From Treponemataceae bacterium (GTDB taxonomy: Bacteria > Spirochaetota > Spirochaetia > Treponematales > Rectinemataceae): a stretch of 64,000 nt of DNA. Positions 1 through 64,000 of this stretch are shown here, one piece after another. The notes beneath the pieces are model-generated. The model saw nothing but the letters and a program-made list of their open reading frames with translations. It had not been told where the DNA came from and did no database searches. Position 1 is the first letter of the stretch, and each line of letters starts with the position of its first letter. The translations under genes were made by a program, and so were the position numbers. The stretch spans positions 192,001 through 256,000 of the forward strand of contig CAXXHO010000005.1 of the NCBI GenBank assembly GCA_963667725.2, read 5' to 3'.

Positions 1-1175
1 TCAAGCAGATCGGCGAGGTCATCGAAAAGCACAAAGGCCAGCCGGGCATCATCTATTGTCTCAAAAGAAAGGACGTCGACGAAATTTCAAAATCGCTCAA
101 CGCTCTTGGCTATAAAAACCTGCCCTATCACGCCGGCCTTGACGACGCGACGCGAAAAAATAATCAAGAAAAATTTCTTCGAGAGGACGTCGATATCATT
201 GTGGCGACGATAGCCTTCGGCATGGGCGTCGACCGCTCCAACATACGTTATGTGATCCACTGCGCCATGCCCAAGTCCATCGAGCATTTCCAGCAGGAAA
301 CCGGCCGCGCCGGCAGGGACGGGCTTCCTTCCGACTGCTATTTCTTCTACTCGGGCGCCGACTACGGAATCTGGAAGAGCCTTCTCGCGGATTCTTCCGA
401 GAGCGAGGTCATGTTGAGGAAGTTGGGCGAGCTCTACGATTTCTGCGCGAGGCCGCAGTGCCGGCACAGATCTCTCGCCCAGTACTTCGGCCAGACCTAC
501 GCACAAGAAAACTGCGGCGCCTGCGATTTCTGCCTCGGCGAAGTCGATATGGCGGAAGAGCCTCTCCTCATCGGCCAGAAAGTGCTCTCCTGCGTGGCGA
601 GGGTGAGGCAGAGCTTCGGCGCCGACCATGTCGCCGACATCCTCAAAGGCAACGCGACGGAAGCGGTGCTGAAGTGGCGGCACGAAAAGCTCTCCACCTT
701 CGGCCTGATGGAAGCCGAGACGAAAGTTTTCATACGTTTTATGATCGAACAGCTCGTGGGCCAGGGCTTTCTGAGAAGGGAGGGCGACTACGGCACCCTC
801 GCGATCACGAAGGAAGGAACCTCGCTTCTCAAGGGGCTGGCGACGCCCCGCCTGGCGAAACCGGTCACGAGGGAAAAGAAAAAGGAGATAGAGAAGAAGC
901 GGCGTTCCCGGAGGGCTGAGGACTGGGAAAACGTCGACGAGGGGCTTTTCGACGCGCTGCGGCTGCTCCGCGCTAAAATCGCCCGGGACAAGTCGGTGCC
1001 CGCCTACCTGGTTTTCAGCGACAAGGCGCTCAAGGACATGGCGTCGAAAAAACCCCGGGACAGAGAAGCCTTCGCCGGCATCTACGGCGTCGGCGAGGCC
1101 AAGCTCAAAGAATACGCCGACGCCTTCATCGAGGCGATCGGGGACTATCGAACTTCGCCGCCCGAATCGAATTGA
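1..1175 (+). CDS. recQ: ATP-dependent DNA helicase RecQ (5' end outside window)
   Basis: Frame open from position 3 (GIIYC...YHAGL). Contains VATIAFGMGVDRSNIR, QETGRAGRDG, a Zn-binding CRH...CGACDFC segment and an HRDC domain (VPAYLVFSD). Confidence 0.97.
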   Translation, partial: KQIGEVIEKHKGQPGIIYCLKRKDVDEISKSLNALGYKNLPYHAGLDDATRKNNQEKFLREDVDIIVATIAFGMGVDRSNIRYVIHCAMPKSIEHFQQETGRAGRDGLPSDCYFFYSGADYGIWKSLLADSSESEVMLRKLGELYDFCARPQCRHRSLAQYFGQTYAQENCGACDFCLGEVDMAEEPLLIGQKVLSCVARVRQSFGADHVADILKGNATEAVLKWRHEKLSTFGLMEAETKVFIRFMIEQLVGQGFLRREGDYGTLAITKEGTSLLKGLATPRLAKPVTREKKKEIEKKRRSRRAEDWENVDEGLFDALRLLRAKIARDKSVPAYLVFSDKALKDMASKKPRDREAFAGIYGVGEAKLKEYADAFIEAIGDYRTSPPESN

Positions 1176-3276
1176 GGGTGGCCAGAAGGGCCACGCCGAC
1201 ATCGGCGATCACCGCTTCCCACATGTTCGCCTCGCCCGCCGCGCCGAGGATGAGGAAAGCGGCCTTCACCCCAAGGGCGAAAACGATATTCTGCATGACG
1301 ATGCGCCTCGTGAAAACGGCGATTCTCATGGCGAGTGGAATGCGCCCGATCTCGTCGTCCATGATCACGATATCGGAAGCCTCGATGGCCGCGTCGGAGC
1401 CGAGGCCGCCCATCGCTATTCCGAGGTCAGCCCTCATCAGGACGGGAGCGTCGTTCATGCCATCCCCAACGAAGACGACTTTTTTCCCGGCGGGAGCCGA
1501 GGCCTTCAAGGCCTCTAGCCGCGCGACCTTGTCTTCGGGCAGGAGGCCGGCGAAGTACTCGTCGACGCCTACCGCGGCCGCGATCTCCGCCGCCGTCGAT
1601 TCCCTGTCTCCGGTGAGCATGATGACGCGGCGGACCCCAAGGGACTTGAGTTGGCCCACAATTGAGGCCGCTTCATCCTTGAGTACGTCGGCGACGAGAA
1701 TCTGGCCGGCGTAGGTTCCGTCGACAGCCACATGAACCAGGGTTCCCGCCCTCGTCATTCCGGCCTCGATCGCGATGCCCTCGTCTTTCAGGAAGCCTTC
1801 ATTGCCCGCGAGCACTTTCCGGCCATCGACGATGGCTGATACGCCACGACCCTTCACTTCCCTCACCTCGCCAGCTCTGCTGGGCTCGCTTACTTCGCCG
1901 ACCTCGCTTGTCTCACTCGCCGAACTCTGCCAGTCGGCATCGCTCGCCTTCCGAATCGCCCTGGCTATGGGATGCGGCGAATAACGCTCCGCGGCGGCCG
2001 CGTAGCGAAGCACCTGCTCGGCGCTGAATTCGTGGGCCGCGTCCACCTTCACCACCTCGAAGACGCCCTTCGTGAGCGTGCCCGTCTTGTCGAAGACGAC
2101 CGTATCCACCTTGAGGAGAGCGTCGAGGCTGTTCGCGCCCTTGACGAGGATCTTGTGGCGGGAGGCGCTGCCCACGCCGCCGAAATAGCCCAGGGGAATG
2201 GATATGACAAGGGCGCAGGGGCAGGAAATGACGAGGAGGACGAGGGCGCGATAGAGCCAGTCTGAAAGCAGGGCGCCGGGGATGAGGAGCGGAGGAACGA
2301 AGGCGATGAGGGCGGCCGAAATGACGACGAAGGGCGTGTAGTAGGCCGCTACTTTCGTGATGAACTTTTCTGTCGGCGCCTTGTGCGTCGCCGCGTTTTC
2401 CACGAGATCGAGGATACGCGCCGCCGAGGACTGGCCGAAGGGAGCGGTCACCTCCACAAGAATCCGCCCCGTATCGGTGACATAGCCCGCCTTGACCGCT
2501 TCCCCGATGCCCACGGACCGGGGCACGGCCTCGCCGGTGAGCGACGAGGTGTCCACGAAGGAATCGCCCTCGACGATGGTTCCGTCCAGAGGAATCCTCT
2601 CGCCGGGCCTCACCTCGACGACATCGCCCACGATCACCTGTTCGGGATCGACGATCCTTCCTTGCCCGGCGGTGACGATGCGGGCGAACTCGGGCCGGAG
2701 GTTCATGAGGCGCGAAATGGAGCTTCGCGATCTCGCCACGGCCCTTTCCTGCAGGTATTCGCCGACGGAATAGAAAAGCATGACCCCTACCGCTTCCGGC
2801 AGCTGCCCGATGGCGAAGGCTCCCACGGTGGCTATGGCCATGAGAAACATTTCGTTGAAAATCCTGCCGCGCAGAAGGTCCATCCAGGCGCTTCTAAGCA
2901 CCGGATAGCCCACGAGGAGATATGCCGGAACGAGAACGACATATTCGGCGAAATCGCCCGCCGTCGCGCGCAACTGCCTTCCGAAGAGAACGCCTACCAG
3001 TAGGAGGACGGCCGACGCGATGATCCGCACGATGGACCAGGTTCCGAGGGATTCCTCTTTCTTCGGGGCGCCCGAATCGGCGCGCACAAGCTCAACGGAT
3101 GGCTCGATGTTCCCGATAATGTTCTTGGCCAGTTCCTCCGAATCGGCGTCGAGGGCTAAGGTCTTGGTAGCGAAATTGACGGTGGCGAATTCGAAACCCT
3201 TGTTCTTCCTCAGCTCATTCTCGATTTTATTCGCGCAGTTGGCGCAGTCGAGACCTTTCATATAGTACTTCGTCAT
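1126..3276 (-). CDS. cadA: Heavy-metal (Cd/Zn/Pb) translocating P1B-type ATPase
   Basis: HMA motif GLDCANCA, LTGE, SCPC, DKTGTLT, SPHP, GDGMNDA. The 3' end overlaps the convergent recQ by 50 nt. Confidence 0.93.
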   Translation of the reverse strand: MTKYYMKGLDCANCANKIENELRKNKGFEFATVNFATKTLALDADSEELAKNIIGNIEPSVELVRADSGAPKKEESLGTWSIVRIIASAVLLLVGVLFGRQLRATAGDFAEYVVLVPAYLLVGYPVLRSAWMDLLRGRIFNEMFLMAIATVGAFAIGQLPEAVGVMLFYSVGEYLQERAVARSRSSISRLMNLRPEFARIVTAGQGRIVDPEQVIVGDVVEVRPGERIPLDGTIVEGDSFVDTSSLTGEAVPRSVGIGEAVKAGYVTDTGRILVEVTAPFGQSSAARILDLVENAATHKAPTEKFITKVAAYYTPFVVISAALIAFVPPLLIPGALLSDWLYRALVLLVISCPCALVISIPLGYFGGVGSASRHKILVKGANSLDALLKVDTVVFDKTGTLTKGVFEVVKVDAAHEFSAEQVLRYAAAAERYSPHPIARAIRKASDADWQSSASETSEVGEVSEPSRAGEVREVKGRGVSAIVDGRKVLAGNEGFLKDEGIAIEAGMTRAGTLVHVAVDGTYAGQILVADVLKDEAASIVGQLKSLGVRRVIMLTGDRESTAAEIAAAVGVDEYFAGLLPEDKVARLEALKASAPAGKKVVFVGDGMNDAPVLMRADLGIAMGGLGSDAAIEASDIVIMDDEIGRIPLAMRIAVFTRRIVMQNIVFALGVKAAFLILGAAGEANMWEAVIADVGVALLATLNSIRAAKFDSPRSPR

Positions 3277-3287
3277 TTTCCGCCTCG

Positions 3288-3638
3288 CTAAAGCTTCTCG
3301 ATGTAGTGGTTTCTGGCGATCTGCAGCAGTTCCAGCACATGGCTGTCGGAGAGGGCGTAGAACACCTGCTTGCCGTCCCGGCGCGAACGTACGAGGTTGA
3401 GGCTTCTCAGGAACCTCAGGTGATGGGAAATGGCCGGCAGATTGGTCTCCAGAAGGAAGGCGAGGTCGCAGACGCAGAGTTCCTGCTGCGACAGCAGGTA
3501 GAGAATCTTTATCCTCGACTCATCGGCCATGGCCTTGAAAAGCTCGGAAAGCCCCGCCACGTCGAGGAGGGAATCCCTCAGCCGCGGCGCCTTGTCCTGA
3601 CAAGAAATGCCGAACTGACTGCAAACATCTTCATTCAT
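3288..3638 (-). CDS. ArsR/SmtB (CadC-like) metal-sensing repressor
   Basis: ELCVCDLA...ISHHLR..L...LV...RDGK.VFY; directly upstream of the ATPase gene. Confidence 0.93.
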   Translation of the reverse strand: MNEDVCSQFGISCQDKAPRLRDSLLDVAGLSELFKAMADESRIKILYLLSQQELCVCDLAFLLETNLPAISHHLRFLRSLNLVRSRRDGKQVFYALSDSHVLELLQIARNHYIEKL

Positions 3639-3662
3639 ATGGGCTCCATCGATCTATTCATA

Positions 3663-3692
3663 TAAACGATTGCTCAATTAAGCAATCGTTTA
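3663..3692. promoter_or_regulatory. Probable ArsR/SmtB operator
   Basis: Inverted repeat TAAACGATTGCT-CAATTA-AGCAATCGTTTA about 25 nt upstream of the arsR start. Confidence 0.7.
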
Positions 3693-3871
3693 ATCGTAAG
3701 ATAACACTAGGTCCAATTCCTGTCAATATAGATTCCGCCGTCCCGGATTCTTGACAGGACATGAAGTGAGGCGACACAATGCGTTATCGATAAAAAAATG
3801 ATCGAAAGCCCTACTCCGCGGCCTTTCTCGCGGCTCAGAGGGTTCCGCTCAACCACACAAGGAGGTTCTTC

Positions 3872-4669
3872 GTGCGAAAGATGACATTCATGCTTACGGT
3901 ATTCGCCATGGTCTTCGCGATGGTCTTCGCCGCCGGCGCCCAAACCGCCAAGCTTCCCGACCTCAAGGGAAGAAAAATCATCGCCGTGACCGAAAACGCC
4001 TATCTCCCCCTCAATTTCGTCGACGCTAAATCAGGCAAGGCCATGGGATGGGAATACGACGCGGTGAACGAGATCGGCAAGCGTCTCAACGCCAAGATCG
4101 AGTGGAAGATCACTTCCTGGGACACCATGATCCAGGCCGTGCGCGACGGACAGTTCGACGTGGGCATGGACGGCATCACCATAACGGACGAAAGGAAGGG
4201 CCAGGTCGACTTCTCCAGCCCCTACATGGTGAGCCAGCAGTTCATGCTCGTGCGCGCCAGCGAAAACCGCTTCCAGGACGAAAAGGCCTTCTCGGCCAAC
4301 CCCAAACTCCTCATCGGGGCCCAGGCGGGCACCACGAACTTCTATGTGGCCGTCTACAGCGTCCTCGACGGCGACGAAGCCAATCCCCGCATCAAGCTTT
4401 TCGAGACCTTCGGCGCCACGGTCCAGGCCTTGATAGCCGGAGACATCGATATGGTGCTTATGGACGCCGCCTCCAGCAAGGGCTACATCGGCGCCTACCC
4501 CAACAAGCTGAAATCGGTCGGCGGCGCCCTCGGCACCGAAGAATTCGGATTCATCTTCAAGAAAGGTTCCGACCTCGTCGGCCCCTTCAACGCGGCCATC
4601 GCCGCCCTCAAGGCCGAGGGATTCCTCGACAGGCTTAACACGAAGTGGTTCTTCGAGTACAAGCCTTAA
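3872..4669 (+). CDS. Amino-acid ABC transporter substrate-binding protein (family 3)
   Basis: Signal peptide; TENAYLPLNF, GITITDER, VDFSSPY. GGAGG precedes the GTG start. Confidence 0.9.
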   Translation: MRKMTFMLTVFAMVFAMVFAAGAQTAKLPDLKGRKIIAVTENAYLPLNFVDAKSGKAMGWEYDAVNEIGKRLNAKIEWKITSWDTMIQAVRDGQFDVGMDGITITDERKGQVDFSSPYMVSQQFMLVRASENRFQDEKAFSANPKLLIGAQAGTTNFYVAVYSVLDGDEANPRIKLFETFGATVQALIAGDIDMVLMDAASSKGYIGAYPNKLKSVGGALGTEEFGFIFKKGSDLVGPFNAAIAALKAEGFLDRLNTKWFFEYKP

Positions 4670-4721
4670 AACTGCGGTAGCCCGCCCCAAGGGAAAAACC
4701 GTTGGCGCGGTTCCCCAAGAA

Positions 4722-4778
4722 CCCTGTCTGTGCCAGTAATGGCACAGACAGGGGATTTTCTGTGCTAAATAATGAACA
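4722..4778. promoter_or_regulatory. Probable sigma54-activator upstream sites; the palindrome may also act as terminator of the SBP gene
   Basis: CCCTGTCTGTGCCA-gtaa-TGGCACAGACAGGG (4722-4753). Core TGTGCCA-N4-TGGCACA at 4729-4746 and a degenerate copy TGTGCTA-N4-ATGAACA at 4761-4778, 32 bp apart. Confidence 0.55.
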
Positions 4779-4899
4779 TAGAATTTAAAAATAAGCGAAG
4801 CACCCTACGCATTGGCTTTTCGGGCAGGACGCCGTATCGGCAATTTATTTCATGGAATGAAAATAGCACATTGCTAGATTCACTGCTTTGGTCAGGCTC

Positions 4900-4916
4900 T
4901 TGGCATGGGCTTTGCT
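4900..4916 (+). promoter_or_regulatory. sigma54 (-24/-12) promoter
   Basis: TTGGCATGGGCTTTGCT matches TGGCAy-N5-TTGCW, 43 nt before the SBP start. A GAFTGA activator is encoded in the same cluster. Confidence 0.8.
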
Positions 4917-4959
4917 ATTGCTACCTTGAGTTTCCAGATTATCTTAAGGAGGTTTCTAC

Positions 4960-5892
4960 ATGAAACGAATCGTTGGCGTTCTTTTGTGCGCGTTGGTGCT
5001 GATAACCGGTGTTTCCGCCCAAGCCAAGAAGAAGCAGGTCGCCGTCTGTCTTCCTGGATCAGTCGAGTTCTTCGCCGTGGAGCGCAAAGGCATGGACAAG
5101 GCAGCCGCCGAGTTCAACCTTCAGCTCACCTATTCCGACGCCGAATGGGACGCGGGAAAACAACTGAACCAGGTGGAGAATTTCGTGGCCAAGGGCGTGG
5201 ACGCCATCATGCTCTGCTCCCGCGATCCTCTCGCCCTGCTTCCGGCGGTAAAAATGTGCAACGAAGCCAAGATCCCCCTCATTACGTTCACCAACACGCT
5301 CGGCTCCGACAAGAACGGACAGTATCCCGGCGTCGTTACCTTCATTGGCATCAACGACCTCTCCTATGGCACCATGATGGGCAAGATGGCCAAACAGCTC
5401 CTGGGCGACAGAGCCGCGAACATCGTCCTCATCGAGGGTGAGCCTGGAACCAGCGCCCAGCGCATGAGAAACGACGGTTTCAGGGCCGAACTCGCGAACA
5501 GCAAGTACAAGATCATCTACAGCCAGGCGATTCCCGGCTGGACCAAGGAAGGATCGCTCGCCGCCATGGAAGCCTTTCTCCAGAAAGGACAGGATTTCGA
5601 TCTCGTCTCAGCCGAATGGACGGACGGCGCGGTCGCGGCTGCCAAAGCCATCAGGGAAGCCGGACTCAAGGGGAAATACATCACCGCCCTCGAGTATTCC
5701 AAGGCGCTCCAGGCCGAGATCAAGGCTGGAAGCGTCAACATGACGGCCTACGCTTCCATCATAGACATGGGTTATCTGGCAGTCCAGAAAACCGCCGAAT
5801 TCCTCTCCGGAAAGAAGATCGATTCCTACATCGAAGTCATTCCCGTCATCGTCGACAAGAACAATGTGAGCAAACACGTTCCCGAGATGTGA
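4960..5892 (+). CDS. Sugar ABC transporter substrate-binding protein (RbsB-like, CUT2)
   Basis: Signal peptide; DAEWDAGKQLNQVENFVAKGVDAI, GEPGTSAQRMR; AAGGAGG RBS. Confidence 0.9.
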   Translation: MKRIVGVLLCALVLITGVSAQAKKKQVAVCLPGSVEFFAVERKGMDKAAAEFNLQLTYSDAEWDAGKQLNQVENFVAKGVDAIMLCSRDPLALLPAVKMCNEAKIPLITFTNTLGSDKNGQYPGVVTFIGINDLSYGTMMGKMAKQLLGDRAANIVLIEGEPGTSAQRMRNDGFRAELANSKYKIIYSQAIPGWTKEGSLAAMEAFLQKGQDFDLVSAEWTDGAVAAAKAIREAGLKGKYITALEYSKALQAEIKAGSVNMTAYASIIDMGYLAVQKTAEFLSGKKIDSYIEVIPVIVDKNNVSKHVPEM

Positions 5893-5909
5893 TCCCATCC
5901 TCCAACAGT

Positions 5910-5943
5910 CGGCGGGGAATCCGCTTCGGTGGATTCCCCGCCG
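5910..5943 (+). other. Intercistronic stem-loop after the SBP gene (likely mRNA stabiliser)
   Basis: CGGCGGGGAATCCGC-TTCG-GTGGATTCCCCGCCG with no U-tract. Confidence 0.6.
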
Positions 5944-5957
5944 CTCAAGAGAAAACA

Positions 5958-7223
5958 ATGGAACCTAAATCGATACGAAACGGCGGTAAAATCGCCGCGC
6001 AGCTGATGGTCGGCCCCGAACAGCTGGCCTATTTCGGCGAAGCCGGAATACTGGCATGTCTGGACTATGCGCTCGATGTCCTCGCTCCCCGGGAGCTGAT
6101 TCTTTCCATAACCGATTCATCGAGCGACCTGGCTCGAAAGATCACGGAGCGCTGTGACAAGGTGGGTACAAGGGTTTCTCTATGGGTGATGGTTTTCGCC
6201 GACCGCCCCGCCGGCCTGTCTTCTTTTCCCCATGTCCAGGACGCTGAAGGCAGGACGGGATACGGCGCCACCGGCGCCTGGGAGAATATCGGAAAGGGCG
6301 ACGAAAAGTTCCTATTCTATTGTCCCAGCGCCCTGGATAAGGACGAGAAAGGCATAGAATCCGCGCTTCGGGCGGCGAAATCCATTGGCGCGCGGGGCAT
6401 CTTCCTCGACCGGATACGATACCCCTCCCCCGCCAACGGCTTCGAATTCATGAGCGCCTGTTCCTGCCCCCTATGCAGGGAAGCCTTTCGCGCCTGGAGC
6501 GGCGAAAAATGGCCAGACCTAGCTTCGCTCTTTGTCCGGCATGCGGCTCATGGCGTCGGCGGCCCTCAAGCCTTCGTCGAGAGCGCCGAGAAAGTACTTC
6601 AATTCCGCTCGCGGATGGTCAATAACGCGGTGGCGCGTTACGCCGATGCCGCTCACGCGGAGGGCCTCAGCGTCGGTCTGGATCTCTTCGCGCCCGCGTT
6701 GGCCGGTTTCGTCGGCCAAGATTATCATTCACTGTCGCGCCACGCGGATTTCATGAAACCGATGCTCTACTGCAAAGCCTGGGCGCCGGCAGGCATGCCC
6801 CTGGAATTTTTCCTTTTAATGAAGGGGCTTGAAGAATCAGGCATCGACGCATCAACAGCCGTAAGCTTCGTTTCCAAGTTCTCCGGAATAGACCGAGAAT
6901 ACCTGGATGCCGTGCGCCGGAAAGGAAATTTCCCGGCTTCGCTCGCCGCATCAGAACTGCTCCGCTGTCAGCGGGAAATAGATCCCGCAGCGGCTCCAAA
7001 ACCAGAAATCTACGCGGGCATCGAGCTGGTTCAGCACGAAGCCTACGATACTCAAATCGACGACGGTGTACGCGACTCGTACCTGGAAAGCCTCTCGGGC
7101 CAAAACATCGCCGTATGCTGGAATATATTGTACGTGCCCAAGCGGCATATCGAGGCGATAGCCTCGATGGACGCTATCGCGTCGATCGACGCGATTTCAC
7201 CGCATCACGAGGACTCTAAATGA
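5958..7223 (+). CDS. Putative glycoside-hydrolase-like TIM-barrel protein
   Basis: GIFLDRIRYP, CSCPLC.EAF, GQDY..L...ADF..PMLY resemble GHL10/DUF187-like proteins. ATG at 5958 preferred over the 5616 ORF start. Confidence 0.6.
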   Translation: MEPKSIRNGGKIAAQLMVGPEQLAYFGEAGILACLDYALDVLAPRELILSITDSSSDLARKITERCDKVGTRVSLWVMVFADRPAGLSSFPHVQDAEGRTGYGATGAWENIGKGDEKFLFYCPSALDKDEKGIESALRAAKSIGARGIFLDRIRYPSPANGFEFMSACSCPLCREAFRAWSGEKWPDLASLFVRHAAHGVGGPQAFVESAEKVLQFRSRMVNNAVARYADAAHAEGLSVGLDLFAPALAGFVGQDYHSLSRHADFMKPMLYCKAWAPAGMPLEFFLLMKGLEESGIDASTAVSFVSKFSGIDREYLDAVRRKGNFPASLAASELLRCQREIDPAAAPKPEIYAGIELVQHEAYDTQIDDGVRDSYLESLSGQNIAVCWNILYVPKRHIEAIASMDAIASIDAISPHHEDSK

Positions 7224-8764
7224 ACATTCAAGAAAATTTGCGAACGCCAGAGGGCGGAAATGCGGCTGCCCCTCCCGTCATTCTCGCGATGAAGAACATT
7301 TCAAAAAGCTTCCTGGGCGTCCGGGTATTGGACAACGTCGATTTCTATCTCAGAAAAGGCGAAGTCGTCGCTTTTCTCGGCGCCAACGGAGCGGGAAAAT
7401 CGACGCTCATGAAGATTCTCTCCGGCGTCTATAACGCGGACAGCGGCCAGATATTCCTTCACGACAAACCGGTTCAATTCAGCAAACCGATCCATGCCTA
7501 CAGGGCGGGAATCAGCGTCGTGCACCAGGAATCGAGCCTCATTCCCACCCTGACCATCATCGAAAATCTATTTCTCGGCCGTGAATCCACAAAGGGTTCG
7601 GGGATACTGAACGGCAAGCTCATGCAAGCTGAATACGAAAAGCTCTGCGAACGTTTCGATTTGGATATTCCCTCCGCGACGAAGGTACGCGATCTCAGCC
7701 CCGCGCAGAAAAAAATGGCCGAGATAATGAAGGCGGTGTCGCGCAACTGCAGCATCATCATAATGGATGAGCCCACCGACGCTCTCAGCTCCCAGGAAAC
7801 CGCCCTCCTGTTCAAAACCGTCGGTGACCTTAGGCGCGAGGGCATGAGCATCGTTTTCATAACGCATTTTCTGGACGAAGTAAAAAGCATCGCCGACAGC
7901 GCGACGGTGATCCGCGACGGGAAAATAGTCGCCGAGCGCGTCTCGCCTCTTCTGCCGATCAAGGAAATAGTCACCTTGATGCTCGGCAAGGAAGTGGCGG
8001 AACGAAAACCCTTCGTAAGGGCTCATGGCGAAAAGGAAGAGCTGGTGGTAAAGAACCTCGGCCGCCGCGCCGAATTTTCGGATATTTCATTCGAACTTCA
8101 CGCGGGCGAAGTGCTCGGAATCGCCGGCGTCGTGGGATCGGGCAAGACGGAACTGGCGAGGACACTCTCAGGCGCATCGGTCAGCCACAGCGGTTCCATG
8201 ACACTGGAGAACAGACCGATACAGCTCCGTTCCCCATACGATGGGGTCAAGCATGGTATCGGCATGGCGCCGGAAGACCGTAAAACGCAGGGACTGATCC
8301 TCGACCATGACATTCAAGGCAATATTTCCCTTTCATCCCTGCCCAGCATCGTCAAGTTCGGATGCATCAACGCAAAAAAGGAAAAAAGCCGTACGATGTC
8401 TGTGGCCGCCCAACTTTCGATAAAGTTCGCCAGCCTTGATCAGCGGGTAAAATTCCTGAGCGGCGGCAACCAGCAGAAATGCGTTCTGGCTCGATGGCTG
8501 CTGGCCTCCCCGAAGGTTCTTATTCTGGATGAGCCCACGCGCGGCATCGATGTCGCCACGAAGGAACAGATCTACGCGACGGTGCGCGATCTCGCGTCGA
8601 AAGGAAAATCCATCATCTATTTCTCTGGAGATCCCGCCGAACTCCTTGTGGTCTCCGACAGGGTGTTGGTTATGCAAAAAGGGAAGATCAAGCGTTCTTA
8701 CGCGATTCCGCCATCTGAAGATATACTACTAAAAGATATGATTGAGGTGAACAATGAGCGGTAA
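7220..8764 (+). CDS. Sugar ABC transporter ATP-binding protein (two NBDs, RbsA-like)
   Basis: GANGAGKS, IIMDEPT, ITH; second NBD LSGGNQQK, LDEPTRGIDV. Confidence 0.95.
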   Translation: MNIQENLRTPEGGNAAAPPVILAMKNISKSFLGVRVLDNVDFYLRKGEVVAFLGANGAGKSTLMKILSGVYNADSGQIFLHDKPVQFSKPIHAYRAGISVVHQESSLIPTLTIIENLFLGRESTKGSGILNGKLMQAEYEKLCERFDLDIPSATKVRDLSPAQKKMAEIMKAVSRNCSIIIMDEPTDALSSQETALLFKTVGDLRREGMSIVFITHFLDEVKSIADSATVIRDGKIVAERVSPLLPIKEIVTLMLGKEVAERKPFVRAHGEKEELVVKNLGRRAEFSDISFELHAGEVLGIAGVVGSGKTELARTLSGASVSHSGSMTLENRPIQLRSPYDGVKHGIGMAPEDRKTQGLILDHDIQGNISLSSLPSIVKFGCINAKKEKSRTMSVAAQLSIKFASLDQRVKFLSGGNQQKCVLARWLLASPKVLILDEPTRGIDVATKEQIYATVRDLASKGKSIIYFSGDPAELLVVSDRVLVMQKGKIKRSYAIPPSEDILLKDMIEVNNER

Positions 8765-9764
8765 CAATATCGATGCTAAGGCAGCGGCAACCATTCAAGC
8801 GGGCGGTATGGATGCCTCAAAGAAGAGGGGGCAGTACTACAAAGAAATTTTAAAACGCTACGGCCTGCTCATCAGCTTCTTTGTGCTCTCGCTGGGGATA
8901 TCCCTGCTGACGCCCAACTTCCTCTCCTCCAGGAACCTGCTCAACATCCTCAGGCAGAGTACGATCGTCGGCATCATGGCCATAGGCACCACCTTCGTCA
9001 TCATCGGTGGCGGATTCGATATCTCGGTCGGATCGGTGCTTGCCTTGTCCGCGGCGTTGGCGCTCGGGCTCCAAGGCTCGATGCACTGGGCCTTGGCCGC
9101 CACGATCGCTATCCTCGCCGGCGCGCTGATAGGTCTCTTCAATGGTATTCTCGCCGCGAAGATTCACATCGTTCCCATGATTGCGACGTTGGGTACCTCC
9201 ACCATCGTACGCGGCCTCGTCTACCTCTATACCGGCGGCTACCCCATCAACGGTCAGCAGCCAGCCTTCGAGGTGATCGGCTCCGGCTATCTGTGGGGCA
9301 TCCCCGTACCCGTCATCATAATGATCGCGCTTGTCGTCATTTTTCAATTCATTCTCTCCAAGACGCAGCTCGGCCGCTACTGCTGCGCCGTCGGCGGCAA
9401 CAAGGAAGCGACGAGGCTCGCCGGCGTCTCCGTGGACTTCTACCACGTCATGACTTTCCTCATCGGCGGTCTCATGGCGGGCATCTCGGGCGTCGTCTAT
9501 GCGTCGCGGCTTTCGTCGGCCACGCCCCTAGCGGGGCAGAATTACGACATGGACGCCATCGCGGCGGTGGTCATCGGCGGCACATCGGTTTCAGGCGGCG
9601 AAGGCACGGTTCTCGGCGCCATGATAGGCGTCCTTCTTCTCACCGTCGTCACCAACGCCTTCAATCTCCTCGGCGTGCCGGTCTTCATCCAGTACGTCAT
9701 AAAGGGCCTGATCATCCTGGTCGTCGTGGGCATCGACTCCTACTCCAAGAAGAGGCCCCGCTAA
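8754..9764 (+). CDS. Sugar ABC transporter permease (RbsC-like)
   Basis: FDISVGS, GGNKEATRLAGV, DAIAAVVIGGTS.SGG; multiple TM segments. Confidence 0.95.
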   Translation: MSGNNIDAKAAATIQAGGMDASKKRGQYYKEILKRYGLLISFFVLSLGISLLTPNFLSSRNLLNILRQSTIVGIMAIGTTFVIIGGGFDISVGSVLALSAALALGLQGSMHWALAATIAILAGALIGLFNGILAAKIHIVPMIATLGTSTIVRGLVYLYTGGYPINGQQPAFEVIGSGYLWGIPVPVIIMIALVVIFQFILSKTQLGRYCCAVGGNKEATRLAGVSVDFYHVMTFLIGGLMAGISGVVYASRLSSATPLAGQNYDMDAIAAVVIGGTSVSGGEGTVLGAMIGVLLLTVVTNAFNLLGVPVFIQYVIKGLIILVVVGIDSYSKKRPR

Positions 9765-9815
9765 GCGATTCGCCTTTGTCCTTTCGAGCCAAATGGTATA
9801 CACTGGCGGCACGGT

Positions 9816-11195
9816 ATGAAAACGAAGGTACTTATCGTCGACGACGAGCAGCCCATGAGGGCTTCGCTCGGCGAACTCTTGCAGAGTGAAGGCTACCAGA
9901 CGATGTTGGCGGACGGCGCATCTTCCGCGCTCGAACAGACCAGCGACGGCCATCCCGACATAGCCATCGTGGACGTGCGCATGCCGGGCCGCGGCGGCCT
10001 AGACCTCATCCAGGAGCTCCGCGATATATCCCCCAACCTCAGGATTTTCATGATGACAGGCTACCCGTCCGTGGAAACCGCGGTGTTGGCCATGAAATAC
10101 GGCGCAATGGACTTTTTCACCAAGCCGCTGGATTTCAGGAAGCTGCGTGACCAGCTGAATCAATGCAAAATGGCAGGCGCCAATCAGCAGCCGGAAACGC
10201 CCAATCATGCCGTCGGCGCCCTCTACGGAGAAAGCCTGGTCATTCGCGAACTGCGGGAATCGATCGAGCGCATCGCCCCCACGGAAGCCTCCGTCATCAT
10301 CACGGGCGAAAGCGGCACGGGAAAAGAATTAGTAGCCGAAGCCATACACAGCCAATCACTGCGTTCCGCCCATCCTTTCATGAAGATCAACTGCGCGGCG
10401 ATACCTGACACACTTCTCGAAAGCGAGCTGTTCGGCTATGAAAAAGGTGCCTTCACGGGCGCTCTTGCCCGAAAAGCGGGGCTTTTCGAAAGCGCCAGTC
10501 AGGGCAGCGTCTTCCTCGATGAAATCGGGGATATGGACATCCGCCTTCAGTCGAAACTCCTTCATATACTTCAGGGAGGGGAATTCCGCAGGTTGGGCGG
10601 CACAAAGGACCTCAACGCCAATACCCGGATCATATCGGCGACCAACCAGAACCTGCATACGCTCATCGAAAAAGGCATGTTCAGGGAAGACCTTTATTAC
10701 CGGCTCTCGGTGATATGCATCCAGACTCCCCCGCTTCGCGAGCATATAGAGGACATTCCCGCGCTCGCGAAACGCTTCGTCGCCGATTTTTCGCGTTCAT
10801 ACGGCAAGGAAGAACCCCTCATCGACGATGAGTTCCTGGCTATCCTCGAGGCGCAGCCCTGGCCCGGAAATGTCCGTGAGCTGAAAAACTGCATCGAGCG
10901 CGCCATCATCTTCTGTGACGGTCGCCATCTCGGCACTCGCCATCTTCCGCAGCAGTACAAGATGGGAATTGGCAGAAATGTGGTCGTTTCCTGTCTCGAT
11001 GAATCGAAGGAATCGGATGCATCCCGGAATTCGATGAGCGAGGCGCGGCAGGACCTGGAACGCAGCATGATTCTTGAAGCGCTCGACAAGGCAAAGGGAA
11101 ACAGGACGGAGGCCGCCAGGCTGCTTGGAATACCGCGACGAACCCTCTATAACAAGCTCGAAAGGCTTGGCATGGACGACGATGCAAGGTCTTGA
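9816..11195 (+). CDS. NtrC-family sigma54-dependent response regulator
   Basis: REC domain (IVDDE, DVRMP, FTKP), GESGTGKE, GAFTGA, FLDEIGD, WPGNVREL, Fis-type HTH. Confidence 0.96.
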   Translation: MKTKVLIVDDEQPMRASLGELLQSEGYQTMLADGASSALEQTSDGHPDIAIVDVRMPGRGGLDLIQELRDISPNLRIFMMTGYPSVETAVLAMKYGAMDFFTKPLDFRKLRDQLNQCKMAGANQQPETPNHAVGALYGESLVIRELRESIERIAPTEASVIITGESGTGKELVAEAIHSQSLRSAHPFMKINCAAIPDTLLESELFGYEKGAFTGALARKAGLFESASQGSVFLDEIGDMDIRLQSKLLHILQGGEFRRLGGTKDLNANTRIISATNQNLHTLIEKGMFREDLYYRLSVICIQTPPLREHIEDIPALAKRFVADFSRSYGKEEPLIDDEFLAILEAQPWPGNVRELKNCIERAIIFCDGRHLGTRHLPQQYKMGIGRNVVVSCLDESKESDASRNSMSEARQDLERSMILEALDKAKGNRTEAARLLGIPRRTLYNKLERLGMDDDARS

Positions 11196-13056
11196 GCTCC
11201 GTGGCGTCACGGCTTCCTACAGGGAGACGATAGCCCTCGATGAGTTCAGCCTGATAGCGGCGAGCGGCGAAGTGCATGCCATCATCGGGGAACGCAGGGC
11301 GGGAAAATCATGTATCGTTTCCCTCCTCGAAGGAAAGATGACCCTCAATAAAGGCAAGATTCTCATCGATGGCATCCCCCTGGCGAAACGCAATCCAAAG
11401 ATTATGGCCCAGGCTGGTATTGGCGTTTTCCATCAAACGCAAAACATCATTCCCACACTTTTGCCCTGGGAAAACATCATGGCCGGGAGGATGCCCATCG
11501 GTTTTTCATCGGGCAACAAGCGCGATGAAACTGAGGCCTTTATCCTGACGCTCTGCGAAAAGTGGAGTCTCCGTCCAGATCTGCGCCTGCCTATGCATCG
11601 ACTGACGAGAATAGAATCCACCGTTATCGAGCTTGGGCGAGCCTTGGCGTTCAATCCAAGGATCCTTATCCTGGATGAGCCTTCCGGTCGCTTTACCGCC
11701 GATGAGATGCAGGTCCTCTATTCCGTGCTGGCGGAAAGGCGGAGCGGCAATGAGGCAGTTCTCTATGCGGCCTCCAATGTCGACGAGGTGCTGAGGATCG
11801 CCGATATCATCTCGATTATAAAAGCGGGGAAAATTGTGGAAACCCAGCCGGCAAGAAGCCTGGACCGAGAGGACATTGTCGATCTCGCCTATTCTTTCAA
11901 CGAGTCGAGGGAAGAGCTGTTCAGCAAGAACATTCGCCTGTTGAAATACAAGAAGTACAATGAGGAAATAGTCTCCAATCTCCCGCTGGGAACGGTCTTT
12001 TTCGACGGGGAAGGCGAAATATACCTTTCCAATCAATCAGCCTGCGACATTATCTGCACGGATCCAAAAACGTTGATTCCCGCGTCAAAGGCGGGAGAAC
12101 CTGCTGCGGCGATTCCACTTACCGCCTTGGCGCTGCGGAATGGTTTCGGCGATAAACGACTGGCGCTGATCATGGATTCCATAAGATCGGGAGTATCGGC
12201 GAAATGGAAACAGTGGCCGACGGCAAACGGCAGATTCGTCAACGTGATGACCTACCCCTTCCACGATAGTTTGAAGCAGCTATTCGGAACCATCCTCGTA
12301 CTTCAGGACGTAACGGAAGAGAGGGCGACGCGGGACTATCTGGCAAGCCTTGACCGAACTTCGTCCATCGCCCAGCTGGCGACGGGCATAGTTCACGAAG
12401 TGAACAATCCTCTCGGCATCATTTCCAACTATGTGGAACTCCTGCTCATGAAGACAAACGACGAGTATGCTCGTGAAAGGCTCGAAATTATCCGAAATGA
12501 AATAAAGCGAATTCATGGAAGCATGCTCAATCTCCTGTCCTTTTCGAGCGTCGATTCGTCAGCATTGAGCCCGCATGACATCAACGCGGTCATCAAGGAT
12601 TCGCTTGTCCTGCTTGAATACGAAGCGGAACGTCTCGGCATCAGCCTGGAAGCTGATATACCTAGCGAACCGGTGATGCTGCGCATAGATCCCGCCAGAA
12701 TCAAACAAGTCCTGATCAATCTCCTCATGAATGCGCTCGATGTTGCGGGACGATGTGGTTCCATAGTAGTCCGACTTCGAAAGCAGGCCGATAATAGCGC
12801 CCTCCTGCAGGTACAGGACAGCGGCCCCGGCATCCCGCCCGCCAAGATCGCCAGTCTTTTCACGCCCTTCCTGAGCGAAAAAAGCGGAAGCGGACATGCC
12901 GGACTTGGTCTTTCAATCTGCAAGCATATAACGGAAGTCCATGGCGGCAGGATTTGGTGCGAAAGCGAACCGGGCAATACCGTCTTTTTCATTGAACTAC
13001 CCTGCGAGGGACCAATGCAGGTAAAAGGACCGCATTATGCGCAGACCGCGAATTAA
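11182..13056 (+). CDS. Soluble sensor histidine kinase with an N-terminal degenerate sugar-ABC ATPase domain and a PAS-like domain
   Basis: GERRAGKS, VFHQ, ILILDEP; then a PAS-like segment; HEVNNPL, NLLMNA, DSGPGI, FTPF, GLGLSIC. No obvious TM helix. Confidence 0.88.
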   Translation: MQGLELRGVTASYRETIALDEFSLIAASGEVHAIIGERRAGKSCIVSLLEGKMTLNKGKILIDGIPLAKRNPKIMAQAGIGVFHQTQNIIPTLLPWENIMAGRMPIGFSSGNKRDETEAFILTLCEKWSLRPDLRLPMHRLTRIESTVIELGRALAFNPRILILDEPSGRFTADEMQVLYSVLAERRSGNEAVLYAASNVDEVLRIADIISIIKAGKIVETQPARSLDREDIVDLAYSFNESREELFSKNIRLLKYKKYNEEIVSNLPLGTVFFDGEGEIYLSNQSACDIICTDPKTLIPASKAGEPAAAIPLTALALRNGFGDKRLALIMDSIRSGVSAKWKQWPTANGRFVNVMTYPFHDSLKQLFGTILVLQDVTEERATRDYLASLDRTSSIAQLATGIVHEVNNPLGIISNYVELLLMKTNDEYARERLEIIRNEIKRIHGSMLNLLSFSSVDSSALSPHDINAVIKDSLVLLEYEAERLGISLEADIPSEPVMLRIDPARIKQVLINLLMNALDVAGRCGSIVVRLRKQADNSALLQVQDSGPGIPPAKIASLFTPFLSEKSGSGHAGLGLSICKHITEVHGGRIWCESEPGNTVFFIELPCEGPMQVKGPHYAQTAN

Positions 13057-13852
13057 GCAGACGGCGCTGGATCGCATCCCCTGGTGGCTCGTCGCCATCG
13101 TAGGCCTAGGGGGCTGGCTCCTCGCGTCCGCCATGGCCACGGCCGATTATCGCGTCATATTCGGCGCCGTATCCCGCGGCCTCGGCGTCACGCTGATGGT
13201 ATCGCTCATCGCGTATGCCGCATCGATACTGTTCGGTCTAGGGCTGGGGCTTCTGCGCGCTTCGCGGCTTCGCGCCGCACGCGAAGCCGCGACCTTCTAC
13301 ATCGAGCTGGTACGCGGCCTTCCAATGCTCGTCATTCTGTACTACATAGCATTCGTTGGCGCTCCCGCCCTAGCTCAAGCGCTCAACGTCATCCTGACCC
13401 CACTCATCGCGACGGGGCTCATCGGCCGCGTCGAAGCGCGCAGCTTCGATTTCGCCACGCGCGCCGTCCTGGCCCTCACCCTCGGCTACTCGGCTTTCAT
13501 CGCGGAAATCTTCCGCGCGGGCATAGAGAGCGTGGACAAAGGCCAGGTCGAAGCCGCCGAAGCCCTCGGGATGTCACATCTTCAGGTGATGTGCCGCATC
13601 GTTCTGCCCCAAGCCATCAAGAATGTCCTGCCCGCCCTCGGCAACGAATTCGTCGCCATCATCAAGGATTCCTCCCTGGTCTCGGCCCTCGGCGTCCAGG
13701 ATATCACCCAGCTGGGCAAGGTCTATGCCGCGTCCACTTTCAAATTTTTCGAGACTTACAACGCCGTCGCGTTCTTCTACCTCTGCCTCACGCTCAGCCT
13801 ATCCCTTCTCGTGCGAGCCCTTGAAGCTCGCCTGAAAACGGGAAAACGCTGA
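13037..13852 (+). CDS. Amino-acid ABC transporter permease
   Basis: YIELVRGLP, AEIFRAGIESVDKGQVEAAEALGM, IKDSSL. Confidence 0.93.
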   Translation: MRRPRIKQTALDRIPWWLVAIVGLGGWLLASAMATADYRVIFGAVSRGLGVTLMVSLIAYAASILFGLGLGLLRASRLRAAREAATFYIELVRGLPMLVILYYIAFVGAPALAQALNVILTPLIATGLIGRVEARSFDFATRAVLALTLGYSAFIAEIFRAGIESVDKGQVEAAEALGMSHLQVMCRIVLPQAIKNVLPALGNEFVAIIKDSSLVSALGVQDITQLGKVYAASTFKFFETYNAVAFFYLCLTLSLSLLVRALEARLKTGKR

Positions 13853-13956
13853 GAAAATAATACGAATAATCCAGGTAAATATAAATGCAGGTTTCATGCT
13901 ATTATGCGTTCAGTAAAAGACCCGGTATACCGTGAGGCATGAAACCCGCGAACGAA

Positions 13957-14304
13957 TTATTGTTTTCTATAAAAGACATACTCAGAGGCTTGCCATCTAT
14001 ATTCTTCCGAAAAATACATCTCTGTGATGATATCTCCATCCAGATGGAGCATTGTCGTATCCCATCCAGGTCCCTTGCCCCATTCAATAAACAATGCTTC
14101 TTTTCCATCGCCGCTAAAATATAGCTCATGCTTTAAATGAACAAATTCGATGATATAATACAACTCACCTTCTTTTATAATTCTAATGCTGTTTGAATTG
14201 TCCTTAAGTTTCCACGTCCCCAAGAAATCATCCCTACCTTTCGCTTCAGTGAAGGAGACTACTAAAAGAACAAGGGTAATAGCTAATACGTACTTCTTTA
14301 GCAT
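13957..14304 (-). CDS. Small secreted protein, candidate immunity protein
   Basis: GGGAG RBS before ATG 14304 (alternative ATG at 14322 overlaps the upstream stop). Signal peptide, FLGTW motif, beta-rich, AT-rich DNA. Confidence 0.65.
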   Translation of the reverse strand: MLKKYVLAITLVLLVVSFTEAKGRDDFLGTWKLKDNSNSIRIIKEGELYYIIEFVHLKHELYFSGDGKEALFIEWGKGPGWDTTMLHLDGDIITEMYFSEEYRWQASEYVFYRKQ

Positions 14305-14321
14305 TCTAAACACTCCCATCA

Positions 14322-14915
14322 TTAACGATCAAAATCCCAAAAACGTGATCTATTTCCCCAACAAGCGTTTCTAGAATTTCTATACTGATAGCCCCGTGAT
14401 CCTTCCCACTTTTCTGTTGTCGGAGTTCTTCTATTCAATCCTTGATGGTATAAATCAGCAGAACCATCAGCCTTCACCCTCACAAGGGCAACATGACCAT
14501 CATCGATTATTTCGATGCTCCACCCCAGAGGTGGTTGATCCAACAATTGGTCAGATAAAATTTTCACATGCCCCGCCACGCTAGTTGAGGAAGCGGAACC
14601 CCACTGATTTGAAATGTCAGTTCCCGCCTGTTTCAAAACCGTTTCCACCCAAATGTCACAATCATTGACCCCTTCCTTGTACCTCTGGCCTTTGTTGTTG
14701 AGGCACTTGTCCTCGATGGGATCGTATTCCGGGTCGTGACAGCATCGGGGCAAACCGCCGAATATCTCGTTCATCTCCAAGGTTCCCAGGGGCAAACCAT
14801 CCAGGTCGATGACCGCCGTCAGCTCTCCGGTTAGGTCTTCGGCGGAGACCTCCAAACCGGACAGCCCGAAGAAAAACACCGCGATTAGGAGAACACAGCA
14901 GAATTTTTTCTCCAT
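14322..14915 (-). CDS. Secreted precursor: Sec signal + double-glycine-type leader + NlpC/P60-like domain (putative toxin)
   Basis: GGAGGTG RBS; signal ends VSA; LGTLEMNEIFGG; GQRY..G.NDC..V..VL..AG, PPLG, GHVALV, LYH. Confidence 0.7.
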   Translation of the reverse strand: MEKKFCCVLLIAVFFFGLSGLEVSAEDLTGELTAVIDLDGLPLGTLEMNEIFGGLPRCCHDPEYDPIEDKCLNNKGQRYKEGVNDCDIWVETVLKQAGTDISNQWGSASSTSVAGHVKILSDQLLDQPPLGWSIEIIDDGHVALVRVKADGSADLYHQGLNRRTPTTEKWEGSRGYQYRNSRNACWGNRSRFWDFDR

Positions 14916-15012
14916 CTTCACCTCCAGAAAAGATTTTTTCAAAAACCGGAAGCAACGCTTCATCTTCTACACGTGTATGCCATGAAGGTCCGCTTCAAAA
15001 GGAGGTGATGTT

Positions 15013-15609
15013 TTGTTCGTAAAGCTCGCGATTTTTCTTCTCGCATTTTCTGAAACCATCGACAAGGAATCTCTGCGCTTCGCCTATAGCACCGAACAAG
15101 GATATGACAGCTCCTGCGGCCTGACGACGCTCACCTGCCTCATGGACAGATTTTGGGGAGTTCCGGCCGATGAAACAGCCCTCGCCAAAGAATTCTTAGC
15201 CGACAAGTGGGCAACAGGAGACCTGACCGTGACTTTCGCCGAAATGGCTCGGATCCTGGAAGCAAAAGGGTTCGCGTGGAAAGCCTACAAGATGAATTTC
15301 AGGCAGCTGGAAGCGGCTACCGCCAGCTATGCGCCAGTCATCGTTCACTACGATAGACCGGAAGGACACTTTGCCCTTGTCCTCTCGCTGGACAACGGAG
15401 CGATAACCATCTCCGATCCGGCCGAGGGTACGATCGCTCTTGAGCAAGCCCGTTTCGAGTCGAGGTGGTCAGGCGCCGTGCTGGTCGCGGTCCATCCAAA
15501 GGGAGGATTGAATGAGACGCTTCTCGATCAGGCAAGCCGCAATGTTTATGGAAGAAAGATGCTGCTCGAAAGAGCGGCCCGCCGCGGGGCGGGATTCTCC
15601 TCACCATAA
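15013..15609 (+). CDS. Stand-alone C39-family cysteine peptidase (FapD-like)
   Basis: EQGYDSSCG, GHF, ISDPA, F..RWSG; no ABC transporter part; short hydrophobic N-terminus; GGAGGTG before the TTG start. Confidence 0.88.
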   Translation: MFVKLAIFLLAFSETIDKESLRFAYSTEQGYDSSCGLTTLTCLMDRFWGVPADETALAKEFLADKWATGDLTVTFAEMARILEAKGFAWKAYKMNFRQLEAATASYAPVIVHYDRPEGHFALVLSLDNGAITISDPAEGTIALEQARFESRWSGAVLVAVHPKGGLNETLLDQASRNVYGRKMLLERAARRGAGFSSP

Positions 15610-15613
15610 AACC

Positions 15614-16447
15614 TTGACGGGAAGGATCGCCGTCGCCTGCGTTCTCCTGTTGATCGCTTTACGTGTTGGAGCGCAAGCCGCGACCCATCAGCGGATCGGT
15701 GTCGAAGGAACCGCCCCCCTCATGTTGGTGGCGGGCATATCCGTCGAGACCGTCGGGATCGAAAACAAAGGAGGGACGGCTCTGGAAATCGACCCATCTT
15801 TCATTTTCGAGGCGCTCTATGGACAACGTTTCGGGCTTTCGGTTGAGGTCCCTATCGCGTTGAAGCTGGCGCTGGGCAGAAGCATCTCGCCTCGAATCGC
15901 CGCGGCGGCCGGCGACCCCGGCTTTAGCCTTTCGTATACATTTCGCGTCGATGACTGGCGGCTCGGAGTCGAACTCTCCTACAGCCATCCCCTGGGAATA
16001 TGGAACTCCTACGAAGCGGATGAGATGAACATCATGTCGGGATCAGGATATCGAAAAATCGGCGTTTCCTGTTCCTCCGTGCGCTATATGGATCCGCTCA
16101 TCGCGGGAGTCGCGATCAGCGCCGACAGCTATTTCGACAGGAAGGAACGCTACGGAAGCGGATGTCGGCCTCTCGTCCTCACGGCAAGCCTCTACGCCAC
16201 TGAGGCGCTCAACAATATCGTGGCACTTACGGGCGGACTCTCGCAGCGGCTTGCCTGGCCGCTGCGCTCGGATGAATCGCCGGCGGAAACCGGTCTGTCC
16301 TATTCGCTTTCCGGCAGGATGTCTATCGTATTCACGGAAGGAAGACGAACGACGAGCCTCGGCATATCGAAGCTTTTAAGCGCAGCTTCGTCGCCCATCG
16401 TATTCGCCGTGGGATTTATGTTCAGACTAAGCGCGAAGGAGGGTTGA
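15614..16447 (+). CDS. Putative outer-membrane beta-barrel transporter (FapF-like); start uncertain
   Basis: Signal peptide ending AQA; alternating beta strands; GDP...SY, HPLG, SGSGY...SVRYMDPL; last strand FAVGFMFRL. The ORF is open from 15512. Confidence 0.6.
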   Translation: MTGRIAVACVLLLIALRVGAQAATHQRIGVEGTAPLMLVAGISVETVGIENKGGTALEIDPSFIFEALYGQRFGLSVEVPIALKLALGRSISPRIAAAAGDPGFSLSYTFRVDDWRLGVELSYSHPLGIWNSYEADEMNIMSGSGYRKIGVSCSSVRYMDPLIAGVAISADSYFDRKERYGSGCRPLVLTASLYATEALNNIVALTGGLSQRLAWPLRSDESPAETGLSYSLSGRMSIVFTEGRRTTSLGISKLLSAASSPIVFAVGFMFRLSAKEG

Positions 16448-16450
16448 ATA

Positions 16451-16900
16451 ATGCGATACTTCAGGCACAAGAGCAGAAATGACGGAACCGAAAACGGCAA
16501 CGTTCGGAAAGACAGTCACCGCATCTCCGCGACTGCCGCGATTCACGCTTCACTCGCCCTCTGTACCGCGCTTGCTATAGCGGCCTGCCATGTCGATTCA
16601 GCGTCCTGGTATCCTTCCGGCAAGGCGACGGTGGCTGCTTTCTATGAGTACGTTTCCTCTGGCGAAAAAGCCTGCGTAGCGACGATTGAAGTCGCCAACA
16701 CCGGAAAATCAACAATCAATTCGTGTACCCTATCGGTATCGGCCACGACGGATGCCCGGACATACCATCAGACGATCATTAGGGAAATAATGATTCTCCC
16801 AGAGAAACGCGTCTACCTCACCGTGGAGATAACGTATGTGTCGGAGACCGAAACACTCGGAGAATCGGGCTTGGGCATAGTGGACGAGTATTATCTCTGA
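16451..16900 (+). CDS. Putative lipoprotein with Ig-like beta-sandwich
   Basis: Lipobox-like LAIAAC, V.NTG motif, beta-rich; AAGGAGG RBS. Confidence 0.6.
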   Translation: MRYFRHKSRNDGTENGNVRKDSHRISATAAIHASLALCTALAIAACHVDSASWYPSGKATVAAFYEYVSSGEKACVATIEVANTGKSTINSCTLSVSATTDARTYHQTIIREIMILPEKRVYLTVEITYVSETETLGESGLGIVDEYYL

Positions 16901-16915
16901 CATAGAAACCGATAC

Positions 16916-16950
16916 AAAAGGGCTGCCAGCAATCATTCCCTGGACAGCCC
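16916..16950 (-). terminator. Intrinsic terminator between convergent operons
   Basis: Minus strand reads GGGCTGTCCAG...CTGGCAGCCC followed by TTTT. Confidence 0.6.
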
Positions 16951-16984
16951 GCCTATGTCTGTCAGTAAATCCGTCAGGCCGCGG

Positions 16985-18247
16985 CTAAAGAATCCACATC
17001 ACCGAGGCCGGCACATACGTGATGATCATCAAGACCAGGATCATCGCGCCCAGGAAGGGCCAGGTTTCCTTGATCGTATCCTTGAGGTCGGCCTTCAGCA
17101 CGCGCGACGCCGTGAAGAGCGTCAGCCCGAAAGGAGGTGTGAGCATGCCGATAGCGAGGTTGGTCGTCAGAATGATGCCGAAATGCACGAGGTCGATCTG
17201 CAGCACTTCGAGTATGGGAAGCAGGAGGGGCACGAGGATGATCTGTATCGAGCCCGATTCCATGAACATGCCTGCTATCAGGACGATTATATTGACGACA
17301 AATAGAAGCGTGTACTTGTTCATGCCCAAGGAGAGTACGGCCTCGAAAGCTTTCTGGGGAATCTGCATGTAAACCATGGTCCAGGCGAATAGGGAGGCTG
17401 CCGCCACGATGATCATGATGCCCGCCGAACTGATAGCCGACTGGAGGAAGATGCCGGGCAACTCCTTCAGCTTTATTTCCTTGAACACGAAAACGCCGAT
17501 TATTATTGAATAGATGACGGCCGCGACCGCGGATTCGGTGGGGGTGAAGACGCCGAGGAATACGCCGCCCACGATGATGACGGGCGTGCCGAGGGCGACA
17601 AGGGTGTCGATCACGACTTCCTTCACTGACTTGGTGCCTAAGCCTTTGGATTCGCGCGGGATCCTGTGTTTTTTCGCGGTGAAAAAGGTGACGATCATCA
17701 AGGCGCCGCCGACCATGACTCCGGCCGGAAATCCGACTCTATAGAGCTGGCCTACAGAAGCCTTGGAGAGGGTTCCGTAGATGATAAAGGCTATGCTCGG
17801 GGGGATTATGATGCCTATCGGGCTCGCCGAACCCACGATGGCCGACGCGTAGGCGGGTTTGTATCCGTGGTCCTTGAAGCCCGAAATCATGACGCCGCCT
17901 ATGGCGGCCGCCGTGGCGATGCCAGAGCCCGAGATGGCGGCGAAGAGCATGCAGGCAAGGATGGCCGTCATGCCCATGCCTCCCGTCACCTTCGATACGA
18001 AGAGGCCCGCGAAACCGATGAGGCGCTTCGCCAGGCCGCCTTTGTTCATGAGGTCGCCGGCGAGGATGAAGAAGGGAATGGCAAGCAAAGCCGCGGAATC
18101 GATGCTCGCGAAAAAGCGCTGTACCGCCGTTGTGGCATTGATGCCCGAAGCGAAAATGGTGACGAGGGCCGAGCCGCCCATGGCCGTGACGATGGGAGCG
18201 CCCACAGCGAGAAGCATGAGGACGGAACCGAAGAGCAGCAGGGTCAT
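16985..18247 (-). CDS. dctM: TRAP transporter large permease
   Basis: LLAIPFFILAGDLM, ISGSG.A, IIPPS, FTPTES, TPPFG. Confidence 0.95.
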   Translation of the reverse strand: MTLLLFGSVLMLLAVGAPIVTAMGGSALVTIFASGINATTAVQRFFASIDSAALLAIPFFILAGDLMNKGGLAKRLIGFAGLFVSKVTGGMGMTAILACMLFAAISGSGIATAAAIGGVMISGFKDHGYKPAYASAIVGSASPIGIIIPPSIAFIIYGTLSKASVGQLYRVGFPAGVMVGGALMIVTFFTAKKHRIPRESKGLGTKSVKEVVIDTLVALGTPVIIVGGVFLGVFTPTESAVAAVIYSIIIGVFVFKEIKLKELPGIFLQSAISSAGIMIIVAAASLFAWTMVYMQIPQKAFEAVLSLGMNKYTLLFVVNIIVLIAGMFMESGSIQIILVPLLLPILEVLQIDLVHFGIILTTNLAIGMLTPPFGLTLFTASRVLKADLKDTIKETWPFLGAMILVLMIITYVPASVMWIL

Positions 18248-18741
18248 GCCTTAGCCTCCTGTACGGACTTCGCTTCCTGCACTCCCTTGAGAATTCCTAC
18301 GAAGGTCTGGAATATGAAGACTCCGAAGGCAGGCGGGAAAATCCAGTATACCCAACGTTTGGGTATGCGCATGTTGGTGCTCACCTGGGTGCCGGCGAGC
18401 TTGATGAATTTAAAGGCGATGAAAAACATCGCGACGAAGAATATGAGGGAGAGGAGTTGCTGAAAAACGAGGAGCCAAGCCTTGGGAGCCTTGGGCAGGT
18501 ACTCCTCGAGCACGCTCACGTTGATATGGCTCCTGCGCTTGGCTATCATCGCCGCGCCGATCATGACTGCCCAGATATCGGCGTAGCGAGTGAGCTCTTC
18601 CGTCCACATCAGGCCCGTTCCGAAAACATATCTCAACAAAATCTGCGTGGCATAGGTGGCCGTCATCAACATGAACAGCGTGACGATGACCCAGCCGCAT
18701 ATCTTGTCAAGGATGTCACTGGTTCTCAGCAACGCTTTCAT
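18244..18741 (-). CDS. dctQ: TRAP transporter small permease
   Basis: Four TM segments, WTEELTRY, HINV; AAGGAG RBS before ATG 18741. Confidence 0.92.
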   Translation of the reverse strand: MKALLRTSDILDKICGWVIVTLFMLMTATYATQILLRYVFGTGLMWTEELTRYADIWAVMIGAAMIAKRRSHINVSVLEEYLPKAPKAWLLVFQQLLSLIFFVAMFFIAFKFIKLAGTQVSTNMRIPKRWVYWIFPPAFGVFIFQTFVGILKGVQEAKSVQEAKA

Positions 18742-18837
18742 ATCGATACTCCTTGCGTTAGGCATGCGAGAAAAGGCTGTCCTGGAAGTTGGTCGCTACC
18801 GGGGCAGCCCCTCAAGAAAATTATTTACTGGTCTCGA

Positions 18838-19809
18838 TCACTTAATCGCCAGGATGGCGTCATAGAATTTTTTCACGTCGCCCTTGGCGTATTTGTTGAT
18901 GACGGGCTGGACTGCCTTGACGAAGGGTTCGGTGTCGAGGCTGTTGAAGACCATGCCCTTGGAGATGAGTTCGGCTTTGGCTTTTGCCTCGTTGCCTTTC
19001 TGGTCGAGTCCGAGCTTGTAGGCCGCGTCCGTGGCGGCTTTCTGGATGACGGCCTGATCCGCGGCGGGGAGCTTCTTGAACCAATCTCCCGAGGCCAGGA
19101 GCGTGGCCATGGCGAAGACATGTCCCGTCTCGGAGACATATTTCTGTACTTCGTTGATCTTGTAGTCGCGGGTAGTGATGATGGTGTTCTCATGACTGTT
19201 GACGGTGCCCTGCTGGAGCGCGGTGTAGACTTCGGACCATGCCATGGCCTGAGCGTTGGCGCCCATCGCCTTGAAGGCTTCGACGAGAACGGGGCTTTCG
19301 CTGATGCGCATCTTGAGACCCTTGAGGTCTTCGGGCTTGGTGATGGGGAATTTGGCGTTCGTCACGTGGCGGTAGCCGCGGGGCATCAGGGAGAGCGACT
19401 TCAGGCCGTACTGATCGGAGAGGTCGAGGAGATCCCTGGCTGTCTTGGAAGCGATGAATTTCTCGACATGGTCCCAGCTCCTGAACAGGAAGGGCATATC
19501 GAGGACGTTGATGGCGTTGATGAACTGGCTGGCGTCGCCAGAAGTGATGACGGCGAACTGGAGGTTGCCGGCCTGCATGGCTTCCATGAGGGGGCCGGAA
19601 TCGCCGAGCTGGCCGCCGCCATAGATGACGATCTTGTACCTGTTGCCGGTGCCGGCTTCGACCTGCGCCTTGAATTCCTTTGCCCAGTTGTCGTAGGCGG
19701 TGTTGGGCGCGGCGATGTGGCCGAGCTTGAGTTCCTTCTGGGCGAAAGCGCCGGCGGTTGCGCCGAACATCATAGCGGCGACGAGCAGAGCGATAATCCC
19801 TTTCTTCAT
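18838..19809 (-). CDS. dctP: TRAP transporter substrate-binding protein
   Basis: Signal peptide; GGQLG, DLKGLKMR, EVYTALQQG. Confidence 0.94.
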   Translation of the reverse strand: MKKGIIALLVAAMMFGATAGAFAQKELKLGHIAAPNTAYDNWAKEFKAQVEAGTGNRYKIVIYGGGQLGDSGPLMEAMQAGNLQFAVITSGDASQFINAINVLDMPFLFRSWDHVEKFIASKTARDLLDLSDQYGLKSLSLMPRGYRHVTNAKFPITKPEDLKGLKMRISESPVLVEAFKAMGANAQAMAWSEVYTALQQGTVNSHENTIITTRDYKINEVQKYVSETGHVFAMATLLASGDWFKKLPAADQAVIQKAATDAAYKLGLDQKGNEAKAKAELISKGMVFNSLDTEPFVKAVQPVINKYAKGDVKKFYDAILAIK

Positions 19810-19835
19810 GATGATCCTCCTTGAATACCTTAAAT

Positions 19836-19852
19836 GTGCCACTATGTAGCAC
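19836..19852. promoter_or_regulatory. Second copy of the putative IclR operator, upstream of dctP
   Basis: GTGCCACTATGTAGCAC, 14/17 identical to the palindrome at 23513. Confidence 0.6.
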
Positions 19853-19909
19853 ATTGTTCACATACAAAGTCGCGGACCGACAGGTTTTCCCGCCGTCGCC
19901 TCGCTCAGC

Positions 19910-20935
19910 TCAGACCGTCTTTCCCGCGGCCTTGGCTAAGTCGTAGGCCACCTGGATGATCCAGTCTTCCTGACCGCCCACGGCCTTGCGTTTCCCAAGC
20001 TCGATGAGGACGTCGCGCACGTCGACGCCGAAACGCTCGGCGCCCTTCTTAGCGTGGAGCATGAAGCTGGAATAGACGCCCGCGTAGCCCATGATAAGGG
20101 AGTTGGAATCGTGCCGAGGGAGAGGTTTGCCCTTCGCCGCCACGAGGGGGAGGAGGACTTTCTCCGCCGCGTCCATCGTTTTGAAAAGGTCGGCGGCCAC
20201 ATCGGCGCCGGACTTCTTCAGTGCGCCTACAAGCATCTCAGTGGCCGCGTTGCCGGCCCCGGCGCCCATGCCTCCCAGGGAACCGTCGATGTAGGTGGCT
20301 CCGGCCTTGACGGCGGCGAGCGAATTGGCGACGGCGCAGCCCAGGTTGTCGTGGGCATGGTGGCCGACGGGAATCTTGAGCGCGGCTTTCAGGGCCGCGA
20401 CGCGTTCGCCTACCTGGTCGGGCAGAAGGGCTCCTGCCGAATCCGTGGCGTAGACGACGTCGGCGCCGTAGGATTCCATGATGAGGGCCTGCTCCACGAG
20501 CTTGGCCGTGTCGGCCATATGGGCCATCATGAGGAAGCCCACGACGAACATGCCCATTTTCTTGGCCGCTTTGATGTACTCTTCGGAAACGTCGGCTTCG
20601 GTGACGTGGGTAGCCACGCGCACGACGCTGGCGCCCCGGCGCTGGGCTTCCTCGAGGAGATCGAGGGTGGCGATGCCGGGCACGAGGAGGACGGCGATTT
20701 TAGCCTTCTTCACTACCCTGGCCGCCGCCTGGATGAGGTCGAGCTCATTTTCGAGTGAAAAGCCGTAGGTGAGGGAAGCGCCGCCGAGACCGTCGCCGTG
20801 GTTCACCTCGATGATGTCGACGCCGGCATCGTCGAGGGCAGCCGCTACTTTGGCCACATCGGCGCTCGTATACTGATGCGAGACGGAGTGGCTGCCGTCC
20901 CTCAGGCTCGTGTCGGTGATATAGACTTTGCTCAT
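19910..20935 (-). CDS. dmpG: 4-hydroxy-2-oxovalerate aldolase
   Basis: [38 protein letters not shown]. Confidence 0.95.
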
Positions 20936-21807
20936 CGTTTGCCTTCCTGAATGCGTTGGGCGAATTTCTCCGCCACCGCCACCGCGGCCGCGTTGATGAT
21001 GTCCAGGTTGCCCGTATGCTTGGGCAGGAAATCGCCCAGGCCTTCCACTTCGATGACGGTGGTGACCGTATCGCCCTGGAGGATGGGTTCGACGAGGAAG
21101 CGGTAGCCGGGAACGTAAGTTTTTACGTCGGCGAGAATTAGATCTATCGAGGCTCGGATGGCCGTCAGGTCGGGCCTGCGAACCCTGCAGAGGATGGTGT
21201 TGCGCATCAGGATGGGGGGATCGGCGGGATTGAGGACGATGATGGCCTTGGCCTGGTCGGCGCCGCCGATGACCTTGAGCGCCTTCGTCGTCGTCTCGAT
21301 GAACTCATTGAGGTTCTGCCTTGTTCCCGGCCCCGCGCTCCTGGAGGAGATCGAGGAGACGACTTCCGCGTAATAGACGTCTGCGGCGCGGTTGATGGCG
21401 TACACGATGGGCGAGGTGGCCTGTCCGGCGCAGGTGACCATGTTGACGTTGTCGAGCTTGAATATTTCCTCGCTGAGATTGACCGAGGGCACGACATAGG
21501 GGCCAATGGCGGCAGGGGTCAGGTCGATGGCGATCTTACCAGCGGCCTTGAGCCTGGGCGCATGGATGAGGTGGGGTCCTGCCCCGGTGGCGTCGAACAC
21601 TATCCTTATGTCATCCACCGCAAGCATCTCGTCGATGCCTTTGATGGTCGTGGGGATGCCGAAACCCTTGGCGATCTCAATGCCGGGGGATTCCTTGACG
21701 CCCACCACATAGGCTACTTCGAGGAAGGGACTCCTCCTCAGCTTGACGAGAAGGTCGGTGCCGATATTGCCGGGGCCGATGATGGCCGCCTTGATCTTTT
21801 GTGCCAT
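20932..21807 (-). CDS. dmpF: Acetaldehyde dehydrogenase (acylating)
   Basis: [45 protein letters not shown]. Confidence 0.95.
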
Positions 21808-21820
21808 TGTTCCTTTCCTT

Positions 21821-22609
21821 TTAATAGAAAGCGATTTCGACGGAGCCGAGCGTCGAATAATCCGCCCTGAAGCGATCGCCCTTGCCGGCGCTTATGGCCG
21901 CGGAAAGTGCCCCAGAAAGAATCACTTCGCCCTTTTTGAGCATGGTGCCGTACTTCCTCATGGAATTGGCCAGCCAGGCCACGCAGTAGGCGGGATCGCC
22001 AAGGACGTCGGTGCCTTTGCCGCCATTCTTGCGTTCGTCATTCAGGGAAAAATCCATAACCTCGGCCTTGAGGTCGATTTCGGCGATCTTCTTCCGCACC
22101 CTGCCCAGCACGTACCTGCCCGAGGACGCGTTGTCGGAGACCGTGTCGCAGTAGCCGATCTTCCAGTTGCCGATGCGGCTGTCCACGATCTCGAGAGCCG
22201 CGACGACGTAGTCGGTCGCGGCGAGCACATCGGCCGCCGTGATCTCGCCGGCCATATCGAGGTCGCGGGCGAGGACAAAGGCGATCTCCGCCTCCACCTT
22301 GGGCTGGACCATGGTGGCGCGCTCGATCCGTTCGCCCGCCGCTTCCATGTCGGAGAAGAGGTGGCCGAAATCGGGCGTTGTGACGCCGAACATGTCCTGC
22401 ATGGGCTTGGAGGTGAGGCCGATCTTCTTGCCGGATATCTTTCTGCCCACGGCCAGCGCTCGCTCAACATTGCGCATCTGCACGGCATAGGCGTCGTCGA
22501 CGTCGATGGCCGGGTAGGTAACGGTAAGTTTCTCGATGGGGACGCAGGTCCTGGAAGCGGCGTCGAGGGCGTCGGCGGCCGCGACGATTTCAGCTGGTGC
22601 GAGAGCCAT
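21821..22609 (-). CDS. mhpD: 2-keto-4-pentenoate hydratase
   Basis: [36 protein letters not shown]. Confidence 0.92.
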
Positions 22610-23448
22610 CAGAAGACTCCCGCGAGGAAGGACTCGACCACGGCGCAGAAGCGCGCGTTCTGCTCGATCTGGGTCCAGTGGCCGCAGTTGCCGAACATGT
22701 GAAGCTGGGCATTGGGGATGAGCCTGAAAAGCATCTGGGAAGTCTCGACGGGAATTACCTGATCCTCCCGCCCGTGGATGATGAGTGTGTCGTGCTTGAT
22801 GGATGCTATGTCGGCCGAGGCGCAGGCCATGGCGTCCACGCTGCGCTGGCGAGGCGCCGGGAACATGGAGCCGAAGCTTTCCTGATAGCCAGGACGGATC
22901 GAGGCTTCGTAGCGCATCTTCACCAGATCCGGCGTGATGATAGCCTTGTTCGAGACGAAGTGATTGAGGGCTTCGGACATGGCCTCATAGGAAGGCTCAT
23001 AGCCCCAGACCTTGTCGAGCCACTCGGTGATGGGGAACTGGACGCCCATGGCTCCCATGAGGACGACCTTGCGGATGCGCTCGGGATAGTGGATGGCCAT
23101 GTAGAGGGCGAGGCCTCCCCCGAAGGAATTGCCCACCAGGTCGACCTTGTCCAGCTTCATGGCGTCGAGAAAATCCTTGAGCTGCTTGCCCCATACGTCC
23201 ATGTTGAACTGTATGCCAGTGGGCCGCTCGGTGTAACCGAAACCGATCATGTCCAGGGCGATGACCCTGCGGGTGGCAGCGAGCTTGGGAAGAACGAGGC
23301 GCCAGTTGGCCCAGGCGGTCACGCCGGGTCCGGAACCGTGGACGAAGACGACGGGATCGCCTGAACCCATGTCGTGATAATTGACGGCGATGCCGCCCGC
23401 CTGGATAGTCTTTCCGATCTCAGGATTGCCCTGTTTCTGTTCTGCCAT
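22609..23448 (-). CDS. Meta-cleavage product hydrolase (2-hydroxymuconic semialdehyde hydrolase family)
   Basis: HGSGPGVTAWANW, GNSFGG, HGRED, CGHWTQIE. Confidence 0.92.
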   Translation of the reverse strand: MAEQKQGNPEIGKTIQAGGIAVNYHDMGSGDPVVFVHGSGPGVTAWANWRLVLPKLAATRRVIALDMIGFGYTERPTGIQFNMDVWGKQLKDFLDAMKLDKVDLVGNSFGGGLALYMAIHYPERIRKVVLMGAMGVQFPITEWLDKVWGYEPSYEAMSEALNHFVSNKAIITPDLVKMRYEASIRPGYQESFGSMFPAPRQRSVDAMACASADIASIKHDTLIIHGREDQVIPVETSQMLFRLIPNAQLHMFGNCGHWTQIEQNARFCAVVESFLAGVF

Positions 23449-23512
23449 AACAACATCCTCCCAACGGGATTTTCCCGCATTGATTTGCTATTTGCTTTAC
23501 GGTATTCTTATC

Positions 23513-23578
23513 GTGCTACATTGTAGCACACCGTTCTTATATATAAACATGATAATAGCCCTTTCTCGAACCTGTCAA
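23513..23578 (-). promoter_or_regulatory. sigma70 promoter and palindromic operator of the meta-pathway operon
   Basis: Minus strand TTGACA (23573-78)-18 nt-TATCAT (23549-54); palindrome GTGCTACA-T-TGTAGCAC at 23513-23529. Confidence 0.7.
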
Positions 23579-23595
23579 GCGGGATTTTTCAACTA

Positions 23596-24390
23596 TCAGC
23601 TAGATTTATAGCCGAGGGCTCTCGAGATGGCCTTCGCGGCCTCGCTGACCGCGCGATCGACGAAGGCTACCCTTTCCGGATCCGATCGGATCGTGGGGGC
23701 TGAAACGCTGATGGCCGCGCATACGAGCCCGCTGCTGTCCCGCAGAGGCGAGGCGGAGCAGACGAGCCCTTCGGCGAATTCCTCGTCGTCGCGGGCTCTG
23801 TCCTCCCTGCGGACTCTGGCGAGCTCCGCCTTGAAAGCTTCCGGATCGACAATCGTCTTGCTGGTCCGCGCCAGAAGGCCGTGACCTATGACGCGCTCAA
23901 TCTCCGTCGCCGGCTGGAAGGCGAGGAGGCACTTCCCTACCCCGGTGCAGTAGGAGGGATTTCTCTTTCCGACGAATGATGAAATCTTGAGAGTGTTGTC
24001 GGCCTCCACCTTGTCGATATAGACAACTTCGCCCCTGTCGTACACGGCGAGATGAGCCGTTTCCCCGAGCTGATCCACCAGGCCGCTGAGAACCGGATGG
24101 GCGACGCCCGCGACATCGAAGCCGGCGAGCTTGGCGTTGCCCAGCTCCAGCGTTCTCAAGCCCAGCCTGTATCTGCCGTTGTCGGGATTCTGTTCGACGT
24201 AGCCTCGGCGTTCCAGGGTGCACAAAAGCCCGAAAGCCGTGCTCTTATTGAGATGGAGTCCGCGGGCGATATCAGAGACACCGGCTTCGGGCCTGTCCTT
24301 CGAGAAATATTCGAGTATCGTCAGGGCGCGGTCGACCGACTGGATGAATCCCGAGGGTCGAGGAGCCACGTGTTCGGGTTTTATGGACAT
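23596..24390 (-). CDS. IclR-family transcriptional regulator
   Basis: IQSVDRAL.ILE, KSTA..LL.TL, GETAHL, CTGVGK, DDEE. Confidence 0.95.
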   Translation of the reverse strand: MSIKPEHVAPRPSGFIQSVDRALTILEYFSKDRPEAGVSDIARGLHLNKSTAFGLLCTLERRGYVEQNPDNGRYRLGLRTLELGNAKLAGFDVAGVAHPVLSGLVDQLGETAHLAVYDRGEVVYIDKVEADNTLKISSFVGKRNPSYCTGVGKCLLAFQPATEIERVIGHGLLARTSKTIVDPEAFKAELARVRREDRARDDEEFAEGLVCSASPLRDSSGLVCAAISVSAPTIRSDPERVAFVDRAVSEAAKAISRALGYKSS

Positions 24391-24462
24391 GAATCCATAA
24401 TAAATGGCGATCCGAGAGAATGTAAAGACGGATGCTTGCCAGGTTCAGCCAGCAAAAAAAAT

Positions 24463-24509
24463 TTGACAGAATCGCGGAGTGATGGTAGCATCTACCTGTA
24501 GTACAGGTA
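24463..24509 (+). promoter_or_regulatory. sigma70 promoter with FadR/GntR-type operator
   Basis: TTGACA (24463-68)-17 nt-TAGCAT (24486-91) with an extended TG; palindrome TACCTGTA-G-TACAGGTA at 24493-24509. Confidence 0.72.
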
Positions 24510-24543
24510 TACAAGGTGATTCGCTCAAGGAAAAGAAGGGAAA

Positions 24544-25332
24544 ATGGATAAAGCGAAAACTATATCGGAAGCCCTCGCCAGCGGAAAGCTCGTCATAGGC
24601 GGCCATGTCTTCCTCACCGATCCTTCCATCTCTGAAGCCATGGCAGGTTTCGGCTACGACTTTCTCTGGATAGACGCCGAGCACGGTCCTTTCGACAAAG
24701 AAAAGCTGCTCGCCCACATAGTAGCCGCGAACGGCGCCGGCGCCGCCGCCTTCGTCAGGGTTGCCGGCAACGATCCAATCCTGATCAAGCCAGTCCTCGA
24801 AATGGGCATAGACGGCATCATTATCCCCATGGTCTGCACGGCCGGCGAAGCGAAGAAGGCGGTCGAAGCCTGCCTCTACCCTCCCAGGGGCATCCGCGGA
24901 TTCGGCCCCAGAAGGGCGATACGCTACGGCATGATTCCCATGGACGAATACCTGTCCAAAGCTGACGAGTCCTTTCTCAGGATTGTCCAGATCGAGCATG
25001 TCGAGGCGGTGAACAATCTGCGCGAAATTCTCGCCGTCGATGGACTCGACGCCGTCATCATAGGCCCCAACGATCTCTCCGCTTCCATAGGCAAGCTGGG
25101 TCATCTAAGGGATCCCGAAGTCATCGCGCTCTATGAGAAGATCGTCCGCATCTGCAAGCAGGAGGGAAAGCCCTGCGGCGTCTCAATCGGCCCTGGGGAC
25201 AGAAAGTTCATCAGGGAGTGGATAGAGCGGGGCGTGGACTTCATATCCTGTGGCGATGACATCAGCTTCATGGCGATGGGCGCCGCGCAGACGATGGACT
25301 ATATCCGCGATTGCCCTCGGCAGTCGAAATAA
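24544..25332 (+). CDS. HpcH/HpaI-family class II aldolase
   Basis: WIDAEHG, FVRV, YPPRGIRG, VQIE, IGPNDLS. Confidence 0.92.
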   Translation: MDKAKTISEALASGKLVIGGHVFLTDPSISEAMAGFGYDFLWIDAEHGPFDKEKLLAHIVAANGAGAAAFVRVAGNDPILIKPVLEMGIDGIIIPMVCTAGEAKKAVEACLYPPRGIRGFGPRRAIRYGMIPMDEYLSKADESFLRIVQIEHVEAVNNLREILAVDGLDAVIIGPNDLSASIGKLGHLRDPEVIALYEKIVRICKQEGKPCGVSIGPGDRKFIREWIERGVDFISCGDDISFMAMGAAQTMDYIRDCPRQSK

Positions 25333-25367
25333 TAAAAGCGATCGAGACAAAAAAAGGAAAGGTCGGA

Positions 25368-26120
25368 GTGGAAAGTCCGAATTGGGAGATCAAGCGCACA
25401 AATCTCTACGAGCAGATCGCCGACGCGCTGGAGAACGCGATTCTTCAGACAGGGGTCAACGCGCTCGCGGAGGGGGATTCGCGCGGCGAGGACAAACTTC
25501 CCTCCGAACAGGCGCTCGCGGCCAAGTTCGGCGTCAGCCGAACGGTCATCCGCGAGGCGCTCAAACTGGTGAAGGAACGGGGCCTCGTCGAACAGCGCAC
25601 GGGCGAAGGCTCGTACATTACAAAACCGCGCCCCGACGCGGTATCGAGCGTCATGAGCCGCATGATCCTCATGGACAACATCGGCGACGATGAAATCGTC
25701 GCCGTAAGAGGCATCCTCGAGATCGCTTCCTGCCGCCTCGCCGCGGTAAATGCCGATGAAGCGGACATCGTGCAGATGCAGTCGACGCTCGACGCCATGA
25801 GAGAGCACTGGGACGACAACGAGGCAATGATACGGATGGATACCGACTTCCACATCGCCATGGCCAAGGCCAGCAAGAATAAGCTCCTCGGTATTCTCAT
25901 AGAAGCGATGACGGTGCTTATCCGCAAATTCATCCGTAAAAGCATCTATGCCCCAGGAGCGAAACCCGACGGCATGATGCGGCACGCGCTTATCATGGAC
26001 GCCATCAAGAGCCGCGACCCGGATGTGGCCGAGGCGGCAATACGAAATCACCTTGAAGTCTCGCGCCAGAATGTCGAATGGTTTACACTTCACTATGGTT
26101 CCAAGAGGACGGATGCCTAA
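25368..26120 (+). CDS. GntR/FadR-family regulator
   Basis: KLPSE..LA..FGVSRTVIREAL plus an FCD domain (D..FH); GTG start chosen. Confidence 0.92.
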   Translation: MESPNWEIKRTNLYEQIADALENAILQTGVNALAEGDSRGEDKLPSEQALAAKFGVSRTVIREALKLVKERGLVEQRTGEGSYITKPRPDAVSSVMSRMILMDNIGDDEIVAVRGILEIASCRLAAVNADEADIVQMQSTLDAMREHWDDNEAMIRMDTDFHIAMAKASKNKLLGILIEAMTVLIRKFIRKSIYAPGAKPDGMMRHALIMDAIKSRDPDVAEAAIRNHLEVSRQNVEWFTLHYGSKRTDA

Positions 26121-26159
26121 GGCGCCGCCCCAAGCAATATGTTTTCAGGAGGAGTCACG

Positions 26160-27155
26160 ATGAAAAAGCTGATGATCGCGCTCTTGGTCCTCGCGTTGGC
26201 GGGCAATGCGGTTTTTGCCCAGGCCGCCAAAAACAAGCCGGTGGAACTCGTCTATACAATGACCGCCGTGCCCACTGACGCCCATGCCGGGGCGATGCGG
26301 GTTTTCAAGGAAGTAGTCGAGAGAGTTTCCGCCGGAAACATCAAGGTTAAGACCTACGATTCCGCCTCGCTCTTTAAGCAGGAACAGGAAGTCTCGGCCG
26401 TCAAGTCCGGACAGGCTGACATCACCGCGACCGCCGCTCCCTGGCTCACCGACGGTTCGCCCTGGCTTTCGATGTTCACGGCCGGCTACATGTTCAAGAG
26501 CTATGACCACATGACGAAAGTGCTCAACGGCGAGATCGGCAAGCAGGCATTCGAACGCGTGGCCAAGGAACAGGGCATCCGTCCCCTCGGCGCCCAGTAT
26601 CTCGGCACCCGCCAGCTCAACATGGTCAAGGACGTATGGATCAAGACTCCGGACGATCTCAAGGGCGTTAAGCTCAGAATGCCCAATTCCGATTCCTGGA
26701 TATTCCTCGGAAAGGCACTCGGCGCCAATCCCACGCCCATTTCCTTCTCGGAACTGTACATGGCGCTGCAGACCAAGACCGTCGACGGACAGGACAATCC
26801 CCTGCCCAGCACCAAAAACGCGAAATTCTATGAAGTGACGAAGTCCATCACTATCACCAACCATATCGTCGACTCCGTATGGCCGGCCATCAACGAAGCC
26901 AAGTGGCAATCCCTGACCGACCAGCAGAAGGGCTGGGTCATGGAAGGCGTAAAAGCAGGCATCAAGTACTGCGACGACACCAACCTGAAAGCGGAAGCCG
27001 AACTCGTCGCCTTCTTTGAGAAGGCCGGTCTCAAGGTCTACAAGGCTGACATCGACGCATTCAGCAAGTATGTACTCGACCAGTATCTTAATTCCCCATA
27101 CGCCAAGAAATGGGACATGGATCTTTTCAAGAGAATCCAGGCTGCCGCTAATTAA
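26160..27155 (+). CDS. dctP: TRAP transporter substrate-binding protein (sugar-acid type)
   Basis: Signal peptide; DLKGVKLRMP, ELYMALQ, DGQDNP; AGGAGG RBS. Confidence 0.93.
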   Translation: MKKLMIALLVLALAGNAVFAQAAKNKPVELVYTMTAVPTDAHAGAMRVFKEVVERVSAGNIKVKTYDSASLFKQEQEVSAVKSGQADITATAAPWLTDGSPWLSMFTAGYMFKSYDHMTKVLNGEIGKQAFERVAKEQGIRPLGAQYLGTRQLNMVKDVWIKTPDDLKGVKLRMPNSDSWIFLGKALGANPTPISFSELYMALQTKTVDGQDNPLPSTKNAKFYEVTKSITITNHIVDSVWPAINEAKWQSLTDQQKGWVMEGVKAGIKYCDDTNLKAEAELVAFFEKAGLKVYKADIDAFSKYVLDQYLNSPYAKKWDMDLFKRIQAAAN

Positions 27156-27181
27156 GGTTCGGGAGAGAAATCTCGCATAGT

Positions 27182-27242
27182 CGGAAAGAGGGAGGATGTT
27201 CATCCGGGCATCTTGTCCGGATGGGGGCCCTCCCTCTTTCCG
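27182..27242 (+). other. Long intercistronic hairpin after dctP
   Basis: CGGAAAGAGGGAGG...CATCCGG...CCGGATG...CCTCCCTCTTTCCG. Confidence 0.6.
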
Positions 27243-27262
27243 TAATTCGCGGAGGAATATTC

Positions 27263-27781
27263 GTGAAAAAGCTGCTGTTCGCCGTTAGGGACATTTTCGA
27301 AATATATGTTCCCGCCATCGCCTTCCTGACGATGTTCGTCTCTTTCATTATGCAGGTCTTCAGCCGCTATGTTATAAACATGCCGCTGACCTGGACCCAG
27401 GACCTCATCGTCATGGGGTTCGTCTGGACCGTGCTTTTCGGCGCATGCTACACCATGAGGGCGCGCCGGCACGTCAAGTTCACCATGGTGTACGACAAGC
27501 TCAACCCCCGTCCTGCGGCGCTTTCTCGCCTTGCGGGCAACGCGATCATCGTTTTGACCTTTCTGATGCTGATCATCCCTTCGTGGAAATATGCCTTTTT
27601 CCTGTATTTCCAGAAGACAGCCGTTCTGCGGATCAATTACACGTATATTTTCCTCCCTTTTGTCTATCTGGCCATTTCAGTCATCGTCTATACCATCGAG
27701 GAAATGATCGAAGACATTAAGGTACTGCGCGGCAAGCTTGCCGATTCCAGGGATCACATGCAGGAGGAGTTCATAAAATGA
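27263..27781 (+). CDS. dctQ: TRAP transporter small permease
   Basis: Four TM segments, QVFSRY, WTQD, HV; GGAGG before the GTG start. Confidence 0.9.
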   Translation: MKKLLFAVRDIFEIYVPAIAFLTMFVSFIMQVFSRYVINMPLTWTQDLIVMGFVWTVLFGACYTMRARRHVKFTMVYDKLNPRPAALSRLAGNAIIVLTFLMLIIPSWKYAFFLYFQKTAVLRINYTYIFLPFVYLAISVIVYTIEEMIEDIKVLRGKLADSRDHMQEEFIK

Positions 27782-29070
27782 GCGCAGCCCTTCTCGTCGC
27801 CTTGATCATATTCGTCCTCATTTTCCTGCTCCGGATGCCTATAGCATTCGGTATGATTTCCTCCGCCGTCGCCTATCTTCTCATAAAGGGCCAGGATTTG
27901 GGGCTCGTAGCCAACCAGATCGTCAACACCTATTATACGAATTACGTGATCATCGCGGTTCCCCTGTTCATGTTCACCGCCAATGTGATGAACTCGGGCA
28001 AAGTGACCGACATGATCTTCAATTTTTCCAACGCGTTGTGCGGCAGAATGCGGGGAGCGCTCGGGCACGTCAACATCCTCGGTTCCCTAATCTTTTCGGG
28101 CATGACGGGATCGGCCATCGCCGACGCGGCGGGACTTGGGAAGATCGAGCTCCAAGCCATGAAGTCGAACGGTTTCGATGATTCCTTCTCCTGCGCCATC
28201 ACCGCCGCGTCATCCACGCTCGGGCCGATTTTTCCGCCGAGCATACCGCTCGTAATCTACGCCATGCTGTCGGGAACCTCAGTCGGCGCCTTGTTCATGG
28301 GAGGCATGGTCCCGGCGATTCTTCTCACGGTTGCCTTGATGGTCTATGTCGCCATTGTTTCAAAGGTAAGAAATTACCCGCGCGGCCCGCAGTTCAAACT
28401 GAAGGCGTTCATCGCGCTCACGATCCAGGCACTCCCATCCCTCCTCACGCCGGTAATCCTTCTCACCGGCATTTATACTGGCGTCATGACTCCTACCGAA
28501 GCGGGCGCCATTGCCGGCCTGTACGCCATTCTGATCTCCATCTTCGCGTACAAATCGCTCAGTCCGAAAGAATTCTGGAAAGTGGTCAAGACTACCATCC
28601 AGGATGTCGGCGCAACCAGCATCATCATCGGAGCAGCTGCCATAATCTCCTATGTCGTGGCGAGAGAAGATATTTCGACAGGACTGGCGAAATGGATAAT
28701 GGGCATATCGAGCAACAAGAACTTCTTCCTCTTCCTCGTGAATATCGTAATCCTGCTGCTCGGCATGTTCATCGACACTTCCACGATCCAGCTAATTTTC
28801 GTCCCCATCCTCTTCCCCGTGGCAAGGGCGCTGGGCATCGATATGGTCCACTTCGGCCTCGTCGTCACCTTCAATATGATGATAGGCCTCTCTACGCCGC
28901 CCTTCGGCATGCTGCTTTTCATCACATCCTCGATTTCCGGCACGCCACTGAAGGACATCGTCAAGGAAATTTTCTGGCCACTTCTCGCGATGATAATCGT
29001 GCTGCTGGTCATCACCTACATCCCGGACACTGTGCTCTTCCTGCCCAGGGCCGCGGGTTTGCTTAAATAG
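27778..29070 (+). CDS. dctM: TRAP transporter large permease
   Basis: AVPLF, GSAIADAAG, PIFPPS, TPTEA, TPPFG. Confidence 0.95.
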   Translation: MSAALLVALIIFVLIFLLRMPIAFGMISSAVAYLLIKGQDLGLVANQIVNTYYTNYVIIAVPLFMFTANVMNSGKVTDMIFNFSNALCGRMRGALGHVNILGSLIFSGMTGSAIADAAGLGKIELQAMKSNGFDDSFSCAITAASSTLGPIFPPSIPLVIYAMLSGTSVGALFMGGMVPAILLTVALMVYVAIVSKVRNYPRGPQFKLKAFIALTIQALPSLLTPVILLTGIYTGVMTPTEAGAIAGLYAILISIFAYKSLSPKEFWKVVKTTIQDVGATSIIIGAAAIISYVVAREDISTGLAKWIMGISSNKNFFLFLVNIVILLLGMFIDTSTIQLIFVPILFPVARALGIDMVHFGLVVTFNMMIGLSTPPFGMLLFITSSISGTPLKDIVKEIFWPLLAMIIVLLVITYIPDTVLFLPRAAGLLK

Positions 29071-29079
29071 GAGAAATCA

Positions 29080-30003
29080 ATGTATAAGGAATATCGCGGC
29101 TGCTGGCCGACAATGATCACGCCCTTCACCGAAGACAACCGCGTGGATTTCAAGGCCATCAAAGCCATGGTCGAATGGTACGTTGAGCGCGGCAGCGACG
29201 GCATTTTCGCCGTTTGCCAGTCGAGCGAAATGTTTTTCCTGAGCGAAAGGGAAAAACTGGATATAGCCACCGCGGTCCGCGAGGCTGCGGCAGGCAGGAT
29301 CAAGGTAATCGCCTCAGGCCACACCGCAGACGATCCCGCGAAGCAGATCGACGAACTGGGACGCATGGCGCAGACCGGCGTCGACGCTGTCGTGCTCGTG
29401 AGCAACCGTCTCGCCAGGGAAAACGAAGGCGAGGAAGTTTTTCTCGCGAGCGCGGAACGCATTTTCGCCCAACTGCCTGACGTGACCTTCGGCATGTACG
29501 AATGCCCCTACCCCTATCGGCGCCTCTGCTCGGACGACTTCCTCGCCGACTGCGCCGCGAAAGGACGGATGGTTTTCCTTAAGGACGTTTCCTGCGCCAA
29601 CGAAATACTGAAAAGGCGCGTCGGTATTGTGAAGGGAAGCAAGCTCTCCCTGTTCAACGCCAACACTTCGACGTTGCTCGATTCTCTCATCGCCGGTTAC
29701 GACGGCTATAACGGCGTCATGGCCAACTTCCACATCGATCTCTACAAATGGATGTACACGCACTTCGCCAAGGAACAGAAGCTGGCGAGGGAAGTGAGCG
29801 ACTTCCTCACGGTGTCAGCCATCGTCGAGATGAGGACCTACCCCACCTGCGCGAAATATCACATGAACGCGACGGGCATCCCCATGTCCTTGGTCACGAG
29901 ATCCAAGAATGCCGCCGACTTCAACGAAAACGCCGTCCATGAAGTTGAGAGCATCATCAGGATGGAAAACGCGTTGCGCGCGAGACTGGGTCTCACCATC
30001 TAA
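29080..30003 (+). CDS. Dihydrodipicolinate synthase/NAL-family aldolase
   Basis: MITPF, CQSSEM, YECP, FLKD (Schiff-base Lys). Confidence 0.88.
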   Translation: MYKEYRGCWPTMITPFTEDNRVDFKAIKAMVEWYVERGSDGIFAVCQSSEMFFLSEREKLDIATAVREAAAGRIKVIASGHTADDPAKQIDELGRMAQTGVDAVVLVSNRLARENEGEEVFLASAERIFAQLPDVTFGMYECPYPYRRLCSDDFLADCAAKGRMVFLKDVSCANEILKRRVGIVKGSKLSLFNANTSTLLDSLIAGYDGYNGVMANFHIDLYKWMYTHFAKEQKLAREVSDFLTVSAIVEMRTYPTCAKYHMNATGIPMSLVTRSKNAADFNENAVHEVESIIRMENALRARLGLTI

Positions 30004-30026
30004 CATGGCGAATACTAAGAAGGACG

Positions 30027-31511
30027 TCAGTCCTTCTTAGTATTCTTTTCGATATACATTGCGTCGTCGGCACGTTTGAGCGTCATCTCGAGCGGCTCGC
30101 CGGGAAGACGTGTCGCGGTTCCGAGCGAAAGACTCAAGGAATTCCACTCTGTAGTTCCCGCTAGGGCTTTGCGTTTTTCGTTGAACCCCTCGATTCCTTT
30201 TTTTATCCTTTCGACAACCTCACCGGCTTCAACTTCTCCCGCGCCGTCGAGAATCACGAGAAACTCGTCTCCTCCGGCTCGGGCTAAAAGCCCCGTCCCT
30301 CCCACCGTTTCCGCGAGTAGCGCTGCGGCTGCGCGGATCATGTTGTCCCCCTCGCCGTGGCCTCGCGTATCGTTGAGCGCTTTCAAGCCATCGAGGTCTG
30401 CCATGATCAGGGACAAGGCCGAGTGGCTTTTTTCGAGCCTCGCGAATTCCATTTCATAGCGCTGTCGATTGAGCAAGCCGGTGAGAATGTCATGAGTGCT
30501 CCGATAATGAAGCTCTTCGTTGATTTTTTTCTGCTGGGAGACATCCCTAAGCAGAAAAACGCGCCCATGAAGACTTCTTTTCTCCTCGTTGAAGTTCGAC
30601 ATCTGCACATCGTACCAACGGTCGCCTATGTCCAACTCGAACCTAGCCTCAAGGCCTTCGGAAAATTGGGCGGCTTTGTCCTTCCAGCGGGCATTATCCC
30701 CGGGGAAAATCGTTCCAATATCTTTCAGATCGATGCCGAGTATCGAACGCGCGGAAGGATTGATGTCGACAAGTCTATTCCTGTCGTCAACGACGATAAA
30801 ACCCTCTGACATATGCTCGACGAGATAATCGCGTGCAACAGGGATGATATCCATCAACTTGTACTTGAAAAGACCGTAGGCCAGTACGATGCCGCTTAAT
30901 GTGAATAAAAAAGGCGTCAAATCAAGGCCGGGAAGCGGGCTGAGGCCTATAATGCTCATAATGTTGCCTATCCAGGGAAAGACGAGGGCAAAAATAAGGA
31001 TGTATATCTGCCGGACATAGAAGCCTTTAACCTTGACGGCCATCTTCACAAGGATGACAAGCGTGACGATATTCAGAATGTACAGATAGACGGCATTTAC
31101 GAAAAACCAGGGGCCGCCGGTGAGTATCGCCGTCGTCGTCCTCGCTCCGCCATAAAAGAATCCGTGATATTTATCGATCCAGATGAGAAGGAGAGTGACG
31201 CATGGCATCGCGGCCATGAGAAGTATTTTTTTTGGGGAAAGCGAACTCCTCCCGTTTGCGAACTGATAGGCAAGGCAGAACATGGCCGAAGGCGCGACAA
31301 CGACACCGAGATAGGTCGCGTCGAGCCAAAAGGCGGCGGTCGAGTCGCTGGACATCAGCCATCGGATGCCATAGGTGCCTGCCCAGACTACAAGCGCTGT
31401 CATGGCGGCAAAAAGTCCGCCCGCGCCCGGTGTCCCGCGCCTTTTCCACGCGATGACCGCTACGGCCGCGGCAACGAATGCCGAGATAAATAGAGCCACT
31501 GCGTATGTCAT
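30027..31511 (-). CDS. Diguanylate cyclase with N-terminal 7TM sensor and PAS domain
   Basis: About seven TM segments ending LDLTPF...PVARD; PAS-like segment; HDILTGLLNR, DLDGLK..ND..GH, GGDEF. Confidence 0.9.
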   Translation of the reverse strand: MTYAVALFISAFVAAAVAVIAWKRRGTPGAGGLFAAMTALVVWAGTYGIRWLMSSDSTAAFWLDATYLGVVVAPSAMFCLAYQFANGRSSLSPKKILLMAAMPCVTLLLIWIDKYHGFFYGGARTTTAILTGGPWFFVNAVYLYILNIVTLVILVKMAVKVKGFYVRQIYILIFALVFPWIGNIMSIIGLSPLPGLDLTPFLFTLSGIVLAYGLFKYKLMDIIPVARDYLVEHMSEGFIVVDDRNRLVDINPSARSILGIDLKDIGTIFPGDNARWKDKAAQFSEGLEARFELDIGDRWYDVQMSNFNEEKRSLHGRVFLLRDVSQQKKINEELHYRSTHDILTGLLNRQRYEMEFARLEKSHSALSLIMADLDGLKALNDTRGHGEGDNMIRAAAALLAETVGGTGLLARAGGDEFLVILDGAGEVEAGEVVERIKKGIEGFNEKRKALAGTTEWNSLSLSLGTATRLPGEPLEMTLKRADDAMYIEKNTKKD

Positions 31512-31655
31512 AAAAAAGACAGTAGCCGCAGAATCGAGCGAGGTCAAGAAAGAACATTTGAAATTAGCCGATGACAATCCGCGCGCCAATACCATTTTCT
31601 CGGTCCGAGAGGTACAATACCGGGAACACAGCAGGGGAACACGAGGAGGATTAGC

Positions 31656-32138
31656 ATGAAATTTCTTGTCTGCTATTATTCCAAGACGGGGACAACGGCC
31701 GAGATCGCCGGAAGGGTAGGAAAAATCCTGGAGGAGAGAGGCGCCGATGTTGAGATAAGAGCTATCGATTCGATAACCGATCTTCGAGGCTATGACCGGC
31801 TGATCCTGGGCTGCCCCATCAATGGCATGAAGGTGATTCCGGAATTCAAGACTTTCCTGGCCGAGAAAGTCGTCGGCTCAGGCATTCCCTCGGATATTTT
31901 CATCGTATCGTACCTGTTCGAAAAGGGCAGGAGTTTTTTCAGGAAGATGATCGTCAAGAACACGGAAAGCATCAGGGCTTCGTTGAATCCCAGGTCCATG
32001 GAAATTTTCGCCGGCAGGCTCCCCGACAAGCTTCCGGGCTTCGCTCGGCTTATCTTCGGAACGCCTCCGGATCTGCCCCTTGACCTACGTGACTGGGCGA
32101 AGATCGAAGCATGGGCCCGGAGCCTGGCCGATTCCTAA
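31656..32138 (+). CDS. Flavodoxin-domain protein (HemG-like)
   Basis: YYSKTGTTAEIA, DLRDWAKIEAWA. Confidence 0.8.
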   Translation: MKFLVCYYSKTGTTAEIAGRVGKILEERGADVEIRAIDSITDLRGYDRLILGCPINGMKVIPEFKTFLAEKVVGSGIPSDIFIVSYLFEKGRSFFRKMIVKNTESIRASLNPRSMEIFAGRLPDKLPGFARLIFGTPPDLPLDLRDWAKIEAWARSLADS

Positions 32139-34699
32139 GTCGCGCCGGATTCATCGGCCTCGCCTGATTCCGGTTTCCTTTCCATCGGAGATTTGCCCGC
32201 GTCGGCGTGACCGCCGAAAAATTCAGGGTTCCGCAGAACGTCCCTGGGCTTGGAGCCCTGGGATGGGCCGACGATTCCCCTTTCTTCCATAAGTTCCACG
32301 AGGCGGGCCGAACGGTTGTACCCGATTTTCAACCTACGCTGTATGAACGAGGCGCTGGCCTTGCCTTGCTGCAGGACGATCTCGAGGGCTTTCTCGAAAA
32401 GAGGATCTCCCTCCCCGTCATCGAAAAGTCCCGGTTCGGCGTTTTCCTCGTCCTCGTCGTAGAAAATCTCGTCGTCGATATATTCGGGTTCGCCTAACGT
32501 CTTTACATGGGCCACCGCGCGCTCCACCTCCTCCTCCGAGACGAAGGCTCCCTGCATGCGCACGGGGAAGGGATCCTGGGCTCCCGAATAGAGCATGTCG
32601 CCGCGTCCGAGAAGCTTTTCCGCCCCGACCATGTCTATGATGATGCGGCTGTCGAACTTGCTGGCGACCATGAAGGCGATGCGCGACGGAATGTTGGCCT
32701 TTATGAGTCCAGTGATGACGTCAATGCTTGGGCGCTGAGTCGCCAGCACGAGATGGATGCCCACGGCTCGAGACATCGCGGCGAGTCTGGCGAGCGTGGC
32801 TTCCAGTTCCTTGCCGGTCGTGGCCATGAGATCGGCGAACTCGTCGACGATGACGACGATATACGGAAGTTTTTCCTGCGCGAGGTCTCTTTCCTTGACG
32901 CGCCTGTTGTATGACTTGATGTCGCGCACTCCCGCCTTGTCCAATATCAGATAACGTCGTTCCATCTCGCAGATGCAGTACTGTAGCGCCTGGAACGCGC
33001 GCTTCGGATCGGTCACCACGGGCGTGAGGAGGTGAGGTATGCCGTTGTAAAGCTTGAGCTCGACGATCTTGGGGTCAATGAGGATAAGCTTCACTTCCTC
33101 GGGAGTGCGTCTGTACAGAATGGAAAGGATTATGGCGTTGACGCAGACCGATTTGCCCGAGCCCGTGGCGCCAGCGATGAGAAGATGGGGCATCTGGGTG
33201 AGATCGCTGAACTGCACCTCGCCGGAGATATTCTTGCCGAGAGCATAGGGTATCTCCATTTTCGAGGTCCTGAACGTTTCGTTCTCGATGATCTCGCGCA
33301 GGGAAACGATGGCGCGCCTTTCATTCGGCACCTCGATGCCGACGGCATGCTTGCCCGGTATGGGGGCGACGATACGCACGCTGGACGCCGCGAGCCTGAG
33401 GGCGATATTGTCGGAGAGGTTAGTGATCTTGGAAATTTTCACGCCGTGGGCGGGAAGGATCTCGTACATGGTGATGACGGGACCTTTCCTTATCCCCGTC
33501 ACTTCGGCTTCGATATTGAACTCGGCGAGCGTTTCCCGAAGCACTTCGGCGTTCCGCTTCGTTTTTTCGTCGATAACCCAGTACTGCCCGTCGGGATAGG
33601 TGTTGAGTATGCCATCTATGGGAACCGCGTAGGTTTTTTTCTTCCGCTCGAGTATGCGCTGCACGAGCGCTTTTTTCTCCGCGTCGTCGGCTATGCCGCC
33701 TCCCGAAACGGCTTGGGGCGGCACCGAGGTGAATTCGATGACCTTGCCGCTCGCGTCCAGGGTGGACTGGGGGGGCCGGATGGCGGCCGCCGCGCTCTGG
33801 ACGGAGGGAGCGGCCTGCACGGTCGACACAACCTGCGCGGTCGATACGGGCGCCGCCATCGCGAAGGTTTCCATCTCGGCCTTCCTGCCCGCCCTCAGGC
33901 CCGCCAACGGCGGCAGCTCGGGCAGATCGACGTCGAAAGGCTCCGAGGCTATGGATTGGGCCGTACGCAGGCGTATCTCGGCCTGGGAACGCTTTTCCTT
34001 CCTGTCCTTCAGCCACTGCCGGAAACGCGCCTGAAGGTTGTCCCATAAAGAACGCTTTTCCTTAATCTTGGCCCGCGAAGCCTTGGCCTCGACGATCATG
34101 CCGGTCGCCTTCATCCAGGCGCTCAGCTTCACGAAGCCGAATATGACGGCGACCAGCGAGGCGGCGAACAGAAAACCCAGCCCCGCGTAGAGCGAGGAAA
34201 TGCCGACCGCGGCGAATATGGGGTGATTTTCGAAAAAAGCCCCCGGCTCGGTCGAAATGCGGGCAAAACCCGCCGCGACGAGAAAGGGCAGGACCGATGA
34301 GGCGAGAAGGTAGGTAAGGCGGGGATGAAATGCCGGAAGGAGGGCGAGCGCGGCCGCGAAAACGCAGCAGACCGGCAGATAGAAAGCGGCCCAGGAAAAG
34401 GCGCCCGTGAGGAAAAGTCCAGGAGCCACGAGGGGGGGCCATCCGGCAGGCCAGTAATAAGAAAGACCGATCGTGAGGAGAAGGTAGCCGGCGATCACGA
34501 AAAAGGCTAAGCCGACCTTGCCTCCCATAGTCCCGAATAGGGAAGAATTCGCGCCGCGCCTAGCCCCATTCTTCCCGCTCTCAGTCTTTTTCGCGGGGGC
34601 TCTATTGGGTTTGGACGCGATCACGACGGTAGCCTTGGGGTTCTGCCCTTCGCCATGAATATTTTTATCGGTATTTGCCGAATCCTGAGACTTTGCCAT
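32135..34699 (-). CDS. ftsK: DNA translocase FtsK
   Basis: N-terminal TM segments; PHLLIAGATGSGKS, IDPK, DEFADLM, ATQRPS, gamma domain (QRRLKIGYNRSAR). Confidence 0.96.
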   Translation of the reverse strand: MAKSQDSANTDKNIHGEGQNPKATVVIASKPNRAPAKKTESGKNGARRGANSSLFGTMGGKVGLAFFVIAGYLLLTIGLSYYWPAGWPPLVAPGLFLTGAFSWAAFYLPVCCVFAAALALLPAFHPRLTYLLASSVLPFLVAAGFARISTEPGAFFENHPIFAAVGISSLYAGLGFLFAASLVAVIFGFVKLSAWMKATGMIVEAKASRAKIKEKRSLWDNLQARFRQWLKDRKEKRSQAEIRLRTAQSIASEPFDVDLPELPPLAGLRAGRKAEMETFAMAAPVSTAQVVSTVQAAPSVQSAAAAIRPPQSTLDASGKVIEFTSVPPQAVSGGGIADDAEKKALVQRILERKKKTYAVPIDGILNTYPDGQYWVIDEKTKRNAEVLRETLAEFNIEAEVTGIRKGPVITMYEILPAHGVKISKITNLSDNIALRLAASSVRIVAPIPGKHAVGIEVPNERRAIVSLREIIENETFRTSKMEIPYALGKNISGEVQFSDLTQMPHLLIAGATGSGKSVCVNAIILSILYRRTPEEVKLILIDPKIVELKLYNGIPHLLTPVVTDPKRAFQALQYCICEMERRYLILDKAGVRDIKSYNRRVKERDLAQEKLPYIVVIVDEFADLMATTGKELEATLARLAAMSRAVGIHLVLATQRPSIDVITGLIKANIPSRIAFMVASKFDSRIIIDMVGAEKLLGRGDMLYSGAQDPFPVRMQGAFVSEEEVERAVAHVKTLGEPEYIDDEIFYDEDEENAEPGLFDDGEGDPLFEKALEIVLQQGKASASFIQRRLKIGYNRSARLVELMEERGIVGPSQGSKPRDVLRNPEFFGGHADAGKSPMERKPESGEADESGAT

Positions 34700-34795
34700 G
34701 AATTCTCCATTGAGCGCCATGAGGCCATTTTTCATTATCGGCAGTTTCGCGCTTTCATTTCAGAGAAAATCGGGCAAAGAGAGGATGCCGAAGCT

Positions 34796-35650
34796 TCAGC
34801 CCAGGATAAGCCCCAGAATGCCGACGATGACGAGATAAGGGGCGAACCAGTATATTTTCCCGCCTTTGATGATTTTAATGAGAATCTTGAGAGCCGCCAT
34901 CCCTGAGAGGAAGGCCGCCATGAAGGCCAATGCCAGCTGGCCGTAGGAGACCGTATCGAGCATGCCGCCGATGTCTCCGATGCTGAGGACGAAGGCTCCC
35001 AGGATGGCGGGAATCGAAAGGAGAAAGGAAAATTCGCCCGCCGTTCCGCGGTCGAGACCGGCGAAGAGCCCAGCGGAGATCGTGATGCCCGATCGGCTGA
35101 TGCCGGAAAAAACGCCGATCCCCTGAGCCAGGCCGATGAAGGCGGCCCTGCCCTTTCCTATCGCCGCCGGACCGCGATTGCCTGGCTTGACCAGCGCGGT
35201 GAGTCCCAGGATGAGGGCGGTGATGAGCATCCGCGCCGCGACAGCCCGGGGGCCATTCAGCCAGGAGACCTTCTCCAGGATGACTTTTTCGATCAGGATC
35301 CCCAGGACGCCCGTGATGAGGGTGGCAATGAGGATTGGAACGACAAAAGCGAGATTTTCATGCTGCTCTTCATCTTTCTTTTTCTGGGTTTTCGTGAGCC
35401 CCTTCTTCGCATCGTCCTTCTTCCCGAAAAAGAATGTCCAGAGGGCGACGAAAATAGCGAGAATTCTTTTCCACATCACGGCGACGACGGCGAAGAGCGT
35501 CGCTATATGGAGGATCACGTCAAAGAGAATCGGGACTTCGGTCAGTCCAAGAATGTTCTTGAATAATTCCAGATGGCCGCTCGAGGAGATGGGCAGAAAT
35601 TCCGCTATACCCTGGATGAGCCCGAGGAGCAAAGCCTTGAAAGCAGTCAT
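34796..35650 (-). CDS. uppP: Undecaprenyl-diphosphate phosphatase
   Basis: QGIAEFLPISSSGH, GISRSG.T, EFSFLLSIP. Confidence 0.95.
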   Translation of the reverse strand: MTAFKALLLGLIQGIAEFLPISSSGHLELFKNILGLTEVPILFDVILHIATLFAVVAVMWKRILAIFVALWTFFFGKKDDAKKGLTKTQKKKDEEQHENLAFVVPILIATLITGVLGILIEKVILEKVSWLNGPRAVAARMLITALILGLTALVKPGNRGPAAIGKGRAAFIGLAQGIGVFSGISRSGITISAGLFAGLDRGTAGEFSFLLSIPAILGAFVLSIGDIGGMLDTVSYGQLALAFMAAFLSGMAALKILIKIIKGGKIYWFAPYLVIVGILGLILG

Positions 35651-35841
35651 GATCCCTCCGTTTTTTCCATGATTTTCCCATGATACCGAAGAAAGCCCAG
35701 GGATTCAATCGATAGTGGGACGGAAAGGCGATTGCCACTCACCGCATTATTTGATTATAGTATAAAAGCAATCGGGTCGGCAGGCTGCAGACGCGCCCTG
35801 ACCGCGGCAACCGCGGGACATACAGCCCGGAAGGACAGAAT

Positions 35842-36414
35842 ATGGATATTAAGAAAGACAAGGTCGTCACTATTGACTATAGTCTCCGTGACGCCGCAGG
35901 AAAGCTCTTGGATTCGTCCAACGGCAGTGAGCCCCTGATCTATCTCCACGGCAACGATAACATCATACCGGGCCTGGAAAAACACCTCGAAGGCAAAATA
36001 GTCGGCGACAGCGTCGCCTGTGTCGTTCCGGCGGTCGAAGCCTACGGCGAAAGGGACGAAAGCCTCGTCTTCAAGGTCGCGAAGAAAGACTTCGGCGAGA
36101 ACGTCGAAGTGTCCCCCGGAATGCAGTTCGAAGCCCACGGCGATGACGGTTCCCAGATCGTCACCGTCGTCGATATAGCCGGCGACGAAGTCACCATCGA
36201 CGCCAATCATCCTCTCGCGGGAGAAACCCTTCATTTCGACGTGAAGGTGCTCAATATCCGCGAAGCCACCGAAGAAGAGCTCCATCACGGTCACGTGCAT
36301 GTCGAAGGCTGCGGCTGCGACGACGAATGCGGCTGCGACTGCGAAGACGGTTGCGAAGATGGCTGCGGCGACGAGGCTTGCGAAGGCAGCTGCGGATGTG
36401 GCTGCGGCGACTGA
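35842..36414 (+). CDS. slyD: FKBP-type peptidyl-prolyl isomerase SlyD
   Basis: YLHG...IIPGLE, DANHPLAG, ATEEEL.HGHVH, Cys-rich tail. Confidence 0.94.
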   Translation: MDIKKDKVVTIDYSLRDAAGKLLDSSNGSEPLIYLHGNDNIIPGLEKHLEGKIVGDSVACVVPAVEAYGERDESLVFKVAKKDFGENVEVSPGMQFEAHGDDGSQIVTVVDIAGDEVTIDANHPLAGETLHFDVKVLNIREATEEELHHGHVHVEGCGCDDECGCDCEDGCEDGCGDEACEGSCGCGCGD

Positions 36415-36424
36415 TTCTTTTCCC

Positions 36425-36808
36425 GTGAAGTCAACATTCAAACCTAAAATTTTCGACATCGCCGCGATCCTGCTTGGGCTCGCGGCGGTTTTTGTCGTGT
36501 CCGCCCTTGTCTACACCGAAAGCAAAGGACGCCTCATGGTCTATGTATCCGGCGAATCGGGCGAATGGATACAGCCTCTGGACAAGGACGGCGACATCGA
36601 GGTGCCGGGTCCTCTAGGCTCGACATGGATTCATATCGAAGGGAATCACGTACACATCGCTTCTTCCCCCTGCCCCAACCAGACATGCGTTGCAGCGGGC
36701 GACATAGGCGCCGCCAATCAATGGCTCGCCTGCCTGCCCAACAGCGTCTTTGTCCATATCGAGGGCAGCGATAAATCAGGAGAGCTCCCCGATGCAGCGG
36801 TCTACTGA
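36425..36808 (+). CDS. NusG domain II-containing membrane-anchored protein
   Basis: One N-terminal TM; V.GPLG, SPCPNQTCV, ACLPN. Confidence 0.82.
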   Translation: MKSTFKPKIFDIAAILLGLAAVFVVSALVYTESKGRLMVYVSGESGEWIQPLDKDGDIEVPGPLGSTWIHIEGNHVHIASSPCPNQTCVAAGDIGAANQWLACLPNSVFVHIEGSDKSGELPDAAVY

Positions 36809-38138
36809 GCGATCCGCCGAGCGGTTAAGGGCGCGGACCGCCGAGCGGCCCACCGGGCGCTTTTCCGACAAAGCGGATGTGACCGCCCTCCTCGGCGCTT
36901 TCTGCTTTTTCCTCTCGGCCATAGAGTACATGCTGCCCAAGCCTCTCCCCTTCATGAGGCTCGGCATCGCCAACCTGCCCATCCTGCTCGCCGTGGATAT
37001 TCTGCCTTTCCGCTGGTTCCTCGTGCTGGCGGCGGTCAAGGTTATCGGGATGAGCCTGATTTCAGGCACGCTTTTTTCCTATATCGCGCTTTTCTCACTC
37101 TTCGGCACGCTGGCCGCGGCTCTTGCCATGTGGGCCATGCGGCGCGCGGGCGGCCGCCTCGTCAGCCAGATAGGCGTTTCCATCATGGGCGCTATGGTTT
37201 CGAACGCGACGCAGGTTCTCATAGCGCGCTTCCTCGTGTTCAGGGAGACTGCCTGGCTCATCGCCCCCCTCTTCCTCGCCATGGGACTGATCACCGGCGG
37301 CGCCCTCGGCCTCTTCGCCGAACATTTCGCGCGGGTATCAACGTGGTATGCCAAGGCCGCGGGACTCCCCTCGCCGGCAGACGGCTTTCTAGCCGAAACC
37401 TCGGCGGCTGCCGCCGGCGACGGGAAAAATCCACTTGCTAAAAACGCATTCTTCCGGGCGTCCAAAAACGGGACGGCGGTTAAAAATAAAAGAAAGGAAA
37501 AGGCCGCCGCCGCGAGAAGAATCCGCAGGGAAAAAGCGGAAGCCCTTTTTTCGCCGGGCGCCCTCGCCCTGGCCGGTCTCGTGGTAATGCTGGCATTCCT
37601 CGGCATGAAAGGGATAATCCCCCAAGTCGCCATGCTCTGCCTCTTCGTCCTCGCCACCTGGGCGATGGGAAAGCGTTTTTCCCTCCTCGTCACCCTTTCG
37701 GTATCGCTGGGAATCGTCGCCGCGAACCTCATCGTGCCGTCGGGACGAGTCCTGGCGACAATTTTCGGATGGCGCGTCACCCAAGGCGCCCTTTTCGAAG
37801 GCATCGAAAAAGCGCTCACCTTCGAGGGACTTATGTTTCTTTCCAAGGCCGCGATTATGTCGGGACTCAAGCTTCCCGGACGGATAGGTCGGATCGTGGC
37901 GGTGGCTTTCACCTATTACGACAGGATCATCGAGTACAAGGGGAAAATACGTCCCGCGGCCCTGGCTCAGGACGCCGACGCGCTGATGACGAAAGTATGG
38001 GAAAGCACCGAAACGCAGGCCGAAACCCATTCCGAGGCGCCGGGCGATCCCGCTACGCGCCGAAAAGGTCTTGTCATTCTGGCTGCTGTATCCATCCTTG
38101 CATGGACCCTCGCTATATATCTCGCCCTGACGCCTTGA
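36792..38138 (+). CDS. Gx transporter family protein with an extra C-terminal membrane domain
   Basis: IEY.LPKPLPFMRLGIAN, GVSIMGA..SN..Q; about 250 extra residues with several TM segments. Confidence 0.78.
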   Translation: MQRSTERSAERLRARTAERPTGRFSDKADVTALLGAFCFFLSAIEYMLPKPLPFMRLGIANLPILLAVDILPFRWFLVLAAVKVIGMSLISGTLFSYIALFSLFGTLAAALAMWAMRRAGGRLVSQIGVSIMGAMVSNATQVLIARFLVFRETAWLIAPLFLAMGLITGGALGLFAEHFARVSTWYAKAAGLPSPADGFLAETSAAAAGDGKNPLAKNAFFRASKNGTAVKNKRKEKAAAARRIRREKAEALFSPGALALAGLVVMLAFLGMKGIIPQVAMLCLFVLATWAMGKRFSLLVTLSVSLGIVAANLIVPSGRVLATIFGWRVTQGALFEGIEKALTFEGLMFLSKAAIMSGLKLPGRIGRIVAVAFTYYDRIIEYKGKIRPAALAQDADALMTKVWESTETQAETHSEAPGDPATRRKGLVILAAVSILAWTLAIYLALTP

Positions 38139-38190
38139 ACCGTTGACCTCATCCCGCAAAATCAAGATGATTATGCCGTGAGGTAGGGCC

Positions 38191-38790
38191 GTGAGCAGAG
38201 AAAAGAAAATCGATGATGTCTCTATTGTCGTAAACGCCGCGATGCGGATAATCGAAGAACAGGGCTACGATAAGCTATCGACGCGAAGCATTTCCGCCAA
38301 GCTCCAAGTATCGCCCATGACCCTGTATAACTATTACGAAAACCGGGATGCCATCCTCAAGGATGTCGTGAAGCAGGGACTCGACGAACTCTGGACAGGC
38401 CTGCAGGAAAAATTGGACGACAGCGGCCCGGCAGGCATGCGCAATCCCCTGCGCCAATACCTGGTACTGTCCGATCACATGCTGGCTTTCGCCATGGCGC
38501 GTCCCAATCTTTATCGCTTCCTGTTTGGATCGGCCGTCGCCCCATTCATCGCCGACGGCAATATCGCCGAGCGTTATCGCGACTTAAGTCAGTCGCTCAT
38601 GCCGCGCATCCATGACGAATCCAGGAAGCAGGATATCCTCAACGACATATACATGTTCCTGGTCCTGCTGAACGCTCTCGTCAAAAACGTCCTCGACGGC
38701 AGGATCGGGATGACGGCCGAGCGTTATCCCGCCCTCATCGGACGCGCGTACGACGGTCTCCTCCAGAGAGACGAACAGTACATCCGCTAA
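38191..38790 (+). CDS. TetR/AcrR-family regulator
   Basis: AA..I....GY...STR.I...L.VS.MTLYNYY.N. Confidence 0.9.
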   Translation: MSREKKIDDVSIVVNAAMRIIEEQGYDKLSTRSISAKLQVSPMTLYNYYENRDAILKDVVKQGLDELWTGLQEKLDDSGPAGMRNPLRQYLVLSDHMLAFAMARPNLYRFLFGSAVAPFIADGNIAERYRDLSQSLMPRIHDESRKQDILNDIYMFLVLLNALVKNVLDGRIGMTAERYPALIGRAYDGLLQRDEQYIR

Positions 38791-38811
38791 CGTTTTTATC
38801 GCTCGATGACG

Positions 38812-38840
38812 AAAAAGCCGCCCGGAAAGGGCGGCTTTTT
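38812..38840. terminator. Bidirectional intrinsic terminator
   Basis: AAAAAGCCGCCC-GGAAA-GGGCGGCTTTTT between convergent tetR and leuS. Confidence 0.9.
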
Positions 38841-38864
38841 AAATTTCTAGGGTTCTCGCCGTTT

Positions 38865-41297
38865 TCAGTCTTTCACGACGATATTGACGAGCTTATCCTT
38901 AACGACGATGACCTTGGCGATCTGCCTGCCGCCGATCCACTCGATGATCTTGGGCAAAGCCCTGGCGTTCGCCTCGAGGGCGGCCGCGTCGGTGCCCGCC
39001 GCCACCGTAATCCTCTCGCGTATCTTGCCGTTCACCTGGATGACGACCTCTTTCCGCTCGTCGAGGGTGAGGGCTTCGTCGTAGAGCGGCCAAGCCGCGC
39101 GGGCGATGCTGTCCTTGTTGCCCAGGCGCTCCCACATCTCCTCGCCGACGTGGGGGGCGTAGGGCGCGACCATGAGGACGAAGGGTTCCCACAGGGCTCG
39201 CGGCACAGCGTCGAGTTTCGACACGTCGTTGAGGAAGATCATCATCTGCGAAATGGCGGTGTTGAAGTTGAGCGTATCGGTGTCCACCGTCACCTTCTTG
39301 ATGGTCTTGTGGAGAAGCTTTAAAAGGTCTTCCGATGGCGCCGCGTCGATGATCGGCTTCTCCGATGTGGCCCAGGCGCGCTCGAGGAAGCGGCTAACGC
39401 CCACGAGGCCGGCGGTCGACCATGGTTTGGAAACCTGCAGGGGGCCCATGAACATCTCGTAGACGCGCATCGTGTCCGCGCCGAACTCGGCGACGATATC
39501 GTCGGGGTTGACGACGTTGCCGCGGCTCTTGGACATCTTCTGGTTGTCCTCGCCCAGGATCATGCCCTGGTTGATAAGGCGCTGGAAGGGCTCGTCGGTG
39601 CTGACGGCGCCGATATCGTACAGGACCTTGTGCCAGAAGCGGCTGTAAAGGAGGTGGAGCACCGCGTGCTCGGCGCCGCCCACATAGAGGTCGACGGGCA
39701 TCCAGTATTTTTCGATCGTGGGATCGACGAAGGCCTTTCCGTTTTTCGGGTCGAGGAAGCGCAGGTAGTACCAGCAGGAACCGGCCCACTGGGGCATGGT
39801 GTTGGTCTCGCGCTTGGCGGGGCCGCCGCAGCGCGGGCAGGTGGTGTTCACCCATTCGGGAATATTCGCCAGGGGCGATTCGCCGGTGCCGGTGGGCGTG
39901 TAGCTCTTCACTTCGGGCAGGAGGAGAGGCAGGTCCTTTTCGTCGAGGGGCACGATGCCGCACTTCTCGCAGTGGACGACGGGGATGGGTTCGCCCCAGT
40001 AGCGCTGGCGGCTGAAGAGCCAGTCGCGGAGCTTGTAATTGATGGCTTTCTTGCCGATGCCACGTTCCTCGAGCCAGGCGGTTATCCGCCTGATGGCCTC
40101 GGGCGTGGGCAGGCCGGTGAACTGGCCGGAATTGACGGCGAAACCGTCGGCGGCCGTGCATTCGGCGGGCTCGCGATCGAAGGGACCGGTTTCGCCGGCC
40201 GCGGCCACCACCTGTATGATGGGCAGGCCGAAGACCTTGGCGAAGTCCCAGTCGCGCTCGTCATGGGCGGGGACGGCCATGATCGCGCCCGTGCCGTAGG
40301 AGATGAGGACGTAGTCCGAAATCCAGACGGGTATCTTCTCGCCGTTCACGGGGTTGATGGCATAGGCGCCGGTGAAGACGCCGGTCTTTTCCTTGGCCAG
40401 GTCGGTGCGCTCCAGGTCGCTCTTGCGGGCTGCGGCCTCGACGTAAGCGTCGACGGCGGCCTTCTGTCCGGGCGTCGTGATGCGCTCGACGAAGGGATGC
40501 TCGGGCGAGAGGACCATGTAGGTGGCGCCAAAAAGGGTATCCGGGCGCGTCGTGTAAATTTCCAGTTTCTCGTCATGCCCGTCCAGGTCGAAGAGGACGG
40601 AGGCGCCCTCGGAACGGCCGATCCAGTTCCGCTGCTGGATCTTTATCGGCTCGGGCCAGTCGAGGGTGTCGAGGCCCTCGAGGAGGCGGTCCGCGTAGGC
40701 GGTGATCTTGAGCACCCACTGGCGGATCCGCTTGCGCGTCACTTTCGTATGGCAGCGGTCGCACTCCCCGTCCTTGACTTCCTCGTTGGCGAGGCCGGTC
40801 TTGCAGGAGGGGCACCAATTGATGGGCATTTCCGACTCATAGGCGAGACCCTTATTGAAAAGCTGGAGGAATATCCACTGGGTCCACTTGTAGTAGTCGG
40901 GCAGGCAGGTCGAGACTTCGCGGTCCCAATCGTAGGAAAAGCCCAGGGACTTGATCTGGGTCCGGAAGCGCTCGACGTTGGCCATCGTCGTCACTTCGGG
41001 ATGGGTGCCGGTCTGGATGGCGTAGTTTTCGGCGGGCAGGCCGAAGGCGTCGAAGCCCATCGGATGAAGGACATTGAAGCCGTTCATGCGAAGGAAACGG
41101 CAGTATATATCGGTGGCGGTATAGCCTTCGGGGTGACCTACATGAAGGCCGGCGCCCGAGGGATAGGGGAACATGTCGAGAACATAACGGCGCTTTTCCT
41201 TGGGAAACGAGGGATCTTCGGCCGCCGCGAAGGTTTTGTCTTCCTCCCAGCGCTTCTGCCATTTTTTTTCGATGCTCTCAAAAGGATACTTCGCCAT
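38865..41297 (-). CDS. leuS: Leucine--tRNA ligase
   Basis: MFPYPSG, HVGH, TTRPDT editing domain, KMSKS. Confidence 0.98.
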
Positions 41298-41507
41298 TTG
41301 CTTCGCTCCGGATTGTCTGGAAAAAGTTTCGCGCGCTACAGCGTGGATATTTCAATGATAGTAGCAGTTTTGCGGGCCAAACGGCAAGCCACCCGCGGTC
41401 GGGCACGATCTTCACGGAAAATAGCTCCATTTCAATAAAAATTGCATTATTCAAATAAACATGCTTGCAATAGCGGAATAGCGGGTTTACACTGAATCAT
41501 ATTTGGA

Positions 41508-41534
41508 ATCGTGTTCCATATTATGGAACACGAT
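41508..41534. promoter_or_regulatory. Perfect 13-1-13 palindrome, probable repressor operator
   Basis: ATCGTGTTCCATA-T-TATGGAACACGAT, 20 nt upstream of the dctP start. Confidence 0.72.
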
Positions 41535-41554
41535 GACGGTAAAATGGAGGTAGT

Positions 41555-42538
41555 ATGAAAAAGCTGGCTCTCGTAATGCTCATGATCGTCGTATCTGTCT
41601 CGGCATTCGCTCAGGACAAAACGGTCGTCCTCAAGCTTGGCCACTATTCCGCTGAAACGCACGCTATGCACCTTGCCTCCGTAATGCTCGCGGAGAATGT
41701 GGCCAAACGCAGCAACGGCACCCTAAAAATCGACATCTTCCCCAACAGCAAGCTGGGAAGCTCGCAGGAGATGGTCGAACAGACCATCCTCGGCGCCATC
41801 GACTTCGTGCTCCCTACGGAACCTGCCCTGGCCAAGTGGTCGCCCAAGGTCAACCTCATCACTGGGCCTTTCGCGTTCAAGAACTACGCATCGGTGGACA
41901 AATTTTTCGCGGGGGAGGATTTCGTCAGCTGGATCAAGCCTGATCTGGACAAGGCCGGTCTCCAGTACATCGCGCGCTGGGAATATGGGTTCCGGACGTA
42001 CACGAACTCCAAGCGGCCGATCTCCAAGCCTGAGGATTTCAGGGGCCTGAAGATCCGCACGCCTCCCGATTTCGTCAATCAGGAAACCGTGAAGGCCTTA
42101 GGCGGAATCGTGCAGACTATCGCCTTCGCCGAGCTGCCCATGGCCCTAAAACAGGGCGTCGTGGACGGCCAGGAAAACCCCATCGCGACCATTTACGCGG
42201 GCAAGATGTGGGAGACGCAGAAGTACCTCTCCATCCTCAACTACACCTATGTCGCCACACACCTCATCATGAACAAAGCATCCTTCAACAAGCTCTCGGC
42301 TAATCAGCAGAAGATCCTCTTCGAGGAAGCCGTGAAAGCCGGGCAATTCATGCAGAAGACCATCAGGGACGGTGAAAAAGCGCAGATCGAGGAAATGGTG
42401 AAAAACGGGATGGAAGTCAACTCGCCCGACACGACGCCCTTCCAGGCAGGGACGACCTCAGTCTGGGACACGCTGAAATCCAAGGTCAGCGACGCGGACT
42501 GGAAAGCCTTCCAAGCTATGCTGGCGAAGTCGAAATAA
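41555..42538 (+). CDS. dctP: TRAP transporter substrate-binding protein
   Basis: Signal peptide; FPNSKLG, GLKIR, QGVVDGQENP. Confidence 0.94.
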   Translation: MKKLALVMLMIVVSVSAFAQDKTVVLKLGHYSAETHAMHLASVMLAENVAKRSNGTLKIDIFPNSKLGSSQEMVEQTILGAIDFVLPTEPALAKWSPKVNLITGPFAFKNYASVDKFFAGEDFVSWIKPDLDKAGLQYIARWEYGFRTYTNSKRPISKPEDFRGLKIRTPPDFVNQETVKALGGIVQTIAFAELPMALKQGVVDGQENPIATIYAGKMWETQKYLSILNYTYVATHLIMNKASFNKLSANQQKILFEEAVKAGQFMQKTIRDGEKAQIEEMVKNGMEVNSPDTTPFQAGTTSVWDTLKSKVSDADWKAFQAMLAKSK

Positions 42539-43827
42539 TGGCAACCGTATCGGTATTCCTCGTCCTTCTCATCTTCATCCTGATCGACCTGCCCATCGTG
42601 GTAGCCATCGGCCTTACGGCGGTGGCTTTCTTCGTTGGTCAGGGGCAGGGTCAGTTCCTCGCCCTCCTGCCCCAGAGGATGCACGCGGGCACAACGGGAT
42701 TCACCCTTCTCGCCGTGCCCTTCTTCATCCTGGCGGGAAATCTCATGAACACAGGGGGCGTCACAAACCGGATTTTTAGGTTCGCGAAGGCCTTTGTCGG
42801 CCATATCCCCGGCGGCCTCGGCCACGTATCCGTGGTCGCCGAAATGCTCTTTTCGGGCATATCGGGCTCGGCCGTGGCCGACGCGGCCGGGCTGGGGCAG
42901 GTTTCGTACAAGGCCATGACGGACAATGGGTACTCGAAGCCCGTGGCGGCCGCCATCGTGGCTTCCTCATCCACCCTCGGCCCCATCATCCCGCCCTCCA
43001 TTTCATTCGTGCTCTACGGCGCCCTCACCTCGGTGTCGGTACCCCGCCTCTTCCTGGCCGGCTTTCTTCCCGGAGCCCTGATGGGCGGGGCAATAATGCT
43101 CGCCATCGGCCTTATGGCGAAGCCCCGCGGCTTCCCCCGCTACCCCAAGGCCAGTCTCAAGGAAATCTGGACTGCCATTAAGGAGTCTTTCCTCTCGCTT
43201 CTGTCCATCGTCATCATACTCGGCGGCATTTTTTCCGGCATTTTCACCCCAACCGAAGCGGCCGTCATCGCCTGCCTCTACGCCCTCTTTCTCGGCTTCC
43301 TCTACAAGGAACTGAAGCTGAAGGACCTGCCGGAGATGTTCTGGGTATCTATCAAGCAGTCCGTGGCCCTCCTCTTCATCATGGCGGCAGCCAACTTCTT
43401 CGGCTGGTTCCTCATCTACCAGCGCATTCCCGACAACATCATCGCGACCCTCACCGGGATGAGCGTCACCGGACCGGGCGTCATGGCTATGTTCATCGTC
43501 GTCATCATCGCCCTGGGGCTGTTTATGGAGGGAAACGCCATATTCCTGATAACGATTCCCATATTCATTCCCATAGCCACGCAGTACGGCTTCGACCTCG
43601 TGAATTTTGGCGTGGTGATGACCCTCCTCATCATGATCGGGAACCTCACCCCGCCCGTGGGCATGTGCCTGTACGCGGTGTCCAGTTTCACCAAGATAGG
43701 AATCGGGGAACTGTCCAAGGAGTGCCTGCCCTATCTCGTGGGCATCTTCATTGTCACCGTCATCATCGCCTATGTGCCCGCGATCTCCACCTGCCTGCCT
43801 GACCTCATCATGGGGGTGGCAAAATGA
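42538..43827 (+). CDS. dctM: TRAP transporter large permease
   Basis: LLAVPFFILAG, GSAVADAAG, IIPPS, TPPVG. Confidence 0.95.
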   Translation: MATVSVFLVLLIFILIDLPIVVAIGLTAVAFFVGQGQGQFLALLPQRMHAGTTGFTLLAVPFFILAGNLMNTGGVTNRIFRFAKAFVGHIPGGLGHVSVVAEMLFSGISGSAVADAAGLGQVSYKAMTDNGYSKPVAAAIVASSSTLGPIIPPSISFVLYGALTSVSVPRLFLAGFLPGALMGGAIMLAIGLMAKPRGFPRYPKASLKEIWTAIKESFLSLLSIVIILGGIFSGIFTPTEAAVIACLYALFLGFLYKELKLKDLPEMFWVSIKQSVALLFIMAAANFFGWFLIYQRIPDNIIATLTGMSVTGPGVMAMFIVVIIALGLFMEGNAIFLITIPIFIPIATQYGFDLVNFGVVMTLLIMIGNLTPPVGMCLYAVSSFTKIGIGELSKECLPYLVGIFIVTVIIAYVPAISTCLPDLIMGVAK

Positions 43828-44333
43828 AGGCAAAGGCGATACTGGAAAGGATCGACAGGATATTTCTCTTCATTTTTAAGTGGATTTCGGTGACGCTCTT
43901 CGTCGTCCTCACCCTCATCATTACGGCCAACGTCTTCGTCCGCTACGTACCCATCATCTCTTTGCACTGGCTGGACGAGATCGTGGAGCTGTCCTTCGCG
44001 TGGATGGTTTTCTTCGGATCGGCCGCGGTCTGGATACTGAAAGGACATTTCAGCGCGGGCGACTGGATCGGCAAGCTGATCAAGAACCCGAGGGCTCGCG
44101 CGGCCTACAGGCTTGTTGTCGACCTCATCGCCTTCGCCTTCATCGCCATATTTTTCTGGTATTCTCTGCAGTTGTTCAACCGCGCCATTGAAGTGACCGC
44201 CGTTTTCGAGTTCCCCAAGAAGATCATCTATGCCTGCATGCCCATCTCGTCGGCAGTCATGGGCTTGTACTCCCTCAGGTTCATCACCGAGGAGTTTGTG
44301 GAGATATTCGCGCCGAAAAAGGATAAGACCTGA
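43824..44333 (+). CDS. dctQ: TRAP transporter small permease
   Basis: Four TM segments, NVFVRY, WLDEI, HF. Confidence 0.9.
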   Translation: MKAKAILERIDRIFLFIFKWISVTLFVVLTLIITANVFVRYVPIISLHWLDEIVELSFAWMVFFGSAAVWILKGHFSAGDWIGKLIKNPRARAAYRLVVDLIAFAFIAIFFWYSLQLFNRAIEVTAVFEFPKKIIYACMPISSAVMGLYSLRFITEEFVEIFAPKKDKT

Positions 44334-44619
44334 GGTTGGAGAACATTGCCCCTGTCAACTTTTCTGCTGGAAGTGTAGCACATCTTTCATCAGGTTTTCA
44401 TCGAGATTGTTGGTATCCATAGCAGCTCTGTAAAATCCATACTACGCCCATTCGCAAAAACCGCCACAGTTACCTGCAGAAACAACCCCGGTTTCTGGAA
44501 CGAATGCCGAGGCCCTACGCATCCCAAAGTCGATACCGAGCGCCGATATGGACAGGATACTAGGAATTTAAGGATCTACGGGACTAAATTATAGTCGCGC
44601 ATCGCGAACTTCCCTGGAC

Positions 44620-46325
44620 CCTAATTTCCCGGAAAATTGTAGCTAGGGATTGAATAAATCTATTAGATATATGCGAATAAGCATTGACAGAATAAGCAAA
44701 CATAGCTACAATTACAGCTATGAATGCAGGATCAGCTTAATGCCCTATCGTATACATCATCTCAATAAGAAAACCGGCGTGACGTATGTCTATGAATCGG
44801 TATCTCGTTGGGACAAAGAAAAACAACAGGCACGCAGTACGCAAGTCTGTATTGGCAAAATTGATCCAACAACCGGAGCATTTATTCCATCAAAGCGCAT
44901 AACGCAGAGTGCTATACAAGATAACGAATCTATCGGTACGGCGACAGCAACTATCGTTGGACCTTCGTTAATTCTCGATGAAATATCCAAGCGGCTGGGA
45001 GTCGCGAGGCTTTTAAAAGCGGCATTCCCTGAATGCTCTGCACAAATTCTTACTATGGTTTATTACCTTGCCTGCCAGGGAGGGCCCTTAAGCCAATGCG
45101 AATCGTGGACCAAAACCCATGAACATCCAGCAACAAAGCCACTTACAAGCCAGAGGATAAGCGAGATTCTTGGATCCATATCGACAGGAGCAAAGCAATC
45201 GTTTTTGTCATCCTGGATGGATAAAATTCTTGAGGATGAATATCTCTGCTACGATATCACGAGCATTTCATCCTACAGTGCGTTCAATGACTACATCCGC
45301 TGGGGACACAACAGAGATAAGGAGAAGCTTCCCCAGCTTAATTTGGCCATGCTCTTCGGTCAGAAGAGCAAACTACCAGTATACTATCACAGGATTCCTG
45401 GCAATATCACTGATGTGCAAACGGTACACAATCTTCTAGCGACCTTTAAGAAACTAGCTATCAAGAATCTGCACTATGTGCTTGATAAAGGGTTCTACAG
45501 CAAGAAGAACGTTGATGAACTTTTAGAGCGAAAAGACCATTTCACTCTTTCGGTTCCTTTGAATAATCTATGGATTCAGAAAGCCATAGACGAGATCTAC
45601 GATACGATTCAGGGGCCTGAACACTACAGGATGATCGACGATGAGGTACTGTATGTTCACTCAATGCTCCATCCCTGGGGAGAAGATCGGCGACGTTGTT
45701 ATCTGCACCTTTACTACAACGCCCAGATGAGAGCTCATGCAATCGATCGGTTTAATAGAGAACTCATAACCTACAAGGAAGAGCTGGAGTCAGGAAAACC
45801 AAAGGCCGAGAACAAAGAACAGTACGAGACCTTTTTTATCATCACGACGACGCCGGTGCGGGGGATGAAGGTTTCGTACAACAACGACGCGGTAAGTCAG
45901 TATATCAAACGTTATGCGGGGTTTCAGGCGATTTTCACGACGCGCTTTAAAGATCCCGATGAGGCACTCCAAGTATATCGTGACAAAGATATCGTGGAGA
46001 AATGTTTCGACGATCTGAAGAATAGCCTGGACATGAAACGCCTTCGTATGCACACGATAGAAACTGTCGACGGCAGGCTCTTTATACAATTCATAGCGCT
46101 CATTTTTACAAGTGCTTTACGAAGAGAAATGCGACAGTCAAAACTCATTGAAAAATATACAGTTCAGGAATTGTTGCTTGAAATGGATCCGCTTACTAAG
46201 ATTCGTTATGCAGGAAAATATGGTCAGATACTTACCGAGATAACAAAGCCACAGCGAGAAATCTTGGAGCTCTTAAACATTGAATTGCCGGTCGTCGCCT
46301 AGCTACAATTTGACGGGAATTCAGG
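44620..46325 (+). mobile_element. IS1634-family insertion sequence, apparently intact
   Basis: 28-bp TIRs (44620-47 and 46298-325, 24/28 match); 6-bp target duplication CTGGAC at 44614-19 and 46326-31. Confidence 0.92.
44740..46302 (+). CDS. IS1634-family transposase
   Basis: YDITS, GHNRD, LDKGFYS, YRDKD.VEKCF..LK. Confidence 0.92.
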   Translation: MPYRIHHLNKKTGVTYVYESVSRWDKEKQQARSTQVCIGKIDPTTGAFIPSKRITQSAIQDNESIGTATATIVGPSLILDEISKRLGVARLLKAAFPECSAQILTMVYYLACQGGPLSQCESWTKTHEHPATKPLTSQRISEILGSISTGAKQSFLSSWMDKILEDEYLCYDITSISSYSAFNDYIRWGHNRDKEKLPQLNLAMLFGQKSKLPVYYHRIPGNITDVQTVHNLLATFKKLAIKNLHYVLDKGFYSKKNVDELLERKDHFTLSVPLNNLWIQKAIDEIYDTIQGPEHYRMIDDEVLYVHSMLHPWGEDRRRCYLHLYYNAQMRAHAIDRFNRELITYKEELESGKPKAENKEQYETFFIITTTPVRGMKVSYNNDAVSQYIKRYAGFQAIFTTRFKDPDEALQVYRDKDIVEKCFDDLKNSLDMKRLRMHTIETVDGRLFIQFIALIFTSALRREMRQSKLIEKYTVQELLLEMDPLTKIRYAGKYGQILTEITKPQREILELLNIELPVVA

Positions 46326-46372
46326 CTGGACACTATCAGATATTTTTCTTGAGTTTCTTAGAAGAAAAAAAC

Positions 46373-46436
46373 TTGACAATACTAAAATGTGGTGGATATA
46401 ATTCAAGTGAACATAAGTTCTGAACATTTGTTCACT
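46373..46436 (+). promoter_or_regulatory. Consensus sigma70 promoter with SorC/DeoR-type operator
   Basis: TTGACA (46373-78)-18 nt-TATAAT (46397-402), then tandem TGAACATAAGTTC/TGAACATTTGTTC inside AGTGAACA...TGTTCACT (46406-36). Confidence 0.8.
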
Positions 46437-46446
46437 AGGAAGTTAG

Positions 46447-47181
46447 ATGGACGGATTACAATTTCGAATTAACCGCCTTTTTAGAAATGGTTCATTATTG
46501 CTCCTCGCTTTCGATCATGGACAGTTTATTGGAGTGCCGGATGGATTAAGAACAATAGATCCAATTCTTGAAAAGCTTTTAAATAAAGCGTTCGACGGGT
46601 ATATCTTTAACCCTGGCGCTGTACGTAATTTAAAGAATATTGAATCTGATAAAAGCATAATTCTTAGAATAACGCATGCAGGCACTCATCTTTCCAATAC
46701 TCCGGTTATGAATAAGTATTTTCTTCAGCCTGAGGATGCGCTTCGGCTTGGTGCTGATGCGGTGATCTCCATGGTGCTATTGGGACATGATAAGGACATG
46801 GAATCGATCAATGAATTGGCGAAGGCTGTGAACGATTACCATCGGTTTGGAATTCCCCTTATAGCAGAAATATTACCGGCTGCGCCTAAGGATTTTTCAT
46901 CTTCAAAAGTCGTCGCTGACATCTGCCGGATAGGTGCTGAAATCGGAGCTGACGTAATAAAAACTGTGCTGACCGATGATTTCGAATCGGTTGTTTCCGG
47001 CTGCCCTGTACCCATCATTGTCGCAGGGGGGAAAAAAGAAAACGACTTTATTTCCAATGCAGCTAATGCAATGAGGAGCGGAGCGAAAGGTCTCGCTATC
47101 GGAAGGAATCTCTATCAGAGAGAAGACCCGGCTTCCTTTATATCTGACATCGCCAAAGCCATGGGAAGGTGCAAACGCTGA
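46447..47181 (+). CDS. DhnA/LsrF-family class I aldolase-like protein
   Basis: AFDHG, ALRLGADAV, GADVIKT, VAGG, GRN. Confidence 0.88.
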   Translation: MDGLQFRINRLFRNGSLLLLAFDHGQFIGVPDGLRTIDPILEKLLNKAFDGYIFNPGAVRNLKNIESDKSIILRITHAGTHLSNTPVMNKYFLQPEDALRLGADAVISMVLLGHDKDMESINELAKAVNDYHRFGIPLIAEILPAAPKDFSSSKVVADICRIGAEIGADVIKTVLTDDFESVVSGCPVPIIVAGGKKENDFISNAANAMRSGAKGLAIGRNLYQREDPASFISDIAKAMGRCKR

Positions 47182-48125
47182 TGAAAAAGGATGAAGTTGT
47201 TCTGTCGTATAGATGTGCCGATTTGTATTATCGGCAGGATATTTCACAATTGGAAATTGCGCATACTTTAGGCATTTCCCGGCCCAAAGTATCAAGGCTC
47301 CTAGCTTTGGCGCGTGAACTAGGCATAGTTACAATTTCATTAAAACCCCCGGAATTATTCAATCAAACAGATCTAGAAAAGCGTTTGGCGGAAAAGTATG
47401 GCTTAAACAATGTTTTGATCGGCATCTCGAAAGATACTAGTGATTCGAGCATACTAAAAGCGATTGGATCAAGACTGGTTGGAGAATTTCCAATTTTTTT
47501 GAAAAAAGATATAAAAATTGGAATTGGGCTAGGTTCCACAATATATGAAACAGCCAGGACGATTCATTCTGATGGGCATATACCTTCCGGGATATCCATC
47601 TACCCCCTCATGGGACTGGCTGGAAGAGCCGATCCGGCTTATCAGATAAACAATATAATAGATCTCTTTGCTGAATCTTTAAGCGCGCAGAGGAATTATT
47701 TTTTCGGGCCCGCAATTTTTGAGGACGCCGCACAAAAAGAAAACTTTTGCAAATCAAAGCAAGTAAAGGAAATCATAGATATATGGGAGGAGCTCGACCT
47801 CGCAGTTTTCGGTATTGGCGGACCAATTGAACGGTCTCCGCTCTTGTACTCCTCGTTTCCTGAAAAGATTCTCGTACAAATGGTTCAAAATCACGCAGTT
47901 GGCGACGTACTTGCACATTTTTTTAATATAGAAGGGAATTTAGCTTGTCCGGAAGCGGAAGCTACCCTTTTGAGCATTTCTTTTTCATCACTAAAAAAAA
48001 TCCCGGAACGCATCTGTCTTGCAGGTGGTCTGTGGAAATTGAACAGCATTAAGACTGCTCTGAAATCAAAACTAGCTACGATTTTAGTTACGGATCTCAT
48101 AACAGCTCAAAGTCTTATTGAGTAA
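47181..48125 (+). CDS. SorC/DeoR (LsrR-like) sugar-binding transcriptional regulator
   Basis: LYY...SQ.EIA..LGISRPKVSRLL, AVGD, LVTD..TA. Confidence 0.92.
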   Translation: MKKDEVVLSYRCADLYYRQDISQLEIAHTLGISRPKVSRLLALARELGIVTISLKPPELFNQTDLEKRLAEKYGLNNVLIGISKDTSDSSILKAIGSRLVGEFPIFLKKDIKIGIGLGSTIYETARTIHSDGHIPSGISIYPLMGLAGRADPAYQINNIIDLFAESLSAQRNYFFGPAIFEDAAQKENFCKSKQVKEIIDIWEELDLAVFGIGGPIERSPLLYSSFPEKILVQMVQNHAVGDVLAHFFNIEGNLACPEAEATLLSISFSSLKKIPERICLAGGLWKLNSIKTALKSKLATILVTDLITAQSLIE

Positions 48126-48145
48126 CAGAAAGTCAGGGAGGAACA

Positions 48146-49138
48146 ATGAAAGCGGTAGTATATGAGGCACCTAAGTCTATTTCGTTCCAGGATGTTCCGG
48201 ATCCAATTGTAAACGCAGACACGATTTTAATAAAAGTATCTTACTCCTTCATCTGTGCTACTGATATTAAAACGTATAAGCAGGGACACCCTCATATAGT
48301 CCCACCAACAATTCTTGGACATGAATTTTCCGGGATCGTTGAGAGTGTAGGAAAAAATGTCGATTCCTATTCGGTGGGCGATTGTGTAACAGGCAGCCCT
48401 TTCATCAATTGCGGTGTATGCGATTCATGCTTTCGAGGAAGGCCTGAAGTATGTTCTGCCAGAAAATTCCCGTCAAACGGCGCTTTTGCTGAAAGAATAG
48501 CCATGTCGAGTGAGTATGCAAAACTTGGACTAGTCAAAGTGCCACCTGCCTTGTTACAGCAATCTGCCTTATCGGAGCCTTTGGCCTGTGTACTGAACTC
48601 TGCGCGATCATTCAACCCTCAGCCTGGTGATTCCATTCTCGTGGTCGGCGCGGGATTTATGGGTGTGCTGAATGCTTTAGTATTAAAGACCATTTTCGGT
48701 GCTCACTCGTATATCACCGATACGAATGCAGAGAGACTGAAGCTTCCTTCAAAGCTTGGGATAGAAATCATTGAGGACATAGAAAAGAGGCCTGAAGCCT
48801 TTAATACTATTGTCCTTACTCCCCCCATACCTGAATTGATTGTTCAATATCAGAAATATGTAGTTCCGTTCGGCAATCTAGTTTTATTCGGAGGGTATGC
48901 TAAAGGAACAAAGGCACTTTTCGATCCGAATATTGTGCATTATACGGGATCAAAGATTGTCGGAACATCAGGGTTTTCCCCGTCAAATTTTAAAACAGCA
49001 GCAAAGCTGATTACGACTGGCGCGATCAATCTGGACGTGTTTATGGATAATATGTATGAGTTTTCCTCTTCGGAATTCCAAAAAGCTTTTGTAGACGCGA
49101 TGGACGGTCGCGCCCTTAAAGCAGGATTTATCCTATGA
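48146..49138 (+). CDS. Zinc-dependent (MDR) polyol/sugar dehydrogenase
   Basis: ICATD, GHE, CGVCDSC..G...VC, EPLAC, GAGFMG. Confidence 0.9.
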   Translation: MKAVVYEAPKSISFQDVPDPIVNADTILIKVSYSFICATDIKTYKQGHPHIVPPTILGHEFSGIVESVGKNVDSYSVGDCVTGSPFINCGVCDSCFRGRPEVCSARKFPSNGAFAERIAMSSEYAKLGLVKVPPALLQQSALSEPLACVLNSARSFNPQPGDSILVVGAGFMGVLNALVLKTIFGAHSYITDTNAERLKLPSKLGIEIIEDIEKRPEAFNTIVLTPPIPELIVQYQKYVVPFGNLVLFGGYAKGTKALFDPNIVHYTGSKIVGTSGFSPSNFKTAAKLITTGAINLDVFMDNMYEFSSSEFQKAFVDAMDGRALKAGFIL

Positions 49139-49228
49139 CAGCCGCTATGGCATCTATGAATTTAACGGCCGTTTGCTGTTGTCAATATCCGGGCAATTTG
49201 CAAACAGTAATAACAAGGAGGAAATGAG

Positions 49229-50017
49229 ATGTCGTATGGAAAAAAAATAAGAATGTCCAGAATCTTCAGAGGCGAAAAGGCTAGAACGGTGATGCTTGCT
49301 CTTGATCATGGAATGGCATTAGGACCTATGCGAGGCATTGAACGCCCACGGGAACTTCTTAATTCTGTTGGTGCTTACGTAGATTCCATAATGTTAAATA
49401 AGGGAATACTGACCAATTGTGGAGATCCCTCTCTTGGCGCAGGAGTAGTCTTGCGTATCAGCGGGGCCTCGACTATCGCAGGACCTGACCTTACAGCGGA
49501 ACGCATTACTACCACCTTGGAAGCGGCGATCCGGCTTGGCGCAGATGCTGTGGCTGCTTCGATATTTGTCGGAACCGCCAACGAGCATGCATCTATAGAA
49601 GCCCTTTCATTGCTGGCAGATGAGTGTGACCGATTCGGCATGCCTCTTCTTGCGGTCACTGCTTTGGGAAAAGACAGAGAAAAGGGATTTGATCCGCGCT
49701 ATTTAGCCTTGGCAGTGCGAGTTGCGGCTGAAATGGGCGCTGATATGATCAAGACATATTTCTGCGAGGATGGATTTGACAAGGTAATTGAAGCTGCGGC
49801 GGGAATACCGGTTGTGATAGCCGGCGGCCCGAAGATGGATAACAACATCAGTGTTCTTGAAACGGCAGAGAAGGCGGTGAAGGCCGGCTGCCGGGGTGTC
49901 GATATGGGGCGAAATGTTTGGCAAAACGAGGATCCCATCGCTATGCTTAAAGCGCTCCGGGCAATAATACATGAGAATTCCTCCGCGCAGGAAGCATTGC
50001 TGCAGTATTGGAATTGA
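49229..50017 (+). CDS. lsrF: LsrF-like thiolase/aldolase
   Basis: LAVTALGK, RY.ALA.RVAAEMGADMIKTYF, VIAGGPK, GVDMGRN closely parallel LsrF motifs. Confidence 0.75.
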   Translation: MSYGKKIRMSRIFRGEKARTVMLALDHGMALGPMRGIERPRELLNSVGAYVDSIMLNKGILTNCGDPSLGAGVVLRISGASTIAGPDLTAERITTTLEAAIRLGADAVAASIFVGTANEHASIEALSLLADECDRFGMPLLAVTALGKDREKGFDPRYLALAVRVAAEMGADMIKTYFCEDGFDKVIEAAAGIPVVIAGGPKMDNNISVLETAEKAVKAGCRGVDMGRNVWQNEDPIAMLKALRAIIHENSSAQEALLQYWN

Positions 50018-50022
50018 GCACG

Positions 50023-51540
50023 ATGACAGAAGAAATTGTCCGTATAGAGGCTTTGTCTAAAGAATTCCCGGGGGTGACTGCGCTTAGCAATGTAAATCTT
50101 CGGCTCAATAGAGGCGAGATACATGGCCTTGTTGGAGAAAACGGCGCGGGGAAGTCAACACTCATAAATATTTTAGCAGGAGCATTCCGGCCAAGCTCAG
50201 GGTCTCTTATTGTTGACGGAAAAGCAGTCAATGAGTTTCAGCCCTCTATCGCACAATCTCTAGGTATATCCGTGGTGTATCAGGAAACGGTACTAGTCCC
50301 GGATTTTACCGCTGAAGAGAATATCTGGCTGGGTAGAGAGGATACCAAGAATTTTGTCATCGATAAAGCGAAGCAAAAAAAGAAAACCATCGAATTATGC
50401 AAGGAATACGGCATTGAAATTCCCTTGTCTGTTCCAATGTCCTCGTGCCGTGTCGCCGAGAAGAAGCTAGTGGAAATTCTCCGTGCTTTGAGTATGAACG
50501 TAAAAGTATTTATTCTTGACGAACCTACAGAAGCATTGTCAAAACAGGATGTCGATAATTTGTTTAAAATTTTAACATCCCTGAAAGCTAAGGGGTTTTC
50601 AATACTTTTTGTATCACATCATCTGGAAGAAGTATTTCGTATTTGTGATAAGATTACTGTATTAAGGAATGGGGAGGAAGTCGGGAACTTTTCCCCAAAT
50701 GATTTATCCGTTCAGTCTCTCATTCATTTGATTACTAACCGCGATATAAGCGATCAATATCCAGTACCGCATAAAAGAAGTAGCACAGATCCGGTTCTTG
50801 AAACGAAAAATCTCTCTAACCCTAATCTAGGCCTCTCGAATATTTCTATCCATGTTAATAAAGGAGAGATTGTTGCCTTCTTCGGGATGGTCGGATCTCA
50901 CCGTACTGAACTCATGAAGTGTTTGTTTGGCGCCGAAAAGATTAAATCGGGAGATATTATTTTCAGGGGAGAAAAAATTGAATTAAAGCATCCTAGTGAT
51001 GCAATTAGAAAAGGAATATTCCTCTGTCCAGAGGATAGAAAACTGGAAGGCTTTATTCCTGATATGTCTGTGCTCGATAATTGTACATTGCCGTTTTTAA
51101 AGCGTTTTACCAGAATTGGCGTAATCAGCAAAGCCAGACAAAAAGAGGTTGTGAAAACAATCATTGCAGACCTCTCGATTAAAACGCCTTCAGCCGAGCA
51201 AAAAATAATTTTCTTGAGCGGTGGCAATCAGCAAAAAATCGTGATCGGCAAATGGCTTATCGGACAGCAGGGGGAGCTTTTTATTTTTGATGAGCCGACA
51301 AAGGGTGTCGACGTCGGAACAAAAATGGACATTTACAAAGCAATGCAAGAGCTGGCAGAAAACGGCGCTGGCGTAATATTTGTCTCCTCAGATCTTAGAG
51401 AATTGCTTGGCGTATCTGATCGTCTTTATGTGATGAGGAAAGGTGAAATTGTAAAAGAGTATATAAGGGAAGAATTTGACCAGCACACTATTCTTTTACA
51501 GGCTTTAACCGAAAAGAAAATTTTGGGAGCAGTATCGTGA
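50023..51540 (+). CDS. Sugar ABC transporter ATP-binding protein
   Basis: GENGAGKS, LDEPT, VSHH, LSGGNQQK. Confidence 0.95.
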   Translation: MTEEIVRIEALSKEFPGVTALSNVNLRLNRGEIHGLVGENGAGKSTLINILAGAFRPSSGSLIVDGKAVNEFQPSIAQSLGISVVYQETVLVPDFTAEENIWLGREDTKNFVIDKAKQKKKTIELCKEYGIEIPLSVPMSSCRVAEKKLVEILRALSMNVKVFILDEPTEALSKQDVDNLFKILTSLKAKGFSILFVSHHLEEVFRICDKITVLRNGEEVGNFSPNDLSVQSLIHLITNRDISDQYPVPHKRSSTDPVLETKNLSNPNLGLSNISIHVNKGEIVAFFGMVGSHRTELMKCLFGAEKIKSGDIIFRGEKIELKHPSDAIRKGIFLCPEDRKLEGFIPDMSVLDNCTLPFLKRFTRIGVISKARQKEVVKTIIADLSIKTPSAEQKIIFLSGGNQQKIVIGKWLIGQQGELFIFDEPTKGVDVGTKMDIYKAMQELAENGAGVIFVSSDLRELLGVSDRLYVMRKGEIVKEYIREEFDQHTILLQALTEKKILGAVS

Positions 51541-52487
51541 AAGAAAAAACAAAAACCTTTGTCCAAAAATATGGAACGATCGTGACGCTAATGCTGCTGA
51601 TTATTATTTTTTCATTAACGACAGAAACATTTCTTGAACCCAGAAACCTACTGAATATTATCGCGCATATATCAATGTTGATGATAATCGCTACAGGACT
51701 TACAGTATGTATGGTGCCGGGCGATTTTGATATGTCCATCGGTTCCGTGGCAAGCCTTTCCGGAATATTTTTTTCAAGCCTGGTTATAAAAAATATTCCG
51801 CTGGTTCCCTCGATACTCATTGTTTTGTTAATGGGAGCTATATTCGGCCTTACGGCAGGCCTTCTGGTAACAAAAGTCAGGATCTCTGCATTTATTGCGA
51901 CATTAGCTTTAGGCCAAGTAGCTACCGGAATAAATTTCATGTACACGAGAGGGCAGGAAGTATTCGGTGATTTCAGCAAAGGATTTTTATCTCTAGGGCA
52001 GGGGAAGACTTTTACTATTATTCCTAATCAGGTTTTAATAATGATTGGGATTGTACTAATTTTTGCTTTTACAATGGAAAAAACAAAAGTTGGCAGATAT
52101 ATGTATGCAATAGGCGGCAGTAGCCATGCGTCATATCTTTCGGGAATAAAAGTAAACCTGTATCGCATCTGCGGCCTGATGATATCCGGAGGATTGGCTG
52201 CCTTCACTGGTTGTATTTTAGCTTCACGGCTTGGATCGGGCCAGCCTACAGCAGGTGATTCGTATCTTATGGATGCAATTGCCGCTACTTATATCGGCAT
52301 GACTACAATTAAGGCTTCTCGTCCAAATATCATAGGAACACTCATTGGAGTTTTATTTATAGGCGTGATTGAGAATGGACTAGTACTCATCGGTGTCTCC
52401 TATTTCTTTCAATATATTGCCAAGGGAGTGATTATTATTCTCGCGGTTGCTTTGTCCTCGAGGGGGTCAATGGTTGTCGAAAAATGA
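51537..52487 (+). CDS. Sugar ABC transporter permease
   Basis: FDMSIGS, AIGG...A.YLSGI, DAIAA. Confidence 0.93.
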   Translation: MKEKTKTFVQKYGTIVTLMLLIIIFSLTTETFLEPRNLLNIIAHISMLMIIATGLTVCMVPGDFDMSIGSVASLSGIFFSSLVIKNIPLVPSILIVLLMGAIFGLTAGLLVTKVRISAFIATLALGQVATGINFMYTRGQEVFGDFSKGFLSLGQGKTFTIIPNQVLIMIGIVLIFAFTMEKTKVGRYMYAIGGSSHASYLSGIKVNLYRICGLMISGGLAAFTGCILASRLGSGQPTAGDSYLMDAIAATYIGMTTIKASRPNIIGTLIGVLFIGVIENGLVLIGVSYFFQYIAKGVIIILAVALSSRGSMVVEK

Positions 52488-52520
52488 CGACCTGGATTCA
52501 TATTTTTCAAGGAGGCTCTT

Positions 52521-53459
52521 ATGAAAAGGTTTTTCGGGTTACTTCTCGCTTTTGCCCTAGTAACACTGAGCATTGGAGCACAACCCGTGACTATCGGTTT
52601 TGTTTCACCGGATCAGGGTGCAAGTACGCAGGCGAGAATCGCCAACAAGCTTGAGCAGGTCGCAAAACAGGAAGGATGGAAGATATCCATCTCAAGCGCC
52701 GCCGGTTCGTGGGAGAAGATGGCAAACATTGTTGAGGACTACGTAAGTAAAAAAGTTAGTGCTATCGTAATAGCAATGGGACAAAGCACCTCTATCACCC
52801 CGGCACTTGAAGCGGCAAAGAAGGCAAAGATACCCGTTTTGGCTATCGACTCGGAATTTTCTGATCTATTGACAGCAGATATTCTTACCAACAACTGGGA
52901 AATGGGCGCAAAAATCTCTACATATCTAGTTGACAGGTTGAACCACAAGGGGAATATCGTCGCTTTCAAGTTCGATCAGTTTTATGGAACCAGGTACCGC
53001 GGGGAAATACTCGATACTGTTCTTTCCGAAGAGCCCAATATAAAGGTTTTGGATACTCATTATATTCCCCCTACAGGATATCTTGCTGATACGCAAGCTG
53101 CCATGCAGGCATATCTTGTTAAATACGGTTCAAAAATTGATGCCGTTTGGTGCGCATTTGATGATCTAGCCTACGGAGCTTCTCTGGCAATTAAAGAAAA
53201 AGGCTTCGGTCCTGATGACATGTTTGTTGTCGGTATAGACGGCACTGATCGCAATTTAAAACTCATCAAGAGTGGAACTTCCCCGGTGGTAGCTACGATT
53301 ATTCAGCCTTTTGATATTGCCGTAGATAAAGTAGCAGACTTGATCAAGAAGCTGGTAATTCAGAAGAAGACTGAAAAAGAAGCAATAGGAGCGGTTAAGG
53401 TCATTTATATGGATACGCCCCTCGTTACTTCCGCCAATGTTGATGAATATTTAAAGTAG
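52521..53459 (+). CDS. Sugar ABC transporter substrate-binding protein
   Basis: Signal peptide; periplasmic binding fold motifs (AFDD.A.GA, VVGIDG). Confidence 0.9.
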   Translation: MKRFFGLLLAFALVTLSIGAQPVTIGFVSPDQGASTQARIANKLEQVAKQEGWKISISSAAGSWEKMANIVEDYVSKKVSAIVIAMGQSTSITPALEAAKKAKIPVLAIDSEFSDLLTADILTNNWEMGAKISTYLVDRLNHKGNIVAFKFDQFYGTRYRGEILDTVLSEEPNIKVLDTHYIPPTGYLADTQAAMQAYLVKYGSKIDAVWCAFDDLAYGASLAIKEKGFGPDDMFVVGIDGTDRNLKLIKSGTSPVVATIIQPFDIAVDKVADLIKKLVIQKKTEKEAIGAVKVIYMDTPLVTSANVDEYLK

Positions 53460-53491
53460 CTCTATTTATTCAGGATTAGGAGTGCTGCTCT

Positions 53492-54979
53492 ATGATTCTG
53501 GGAATTGATATCGGAACGACTTCTTCTAAAGCGATTGTAGTAGATGAAAATTTGAAAGTTGCCGGAGAAGCTCGGATCAGTCACTCTGTCGACACTATAA
53601 AACCTGGTTTTATGGAGCAAAATCCTGAGATTTGGTGGGCCGATCTATGTCGGCTCACCAAATCTTTGTCTGAAAAAGTTGATTTGGCGAAAATAAACGC
53701 AGTGGGCTTAAGCTCGATGGGGCCAAATATCCTGCCGGTTTCATCATCAGGGCAAGCATTGAGATCTGCTATTCTATACGGAATAGATACAAGGGCATCT
53801 GCTGAAATTGAAGAATTGTCCAGTATTTTAAGATCAGATGAGGTTGCACATATTTTCGGTCGTTATTCTTCACAATCGATATTGCCTAAGATTTTATGGA
53901 TTAAGCATAATCAAAAAGAGATATTCGAATCAACAAACAAGGTTTTGACGACAAATGGCTATGTAGGGTATAGGCTCACGGGAAACTATTCTCTTGATTA
54001 TTTTACCGCCTCCGCTGGTGGTCTTATCGATTTTTCTGGAAATATTCTCTATGAAAGCAGTTTCCAGGCGGCAGATATCTCTTCTGCGATAATTCCGGAT
54101 TTATTATGGCCAGGAGACATCCTGGGGACAATTGATATAGAAGCTTCAAACGCTACAGGGCTTCCCAAAGGCACTATGGTGATTGCCGGTACAACGGATG
54201 CCGCAAACGAAGCGGTACTATGTGGATGCACAGAACCTGGCGATTCTGTTATATCGCTTGGCGGAACTTCGATATTTGTCACGTGCACTGATAAACCAGT
54301 AATGATGGAAAATGCTCTTGTCTGCAATTATCTGGACAGGAATTCTTTTATAGTCGGCGGTGCTACTGGTTCGGGTGGACTTTTAATGGATTGGTTTTCC
54401 GAGAAAATTTGCGGCTCTTCGCCGGAAAAGATACAATCGTTGATTCCGGAAAAAGAGCTTTATGAGACAGAACTTGTTGCCCTGCCGTATTTAAACGGAG
54501 CGAGAAATCCTTTAAACGACAAATCAGCAAAGGGGCTAATTCTAGGGCTAACATCGAATTCACAGTTAAAAGATATTTATATGGCATTTATTGAATCTTT
54601 GGCGCTGGAAATAGAAATGATGGTAGAAGATATATCAAAAATACTGAAGATCAATACTAATCTCAGGGTGACGGGAGGGGGATCGAATAACGAAATTCTG
54701 GTACAGGCAATTTGTGAAATACTACGCATGGGTATTGAAGTTCTTCCAAAGGAAATGGGCTCTGCCGCAGGAGCGGCGGTATTGGCAGGAGCCGCACACG
54801 GAAATTGGACAATAGATCAAGCAGCTAAAATGGTTCCAATAAAAAAACAGTATGAGAACTCAGGAAAGCATGACGCATATTTTTCTTTAAAGAAGGAAAT
54901 CTTCAGAAAAGCCTATAAGGTAAATCAGAGCATATTTACAGATCTGAATAATCTGGCAGGAATGGCGCACAATAACTAA
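53492..54979 (+). CDS. FGGY-family carbohydrate kinase
   Basis: LGIDIGTT, D.RA, GTTD, LPYLNGAR.P, TGGGS. Confidence 0.92.
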   Translation: MILGIDIGTTSSKAIVVDENLKVAGEARISHSVDTIKPGFMEQNPEIWWADLCRLTKSLSEKVDLAKINAVGLSSMGPNILPVSSSGQALRSAILYGIDTRASAEIEELSSILRSDEVAHIFGRYSSQSILPKILWIKHNQKEIFESTNKVLTTNGYVGYRLTGNYSLDYFTASAGGLIDFSGNILYESSFQAADISSAIIPDLLWPGDILGTIDIEASNATGLPKGTMVIAGTTDAANEAVLCGCTEPGDSVISLGGTSIFVTCTDKPVMMENALVCNYLDRNSFIVGGATGSGGLLMDWFSEKICGSSPEKIQSLIPEKELYETELVALPYLNGARNPLNDKSAKGLILGLTSNSQLKDIYMAFIESLALEIEMMVEDISKILKINTNLRVTGGGSNNEILVQAICEILRMGIEVLPKEMGSAAGAAVLAGAAHGNWTIDQAAKMVPIKKQYENSGKHDAYFSLKKEIFRKAYKVNQSIFTDLNNLAGMAHNN

Positions 54980-54994
54980 GTGAGAATAGAACTT

Positions 54995-56086
54995 ATGGAA
55001 AGAGTATTAGCAATTAATCCTGGGGCTACCTCAACAAAAATTGCGGTTTTTACCGGAACACAGAATACCTTTCAAAAGCTAATTGAACATAAATTAGAGG
55101 ATCTAGCGCACTATGAACATATCATTGACCAGTTCGGTTATCGATATAGCGTAATACTATCCTCTCTTAATGAAAATAATTTCCCTTTATCGGACCTGGA
55201 CGCTGTTGTGGGACGAGGCGGCATGCTCCAACCGGTTGAAAGTGGTACCTACAAAGTCAATGATTGTATGATTGAGGATCTGAATGCCGCATCCAGAGGA
55301 GAACATGCCTCCAACCTCGGTGCGTTATTGGCTAAAAAGATTGCCAGCGACAACGGAATCCCGGCGTTTATCGTTGATCCAGTATCAGTTGATGAAATGG
55401 ATGATGTAGCACGCATTTCAGGGCTGACCGAGTTGCCCAGGGTCAGCCTTTCTCACGCGCTCAACAGCAAAGCTATTGCAAGGAAAGCGGCTGACCAGAT
55501 CGGCAAAAAGTATGAGGCCCTTACTATTATTGTAGCTCATCTGGGAACCGGGATTTCTGTTTCCGCACATAAGAATGGCAGGATGATCGATGTAAACAAT
55601 GCCCAGGAAGAAGGACCATTTTCTTCTGACAGATGTGGTACAGTTCCTTCTTATCGACTTGTTAAAATGTGCTTTTCGGGAAAGTATTCAGAAAAGGAAA
55701 TACTAAAAAAGCTAATGGGGTCCGGTGGATTACATTCTCTAGTTGGCATGAAGGATATCAGGAAGATTGAAGAACTGGCTACTACCGGTAATAAAAATGC
55801 GGATATCGCTCTCAGGGCGCTTACCTATCAGATAGCTAAAGAAATCGGGGCTATGGCAACTGTATTCTTTGGAAATCTTGATTGTATCGCCATCACCGGA
55901 GGAATGGCTTATTCAGAAAGAATAGTGAAAGATATTACATCCCGTATAGAATTTTTATCTCCAGTACTGATTTTCCCCGGTGAAGATGAAATGGCATCTC
56001 TGGTTCTTGGTGTTCTTCGTGTTTTGAGGGGTGAGGAAAAAGCGAAAGTATACGAAGGAGCTCGATATAGTGGAAAGGCTGAATGA
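54995..56086 (+). CDS. buk: Butyrate kinase
   Basis: INPGATSTK, GRGG, EHASNLG, VDPVSVDE, HALN.KA, PGEDE. Alternative GTG start at 54980. Confidence 0.94.
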   Translation: MERVLAINPGATSTKIAVFTGTQNTFQKLIEHKLEDLAHYEHIIDQFGYRYSVILSSLNENNFPLSDLDAVVGRGGMLQPVESGTYKVNDCMIEDLNAASRGEHASNLGALLAKKIASDNGIPAFIVDPVSVDEMDDVARISGLTELPRVSLSHALNSKAIARKAADQIGKKYEALTIIVAHLGTGISVSAHKNGRMIDVNNAQEEGPFSSDRCGTVPSYRLVKMCFSGKYSEKEILKKLMGSGGLHSLVGMKDIRKIEELATTGNKNADIALRALTYQIAKEIGAMATVFFGNLDCIAITGGMAYSERIVKDITSRIEFLSPVLIFPGEDEMASLVLGVLRVLRGEEKAKVYEGARYSGKAE

Positions 56087-56969
56087 TTTTGTCGATGCTG
56101 CCCGTTGTCTTGGTTCGACTACTGTTGCTGTAGCGGCCGCGGAAGATATTGAGACGATTGAAGCGGTGCGCAATGCGATTTCCCAAGGATTCATAAAAGC
56201 TATACTTGTAGGCGATCAGCCCAAGATCCTGGCTCTCTGCGGAACCAAGGGATTGCCTGATGGGGCCAGGATTGTACATGCAGCGTCATTGCCTGACGCT
56301 GCGTGGAAAGCAACAGCCATTGTAAAGTCCGGCGAGGCAAACGTGCTTATGAAAGGGTTGATCAATACAAGCGATTTTCTTAAAGCTGTCTTAAATCCTG
56401 AAAATGGACTTAGGACAGATCGTTTGCTCAGTCATTTGGCTGTATTTGAAATTCCCGGTGAATCAAAACTGGTATTTCATAGCGACGGGGGTATGGTTGT
56501 TCTTCCAAAACTTGAGGAAAAAAAAGCAATACTTCAAAATGCGCTGGACGCATTACACCGGCTAGGAATTAAAAATCCTAATGTAGCGATATTGGCCGCA
56601 AACGAAAAAGTGAATCCAAAAATCCCGGCAACTACCGATGCAAGGGCAATAGTTGATGCATGGGAAAGGGGCGAGTTTCCACGGTGCATTATAGAAGGCC
56701 CTATAGCGATAGATGTTGCGACGAGTGAAGCAGCCGCTGAACATAAAGGAATAAATAGTGCAATCGCGGGGAAAGTGGACCTTTTTATATTTCCATCCAT
56801 CGAAGCCGGCAATATTGCGGGAAAAATTCTTGTTCGCTATGGAAAAGCAAAAATGGCCGGTATAATATTAGGTGCGGCAAAACCGATAGTTCTGGTTTCC
56901 AGGTCTGATAACGCTTCCGCTAAAGTGTTTTCGATAGCCTTGGCCTGCCTTGCTTCCCGAAAGATATGA
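56070..56969 (+). CDS. ptb: Phosphate butyryltransferase
   Basis: LMKG, LSH, EKVNPK, GP.A.D.A, IEAGN, SRSD; AAGGAG before the GTG start. Confidence 0.9.
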   Translation: MERLNDFVDAARCLGSTTVAVAAAEDIETIEAVRNAISQGFIKAILVGDQPKILALCGTKGLPDGARIVHAASLPDAAWKATAIVKSGEANVLMKGLINTSDFLKAVLNPENGLRTDRLLSHLAVFEIPGESKLVFHSDGGMVVLPKLEEKKAILQNALDALHRLGIKNPNVAILAANEKVNPKIPATTDARAIVDAWERGEFPRCIIEGPIAIDVATSEAAAEHKGINSAIAGKVDLFIFPSIEAGNIAGKILVRYGKAKMAGIILGAAKPIVLVSRSDNASAKVFSIALACLASRKI

Positions 56970-57855
56970 AAAAGGTGATTCTGCCTGGAAGGGGCTAAAA
57001 AGAAAATCCAGGTTTGAATTACAAATATTACGTGAGCACCTAATTCTTCAATTTGCTTTTCGCTCAATTGTCACCGTACGGAATGAGGGGCAAGCCCAGC
57101 TCCTTTAAAAATTCATTATGCTTTTTCGTCGCTTCGGAAATACTTTTCTCAATATTTAACAAATCGTTGTTGACCGCTTGAAGGTCTATTTCCTCTTCTT
57201 GGACCGCGGTGCTGATATAACGGGTAATGTTGAGATTGAAGCCGTTGGTGGTAATCTCCTCCATGGACACCCTACGCGAATAACGCTCTTCTTCTTTCCG
57301 GAATTGATAGGTGGAAACGATTTTTTCAATGTGGTCGGGGGATAATTGATTCTGCCTTTTGCCCTTTTCGAAATGCTCGCTGGCGTTGATGAAAAGCACA
57401 TCGTCGGGCTTCTTGCATTTCTTGAGTACAAGGATGCAAACGGGGATGCCTGTCAAGAAAAAGAGGTTGGCCGGCAGACCTATGACAGTATCGATATTGC
57501 CGTCTTCCAGAAGTTTCCGGCGAATGCGCTCCTCGGCCCCGCCGCGGAAGAGTACTCCTTGCGGAAGAATGATCGCCATGGTGCCTTCGTCGGAGAGGAA
57601 ATGAAAGCCATGCAGGAGGAAAGCAAAGTCAGCGGCGGATTTTGACGCCAATCCATAATTCTTGAAGCGGAAGTCCTCAGCCAGGGCGTCGTTTGGCTCC
57701 CAGCGATAGCTGAATGGCGGATTGGCTACTACCGCGTCGAATTTCTGTTTCTTCGCGGGATTCTGTTCCCTGAGGATGTCCCAATCATTGAGCAGCGAGT
57801 CGCCATGATGAATTTCAAATTCAGAGTCCTTGACACCGTGAAGGAGCATATTCAT

Positions 57856-59585
57856 CCTGGATTCCCGGAAAATTATACCAAGGGAAAAATAATAGCACAT
57901 AATATATAGAAATAGCAGTGAACAGGTTCTATGCATTGGTATATACTATAACAATGTAGGAGAATCCCATGCCACAGCGAATCCAGAACATTAATGGCGT
58001 TCTATACGTTTATGAAGATCGTGCATCATGGGATAAAGCTACAAAGAATGCAAAACACACCAGGCACTACATTGGGAAAATGGTAAACAATGTCTTTGTT
58101 CCCAACCCAAAGTATCTTCTCGAGCGTGAGCTCGAAGCTGTAAAAAAAAAAGAAGCGAGGCCCGGCTCAGATTACCTTGAGCACTCGCGAATTTTATGGA
58201 GCAACCTATCTCTTTGATCAGATAGGGGAAAAGCTTGGTATTACCGCTGACATAAAAACCTGCTTTCCTGATTTCTGGAAGCAGCTGCTCTCCATTGCCT
58301 ATTATCTTATTCTGGAGGATAAGAATCCCTTAAGCCGCTTCCCTCGATGGGCTCAAAATCATCGCCATCCCTATGGAGAATCAATTCCTTCCCAAAGGTC
58401 GAGCGATCTCTTTGGAGCCATTACGGAAGATGCTAAACAGAAATTCTTTCTCTTGCAGGCAAGAAGAAGGCTCGAGGAAGAATATCTTGCCTATGATACA
58501 ACCTCCGTGTCGTCTTATTCAGAGCTTATTAAGCAGGTGCACTATGGGAGGAACAAAGATCACGAACCACTCGCCCAGATCAACCTCGCCTTACTATTTG
58601 GGCAATCGTCACGACTTCCCGTCTACTATAGAAAGCTTGTCGGCAACATCAATGATGTCTCGACCATAAAGCGTCTTATTAGCGATCTTTCGTTTCTGGA
58701 AATCGACAAAGTAAAACTTGTCATGGATCGGGGATTCTATAGCGAAGACAATATGAATGCTTTATTTGAAAAGCATTATAAGTTTCTTATTGGTGTTAAG
58801 AAGTCCCTTCGCTTTGTTCGAGATATCCTCGATGACGTGCGGGATTCGATGAAAACCAGGGCCTGCTATAGCTCTGATTACGGAATCAACTACTATAGTA
58901 AAACCATCGAATGGTCGTATACAGCAAAGAAACCTCGATCGAACGTGACGGAAACGGGAACGCGAAGGGTGTATCTGCATCTGTACTTTGATGATCAAAA
59001 GGCCGTCGATGACAAGACGGTATTTAACTCGCTCCTTGATACGCTTGAAGAAGAGATTATGACAAACCGGCGGACACAGGAGCACGAAACCTTATATCAG
59101 AAGTATTACGATATCAGTACAACGCCGATACGCGGAACGTCCCTTGTCCCCAAACAGGACGCAATAAGCGCGGTAGAAAAAAACTATGGGTACTTTGCCC
59201 TTATGTCAAATGATATCAAGGATCCTCTCGAAGCCCTTGTAATCTATCGACTAAAAGATCTTGCAGAGAAAGCGTTTCATAATCTGAAAGAGCGGCTTTC
59301 CATGCGACGGACTTCAGTATCTTCGGAGGAGCATCTTGAAGGCAAGCTGTTCATTCAGTTCTTGGCACTGATATATCTTTCATATATTGATAAAGCAATG
59401 AGCGACTAAAAGCTCTATAAAACAATGACAATGCACGATCTTCTTGATGAACTGGATATTATTGAATGCTTTGGACATCCTTGCCATCGATTGCATTTTG
59501 GTGAGATTACTAAAAAGCAAAAATCTCTTTATGCCGCGTTAGGCGTCGAAGATCCCTCATTGGTATAAATGTTTGGGAATTCAGG
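57856..59585 (+). mobile_element. Second IS1634-family element, inserted in hsdM
   Basis: 26-bp TIRs (21/26 match); 6-bp target duplication ATTCAT at 57850-55 and 59586-91. Confidence 0.92.
57969..59568 (+). pseudogene. IS1634 transposase with frameshift and premature stop
   Basis: Frame change at the A10 tract 58142-51; in-frame TAA at 59407-09 with homologous sequence continuing to 59568; YDTTS, MDRGFYS. Confidence 0.85.
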
Positions 59586-59675
59586 ATTCATCCGCGCCAG
59601 GTTATAGGTGGTGATGTTCTTTCCCTGGCCAAAAAATTTTCCGATACCATACGTTCCTATTTGCTTTCGGACATT

Positions 59676-60299
59676 TGATTTTTCAATATTTGAGCCAAGT
59701 GGCTAGCAACTGCGATGGCATTATTATCGTCCAAGGAAGAAATGAGATCATCAATGTACAGATACTTTACCCAAGAATATTGCTCTTGTTCATCGACGGC
59801 AAGTTGCGCAATGGCGAGATAAAAGCACCATATAAATATGTTTTCTTCTCCGCGTGAAACTTTTATATGATCAATGACTTTTTTTTCGTTTTCATAACGA
59901 ACCGTTCTAATAAAGTTAACAGTCCAGTCTTCGGTGTTAATTTTAAAATCAATATCTGAATAGCGGTGCAGAAATGAACGTATTCGGTTATCCATTTCCA
60001 GAGCTTCAAGACCAACAAAAAACTTAATACTGGTGTTAAGCTTAAGAGTTCGATCAGAGTCGGCATCTAGATCATTGTCCCACATAAAAAGGTCTTCAGT
60101 AAATGCATTATAGTAAAGCGTATCTCTGTTATCTTGTTTTTTCCTGCATCCTTAAAAGCCATAGATAGTCTTGTTTTACCCGTACCATTATAAGCAAATA
60201 GTAAAACATACTTTTTTTGTTCAGGCATTCATTACGAAGGTAGCTTACCAGATCGTTGAAATTTTCAGTCTTGGTAAATGGCATAATCTTTTCTTTCAT
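59676..60299 (-). pseudogene. prrC: PrrC-like anticodon nuclease, frameshifted and C-terminally deleted
   Basis: FAYNGTGKTRLS, YYNAFTEDLF.WDNDL, SRGEENIFIW, IDD.ISSLDDN; two frame changes in A tracts; fused into the middle of hsdM. Confidence 0.82.
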
Positions 60300-60497
60300 T
60301 TTGCCCCCTCATCGATAGTTGGGAACAACTGTCGCATCAGGCCTTTTTTATGAGCCTCAAGCACTTTGATTTTTTTGGTTTGGGCGGCAATTAGGTCATC
60401 AAGGGAGGAAAGACAATTAGCTATTTTTTATTGTTCGGTGAATTTTGGTAGAAGCATCGGGAGGTTTTTTAATTCATCCAGCCTAATTCTTTTTCTA
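60296..60497 (-). pseudogene. hsdS: Type I R-M specificity subunit, C-terminal remnant
   Basis: P...EQ*KIANCLSSLDDLIAAQ...HKKGLMRQLFP with an internal TAA. Confidence 0.85.
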
Positions 60498-61747
60498 GTA
60501 CCCTGTAACATCTAAATATTTCCAGTGAGAACAGGATACAGTCGTTTAAGCTTTGTCCTTGCATCGTGAGTCGTGAATTGCCAATCAACACCGCGTTGAT
60601 TTTTGTTTCGGCCTACAGACCAACTTAAAAGTTCAGTATTCAATGTACCGAGACAATCTATATTTTTTTTTGCCAAGCACTGCCGACCAAGGGCAGAAAG
60701 TTCAATTTCAGTAATATTGAGCCAACTCTCATGTTTTGGTGTGTAGTGAATCTCCAGCCGCTGGGAGAGTTCGAATGCTTTCCATGGTGGGAATGAATCG
60801 TATAACGATGAGATCCCATGGGTATTCAAATTATCCATTACGAGAACGATCTTTTCAGCTGCCGGATAATCAACCGTGAGAAGATGTTCAATTTGATTTG
60901 CCCAGTCAACACGGGTTCGATGTTCATGAGCGTCAGCGGCTCGCCACCCTTTCAATGGTTCAGTGAACAGAAAAATACTGCAGGTACCCTTGCAGACATA
61001 TTCGGGATCTTGCCGCTCTGGTTTTCCTTTCTTCATAGAAATACGGCGGCGTCGATCAGCCATTAATTGAATCGGCTTTTCGTCCATGCATACCACCGGA
61101 CGATGAACGTTATAAGGCCTGCTATATACCTCTAGGACATCTTCCATGGCGGCAACAAAGCGGCCATTGTGCTGGGGAGGAATGCACCAGCATTTCTTCA
61201 GGTGCGGCTTAAATTCGTTTTTTTTAATGTCCGATTGATCGTCATTGGAGAAATGGAATCGATAATGCCGAGTTCAACGCATTTATCGGCCAATAATCGA
61301 ACCGTCCAACGCGAATACCCTTCAGGAGGACTACTGCAGCACAAGGCGATGATGTGCGCCTCAACATCGCCAGTAACCTTTGGTGCGACAGGCGGTGTTG
61401 CCCTTTTCTTTCTCTGAAGAAAGGATTCAAGAGAAGGGCTGCGCAAGAAAGCGTCTTTAACGACTTGTATTGTTTGCCTACTTACCTGACAGGTCGAAGC
61501 AATTTGCTCATCATGAAGCGGTAGATGGCCGGTTGAAGTATCCAGGGCAAGAATTATTTGAGCTCTTCGGGTAAGCCGCACGCTTTTCGATCCATGAGAT
61601 AAAAAGGCAAGCAACGTGGTACGCTGCTCCGAGGATAACACGATCTTTTTCTTGGTCTTTGCCATACCGCTACCCTCCTTAATGGTACACCATTTAGAGG
61701 GTAGCATGGGAAACATTTATTGTAAACTATTAGCTGTTACACAGTAC
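60498..61747 (-). mobile_element. IS630-family insertion sequence
   Basis: Imperfect TIRs GTACCCTGTAACATCTAA / GTACTGTGTAACAGCTAA, each flanked by TA (60496-97, 61748-49). Confidence 0.88.
60512..61665 (-). CDS. IS630 transposase in two frames joined by a -1 frameshift
   Basis: orfA HTH (RWTVRLLA); A8 slip site at 61218-25 gives [20 protein letters not shown] motifs CMDEKP, MDNLNTH, WLN..EIE. Confidence 0.82.
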
Positions 61748-61749
61748 TA

Positions 61750-62493
61750 GTCATAGTCGATCATTGCCGAGGCGAAAAGCACAAACTCAAAATCCAGCTC
61801 CTTAACGATGTCGGATTCATCGCCCCATTTCGCCTGCTTCGCCTTGATACGTTGGGCGGTTTCCAGATAGACGCCCCGGAGTCACCAGTGAAGATCATTA
61901 GGCAACACCGTCTCGATCTTTTCATGGTCCTGCGGACTTAAGTCGGTGTACTGATCCAGCTGGGTTTTCAGCCGCTGCATTTCCTTGAAAAGGTTGATGA
62001 ATTGACCTCGCGCCGTATCGCCTTTAAGGTTGGCTACCTCTTCCGACGCGAACTCCAGACCTTGAGATTTCATGAACGTATTCAAAGCCAAAACGGCTTT
62101 TCCAAGATTGCCGATCATTGTCGGCGCTGGATCGACCAGCCAGATTTCCTTAGCCCGATCCGTATTCTCCCCTGAGAAAAGGGCGATCGCCTCGTTTACC
62201 GCATCCTGCTGCTGGCGGAAATCCAAAATATTGCCATAAGGTTTGGTGTCGTTGAGGATACAGTTGGTGCGGGAAAAAGCCTGTATCAGGCCATGGTACT
62301 TGAGGTTTTTGTCGACATACAGGGTATTGAGATACTTGGAGTCAAAACCGGTCAGGAGCATGTCCACCACGATGACCAGATCGATTTTTTCCTCATAAGG
62401 AGAATCTTGGTTGGTATACTGCTGATCCTTTATGCGCTTCTGGACATCCTGATAGTACAGGTCAAATTCGTTGATAGTGTGGTTCGTTTTATA
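61750..62493 (-). pseudogene. hsdR: Type I R-M endonuclease, internal fragment
   Basis: IDLVIVVDMLLTGFDS, LIQAFSRTN; in-frame TGA at 61882-84, then LRGVYLETA...IDYD cut by the IS630; N-terminal part absent. Confidence 0.88.
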
Positions 62494-62755
62494 ACAGGCG
62501 ATGGGAGTACTTAAGCTCAATAAGTTTTTCAATGAAATTTTGTTCTATCTGACTTTCGTTGGTCATTATCATATCCTACTCGATAAATGGCGAGAATTAA
62601 ACTGTTTCTAAATAGTACCTGGAACAAAATTTGCACCGCGCTGACGCGAACCTTGTCCAAAACCCAGCGCAGCTCACTTATTCATAGCTTTCCTGCAAAA
62701 ATCCTGCTCCCGTCCTGTTATCGTGTCAAAATTTCTTATCAAATTAGTAGTCAAC

Positions 62756-62786
62756 AAAAAAGGCCGCCCGGGAGCCCGGGCAGCCT
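62756..62786 (-). terminator. Intrinsic terminator of the right-hand ABC operon
   Basis: Minus strand reads AGGCTGCCCGGGCTCCCGGGCGGCC-TTTTTT. Confidence 0.8.
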
Positions 62787-62813
62787 GAAGGAACAAAGCT
62801 TTGTCGAATAACG

Positions 62814-63320
62814 TTATTGCGGGAGCACAGCGTCGGGAGGAACTTCGAGAGCGGTTTCGTCCACGACGGGCGAATCGCCGCCGAACTGGATACTCTGCGG
62901 CGAATCCACGGCGGGAGAGGAATCCTGTTCCTGGAGAACGGTGAAAGGCTTGAGATAGGGCTCGACGCCGGCTATCAGCTTGGGCACCTCGAGAAGCACC
63001 ATGTCCTGGCCGAGCGGCACGCTGAAGGCGGACTCGACGATCTTCCCGTCGGCGAAAATCTCCACCTTGACCCTGTGCTTCTGACCCTGGACGATGGCCT
63101 TGTCCCTGTCCCCCGGGTAGTATTCGAAGGCTTCCTGGTTGTCGATCTGGACCGACATGCCATCGATGGCTAGTATGCTGCCGTCCTCTGAATCCTTGTT
63201 GTCGATCAGGATGGTATGCCGCTTGCCCGTCATAAGCATGATGATGACGACGGCGATGTACACGAGCACGAGAATGGACCGCACGACGAAGGAACGGTTC
63301 CTGAATGAAATCGCTTTCAT
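62814..63320 (-). CDS. Membrane-anchored conserved hypothetical protein (DUF6672-like), ABC-operon associated
   Basis: N-terminal TM, GKRHTILIDNK; start overlaps the permease stop. Confidence 0.65.
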   Translation of the reverse strand: MKAISFRNRSFVVRSILVLVYIAVVIIMLMTGKRHTILIDNKDSEDGSILAIDGMSVQIDNQEAFEYYPGDRDKAIVQGQKHRVKVEIFADGKIVESAFSVPLGQDMVLLEVPKLIAGVEPYLKPFTVLQEQDSSPAVDSPQSIQFGGDSPVVDETALEVPPDAVLPQ

Positions 63321-64000
63321 GCCTGACCTCCCTCATCCTTGCCTTTTCCGGCCGCCCCGCCCCTTAAGTCCGACCTCGAGTTGAAGATAGCCTTTCTGGA
63401 TTTCCAGGCGTAGAGCACGAGGGAAAGAGCGATGACGCCGTAGCCGATGAACTGGCGGAAATACTCGCCTACCATGGCCGAGCCGAAGAGATTCTGGCCG
63501 GCGAGAGGCGACACGATGAACATCGCGTGGAGAAGAATGACGCCGATGAAGACGTTGGGAATGCTGGCGTGGGTGACCGAGGCCCCACCGACGAGGATGG
63601 CCGCGGCGGCGAAGAAGCTCGTCTGGTCATGGGCGTTGTAGGTGGCCAGGTTGCCCATGTTCTGGAGGAAGATGAGCTGCCCGGCGCAGGCGAGGACGGT
63701 CGATATGATGATCGCCACGATGCGGGTCTTCTCGACGGGAATGCCCGCCGCCTCGGCGACGGTCATGTCCTGGCCGACGGCCCTCATGTCCTGGCCCAGC
63801 TTCGTCTTCTTGAACCAGACGATGAAGACGCAGAGAAGGGCGATGATGATCAGGGTCACGACGGGGACGTCGAAGCCGCCCAGCTTCAGCATGAATATGG
63901 TGTCCAGGGACTGGCGCACCGATTCCAGGTTGAGGGTGTTGCGGATGCCGTAGCCTCGCGAGAGGAGGATGGAGGCGTTCCTCATCGGAATCACCGAGCC
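63317..64000 (-). CDS. Sugar-type ABC transporter permease (5' end outside window)
   Basis: TKLGQDMRAVGQD...AEAAGI, AAILVGGASV. Confidence 0.88.
   Translation of the reverse strand, partial: GSVIPMRNASILLSRGYGIRNTLNLESVRQSLDTIFMLKLGGFDVPVVTLIIIALLCVFIVWFKKTKLGQDMRAVGQDMTVAEAAGIPVEKTRIVAIIISTVLACAGQLIFLQNMGNLATYNAHDQTSFFAAAAILVGGASVTHASIPNVFIGVILLHAMFIVSPLAGQNLFGSAMVGEYFRQFIGYGVIALSLVLYAWKSRKAIFNSRSDLRGGAAGKGKDEGGQA

Follow-up and report, generated by a model that had tools for sequence, protein, structure and literature searches.

The window, a stretch of 64,000 nucleotides from a Treponemataceae bacterium (contig CAXXHO010000005.1, positions 192,001 to 256,000), contains a CUT2 sugar importer operon followed by the genes of a sigma-54 activator and a histidine kinase:

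4901..4915, + strand: sigma-54 (-24/-12) promoter-like motif TGGCATGGGCTTTGC (motif match), 45 bases ahead of the binding-protein start
4960..5892, + strand: CUT2 sugar-binding protein, Peripla_BP_4 (Pfam, NCBIfam)
5958..7223, + strand: protein without a Pfam or NCBIfam match, putative start at 5958
7220..8764, + strand: working RbsA-type ATPase with two fused nucleotide-binding domains (NBDs); Walker A, DEPT and H-loop intact in NBD1, LSGGNQQ in NBD2
8754..9764, + strand: CUT2 permease, BPD_transp_2, RbsC-like (Pfam, NCBIfam, complex prediction), proposed docking partner of the kinase
9816..11195, + strand: NtrC/AtoC-type sigma-54 activator with REC, AAA+ and HTH_8 domains (Pfam, NCBIfam)
11182..13056, + strand: soluble NBD-PAS-HisKA-HATPase histidine kinase, 624 aa (translation, Pfam, AlphaFold model, independent assembly)

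The nearest solved relatives of the binding protein are ribose/monosaccharide-binding proteins, and the PDB holds no solved relative of the permease. For the protein encoded at 5958..7223, which is also present in 5 other loci of the subfamily (all 5 that were mapped), the closest cluster in the ESM Atlas bears the name glycosyl hydrolase-like 10 (score 0.97), and no Pfam family is common among its members. The 3' end of the activator gene overlaps the kinase start by 14 bases. Mechanical ORF calling places this start at TTG 11074; the starts of 17 close homologues correspond approximately to the ATG at 11182, and the translation of 11182-13056 (+) is stop-free over 624 aa. The kinase fusion is confirmed not to be an assembly artefact: a contig of run X5, from a separate study, spans 9549-13300 with 27 differences and 0 gaps, and a contig of run X2, possibly the source, covers 9552-13300 with 0 differences. 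Run X6 covers the kinase stretch only in pieces, and run X23 yields no reads on it. In two RNA-type runs, the fractions of sequence words recovered are 0.14 and 0.05, which gives no RNA evidence. The assembly of one close orthologue contains a frameshift in the gene.

Within the kinase gene, the following domains and motifs are recognizable:

11191..11886, + strand: ABC NBD1-like input domain, residues 4-235 (NCBIfam, alignment to the operon NBD1)
11287-11310, + strand: Walker A, GERRAGKS
11419-11460, + strand: Q-loop region (Q85)
11602-11616, + strand: signature region, LTRIE
11662-11682, + strand: Walker B, ILILDEP
11764-11778, + strand: H-loop without His, YAASN
11866..11985, + strand: final NBD helix and long helical linker, residues 229-268 (helices 229-240 and 243-265 in the AlphaFold model)
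11986..12315, + strand: PAS-like domain, residues 269-378 (AlphaFold model, Foldseek, Pfam in homologues, conservation)
12370..12558, + strand: HisKA/DHp, phospho-acceptor His405 at 12394-12396 (Pfam)
12688..13005, + strand: HATPase_c catalytic domain with intact N, G1, F and G2 boxes (Pfam, alignment)

A Pfam search identifies ABC_tran at residues 20-168 (E 1.6e-15), HisKA at 397-459 and HATPase_c at 503-608. In NCBIfam, the top matches of the N-terminus (residues 4-235) are the CUT2 ATPases AraG, YtfR, XylG, AlsA and RbsA, all below their curated cut-offs. Direct comparison with the ATPase of the operon gives 27% identity to NBD1 (E 1e-26) and a weaker similarity to NBD2 (E 1e-11). A PAS domain is not called by Pfam in this protein, but the AlphaFold model has the strand and helix order of a PAS-like domain at ~270-376, the top Foldseek matches of the region are LOV-kinase chimeras, and PAS_4 is matched in homologues (13 chosen family members were scanned with Pfam). 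The phospho-acceptor histidine is invariant among 146 aligned sequences and, with the four HATPase_c boxes, identifies a class I (HisKA) kinase. The kinase contains no extracellular sensor and no TM helix, the maximum Kyte-Doolittle mean over 19 residues being 1.28 vs 2.84 for the permease. Thus, the preliminary description, which had derived from the sequence an RbsA-like NBD1 matching motif by motif over the first ~235 residues, a PAS-like domain, intact HisKA and HATPase domains in the same ORF and the lack of a TM helix, is borne out, down to each of the listed motifs.

The pair resembles AtoS/AtoC and NtrB/NtrC in combining a PAS-HisKA-HATPase core with a REC-AAA+-HTH partner. The best NCBIfam matches, AtoS (195 bits, cut-off 646) and AtoC (422 bits, cut-off 714), fall far below equivalog level, and the AtoS match spans kinase residues 252-609 only. 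Relatives are automatically annotated as 'AtoS' (in several databases) or as 'ATP-binding protein', so that the family is hidden in plain sight. The fusion is an old, widespread family, as opposed to a peculiarity of one assembly: 136 of the best 150 representatives at 50% identity are full-length fusions, which sets the family size at a lower bound of at least 136 clusters, with members in Spirochaetota, Planctomycetota and Thaumasiovibrio (in the species Thaumasiovibrio subtropicus, WP_087018013.1) and up to 4 paralogues per genome. A profile search finds the family in 14 of 401 genomes of the phylum, this genome included; none had been detected with a single protein as query in 400 genomes of the phylum. 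The class around G647, a group without a positive control, has no member in the 301 genomes searched, and the best 25 matches on plasmids include no true fusion. A rapid IQ-TREE run (105 rows, rooted at the midpoint) places the family on one side of a branch with SH-aLRT 97, and the branches are long. Keyword searches of literature that included few subscription journals returned no paper on this architecture.

The family is tightly linked to CUT2 operons. Among 52 non-redundant fusions flanked on each side by 7 kb or more of sequence, a CUT2 permease is found within 8 kb at 46, a fused ATPase at 47, a binding protein at 47 and the activator at all 52; for two loci complete at one score threshold and lacking one part at a stricter one (L110, L098), the stricter count is quoted, and loci with 300-base flanks (L166-L205) were left out. 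By comparison, a CUT2 permease or ATPase is present in 0 of 60 ordinary kinase loci (at least 14 kb), mostly from other phyla; an H-box pattern search of genome contigs had given 80 loci, 3 of them fusions and the other 77 used as control. Chance linkage is about 9% by a hand estimate from the 23 CUT2 ATPases in the 4.22 Mb of this genome. The sigma-54 activator lies directly upstream of the kinase in 100 of 100 scorable loci. These ties of the family to CUT2 operons and to the activator, together with the sigma-54 motif of the transporter operon, support the preliminary description in part. With a sigma-54 (-24/-12) consensus, used for scoring TGGCATGGGCTTTGC as well as the motifs of the other loci, the strict motif is found ahead of 39 of 79 transporter operon heads (reverse strand 0, shuffles 0.8) and upstream of 3 of 70 activators. 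CUT2 genes are missing from the 8 kb around three of the 52 kinases, those of L310 and of the related loci L325 and L326. At L308, the CUT2 permease beside the kinase is served by a single-NBD ATPase whose LSGGQ is intact, which makes it probable that a permease of this kind can work with two separate NBD chains. Outright replacement of the ATPase by the kinase is ruled out by the fused ATPase in 47 of 52 loci. At L251, an additional binding protein and permease, with no ATPase, are encoded directly behind the kinase; this locus, and perhaps L244, would supply a dedicated pair of these proteins.

The kinase NBD shares its fold, length and order of motifs with NBD1 of the CUT2 ATPases (RbsA, AraG, XylG, MglA, YtfR), but lacks a second NBD, is fused to PAS-HisKA-HATPase and falls on a separate side of the tree. 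Its identity to cognate NBD1s is 31%, vs 30% to non-cognate ones (36 modules), so that it is no copy of the neighboring ATPase; these values and the tree rule out a recent duplication. The combination of intact Walker A and B motifs with a non-canonical signature is also shared; RbsA itself has one degenerate nucleotide site (PMC11466899). In the kinase NBD, GK[ST] is present, with Arg for the middle Gly of GxxGxGK[ST], as is DE of Walker B; the changes of its own are H-loop His to Ser, Walker A Asn to Arg and a D-loop DEPSGRF, i.e., the elements of the composite hydrolytic site (H-loop His, Walker A Asn, D-loop) are missing. Neither layout of a transport ATPase, two fused NBDs or one with an intact LSGGQ, is found in the kinase, which has one NBD. 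Across the 136 representatives, GK[ST] is found in 129, DE in 120 and both in 114; the H-loop His in 82, the Walker A Asn, which has given way to His or Arg, in 4, the D-loop Pro in 5 (Pro/Thr being mostly gone), and SGG in the signature region in 0, with Q85 absent from 30. Compared with 55 NBD1s, the positions kept are G41/K42/[ST]43, D165/E166, G51, Q85 and E97/N98; the A-loop aromatic region is poorly conserved, and the C-terminal NBD helix carries a family-specific motif, D-[KR]-x-x-L-x-x-L-x-Y. Several members of the later set of loci, L323-L341, seem to have an eroded Q-loop and P-loop.

In these alignments, the kinase NBD retains the nucleotide-binding motifs and has lost residues of the NBD-NBD interface, with loss of the H-loop His typical of the subfamily in this window, not of the whole family. 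The label 'degenerate' in the preliminary description has to be qualified, as GK[ST] (129), DE (120) and, in 82 members, the His persist across the family. Its contrast of LTRIE with LSPAQ is correct to the letter, but such a signature alone is no sign of decay because LSPAQ, in NBD1 of the operon's own working ATPase, is likewise non-LSGGQ. The kinase NBD evolves under purifying selection, with dN/dS of 0.06-0.09 in 3 of 3 pairs vs 0.06-0.07 for working NBD1. Among 18 subfamily sequences, the NBD helix and linker (residues 229-268) are the most conserved stretch, with 20 of 40 columns invariant, followed by DHp (26 of 61), the NBD (39 of 228) and the PAS-like domain, the least conserved (13 of 110).

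Building on the established architecture, family, gene order, sigma-54 motif and selection on the NBD, we favor a model in which the kinase and the activator form a two-component system that induces the neighboring CUT2 importer and its catabolic genes, and in which a kinase dimer takes the position of the ATPase on the permease to report the sugar-loaded binding protein; we give this model an even chance of being correct. The dimer would offer two NBD1-like domains to the two coupling helices of the CUT2 permease dimer, where the fused RbsA-type ATPase sits on transporting copies, part of the permease pool thus serving as receptor. Binding of the sugar-loaded protein would shift the permease and the kinase NBDs would move along, probably with bound nucleotide and little or no hydrolysis; the conserved NBD helix and linker would relay the movement via PAS to DHp, and His405 would phosphorylate the activator, so that the promoter at 4901-4915 would fire. 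Because the sensor parts are encoded in the induced operon, this would form a positive loop. A point against the model is that, at nearly all loci, the kinase would face competition from a working ATPase.

Docking like an NBD, as suggested in the preliminary description, is the best reading of the gene context, the motif pattern and one weak complex prediction. Modeling of two permease chains (8754..9764) with kinase residues 1-240 yields a score of 0.60, graded weak, vs 0.21 for the best control; the runs share at least 96% of contacts, and partner pLDDT is at least 79. The mark for this score is reached by 116 of 157 solved pairs and 2 of 215 mismatched pairs, and at scores up to 0.60 by 18 of the 157 and both mismatches. 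With no solved CUT2 permease in the PDB, the predictor had none to remember; the controls comprised no unrelated ABC NBD, so that the value may reflect a generic NBD-on-coupling-helix geometry. On the other side, co-phylogeny of the kinase NBD with the permease is not detected in 28 modules (Mantel r 0.06, partial 0.055, p 0.29; positive control, NBD1 vs permease, 0.33, partial 0.67). In a membrane-facing segment, fixed after a first look at the data, the kinase NBD has an excess likeness to the cognate NBD1 (z 2.3, p 0.01, n=28), which a further set of 17 modules did not reproduce (z 0.49, p 0.32); the pooled z of 2.0-2.9 is driven by the discovery set and is not counted as support. The three loci without CUT2 genes nearby, the absence of Q85 from 30 of 136 representatives and the seemingly eroded loops at L323-L341 also speak against docking.

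Other readings of the NBD have to be weighed against the same data. The kinase could contact the RbsA-type ATPase, e.g., by pairing with NBD2, instead of taking its position on the permease, and sense flux in the manner of PstB-PhoU-PhoR or MalK-MalT, for which PMC6978683 and PMC6906923 provide precedents. The fused ATPase, at 47 of 52 loci, is as frequent as the permease, and the kinase NBD has kept its cis half of the site for nucleotide, a site completed by the NBD2 signature in CUT2 ATPases (PMC11466899); but we regard this possibility as unlikely, given that the NBD-NBD interface residues (Walker A Asn, D-loop Pro/Thr) are the most lost, that NBD2 is covalently joined to its own NBD1, and that there is no co-phylogeny with NBD1 or NBD2 (r 0.06 and 0.10, respectively). 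The signal might also enter through the PAS domain, as a true sensor of the imported sugar or a catabolite, with the NBD only tethering the kinase near the transporter or stabilizing the dimer. The PAS domain is the most variable one, as a pocket for differing sugars might be, kinase and transporter do not co-vary in phylogeny, and at L310 the kinase-activator pair adjoins genes of arabinose catabolism and lacks a transporter within 8 kb. Nevertheless, the near-invariant NBD-to-PAS linker (20 of 40 columns) fits a signal coming from the NBD, 129 of 136 members have preserved the P-loop core, and, among the scored transporter classes, linkage is to one class only, which leaves this reading improbable.

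A free-standing ATP/ADP energy sensor that gates an ATP-costly importer with no transporter contact would be compatible with a soluble kinase and with the joint preservation of GK[ST] and Walker B DE in 114 of 136 members. This reading, which we consider quite improbable, leaves unexplained the exclusive use of a CUT2 NBD1 beside CUT2 operons with differing sugars and catabolic genes, as well as the up to 4 paralogues per genome, and the A-loop aromatic region is poorly kept. Finally, the mere 27% identity to the operon ATPase, the long tree branches and the frameshifted orthologue could suggest that the NBD is a passenger of an accidental or vestigial fusion; the low dN/dS (0.06-0.09), the spread over at least 136 clusters (50% identity), the grouping of the family to one side of a branch with SH-aLRT 97 and the independent contigs already largely refute this, and we assign it a very small probability.

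To our knowledge, transporter-coupled sensing is otherwise known only via separate kinases, adaptors or fused membrane domains. In the Bce modules (BceAB-BceS/BceR), a kinase without an extracellular sensor of its own is thought to read the ABC transporter that it regulates (PMC10314905, PMC6978683); BceS is a membrane kinase that meets BceB through TM helices and lipids, whereas the present kinase is soluble, without the two TM helices, bears an NBD and accompanies a binding-protein-dependent importer with a BPD_transp_2 permease and a sigma-54 activator. In PstSCAB-PhoU-PhoR/PhoB, the state of the importer is relayed to the kinase that controls it (PMC6978683), but the relay requires PhoU as an adaptor and involves contact with PstB, the ATPase, and PhoR has no NBD. 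CbrA-type SLC5/STAC fusions and the 5TMR 'transceptors' carry the transporter part inside a histidine kinase (PMC11109136); there a membrane domain is fused, whereas here no membrane transporter fold is found within the kinase chain, the cytoplasmic ABC motor domain is fused and the membrane part is a separate gene. MalK, an ABC NBD controlling transcription of its own operon via MalT (PMC6906923), is a working ATPase that sequesters a separate activator, with no kinase and no duplicated NBD.

A step further than docking in this operon, and somewhat short of an even chance, is the proposal of a widespread receptor class consisting of a binding protein, a CUT2 permease dimer and a dimeric kinase. 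With its two NBDs in the place of the motor, alternating access would drive histidine phosphorylation rather than transport. If true, this would show that the joint between NBD and coupling helix, a point of energy input, can be turned to the output of a signal. The conformation of an ABC importer could then be read out by a soluble, modular protein, which might serve as a biosensor chassis for any sugar that has a CUT2 binding protein. The kinase would also provide a handle on CUT2 transporters, whose permease lacks a solved relative. Kinases with an NBD-GAF arrangement occur in Actinomycetota and may represent a parallel invention.

The kinase, a fusion of an ABC-type nucleotide-binding domain (NBD) with histidine kinase domains, lies at the end of the following array:

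4901–4915, + strand: sigma-54 motif at the head of the transporter operon
4960–5892, + strand: CUT2 binding protein
5958–7223, + strand: GHL10-like unknown ORF
7220–8764, + strand: RbsA-type ATPase
8754–9764, + strand: permease
9816–11195, + strand: NtrC-type activator
11182–13056, + strand: kinase (624 aa)
kinase residues 20–168: ABC_tran (Pfam)
kinase residues 397–459: HisKA (Pfam)
kinase residues 503–608: HATPase_c (Pfam)

In NCBIfam, residues 4–235 match CUT2 sugar ATPases and the remainder matches AtoS-like kinases, all below the cut-off; the aligned N-terminal domain is 27% identical to the first NBD (NBD1) of the operon's ATPase. The motifs quoted for this domain in the preliminary description are all present, and its statement that the kinase lacks a TM helix is borne out, with no TM segment found. 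The AlphaFold model (mean pLDDT 90.4, pTM 0.55, 146-row alignment) consists of the NBD, helices 229–240 and 243–265, a PAS-like domain, DHp and CA. A Foldseek search identifies similarity of the parts to LOV-kinase chimeras and to ABC NBDs, e.g., LptB; among the matches listed, no structure joins an NBD to LOV-kinase-type parts.

The family is real, old and widespread, has a strong link to CUT2 importers and is apparently unstudied so far. Contigs of two studies cover the kinase gene without gaps, and the fusion extends well beyond one assembly: there are 17 close full-length relatives (44–89% identity; the nearest named homologue, from a Rectinemataceae bacterium, shows 89% over the whole protein, which makes a spirochaete host probable) and at least 136 full-length fusions among the best 150 of the 50%-identity representatives. 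Named or titled members come from Spirochaetota, Planctomycetota and Thaumasiovibrio subtropicus, and are labeled 'AtoS', 'ATP-binding protein' or 'PAS domain S-box protein'. In genome samples scored at E 1e-105, the family is present in 19 of 301 genomes of the same order (at most four copies each), 14 of 401 of the phylum and 19 of 37, one borderline, in the order to which the Planctomycetota genome G645 belongs, and in 0 of 301 genomes of the class around genome G647. A quick tree of 105 domains has a branch (SH-aLRT 97) that separates 49 kinase NBDs from 38 NBD1 and 18 second NBDs (NBD2) of transporters; a single old fusion event would be the simplest reading of this unrooted tree. The kinase NBDs show no greater likeness to the neighbouring ATPase than to others (31% vs 30% identity).

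The same genome encodes a second, distant paralogue (locus L215, G000:C3:373265-375076), whose activator is divergent from another CUT2 operon. In the closest orthologue (locus L211, G450:C12; 93% DNA identity), one missing base at about residue 360 splits the kinase over two frames, reflecting either an assembly error or a pseudogene. The 851-aa member P0135 contains an NBD and two HisKA stretches. The ESM Atlas offers, as leads only, further architectures: ABC_tran-GAF-HisKA clusters of 166 and 64 members (scores 0.85; about 830–850 aa), found most often in Actinomycetota, and a cluster of 515-aa ABC_tran-HisKA proteins, for which Spirochaetota are the most frequent source.

Genomic context was analyzed in metagenome loci fetched by a degenerate Walker A pattern (80 with long flanks) and further loci from genomes, yielding 129 fusion genes with DNA (117 once those sharing 90% identity are merged). 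In all 100 loci with room to show it, the activator is directly upstream of the kinase on the same strand. The most frequent arrangement has the transporter operon divergent from the pair. The linkage to CUT2 operons that the preliminary description pointed to is recovered: among 52 loci flanked by 7 kb or more on each side, a CUT2 permease is found within 8 kb in 46, a fused ATPase in 47, a binding protein in 47 and no CUT2 part in 3 (26, 26 and 27 of 30 loci for permease, ATPase and binding protein after de-replication to 50% identity), vs a CUT2 permease or ATPase in 0 of 60 ordinary kinase loci, mostly from other phyla, and a chance expectation of about 9%, estimated from the CUT2 density of the own genome (23 CUT2 ATPases). 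Strict sigma-54 motifs stand before 39 of 79 heads of transporter operons (counted without identity-based de-replication of loci), vs 3 of 70 regions upstream of activators, 0 for the reverse strand and 0.8 in shuffles; the activator-kinase pair therefore very probably activates the transporter. Of the CUT2-less loci, L310 has arabinose catabolic genes as neighbours, and L325/L326 have a hydantoinase-family gene.

Compared with 55 transporter NBD1s, the family NBD (136 representatives) retains the P-loop core (GK[ST] in 129), Walker B (DE in 120), G51, Q85 (Q-loop Q in 106) and E97-N98. It has lost the Walker A Asn (present in 4), the D-loop Pro-Thr (Pro in 5) and much of the A-loop region, while its C-terminal helix has acquired a conserved motif. 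The H-loop His is present in 82 and SGG in the signature region in none of the 136; the subfamily of the window departs from the family in having lost this His and kept the D-loop Pro. Within this subfamily, no part of the kinase varies less than the linker between NBD and PAS. According to excerpts of PMC6906923, one MalK subunit's D-loop touches S38 of Walker A and the H-loop His in its partner subunit; by motif register, position N38 would correspond to S38. NBD dimerisation is governed by the D-loop and the membrane subunit is engaged by the Q-loop (PMC7756269, in part). Given these roles and the motif pattern, the domain reads as one that would bind nucleotide and could still face a permease, and would be unlikely to power transport.

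The preliminary description proposed that the kinase may dock on the permease like an NBD, and that is also the favoured reading here. The predicted complex of two permeases with kinase residues 1–240 scores 0.60 vs 0.21 for the best control (graded weak, no interface given), with runs that share 96% or more of their contacts and partner pLDDT of at least 79; in calibration, only 18 of 157 solved complexes, plus both passing mismatches, fell at 0.60. Memory of a like solved complex is unlikely, since the PDB contains no CUT2 permease and no CUT2 ATPase is among the best 60 of 342 NBD matches; generic NBD docking could produce the score. On the other side, no common phylogeny of the kinase-activator module and the transporter was found, so that either a promiscuous joint is required or the kinase makes its contact elsewhere than on the cognate permease. 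The local cognate likeness of the kinase NBD (residues 40–105) in the first module set was not reproduced in 17 fresh modules. Two loci are suggestive. In L308, which contains GatZ-like and PfkB genes, the CUT2 permease is accompanied by a single-NBD ATPase with an intact LSGGQ (5503-6300). In L251, an ATPase-less extra binding protein and permease (6667-8638) directly behind the kinase are a candidate dedicated receptor; extra permeases alone are not diagnostic because many CUT2 operons have two anyway. L251 also holds a complete transporter, a nucleoside hydrolase and a PfkB kinase.

Overall, docking on the permease has about an even chance, and the proposed sensing mechanism is plausible. 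Contact with the working ATPase instead is improbable, and equally so is a PAS domain that senses the ligand with the NBD as a tether. A free nucleotide sensor, to which the retained P-loop would be suited, is somewhat less probable still. That the NBD is a passenger is very hard to credit: its dN/dS in three pairs (0.091, 0.058 and 0.073, dS near saturation in two) is similar to that of working NBD1 (0.070, 0.060 and 0.062).

The kinase would work like the Bce modules (PMC10314905; PMC6978683, in part) and Pst-PhoU-PhoR (PMC6978683), yet is a member of neither; in CbrA/5TMR fusions (PMC11109136, excerpts) a membrane domain is fused, whereas here it is the motor domain. The literature searched, with subscription journals and supplements outside its scope, contains no description of the NBD-PAS-HisKA-HATPase architecture, which would be a form of transporter-coupled sensing.

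The available part of PMC11466899 supports an RbsA layout with one active site. NBD2 of the ATPase at 7220–8764 retains the Walker A lysine (GVVGSGKT), as do only 4 of 36 neighbouring ATPases (Arg in 28, unmatched in 4). The ORF at 5958–7223, without a Pfam match (the nearest Atlas cluster is named GHL10-like), separates the binding protein gene from the ATPase gene in each of the six mapped loci of the subfamily and may encode an enzyme acting on the transported compound. Amino-acid ABC genes flank the operon (SBP_bac_3 polar amino-acid binding protein, 3872–4669; BPD_transp_1 amino-acid permease, 13037–13852), as if the 4.7–13.0 kb module had been inserted into their locus; a hairpin lies at about 4723–4755. 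For the minus-strand region 16985–22609, visual inspection of the ORFs suggests a TRAP transporter accompanied by genes that look like those for 2-keto-4-pentenoate hydratase, acetaldehyde dehydrogenase and 4-hydroxy-2-oxovalerate aldolase.

Follow-up and report, generated by a model that had tools for sequence, protein, structure and literature searches.

Ten tightly packed forward-strand genes (46447–56969; gaps of –13 to +90 nt in the ORF list of the window, the whole stretch of 64,000 nucleotides analysed) are predicted to be transcribed together from a low-GC island acquired by horizontal transfer, serving the catabolism of an imported sugar, deoxy-sugar or polyol. Gene content and neighbourhood point to a route, to which we give about an even chance, in which the compound would be imported, phosphorylated and oxidised to a 1,3-diketone phosphate, which CoA cleavage would split into DHAP and an acyl-CoA, from which Ptb and Buk would gain ATP. 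Gene families were assigned by Pfam and NCBIfam profile searches. The co-oriented run claimed in the preliminary description was recovered, with all ten genes on the + strand. One unit is predicted from this co-orientation, the short gaps, the abutment of the kinase and buk genes, the overlap of buk with ptb, and a sigma-70 promoter-like site (TTGACA-18-TATAAT, 46373–46402, + strand, consensus match only) 45 nt 5' of the first gene, ald1. Among 23 promoter-like sites in 44000–60000 this is the only one matching at 12/12 positions; since the scan gave fewer sites overall than shuffled sequence, that match alone is notable. Judged by the identical gene order in unrelated contigs, the arrangement is not due to chance.

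The left edge of the island is formed by a complete IS1634-family element (44620–46325, + strand; NF033559, 281.6 bits; transposase ORF 44650–46302) with 28-nt terminal inverted repeats (44620–44647 and 46298–46325, 86% complementary) and a GC content of 0.44, compared with 0.57 upstream. GC content in the window is 0.57 in 1–44400, 0.42 in 56970–62600 and about 0.6 after 62750. Profile searches of the island remainder (56970–62600) found C-terminal fragments of hsdM (57064–57936, – strand) and hsdR (61882–62532, – strand), a second IS1634-type transposase (58177–59409, + strand), an IS630-like pair (60512–61716, – strand) and, within the same interval, an AAA_13 fragment. By composition and boundaries, the operon, buk-ptb included, is on an IS-bounded, horizontally acquired island of foreign, low-GC composition.

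The proposed CoA-dependent thiolase is the LsrF-type enzyme LsrF2 (49229–50017, + strand), which scored 292.3 bits on NF006081, just below the cut-off of 297, shares 41.5% identity with E. coli LsrF and matched PDB 3gkf/4p2v with 205 bits. According to an excerpt of Diaz et al., 2009 (PMC2728841), K203 is the Schiff-base lysine of E. coli LsrF, D57 its acid/base, and H58, R254 and G226/227/253 its phosphate site; D251 is LsrF-specific, other aldolases having Tyr or Glu at this position and close aldolase homologues Ala. LsrF2 is the same as E. coli LsrF at 10/10 active-site positions compared, including K203, Y205, D251 and M252. Its translation contains both motifs named in the preliminary description, KTY (as MIKTYF, K175-T176-Y177) and GVDMGRN (residues 223–229), and D225-M226-G227-R228-N229 is invariant in 30 relatives; the LsrF-like identity proposed there thus stands, the LsrF-specific active site being present, Asp251 included. 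In a quick tree, on which E. coli LsrF has a long branch, LsrF2 and E. coli LsrF shared a clade of 96 rows (support 100), from which ald1-type proteins and others of aldolase type were separate. The lsrF product is named '3-hydroxy-2,4-pentadione 5-phosphate thiolase' in the E. coli K-12 record. To our knowledge, CoA dependence is established for E. coli LsrF only, and no sequence feature diagnostic of CoA binding is known to us.

Directly upstream of the LsrF2 gene lies that of a Zn-dependent MDR dehydrogenase (48146–49138, + strand; ADH_N, 83.5 bits), the proposed 1,3-diketone maker, which is Tdh/IolM-like: Tdh and IolM were its top NCBIfam matches, all under cut-off (Tdh, 124.6 vs 458), and its translation carries GHE, CxxCxxCx7C and GAGFMG motifs. 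In 67 of 78 other loci, an LsrF-type gene has a homologue of this dehydrogenase on its own strand no more than 2.4 kb away, and in 53 of them the distance is 300 bp or less; the pairing spans phyla. This near-constant association fits the earlier suggestion that the dehydrogenase makes the diketone, as a plain aldolase would not need such a partner. The same genes can be read differently. LsrF2 and ald1 might be CoA-independent class I aldolases in a polyol/ketose route (polyol to ketose by the dehydrogenase, ketose to phosphate by the kinase, phosphate to DHAP plus aldehyde by the aldolase), with buk-ptb as a general fermentation module downstream by chance. We regard this as unlikely. In its favour, both proteins belong to PF01791 with the Schiff-base Lys and Asp kept, and Zn MDR proteins include many polyol dehydrogenases, with sorbitol, xylitol and arabinitol dehydrogenases among the PDB matches here. 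Against it, LsrF2, like the thiolase LsrF, has Asp251 in place of the Tyr/Glu proton donor found in true aldolases; the LsrF products were not detectable in vitro in the work of Diaz et al. as excerpted (PMC2728841); and the near-universal dehydrogenase partner is present also where neither importer nor kinase accompanies it, a misfit with polyol uptake.

The second aldolase-type gene, ald1 (46447–47181, + strand), encodes a 244-aa DhnA/ADH-synthase-like class I (Schiff-base) protein of the DeoC/LacD family (PF01791, 97.7 bits), 33% identical to E. coli LsrF, which retains D57, K203, G226/227/253 and R254 (E. coli numbering). It forms a clade apart from the LsrF-type proteins in the quick tree, with Ala at 251 in 15/15 members and an invariant Glu141. 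Although ald1 is conserved in all three cassette groups described below, neither the scheme of the preliminary description nor our five-step model assigns it a step, which counts against the model. Its best PDB match is the ADH synthase MJ0400, and LsrF2 scores 241.9 on NF005556, an ADH-synthase subfamily model with a cut-off of 241, so that the two DhnA-type enzymes might be synthetic, making a deoxy-keto sugar derivative by ADH-synthase-like transaldol chemistry. We consider this extremely unlikely: the importer, kinase and repressor are typical of catabolism, dehydroquinate synthase II and other aro genes are absent from the operon, and LsrF2 has the LsrF-type Asp rather than the Ala of ADH synthase.

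Uptake would be by a CUT2 ABC importer made up of an ATPase with two nucleotide-binding domains (50008–51540, + strand; ABC_tran twice; AraG, XylG and RbsA models at 435–508 bits, under cut-offs), a single RbsC-like permease (51537–52487, + strand; PF02653, 112.5 bits; RbsC model 220 bits, under cut-off) and a periplasmic/lipoprotein-type sugar-binding protein (52521–53459, + strand; Peripla_BP_4, 127.8 bits). The top PDB matches of the last are ribose/polyol-type binding proteins at only 68–72 bits, weak matches that lean towards the polyol/ketose aldolase route. The FGGY carbohydrate kinase (53492–54979, + strand; FGGY_N and FGGY_C) is xylulokinase-like (XylB-like), scoring 255.7 on TIGR01312 against a cut-off of 380 and below every NCBIfam cut-off. 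As the operon has no isomerase, common aldoses are unlikely substrates. The SorC/DeoR(Bacillus)-type regulator, of a sugar-phosphate-responsive kind and with a Sugar-bind domain (47169–48125, + strand; PF04198, 168.4 bits) scored 197 bits on NF053881 and 88 on the LsrR model, both far under cut-offs; the signal that it senses would probably be a phosphorylated intermediate.

These parts, a SorC-family regulator, CUT2 importer, FGGY kinase and LsrF-type enzyme, whose relatives carry the database name 'AI-2 aldolase', recall the Lsr system of E. coli and Salmonella (LsrK, the isomerase LsrG, the thiolase LsrF, LsrACDB and LsrR), and the operon might take up and destroy AI-2 (DPD), a quorum signal, or one of its close analogues. 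Both systems have CUT2 ABC import and FGGY phosphorylation; in both, a SorC-family repressor would govern an LsrF-type Schiff-base enzyme that splits a phosphorylated 2,4-diketone. An AI-2 role is nevertheless very unlikely. In place of LsrG, the operon has the Zn dehydrogenase and, as a further aldolase-type enzyme, ald1; it has one permease, not two, and buk-ptb is appended. With E. coli LsrG as the single query, no match was found by tblastn (E ≤ 0.01) in the window, in agreement with the preliminary description, nor in the 97%-complete genome. Identity is only 21% between the binding protein and LsrB, 22% between the kinase and LsrK and 26% between the regulator and LsrR, and the AI-2 analogue named earlier as a possible substrate is accordingly improbable. 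Phospho-DPD needs isomerisation only, so that a dehydrogenase would be superfluous for it; the diketone of the operon would come from oxidation.

The last two genes encode a butyrate kinase (Buk, 54980–56086, + strand; TIGR02707, 484.9 with a cut-off of 289.1; NF002834, 497.2 with a cut-off of 222) and a Ptb-like PTA_PTB protein (56031–56969, + strand; PF01515, 164 bits; Ptb models 301–305 bits vs cut-offs of 399–410). The buk ORF opens with a GTG at 54980, abutting the kinase stop, and the probable start is ATG 54995, giving a gap of 0–15 nt; the probable ptb start, GTG 56070, lies 9 nt past AAGGAG and leaves a 17-nt overlap with the end of buk. Both genes have the composition of the island (GC 0.43 and 0.46, GC3 0.37–0.38), and base composition is uniform over all ten genes. 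The other two buk-ptb pairs of the host have GC contents of 0.60–0.61, and the operon genes are 46/41% and 38/35% identical to them; one pair neighbours a 2-oxoacid:ferredoxin oxidoreductase, an enzyme that forms acyl-CoA, and the other an HMGL-like lyase. For acetyl-CoA, the host also encodes a PduL-type phosphotransacetylase and two acetate kinases (AckA). No acylating aldehyde dehydrogenase or other acyl-CoA-forming family was found by Pfam and NCBIfam among the ten operon products.

The eight-gene cassette (ald1, SorC, Zn dehydrogenase, LsrF, ABC importer, FGGY) recurs in other lineages: Marinimicrobia-type and Kosmotogaceae-type contigs keep the gene order, and a third group has it slightly rearranged. 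The kinase is followed by buk in all six close-relative loci that extend past it; these six, the window among them, fall into four separate lineages (the window; L082/83/85; L084; G060:C247). L082 has the identical 17-nt overlap and the same junctions, a Buk 78% identical to that of the window, and a different neighbourhood without IS. In contrast, among 11 more distantly related cassettes whose sequence continues for 2.8 kb or more past the kinase, none has buk or ptb there (0/7 in the 62–67% identity group, 0/4 in the 56% group), and no other acyl-CoA gene was found in their flanks. The linkage that the preliminary description expected to be conserved was therefore borne out among the closest relatives and partly refuted by the distant cassettes. 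Binding proteins of the distant cassettes are still about 61% identical to that of the window (third group, 45%), so the same substrate is probably handled there without Ptb/Buk; the core pathway would then work without the pair, which may be dispensable or unrelated.

These absences suit the aldolase reading, whereas the tight kinase-buk-ptb junction repeated in four lineages does not. They also raise the possibility, which we hold to be rather improbable, that the cassette is thiolytic and buk-ptb functionally unlinked to it, as donor neighbours carried along or serving any short acyl-CoA. The restriction of the linkage to close relatives, an ordinary butyrate kinase (56–60% identity to named Clostridia and Holophaga enzymes) and the host's buk-ptb pairs in other contexts would agree with this; the narrow junctions, identical in L082, the fggy-buk-ptb order kept in G060 and L084, and the uniform composition of the ten genes speak against it. 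The proximity to the kinase, the overlap and the shared travel in four close lineages, in a host already equipped with PduL and AckA, favour the view that buk-ptb is tied to the cassette.

In the preferred, thiolytic model, the compound would be taken up by the CUT2 importer, a terminal hydroxyl would be phosphorylated by the FGGY kinase, and the Zn dehydrogenase would oxidise the hydroxyl two carbons from the keto group to give R-CO-CHOH-CO-CH2-O-P. Lys175 of LsrF2 would then form a Schiff base and the acyl group would pass to CoA as in E. coli LsrF, yielding DHAP and R-CO-CoA; in this lineage only, translationally coupled Ptb and Buk would make the acid and ATP from R-CO-CoA, with the acyl phosphate as intermediate. 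By chemistry, a 1- or 5-deoxypentulose phosphate would supply an acetyl group, a pentulose phosphate a glycolyl group, and (6-deoxy)hexulose phosphates a lactyl or glyceroyl group; the preliminary description had put forward a non-acetyl acyl-CoA as the putative product.

Oxidation followed by CoA cleavage has a parallel in threonine dehydrogenase and 2-amino-3-ketobutyrate CoA ligase (Tdh/Kbl), where a Tdh-type Zn MDR dehydrogenase makes a beta-dicarbonyl and a second enzyme cleaves it with CoA to acetyl-CoA. Tdh models are top matches of the operon dehydrogenase, although far under their cut-offs; Kbl, however, is a PLP enzyme unrelated to LsrF, and it acts on an amino acid rather than a sugar phosphate. 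In the DHAP shunt for 5-deoxyribose salvage, as outlined in an excerpt of PMC6079011, a kinase, an isomerase and a class II aldolase convert a phosphorylated deoxy-ketopentose to DHAP. The operon would likewise draw DHAP from such a compound, and 5-deoxyribulose 1-phosphate oxidised at C4 would, by chemical reasoning, be the exact LsrF substrate; the aldolase of the shunt instead releases acetaldehyde without oxidation or CoA, and its kinase and isomerase families are missing from the operon. As in the clostridial branch of butyrate and branched-chain acid fermentation, a Buk that passes the butyrate kinase equivalog model and a PTA_PTB protein would take acyl-CoA through acyl phosphate to acid and ATP. 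The operon differs in its buk-ptb order, its setting among sugar genes, a Ptb under the equivalog cut-offs, and the absence nearby of crotonase, Bcd and thiolase genes or a 2-oxoacid oxidoreductase.

The pair of Zn-dehydrogenase and LsrF-type genes is widespread in uncultured archaea and bacteria, adjacent and on the same strand as in the operon, and its LsrF-type proteins fall in the same D-M-G-R-N clade as LsrF2 in the quick tree. Unlike in the operon, the pair is not accompanied by an importer, FGGY kinase, ald1, buk or ptb within 10 kb, and its LsrF-type proteins score 372–390 bits on the LsrF model, compared with 292 for LsrF2. The widespread pair probably acts on an internally made sugar phosphate. 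The thiolytic, ATP-yielding route proposed for the operon would be one so far undescribed.

The preliminary description had reported a single co-oriented gene run, and this was confirmed by gene coordinates, strand and the families assigned in Pfam and NCBIfam profile searches. All ten genes lie on the + strand between window positions 46447 and 56969, with intergenic gaps of -13 to +90 nt. They encode ald1, a DhnA-type protein of the DeoC/LacD family (46447-47181), a SorC/DeoR-type regulator (47169-48125), a Zn MDR dehydrogenase (48146-49138), the LsrF-type protein LsrF2 (49229-50017), a CUT2 ABC importer made up of an ATPase, one permease and a Peripla_BP_4 binding protein (50008-53459; binding protein at 52521-53459), a xylulokinase-like FGGY kinase (53492-54979), a butyrate kinase scoring over both curated cut-offs (Buk, 54980-56086) and a Ptb-like PTA_PTB protein under the Ptb cut-offs (56031-56969). 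Only one promoter-like site in the region matches at 12/12 positions, TTGACA-18-TATAAT at 46373-46402. The kinase stop codon (54977-54979) is followed immediately by the GTG of the buk open reading frame, although an ATG 15 nt further on is the likelier start. An in-frame GTG at 56070, 9 nt past an AAGGAG, would as ptb start lie 17 nt ahead of the buk stop. In L082, a related locus, the reading frames of kinase and buk overlap by 1 nt and those of buk and ptb by 17 nt. A terminator scan returned no more sites than shuffled sequence, none of them between genes. Because of these junctions and the lack of a terminator site between genes, the ten genes are predicted, and are likely, to be co-transcribed.

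LsrF2 belongs to the DhnA-type class I aldolase fold (PF01791, 100.7 bits), aligns end to end with the E. coli LsrF structures 3gkf, 3glc and 4p2v (205 bits) and shares 41.5% identity with K-12 LsrF. A report on the E. coli enzyme assigns the Schiff base to Lys203, the acid/base role to Asp57 and the phosphate site to His58, Arg254 and Gly226/227/253; it also describes Asp251 as standing in for the Tyr/Glu proton donor of real aldolases, the closest aldolase homologues having Ala at that position (PMC2728841). When aligned with K-12 LsrF, LsrF2 has identical residues for the catalytic pair (K175 and D26) and throughout the phosphate site (H27, G199, G200, G227 and R228), and the equivalent of Asp251 is D225, within GVDMGRN. 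The two proteins agree at 10/10 positions checked, Tyr205 and Met252 among them, and the KTY and GVDMGRN motifs quoted in the preliminary description are indeed present. The D-M-G-R-N stretch showed no variation in 30 relatives. Against the NCBIfam LsrF model NF006081 (cut-off 297), LsrF2 fell 1-5 bits short (292.3 as protein, 296.2 in six-frame search). In the six-frame control search E. coli gave a signal, yet none of the controls, E. coli included, exceeded the cut-off, and for this reason we give the near miss little weight. The K-12 record names lsrF a thiolase (3-hydroxy-2,4-pentanedione 5-phosphate thiolase), and CoA-dependent acyl transfer with release of DHAP has reportedly been demonstrated for the E. 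coli enzyme in a PNAS paper. By analogy with the K-12 name and this reported work, LsrF2 would be CoA-dependent as well.

In a quick maximum-likelihood tree, all D-M-G-R-N proteins fell into one clade of 96 rows (support 100), which also takes in a Bathyarchaeia/Chloroflexota subgroup with Asn at that position. The clade splits into three branches: one of group C, one of groups A and B (cassette groups defined below), and one of 77 rows comprising the dehydrogenase-paired type and E. coli LsrF. LsrF2, in the A and B branch, neighbours the 77-row branch; the exact place of E. coli LsrF, which is long-branched in this quick tree, is unsure. Outside the clade lie the ald1-type and other aldolase-type proteins. 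The first gene product, ald1, shares 33% identity with LsrF; among solved structures its best match is the ADH synthase MJ0400. Across the 15 distinct sequences of the ald1 clade the lysine, Asp57 and the phosphate site are all kept, position 251 is Ala in 15/15 and Glu141 is invariant. A Leu aligns with the Tyr of MJ0400 in this clade, two residues after Glu141, which to judge from the alignment may be an alternative proton donor. By its residues ald1 appears to be a functional class I aldolase or transaldolase rather than a thiolase.

The operon would work in a manner like the processing branch of the E. coli AI-2 uptake and processing system, Lsr. Its components differ. Identity to the Lsr counterparts is no more than 21-26% for receptor, kinase and regulator (binding protein to LsrB, 21%; kinase to LsrK, 22%), one permease is present instead of the two of Lsr (LsrC and LsrD), and a dehydrogenase stands in the stead of the LsrG isomerase. 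The absence of lsrG claimed beforehand was borne out: a single E. coli LsrG query found no match in the window, nor in the 97%-complete host genome. With no match to the one LsrG query, distant receptor, kinase and regulator, and a single permease, an Lsr identity of the operon was rejected. To our knowledge, LsrF has been known only as the final enzyme of AI-2 signal destruction in enterobacteria. A literature search, with most subscription journals outside its scope, found no description of the cassette (the first eight genes, up to the kinase), of a link between LsrF and Ptb-Buk or of a dehydrogenase-fed LsrF route.

To define how far the arrangement recurs, a collection of species genomes was scanned with an alignment of LsrF2 relatives, of which we considered 80 loci (the best 80 of at least 581), and metagenome contigs were scanned with LsrF2 alone, giving 48 loci. 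Sorting by tblastn with the ten window proteins yielded three cassette groups. In group A (L081-L085; LsrF2 identity 80-94%) the whole gene order is kept, with buk 70-78% and ptb 76% identical on every contig long enough to cover their position. Group B (L087-L098, L108, L001 and L002; 62-67%) has ald1-SorC-dehydrogenase-LsrF-ABC-FGGY in the order of the window and neither buk nor ptb; L001 and L002 are named Marinimicrobia and Kosmotogaceae contigs. Group C (L099-L102; 56%) has the same genes with ald1 relocated behind the kinase, again with no buk or ptb. L086 (70%) is too short for class assignment. Among the best 80 species-genome loci the cassette was found in 2 only, both on contigs that stop at the kinase.

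A kinase search of 100 relatives' genomes added one group-A case, contig G060:C247 from another genus of the same family, with fggy (77%), buk (82%) and ptb (73%) in that order; in the same search the FGGY kinase was absent from both same-genus genomes. The preliminary description had named co-occurrence of LsrF-type genes with buk-ptb across genomes as a check. Such co-occurrence was seen within group A, where buk directly follows the kinase in all six loci that reach past it (four distinct lineages, L082, L083 and L085 being near-identical), whereas neither buk nor ptb was found in any of seven group-B and four group-C loci with at least 2.8 kb of sequence downstream of the kinase. Nothing can be drawn on this point from L001, L002 and six other contigs, which stop at or before the kinase. 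The flanks of the group B and C cassettes hold 5'-nucleotidase, PfkB kinase, HAD hydrolase and unrelated genes, and no acyl-CoA enzyme was found in them. An UshA-like 5'-nucleotidase gene lies on the opposite strand upstream of group-B cassettes (L087:5004-6923, L095:4659-6461), and a ribokinase-like PfkB gene lies downstream on Marinimicrobia-type contigs (L087:16728-17621, L088:16747-17640, L091:17947-18840); together these neighbours are a weak hint of a nucleoside-derived sugar. On a 9.4-kb metagenome contig (L090:582-9435) the cassette seems circularly permuted, LsrF-ABC-FGGY preceding ald1-SorC-dehydrogenase, which could reflect a tandem copy or an assembly artefact. Two further proteins, a 94% LsrF2 relative (P0001) and an 82% Buk relative (P0123), are both listed with a longest contig of 128,565 bases from a Spirochaetales/Spirochaetia MAG and probably represent one further linked cassette.

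The remaining 78 of the 80 best species-genome loci (L003-L080; at least 581 loci in all) belong to Nitrososphaerota, Bathyarchaeia, Omnitrophota, Thermoplasmatota, Gemmatimonadota and other groups, and within 10 kb of them neither an importer or kinase nor buk or ptb was found. In 67/78, however distant the host, a Tdh-like Zn dehydrogenase is encoded on the strand of the LsrF-type gene and no more than 2.4 kb from it, and in 53 no more than 300 bp from it (for example L029:8926-10837 and L010:7188-10795); the hosts include ammonia-oxidising archaea. On the NCBIfam LsrF model these dehydrogenase-paired proteins reach 372-390 bits, over its cut-off, in organisms that have no lsr system, and the name "LsrF" probably masks some housekeeping function. 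Because a 1,3-diketone must first be made, a steady dehydrogenase partner is a requirement of thiolytic (retro-Claisen) cleavage and none for an aldolase.

The operon lies within a region whose composition differs from its surroundings: GC content is 0.57 over the first 44.4 kb of the window versus about 0.43 between 44.4 and 62.6 kb. The low-GC stretch opens with a complete IS1634 element with 28-nt inverted ends, and its far end is a jumble of a second IS1634-type transposase, an IS630-like element and fragments of type I restriction genes (hsdM C-terminal fragment, 57064-57936; hsdR C-terminal fragment, 61882-62532). Host genes flank it on either side (TRAP transporter, 41555-44333; ABC permease from 63317). 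We conclude that window positions 44400-62600 are a low-GC genomic island. A composite transposon was considered, as both flanking transposases are of the IS1634 type, but was rejected: no direct repeat of at least 25 nt was found between them, and no terminal repeats were detected for the second. The cassettes of L081 and L082 are likewise lower in GC than their flanks.

The host has two more buk-ptb pairs (L129, G000:C3:568000-587000; L130, G000:C3:694000-713000), with GC of 0.60-0.61 and with Buk/Ptb identities to the operon proteins of 46/41% and 38/35%. Since all ten operon genes share the island composition and the host pairs differ in GC and sequence, buk-ptb came with the cassette and was not recruited locally. 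The operon Buk scored 484.9 on TIGR02707 (cut-off 289.1) and 497.2 on NF002834 (cut-off 222). The adjoining protein, with 164 bits on PF01515 and 301-305 bits on the Ptb equivalog models (cut-offs 399-410), is by these profile scores assigned as a Ptb-like member of the PTA_PTB family. One of the extra host pairs has a KDPG-type aldolase gene on one side and a 2-oxoacid:ferredoxin oxidoreductase, an enzyme that makes acyl-CoA, on the other. The second is preceded by a Liv-type ABC importer and an HMGL-like lyase; at 479 aa, its Buk is unusually long. The oxidoreductase, at least, fits the view that buk-ptb pairs mark operons ending in acyl-CoA.

The following pathway is proposed. The substrate would be imported, phosphorylated and oxidised to R-CO-CHOH-CO-CH2-O-P, from which the LsrF-type enzyme would pass R-CO- to CoA with release of DHAP; in group A only, Ptb and Buk would then convert the acyl-CoA with a gain of ATP. 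Pfam and NCBIfam searches matched none of the ten gene products to an acyl-CoA-supplying family. This thiolytic, Ptb/Buk-coupled reading of the operon stands, in our judgement, at an even balance. By simple chemistry, 1-deoxyxylulose 5-phosphate and 5-deoxyribulose 1-phosphate would each place a methyl group at R and lead to the true LsrF substrate and acetyl-CoA; with pentulose phosphates R would be hydroxymethyl and the product glycolyl-CoA, and with 6-deoxyhexulose 1-phosphates R would be 1-hydroxyethyl and the product lactyl-CoA. A product other than acetyl-CoA is favoured because Ptb/Buk prefer C3-C5 acyl groups and are poor on C2 units, and because the host already has two acetate kinases and a PduL-type phosphotransacetylase (a canonical full-length Pta had no match in its genome). 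It is disfavoured because groups B and C manage without Ptb/Buk despite binding proteins 61% and 45% identical to that of the window. A hydroxyacyl-CoA product appears unlikely to us. In PDB sequence searches the substrate-facing proteins had distant matches only (binding protein at most 72, dehydrogenase at most 98, kinase at most 136 bits), and in NCBIfam they had no match above cut-off in any of the three cassette groups.

The operon is real and recurrent and has a mechanistic reading, whose biochemistry is predicted from sequence. Natural thiolytic sugar fermentation, in which a (deoxy)ketose phosphate would be turned into a 1,3-diketone and cut to DHAP and lactyl-, glycolyl- or glyceroyl-CoA, not an aldehyde, with a dedicated Ptb-Buk pair gaining one extra ATP per sugar, is a tentative and rather doubtful extension of it. 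The cassette would be an example of a complete pathway moving between anaerobes as a low-GC island. If the reading is true, LsrF chemistry would be a general way of cutting sugars, in which a phosphorylated 1,3-diketone is made and then cleaved with CoA, fed by a dehydrogenase and not an isomerase, tied to an importer and, in one lineage, coupled to substrate-level phosphorylation. It would be a new mode of C-C cleavage in carbohydrate catabolism that keeps the energy of aldehyde oxidation as a thioester, would account for the "AI-2 aldolase / LsrF" annotations, hundreds in number, of organisms lacking quorum-sensing genes, and would offer enzymes for making hydroxyacyl-CoAs out of sugars. Should the product prove to be a hydroxyacyl-CoA, an energy-conserving cleavage would take the place of the aldol cleavage of classical fucose-, rhamnose- and pentulose-type pathways.
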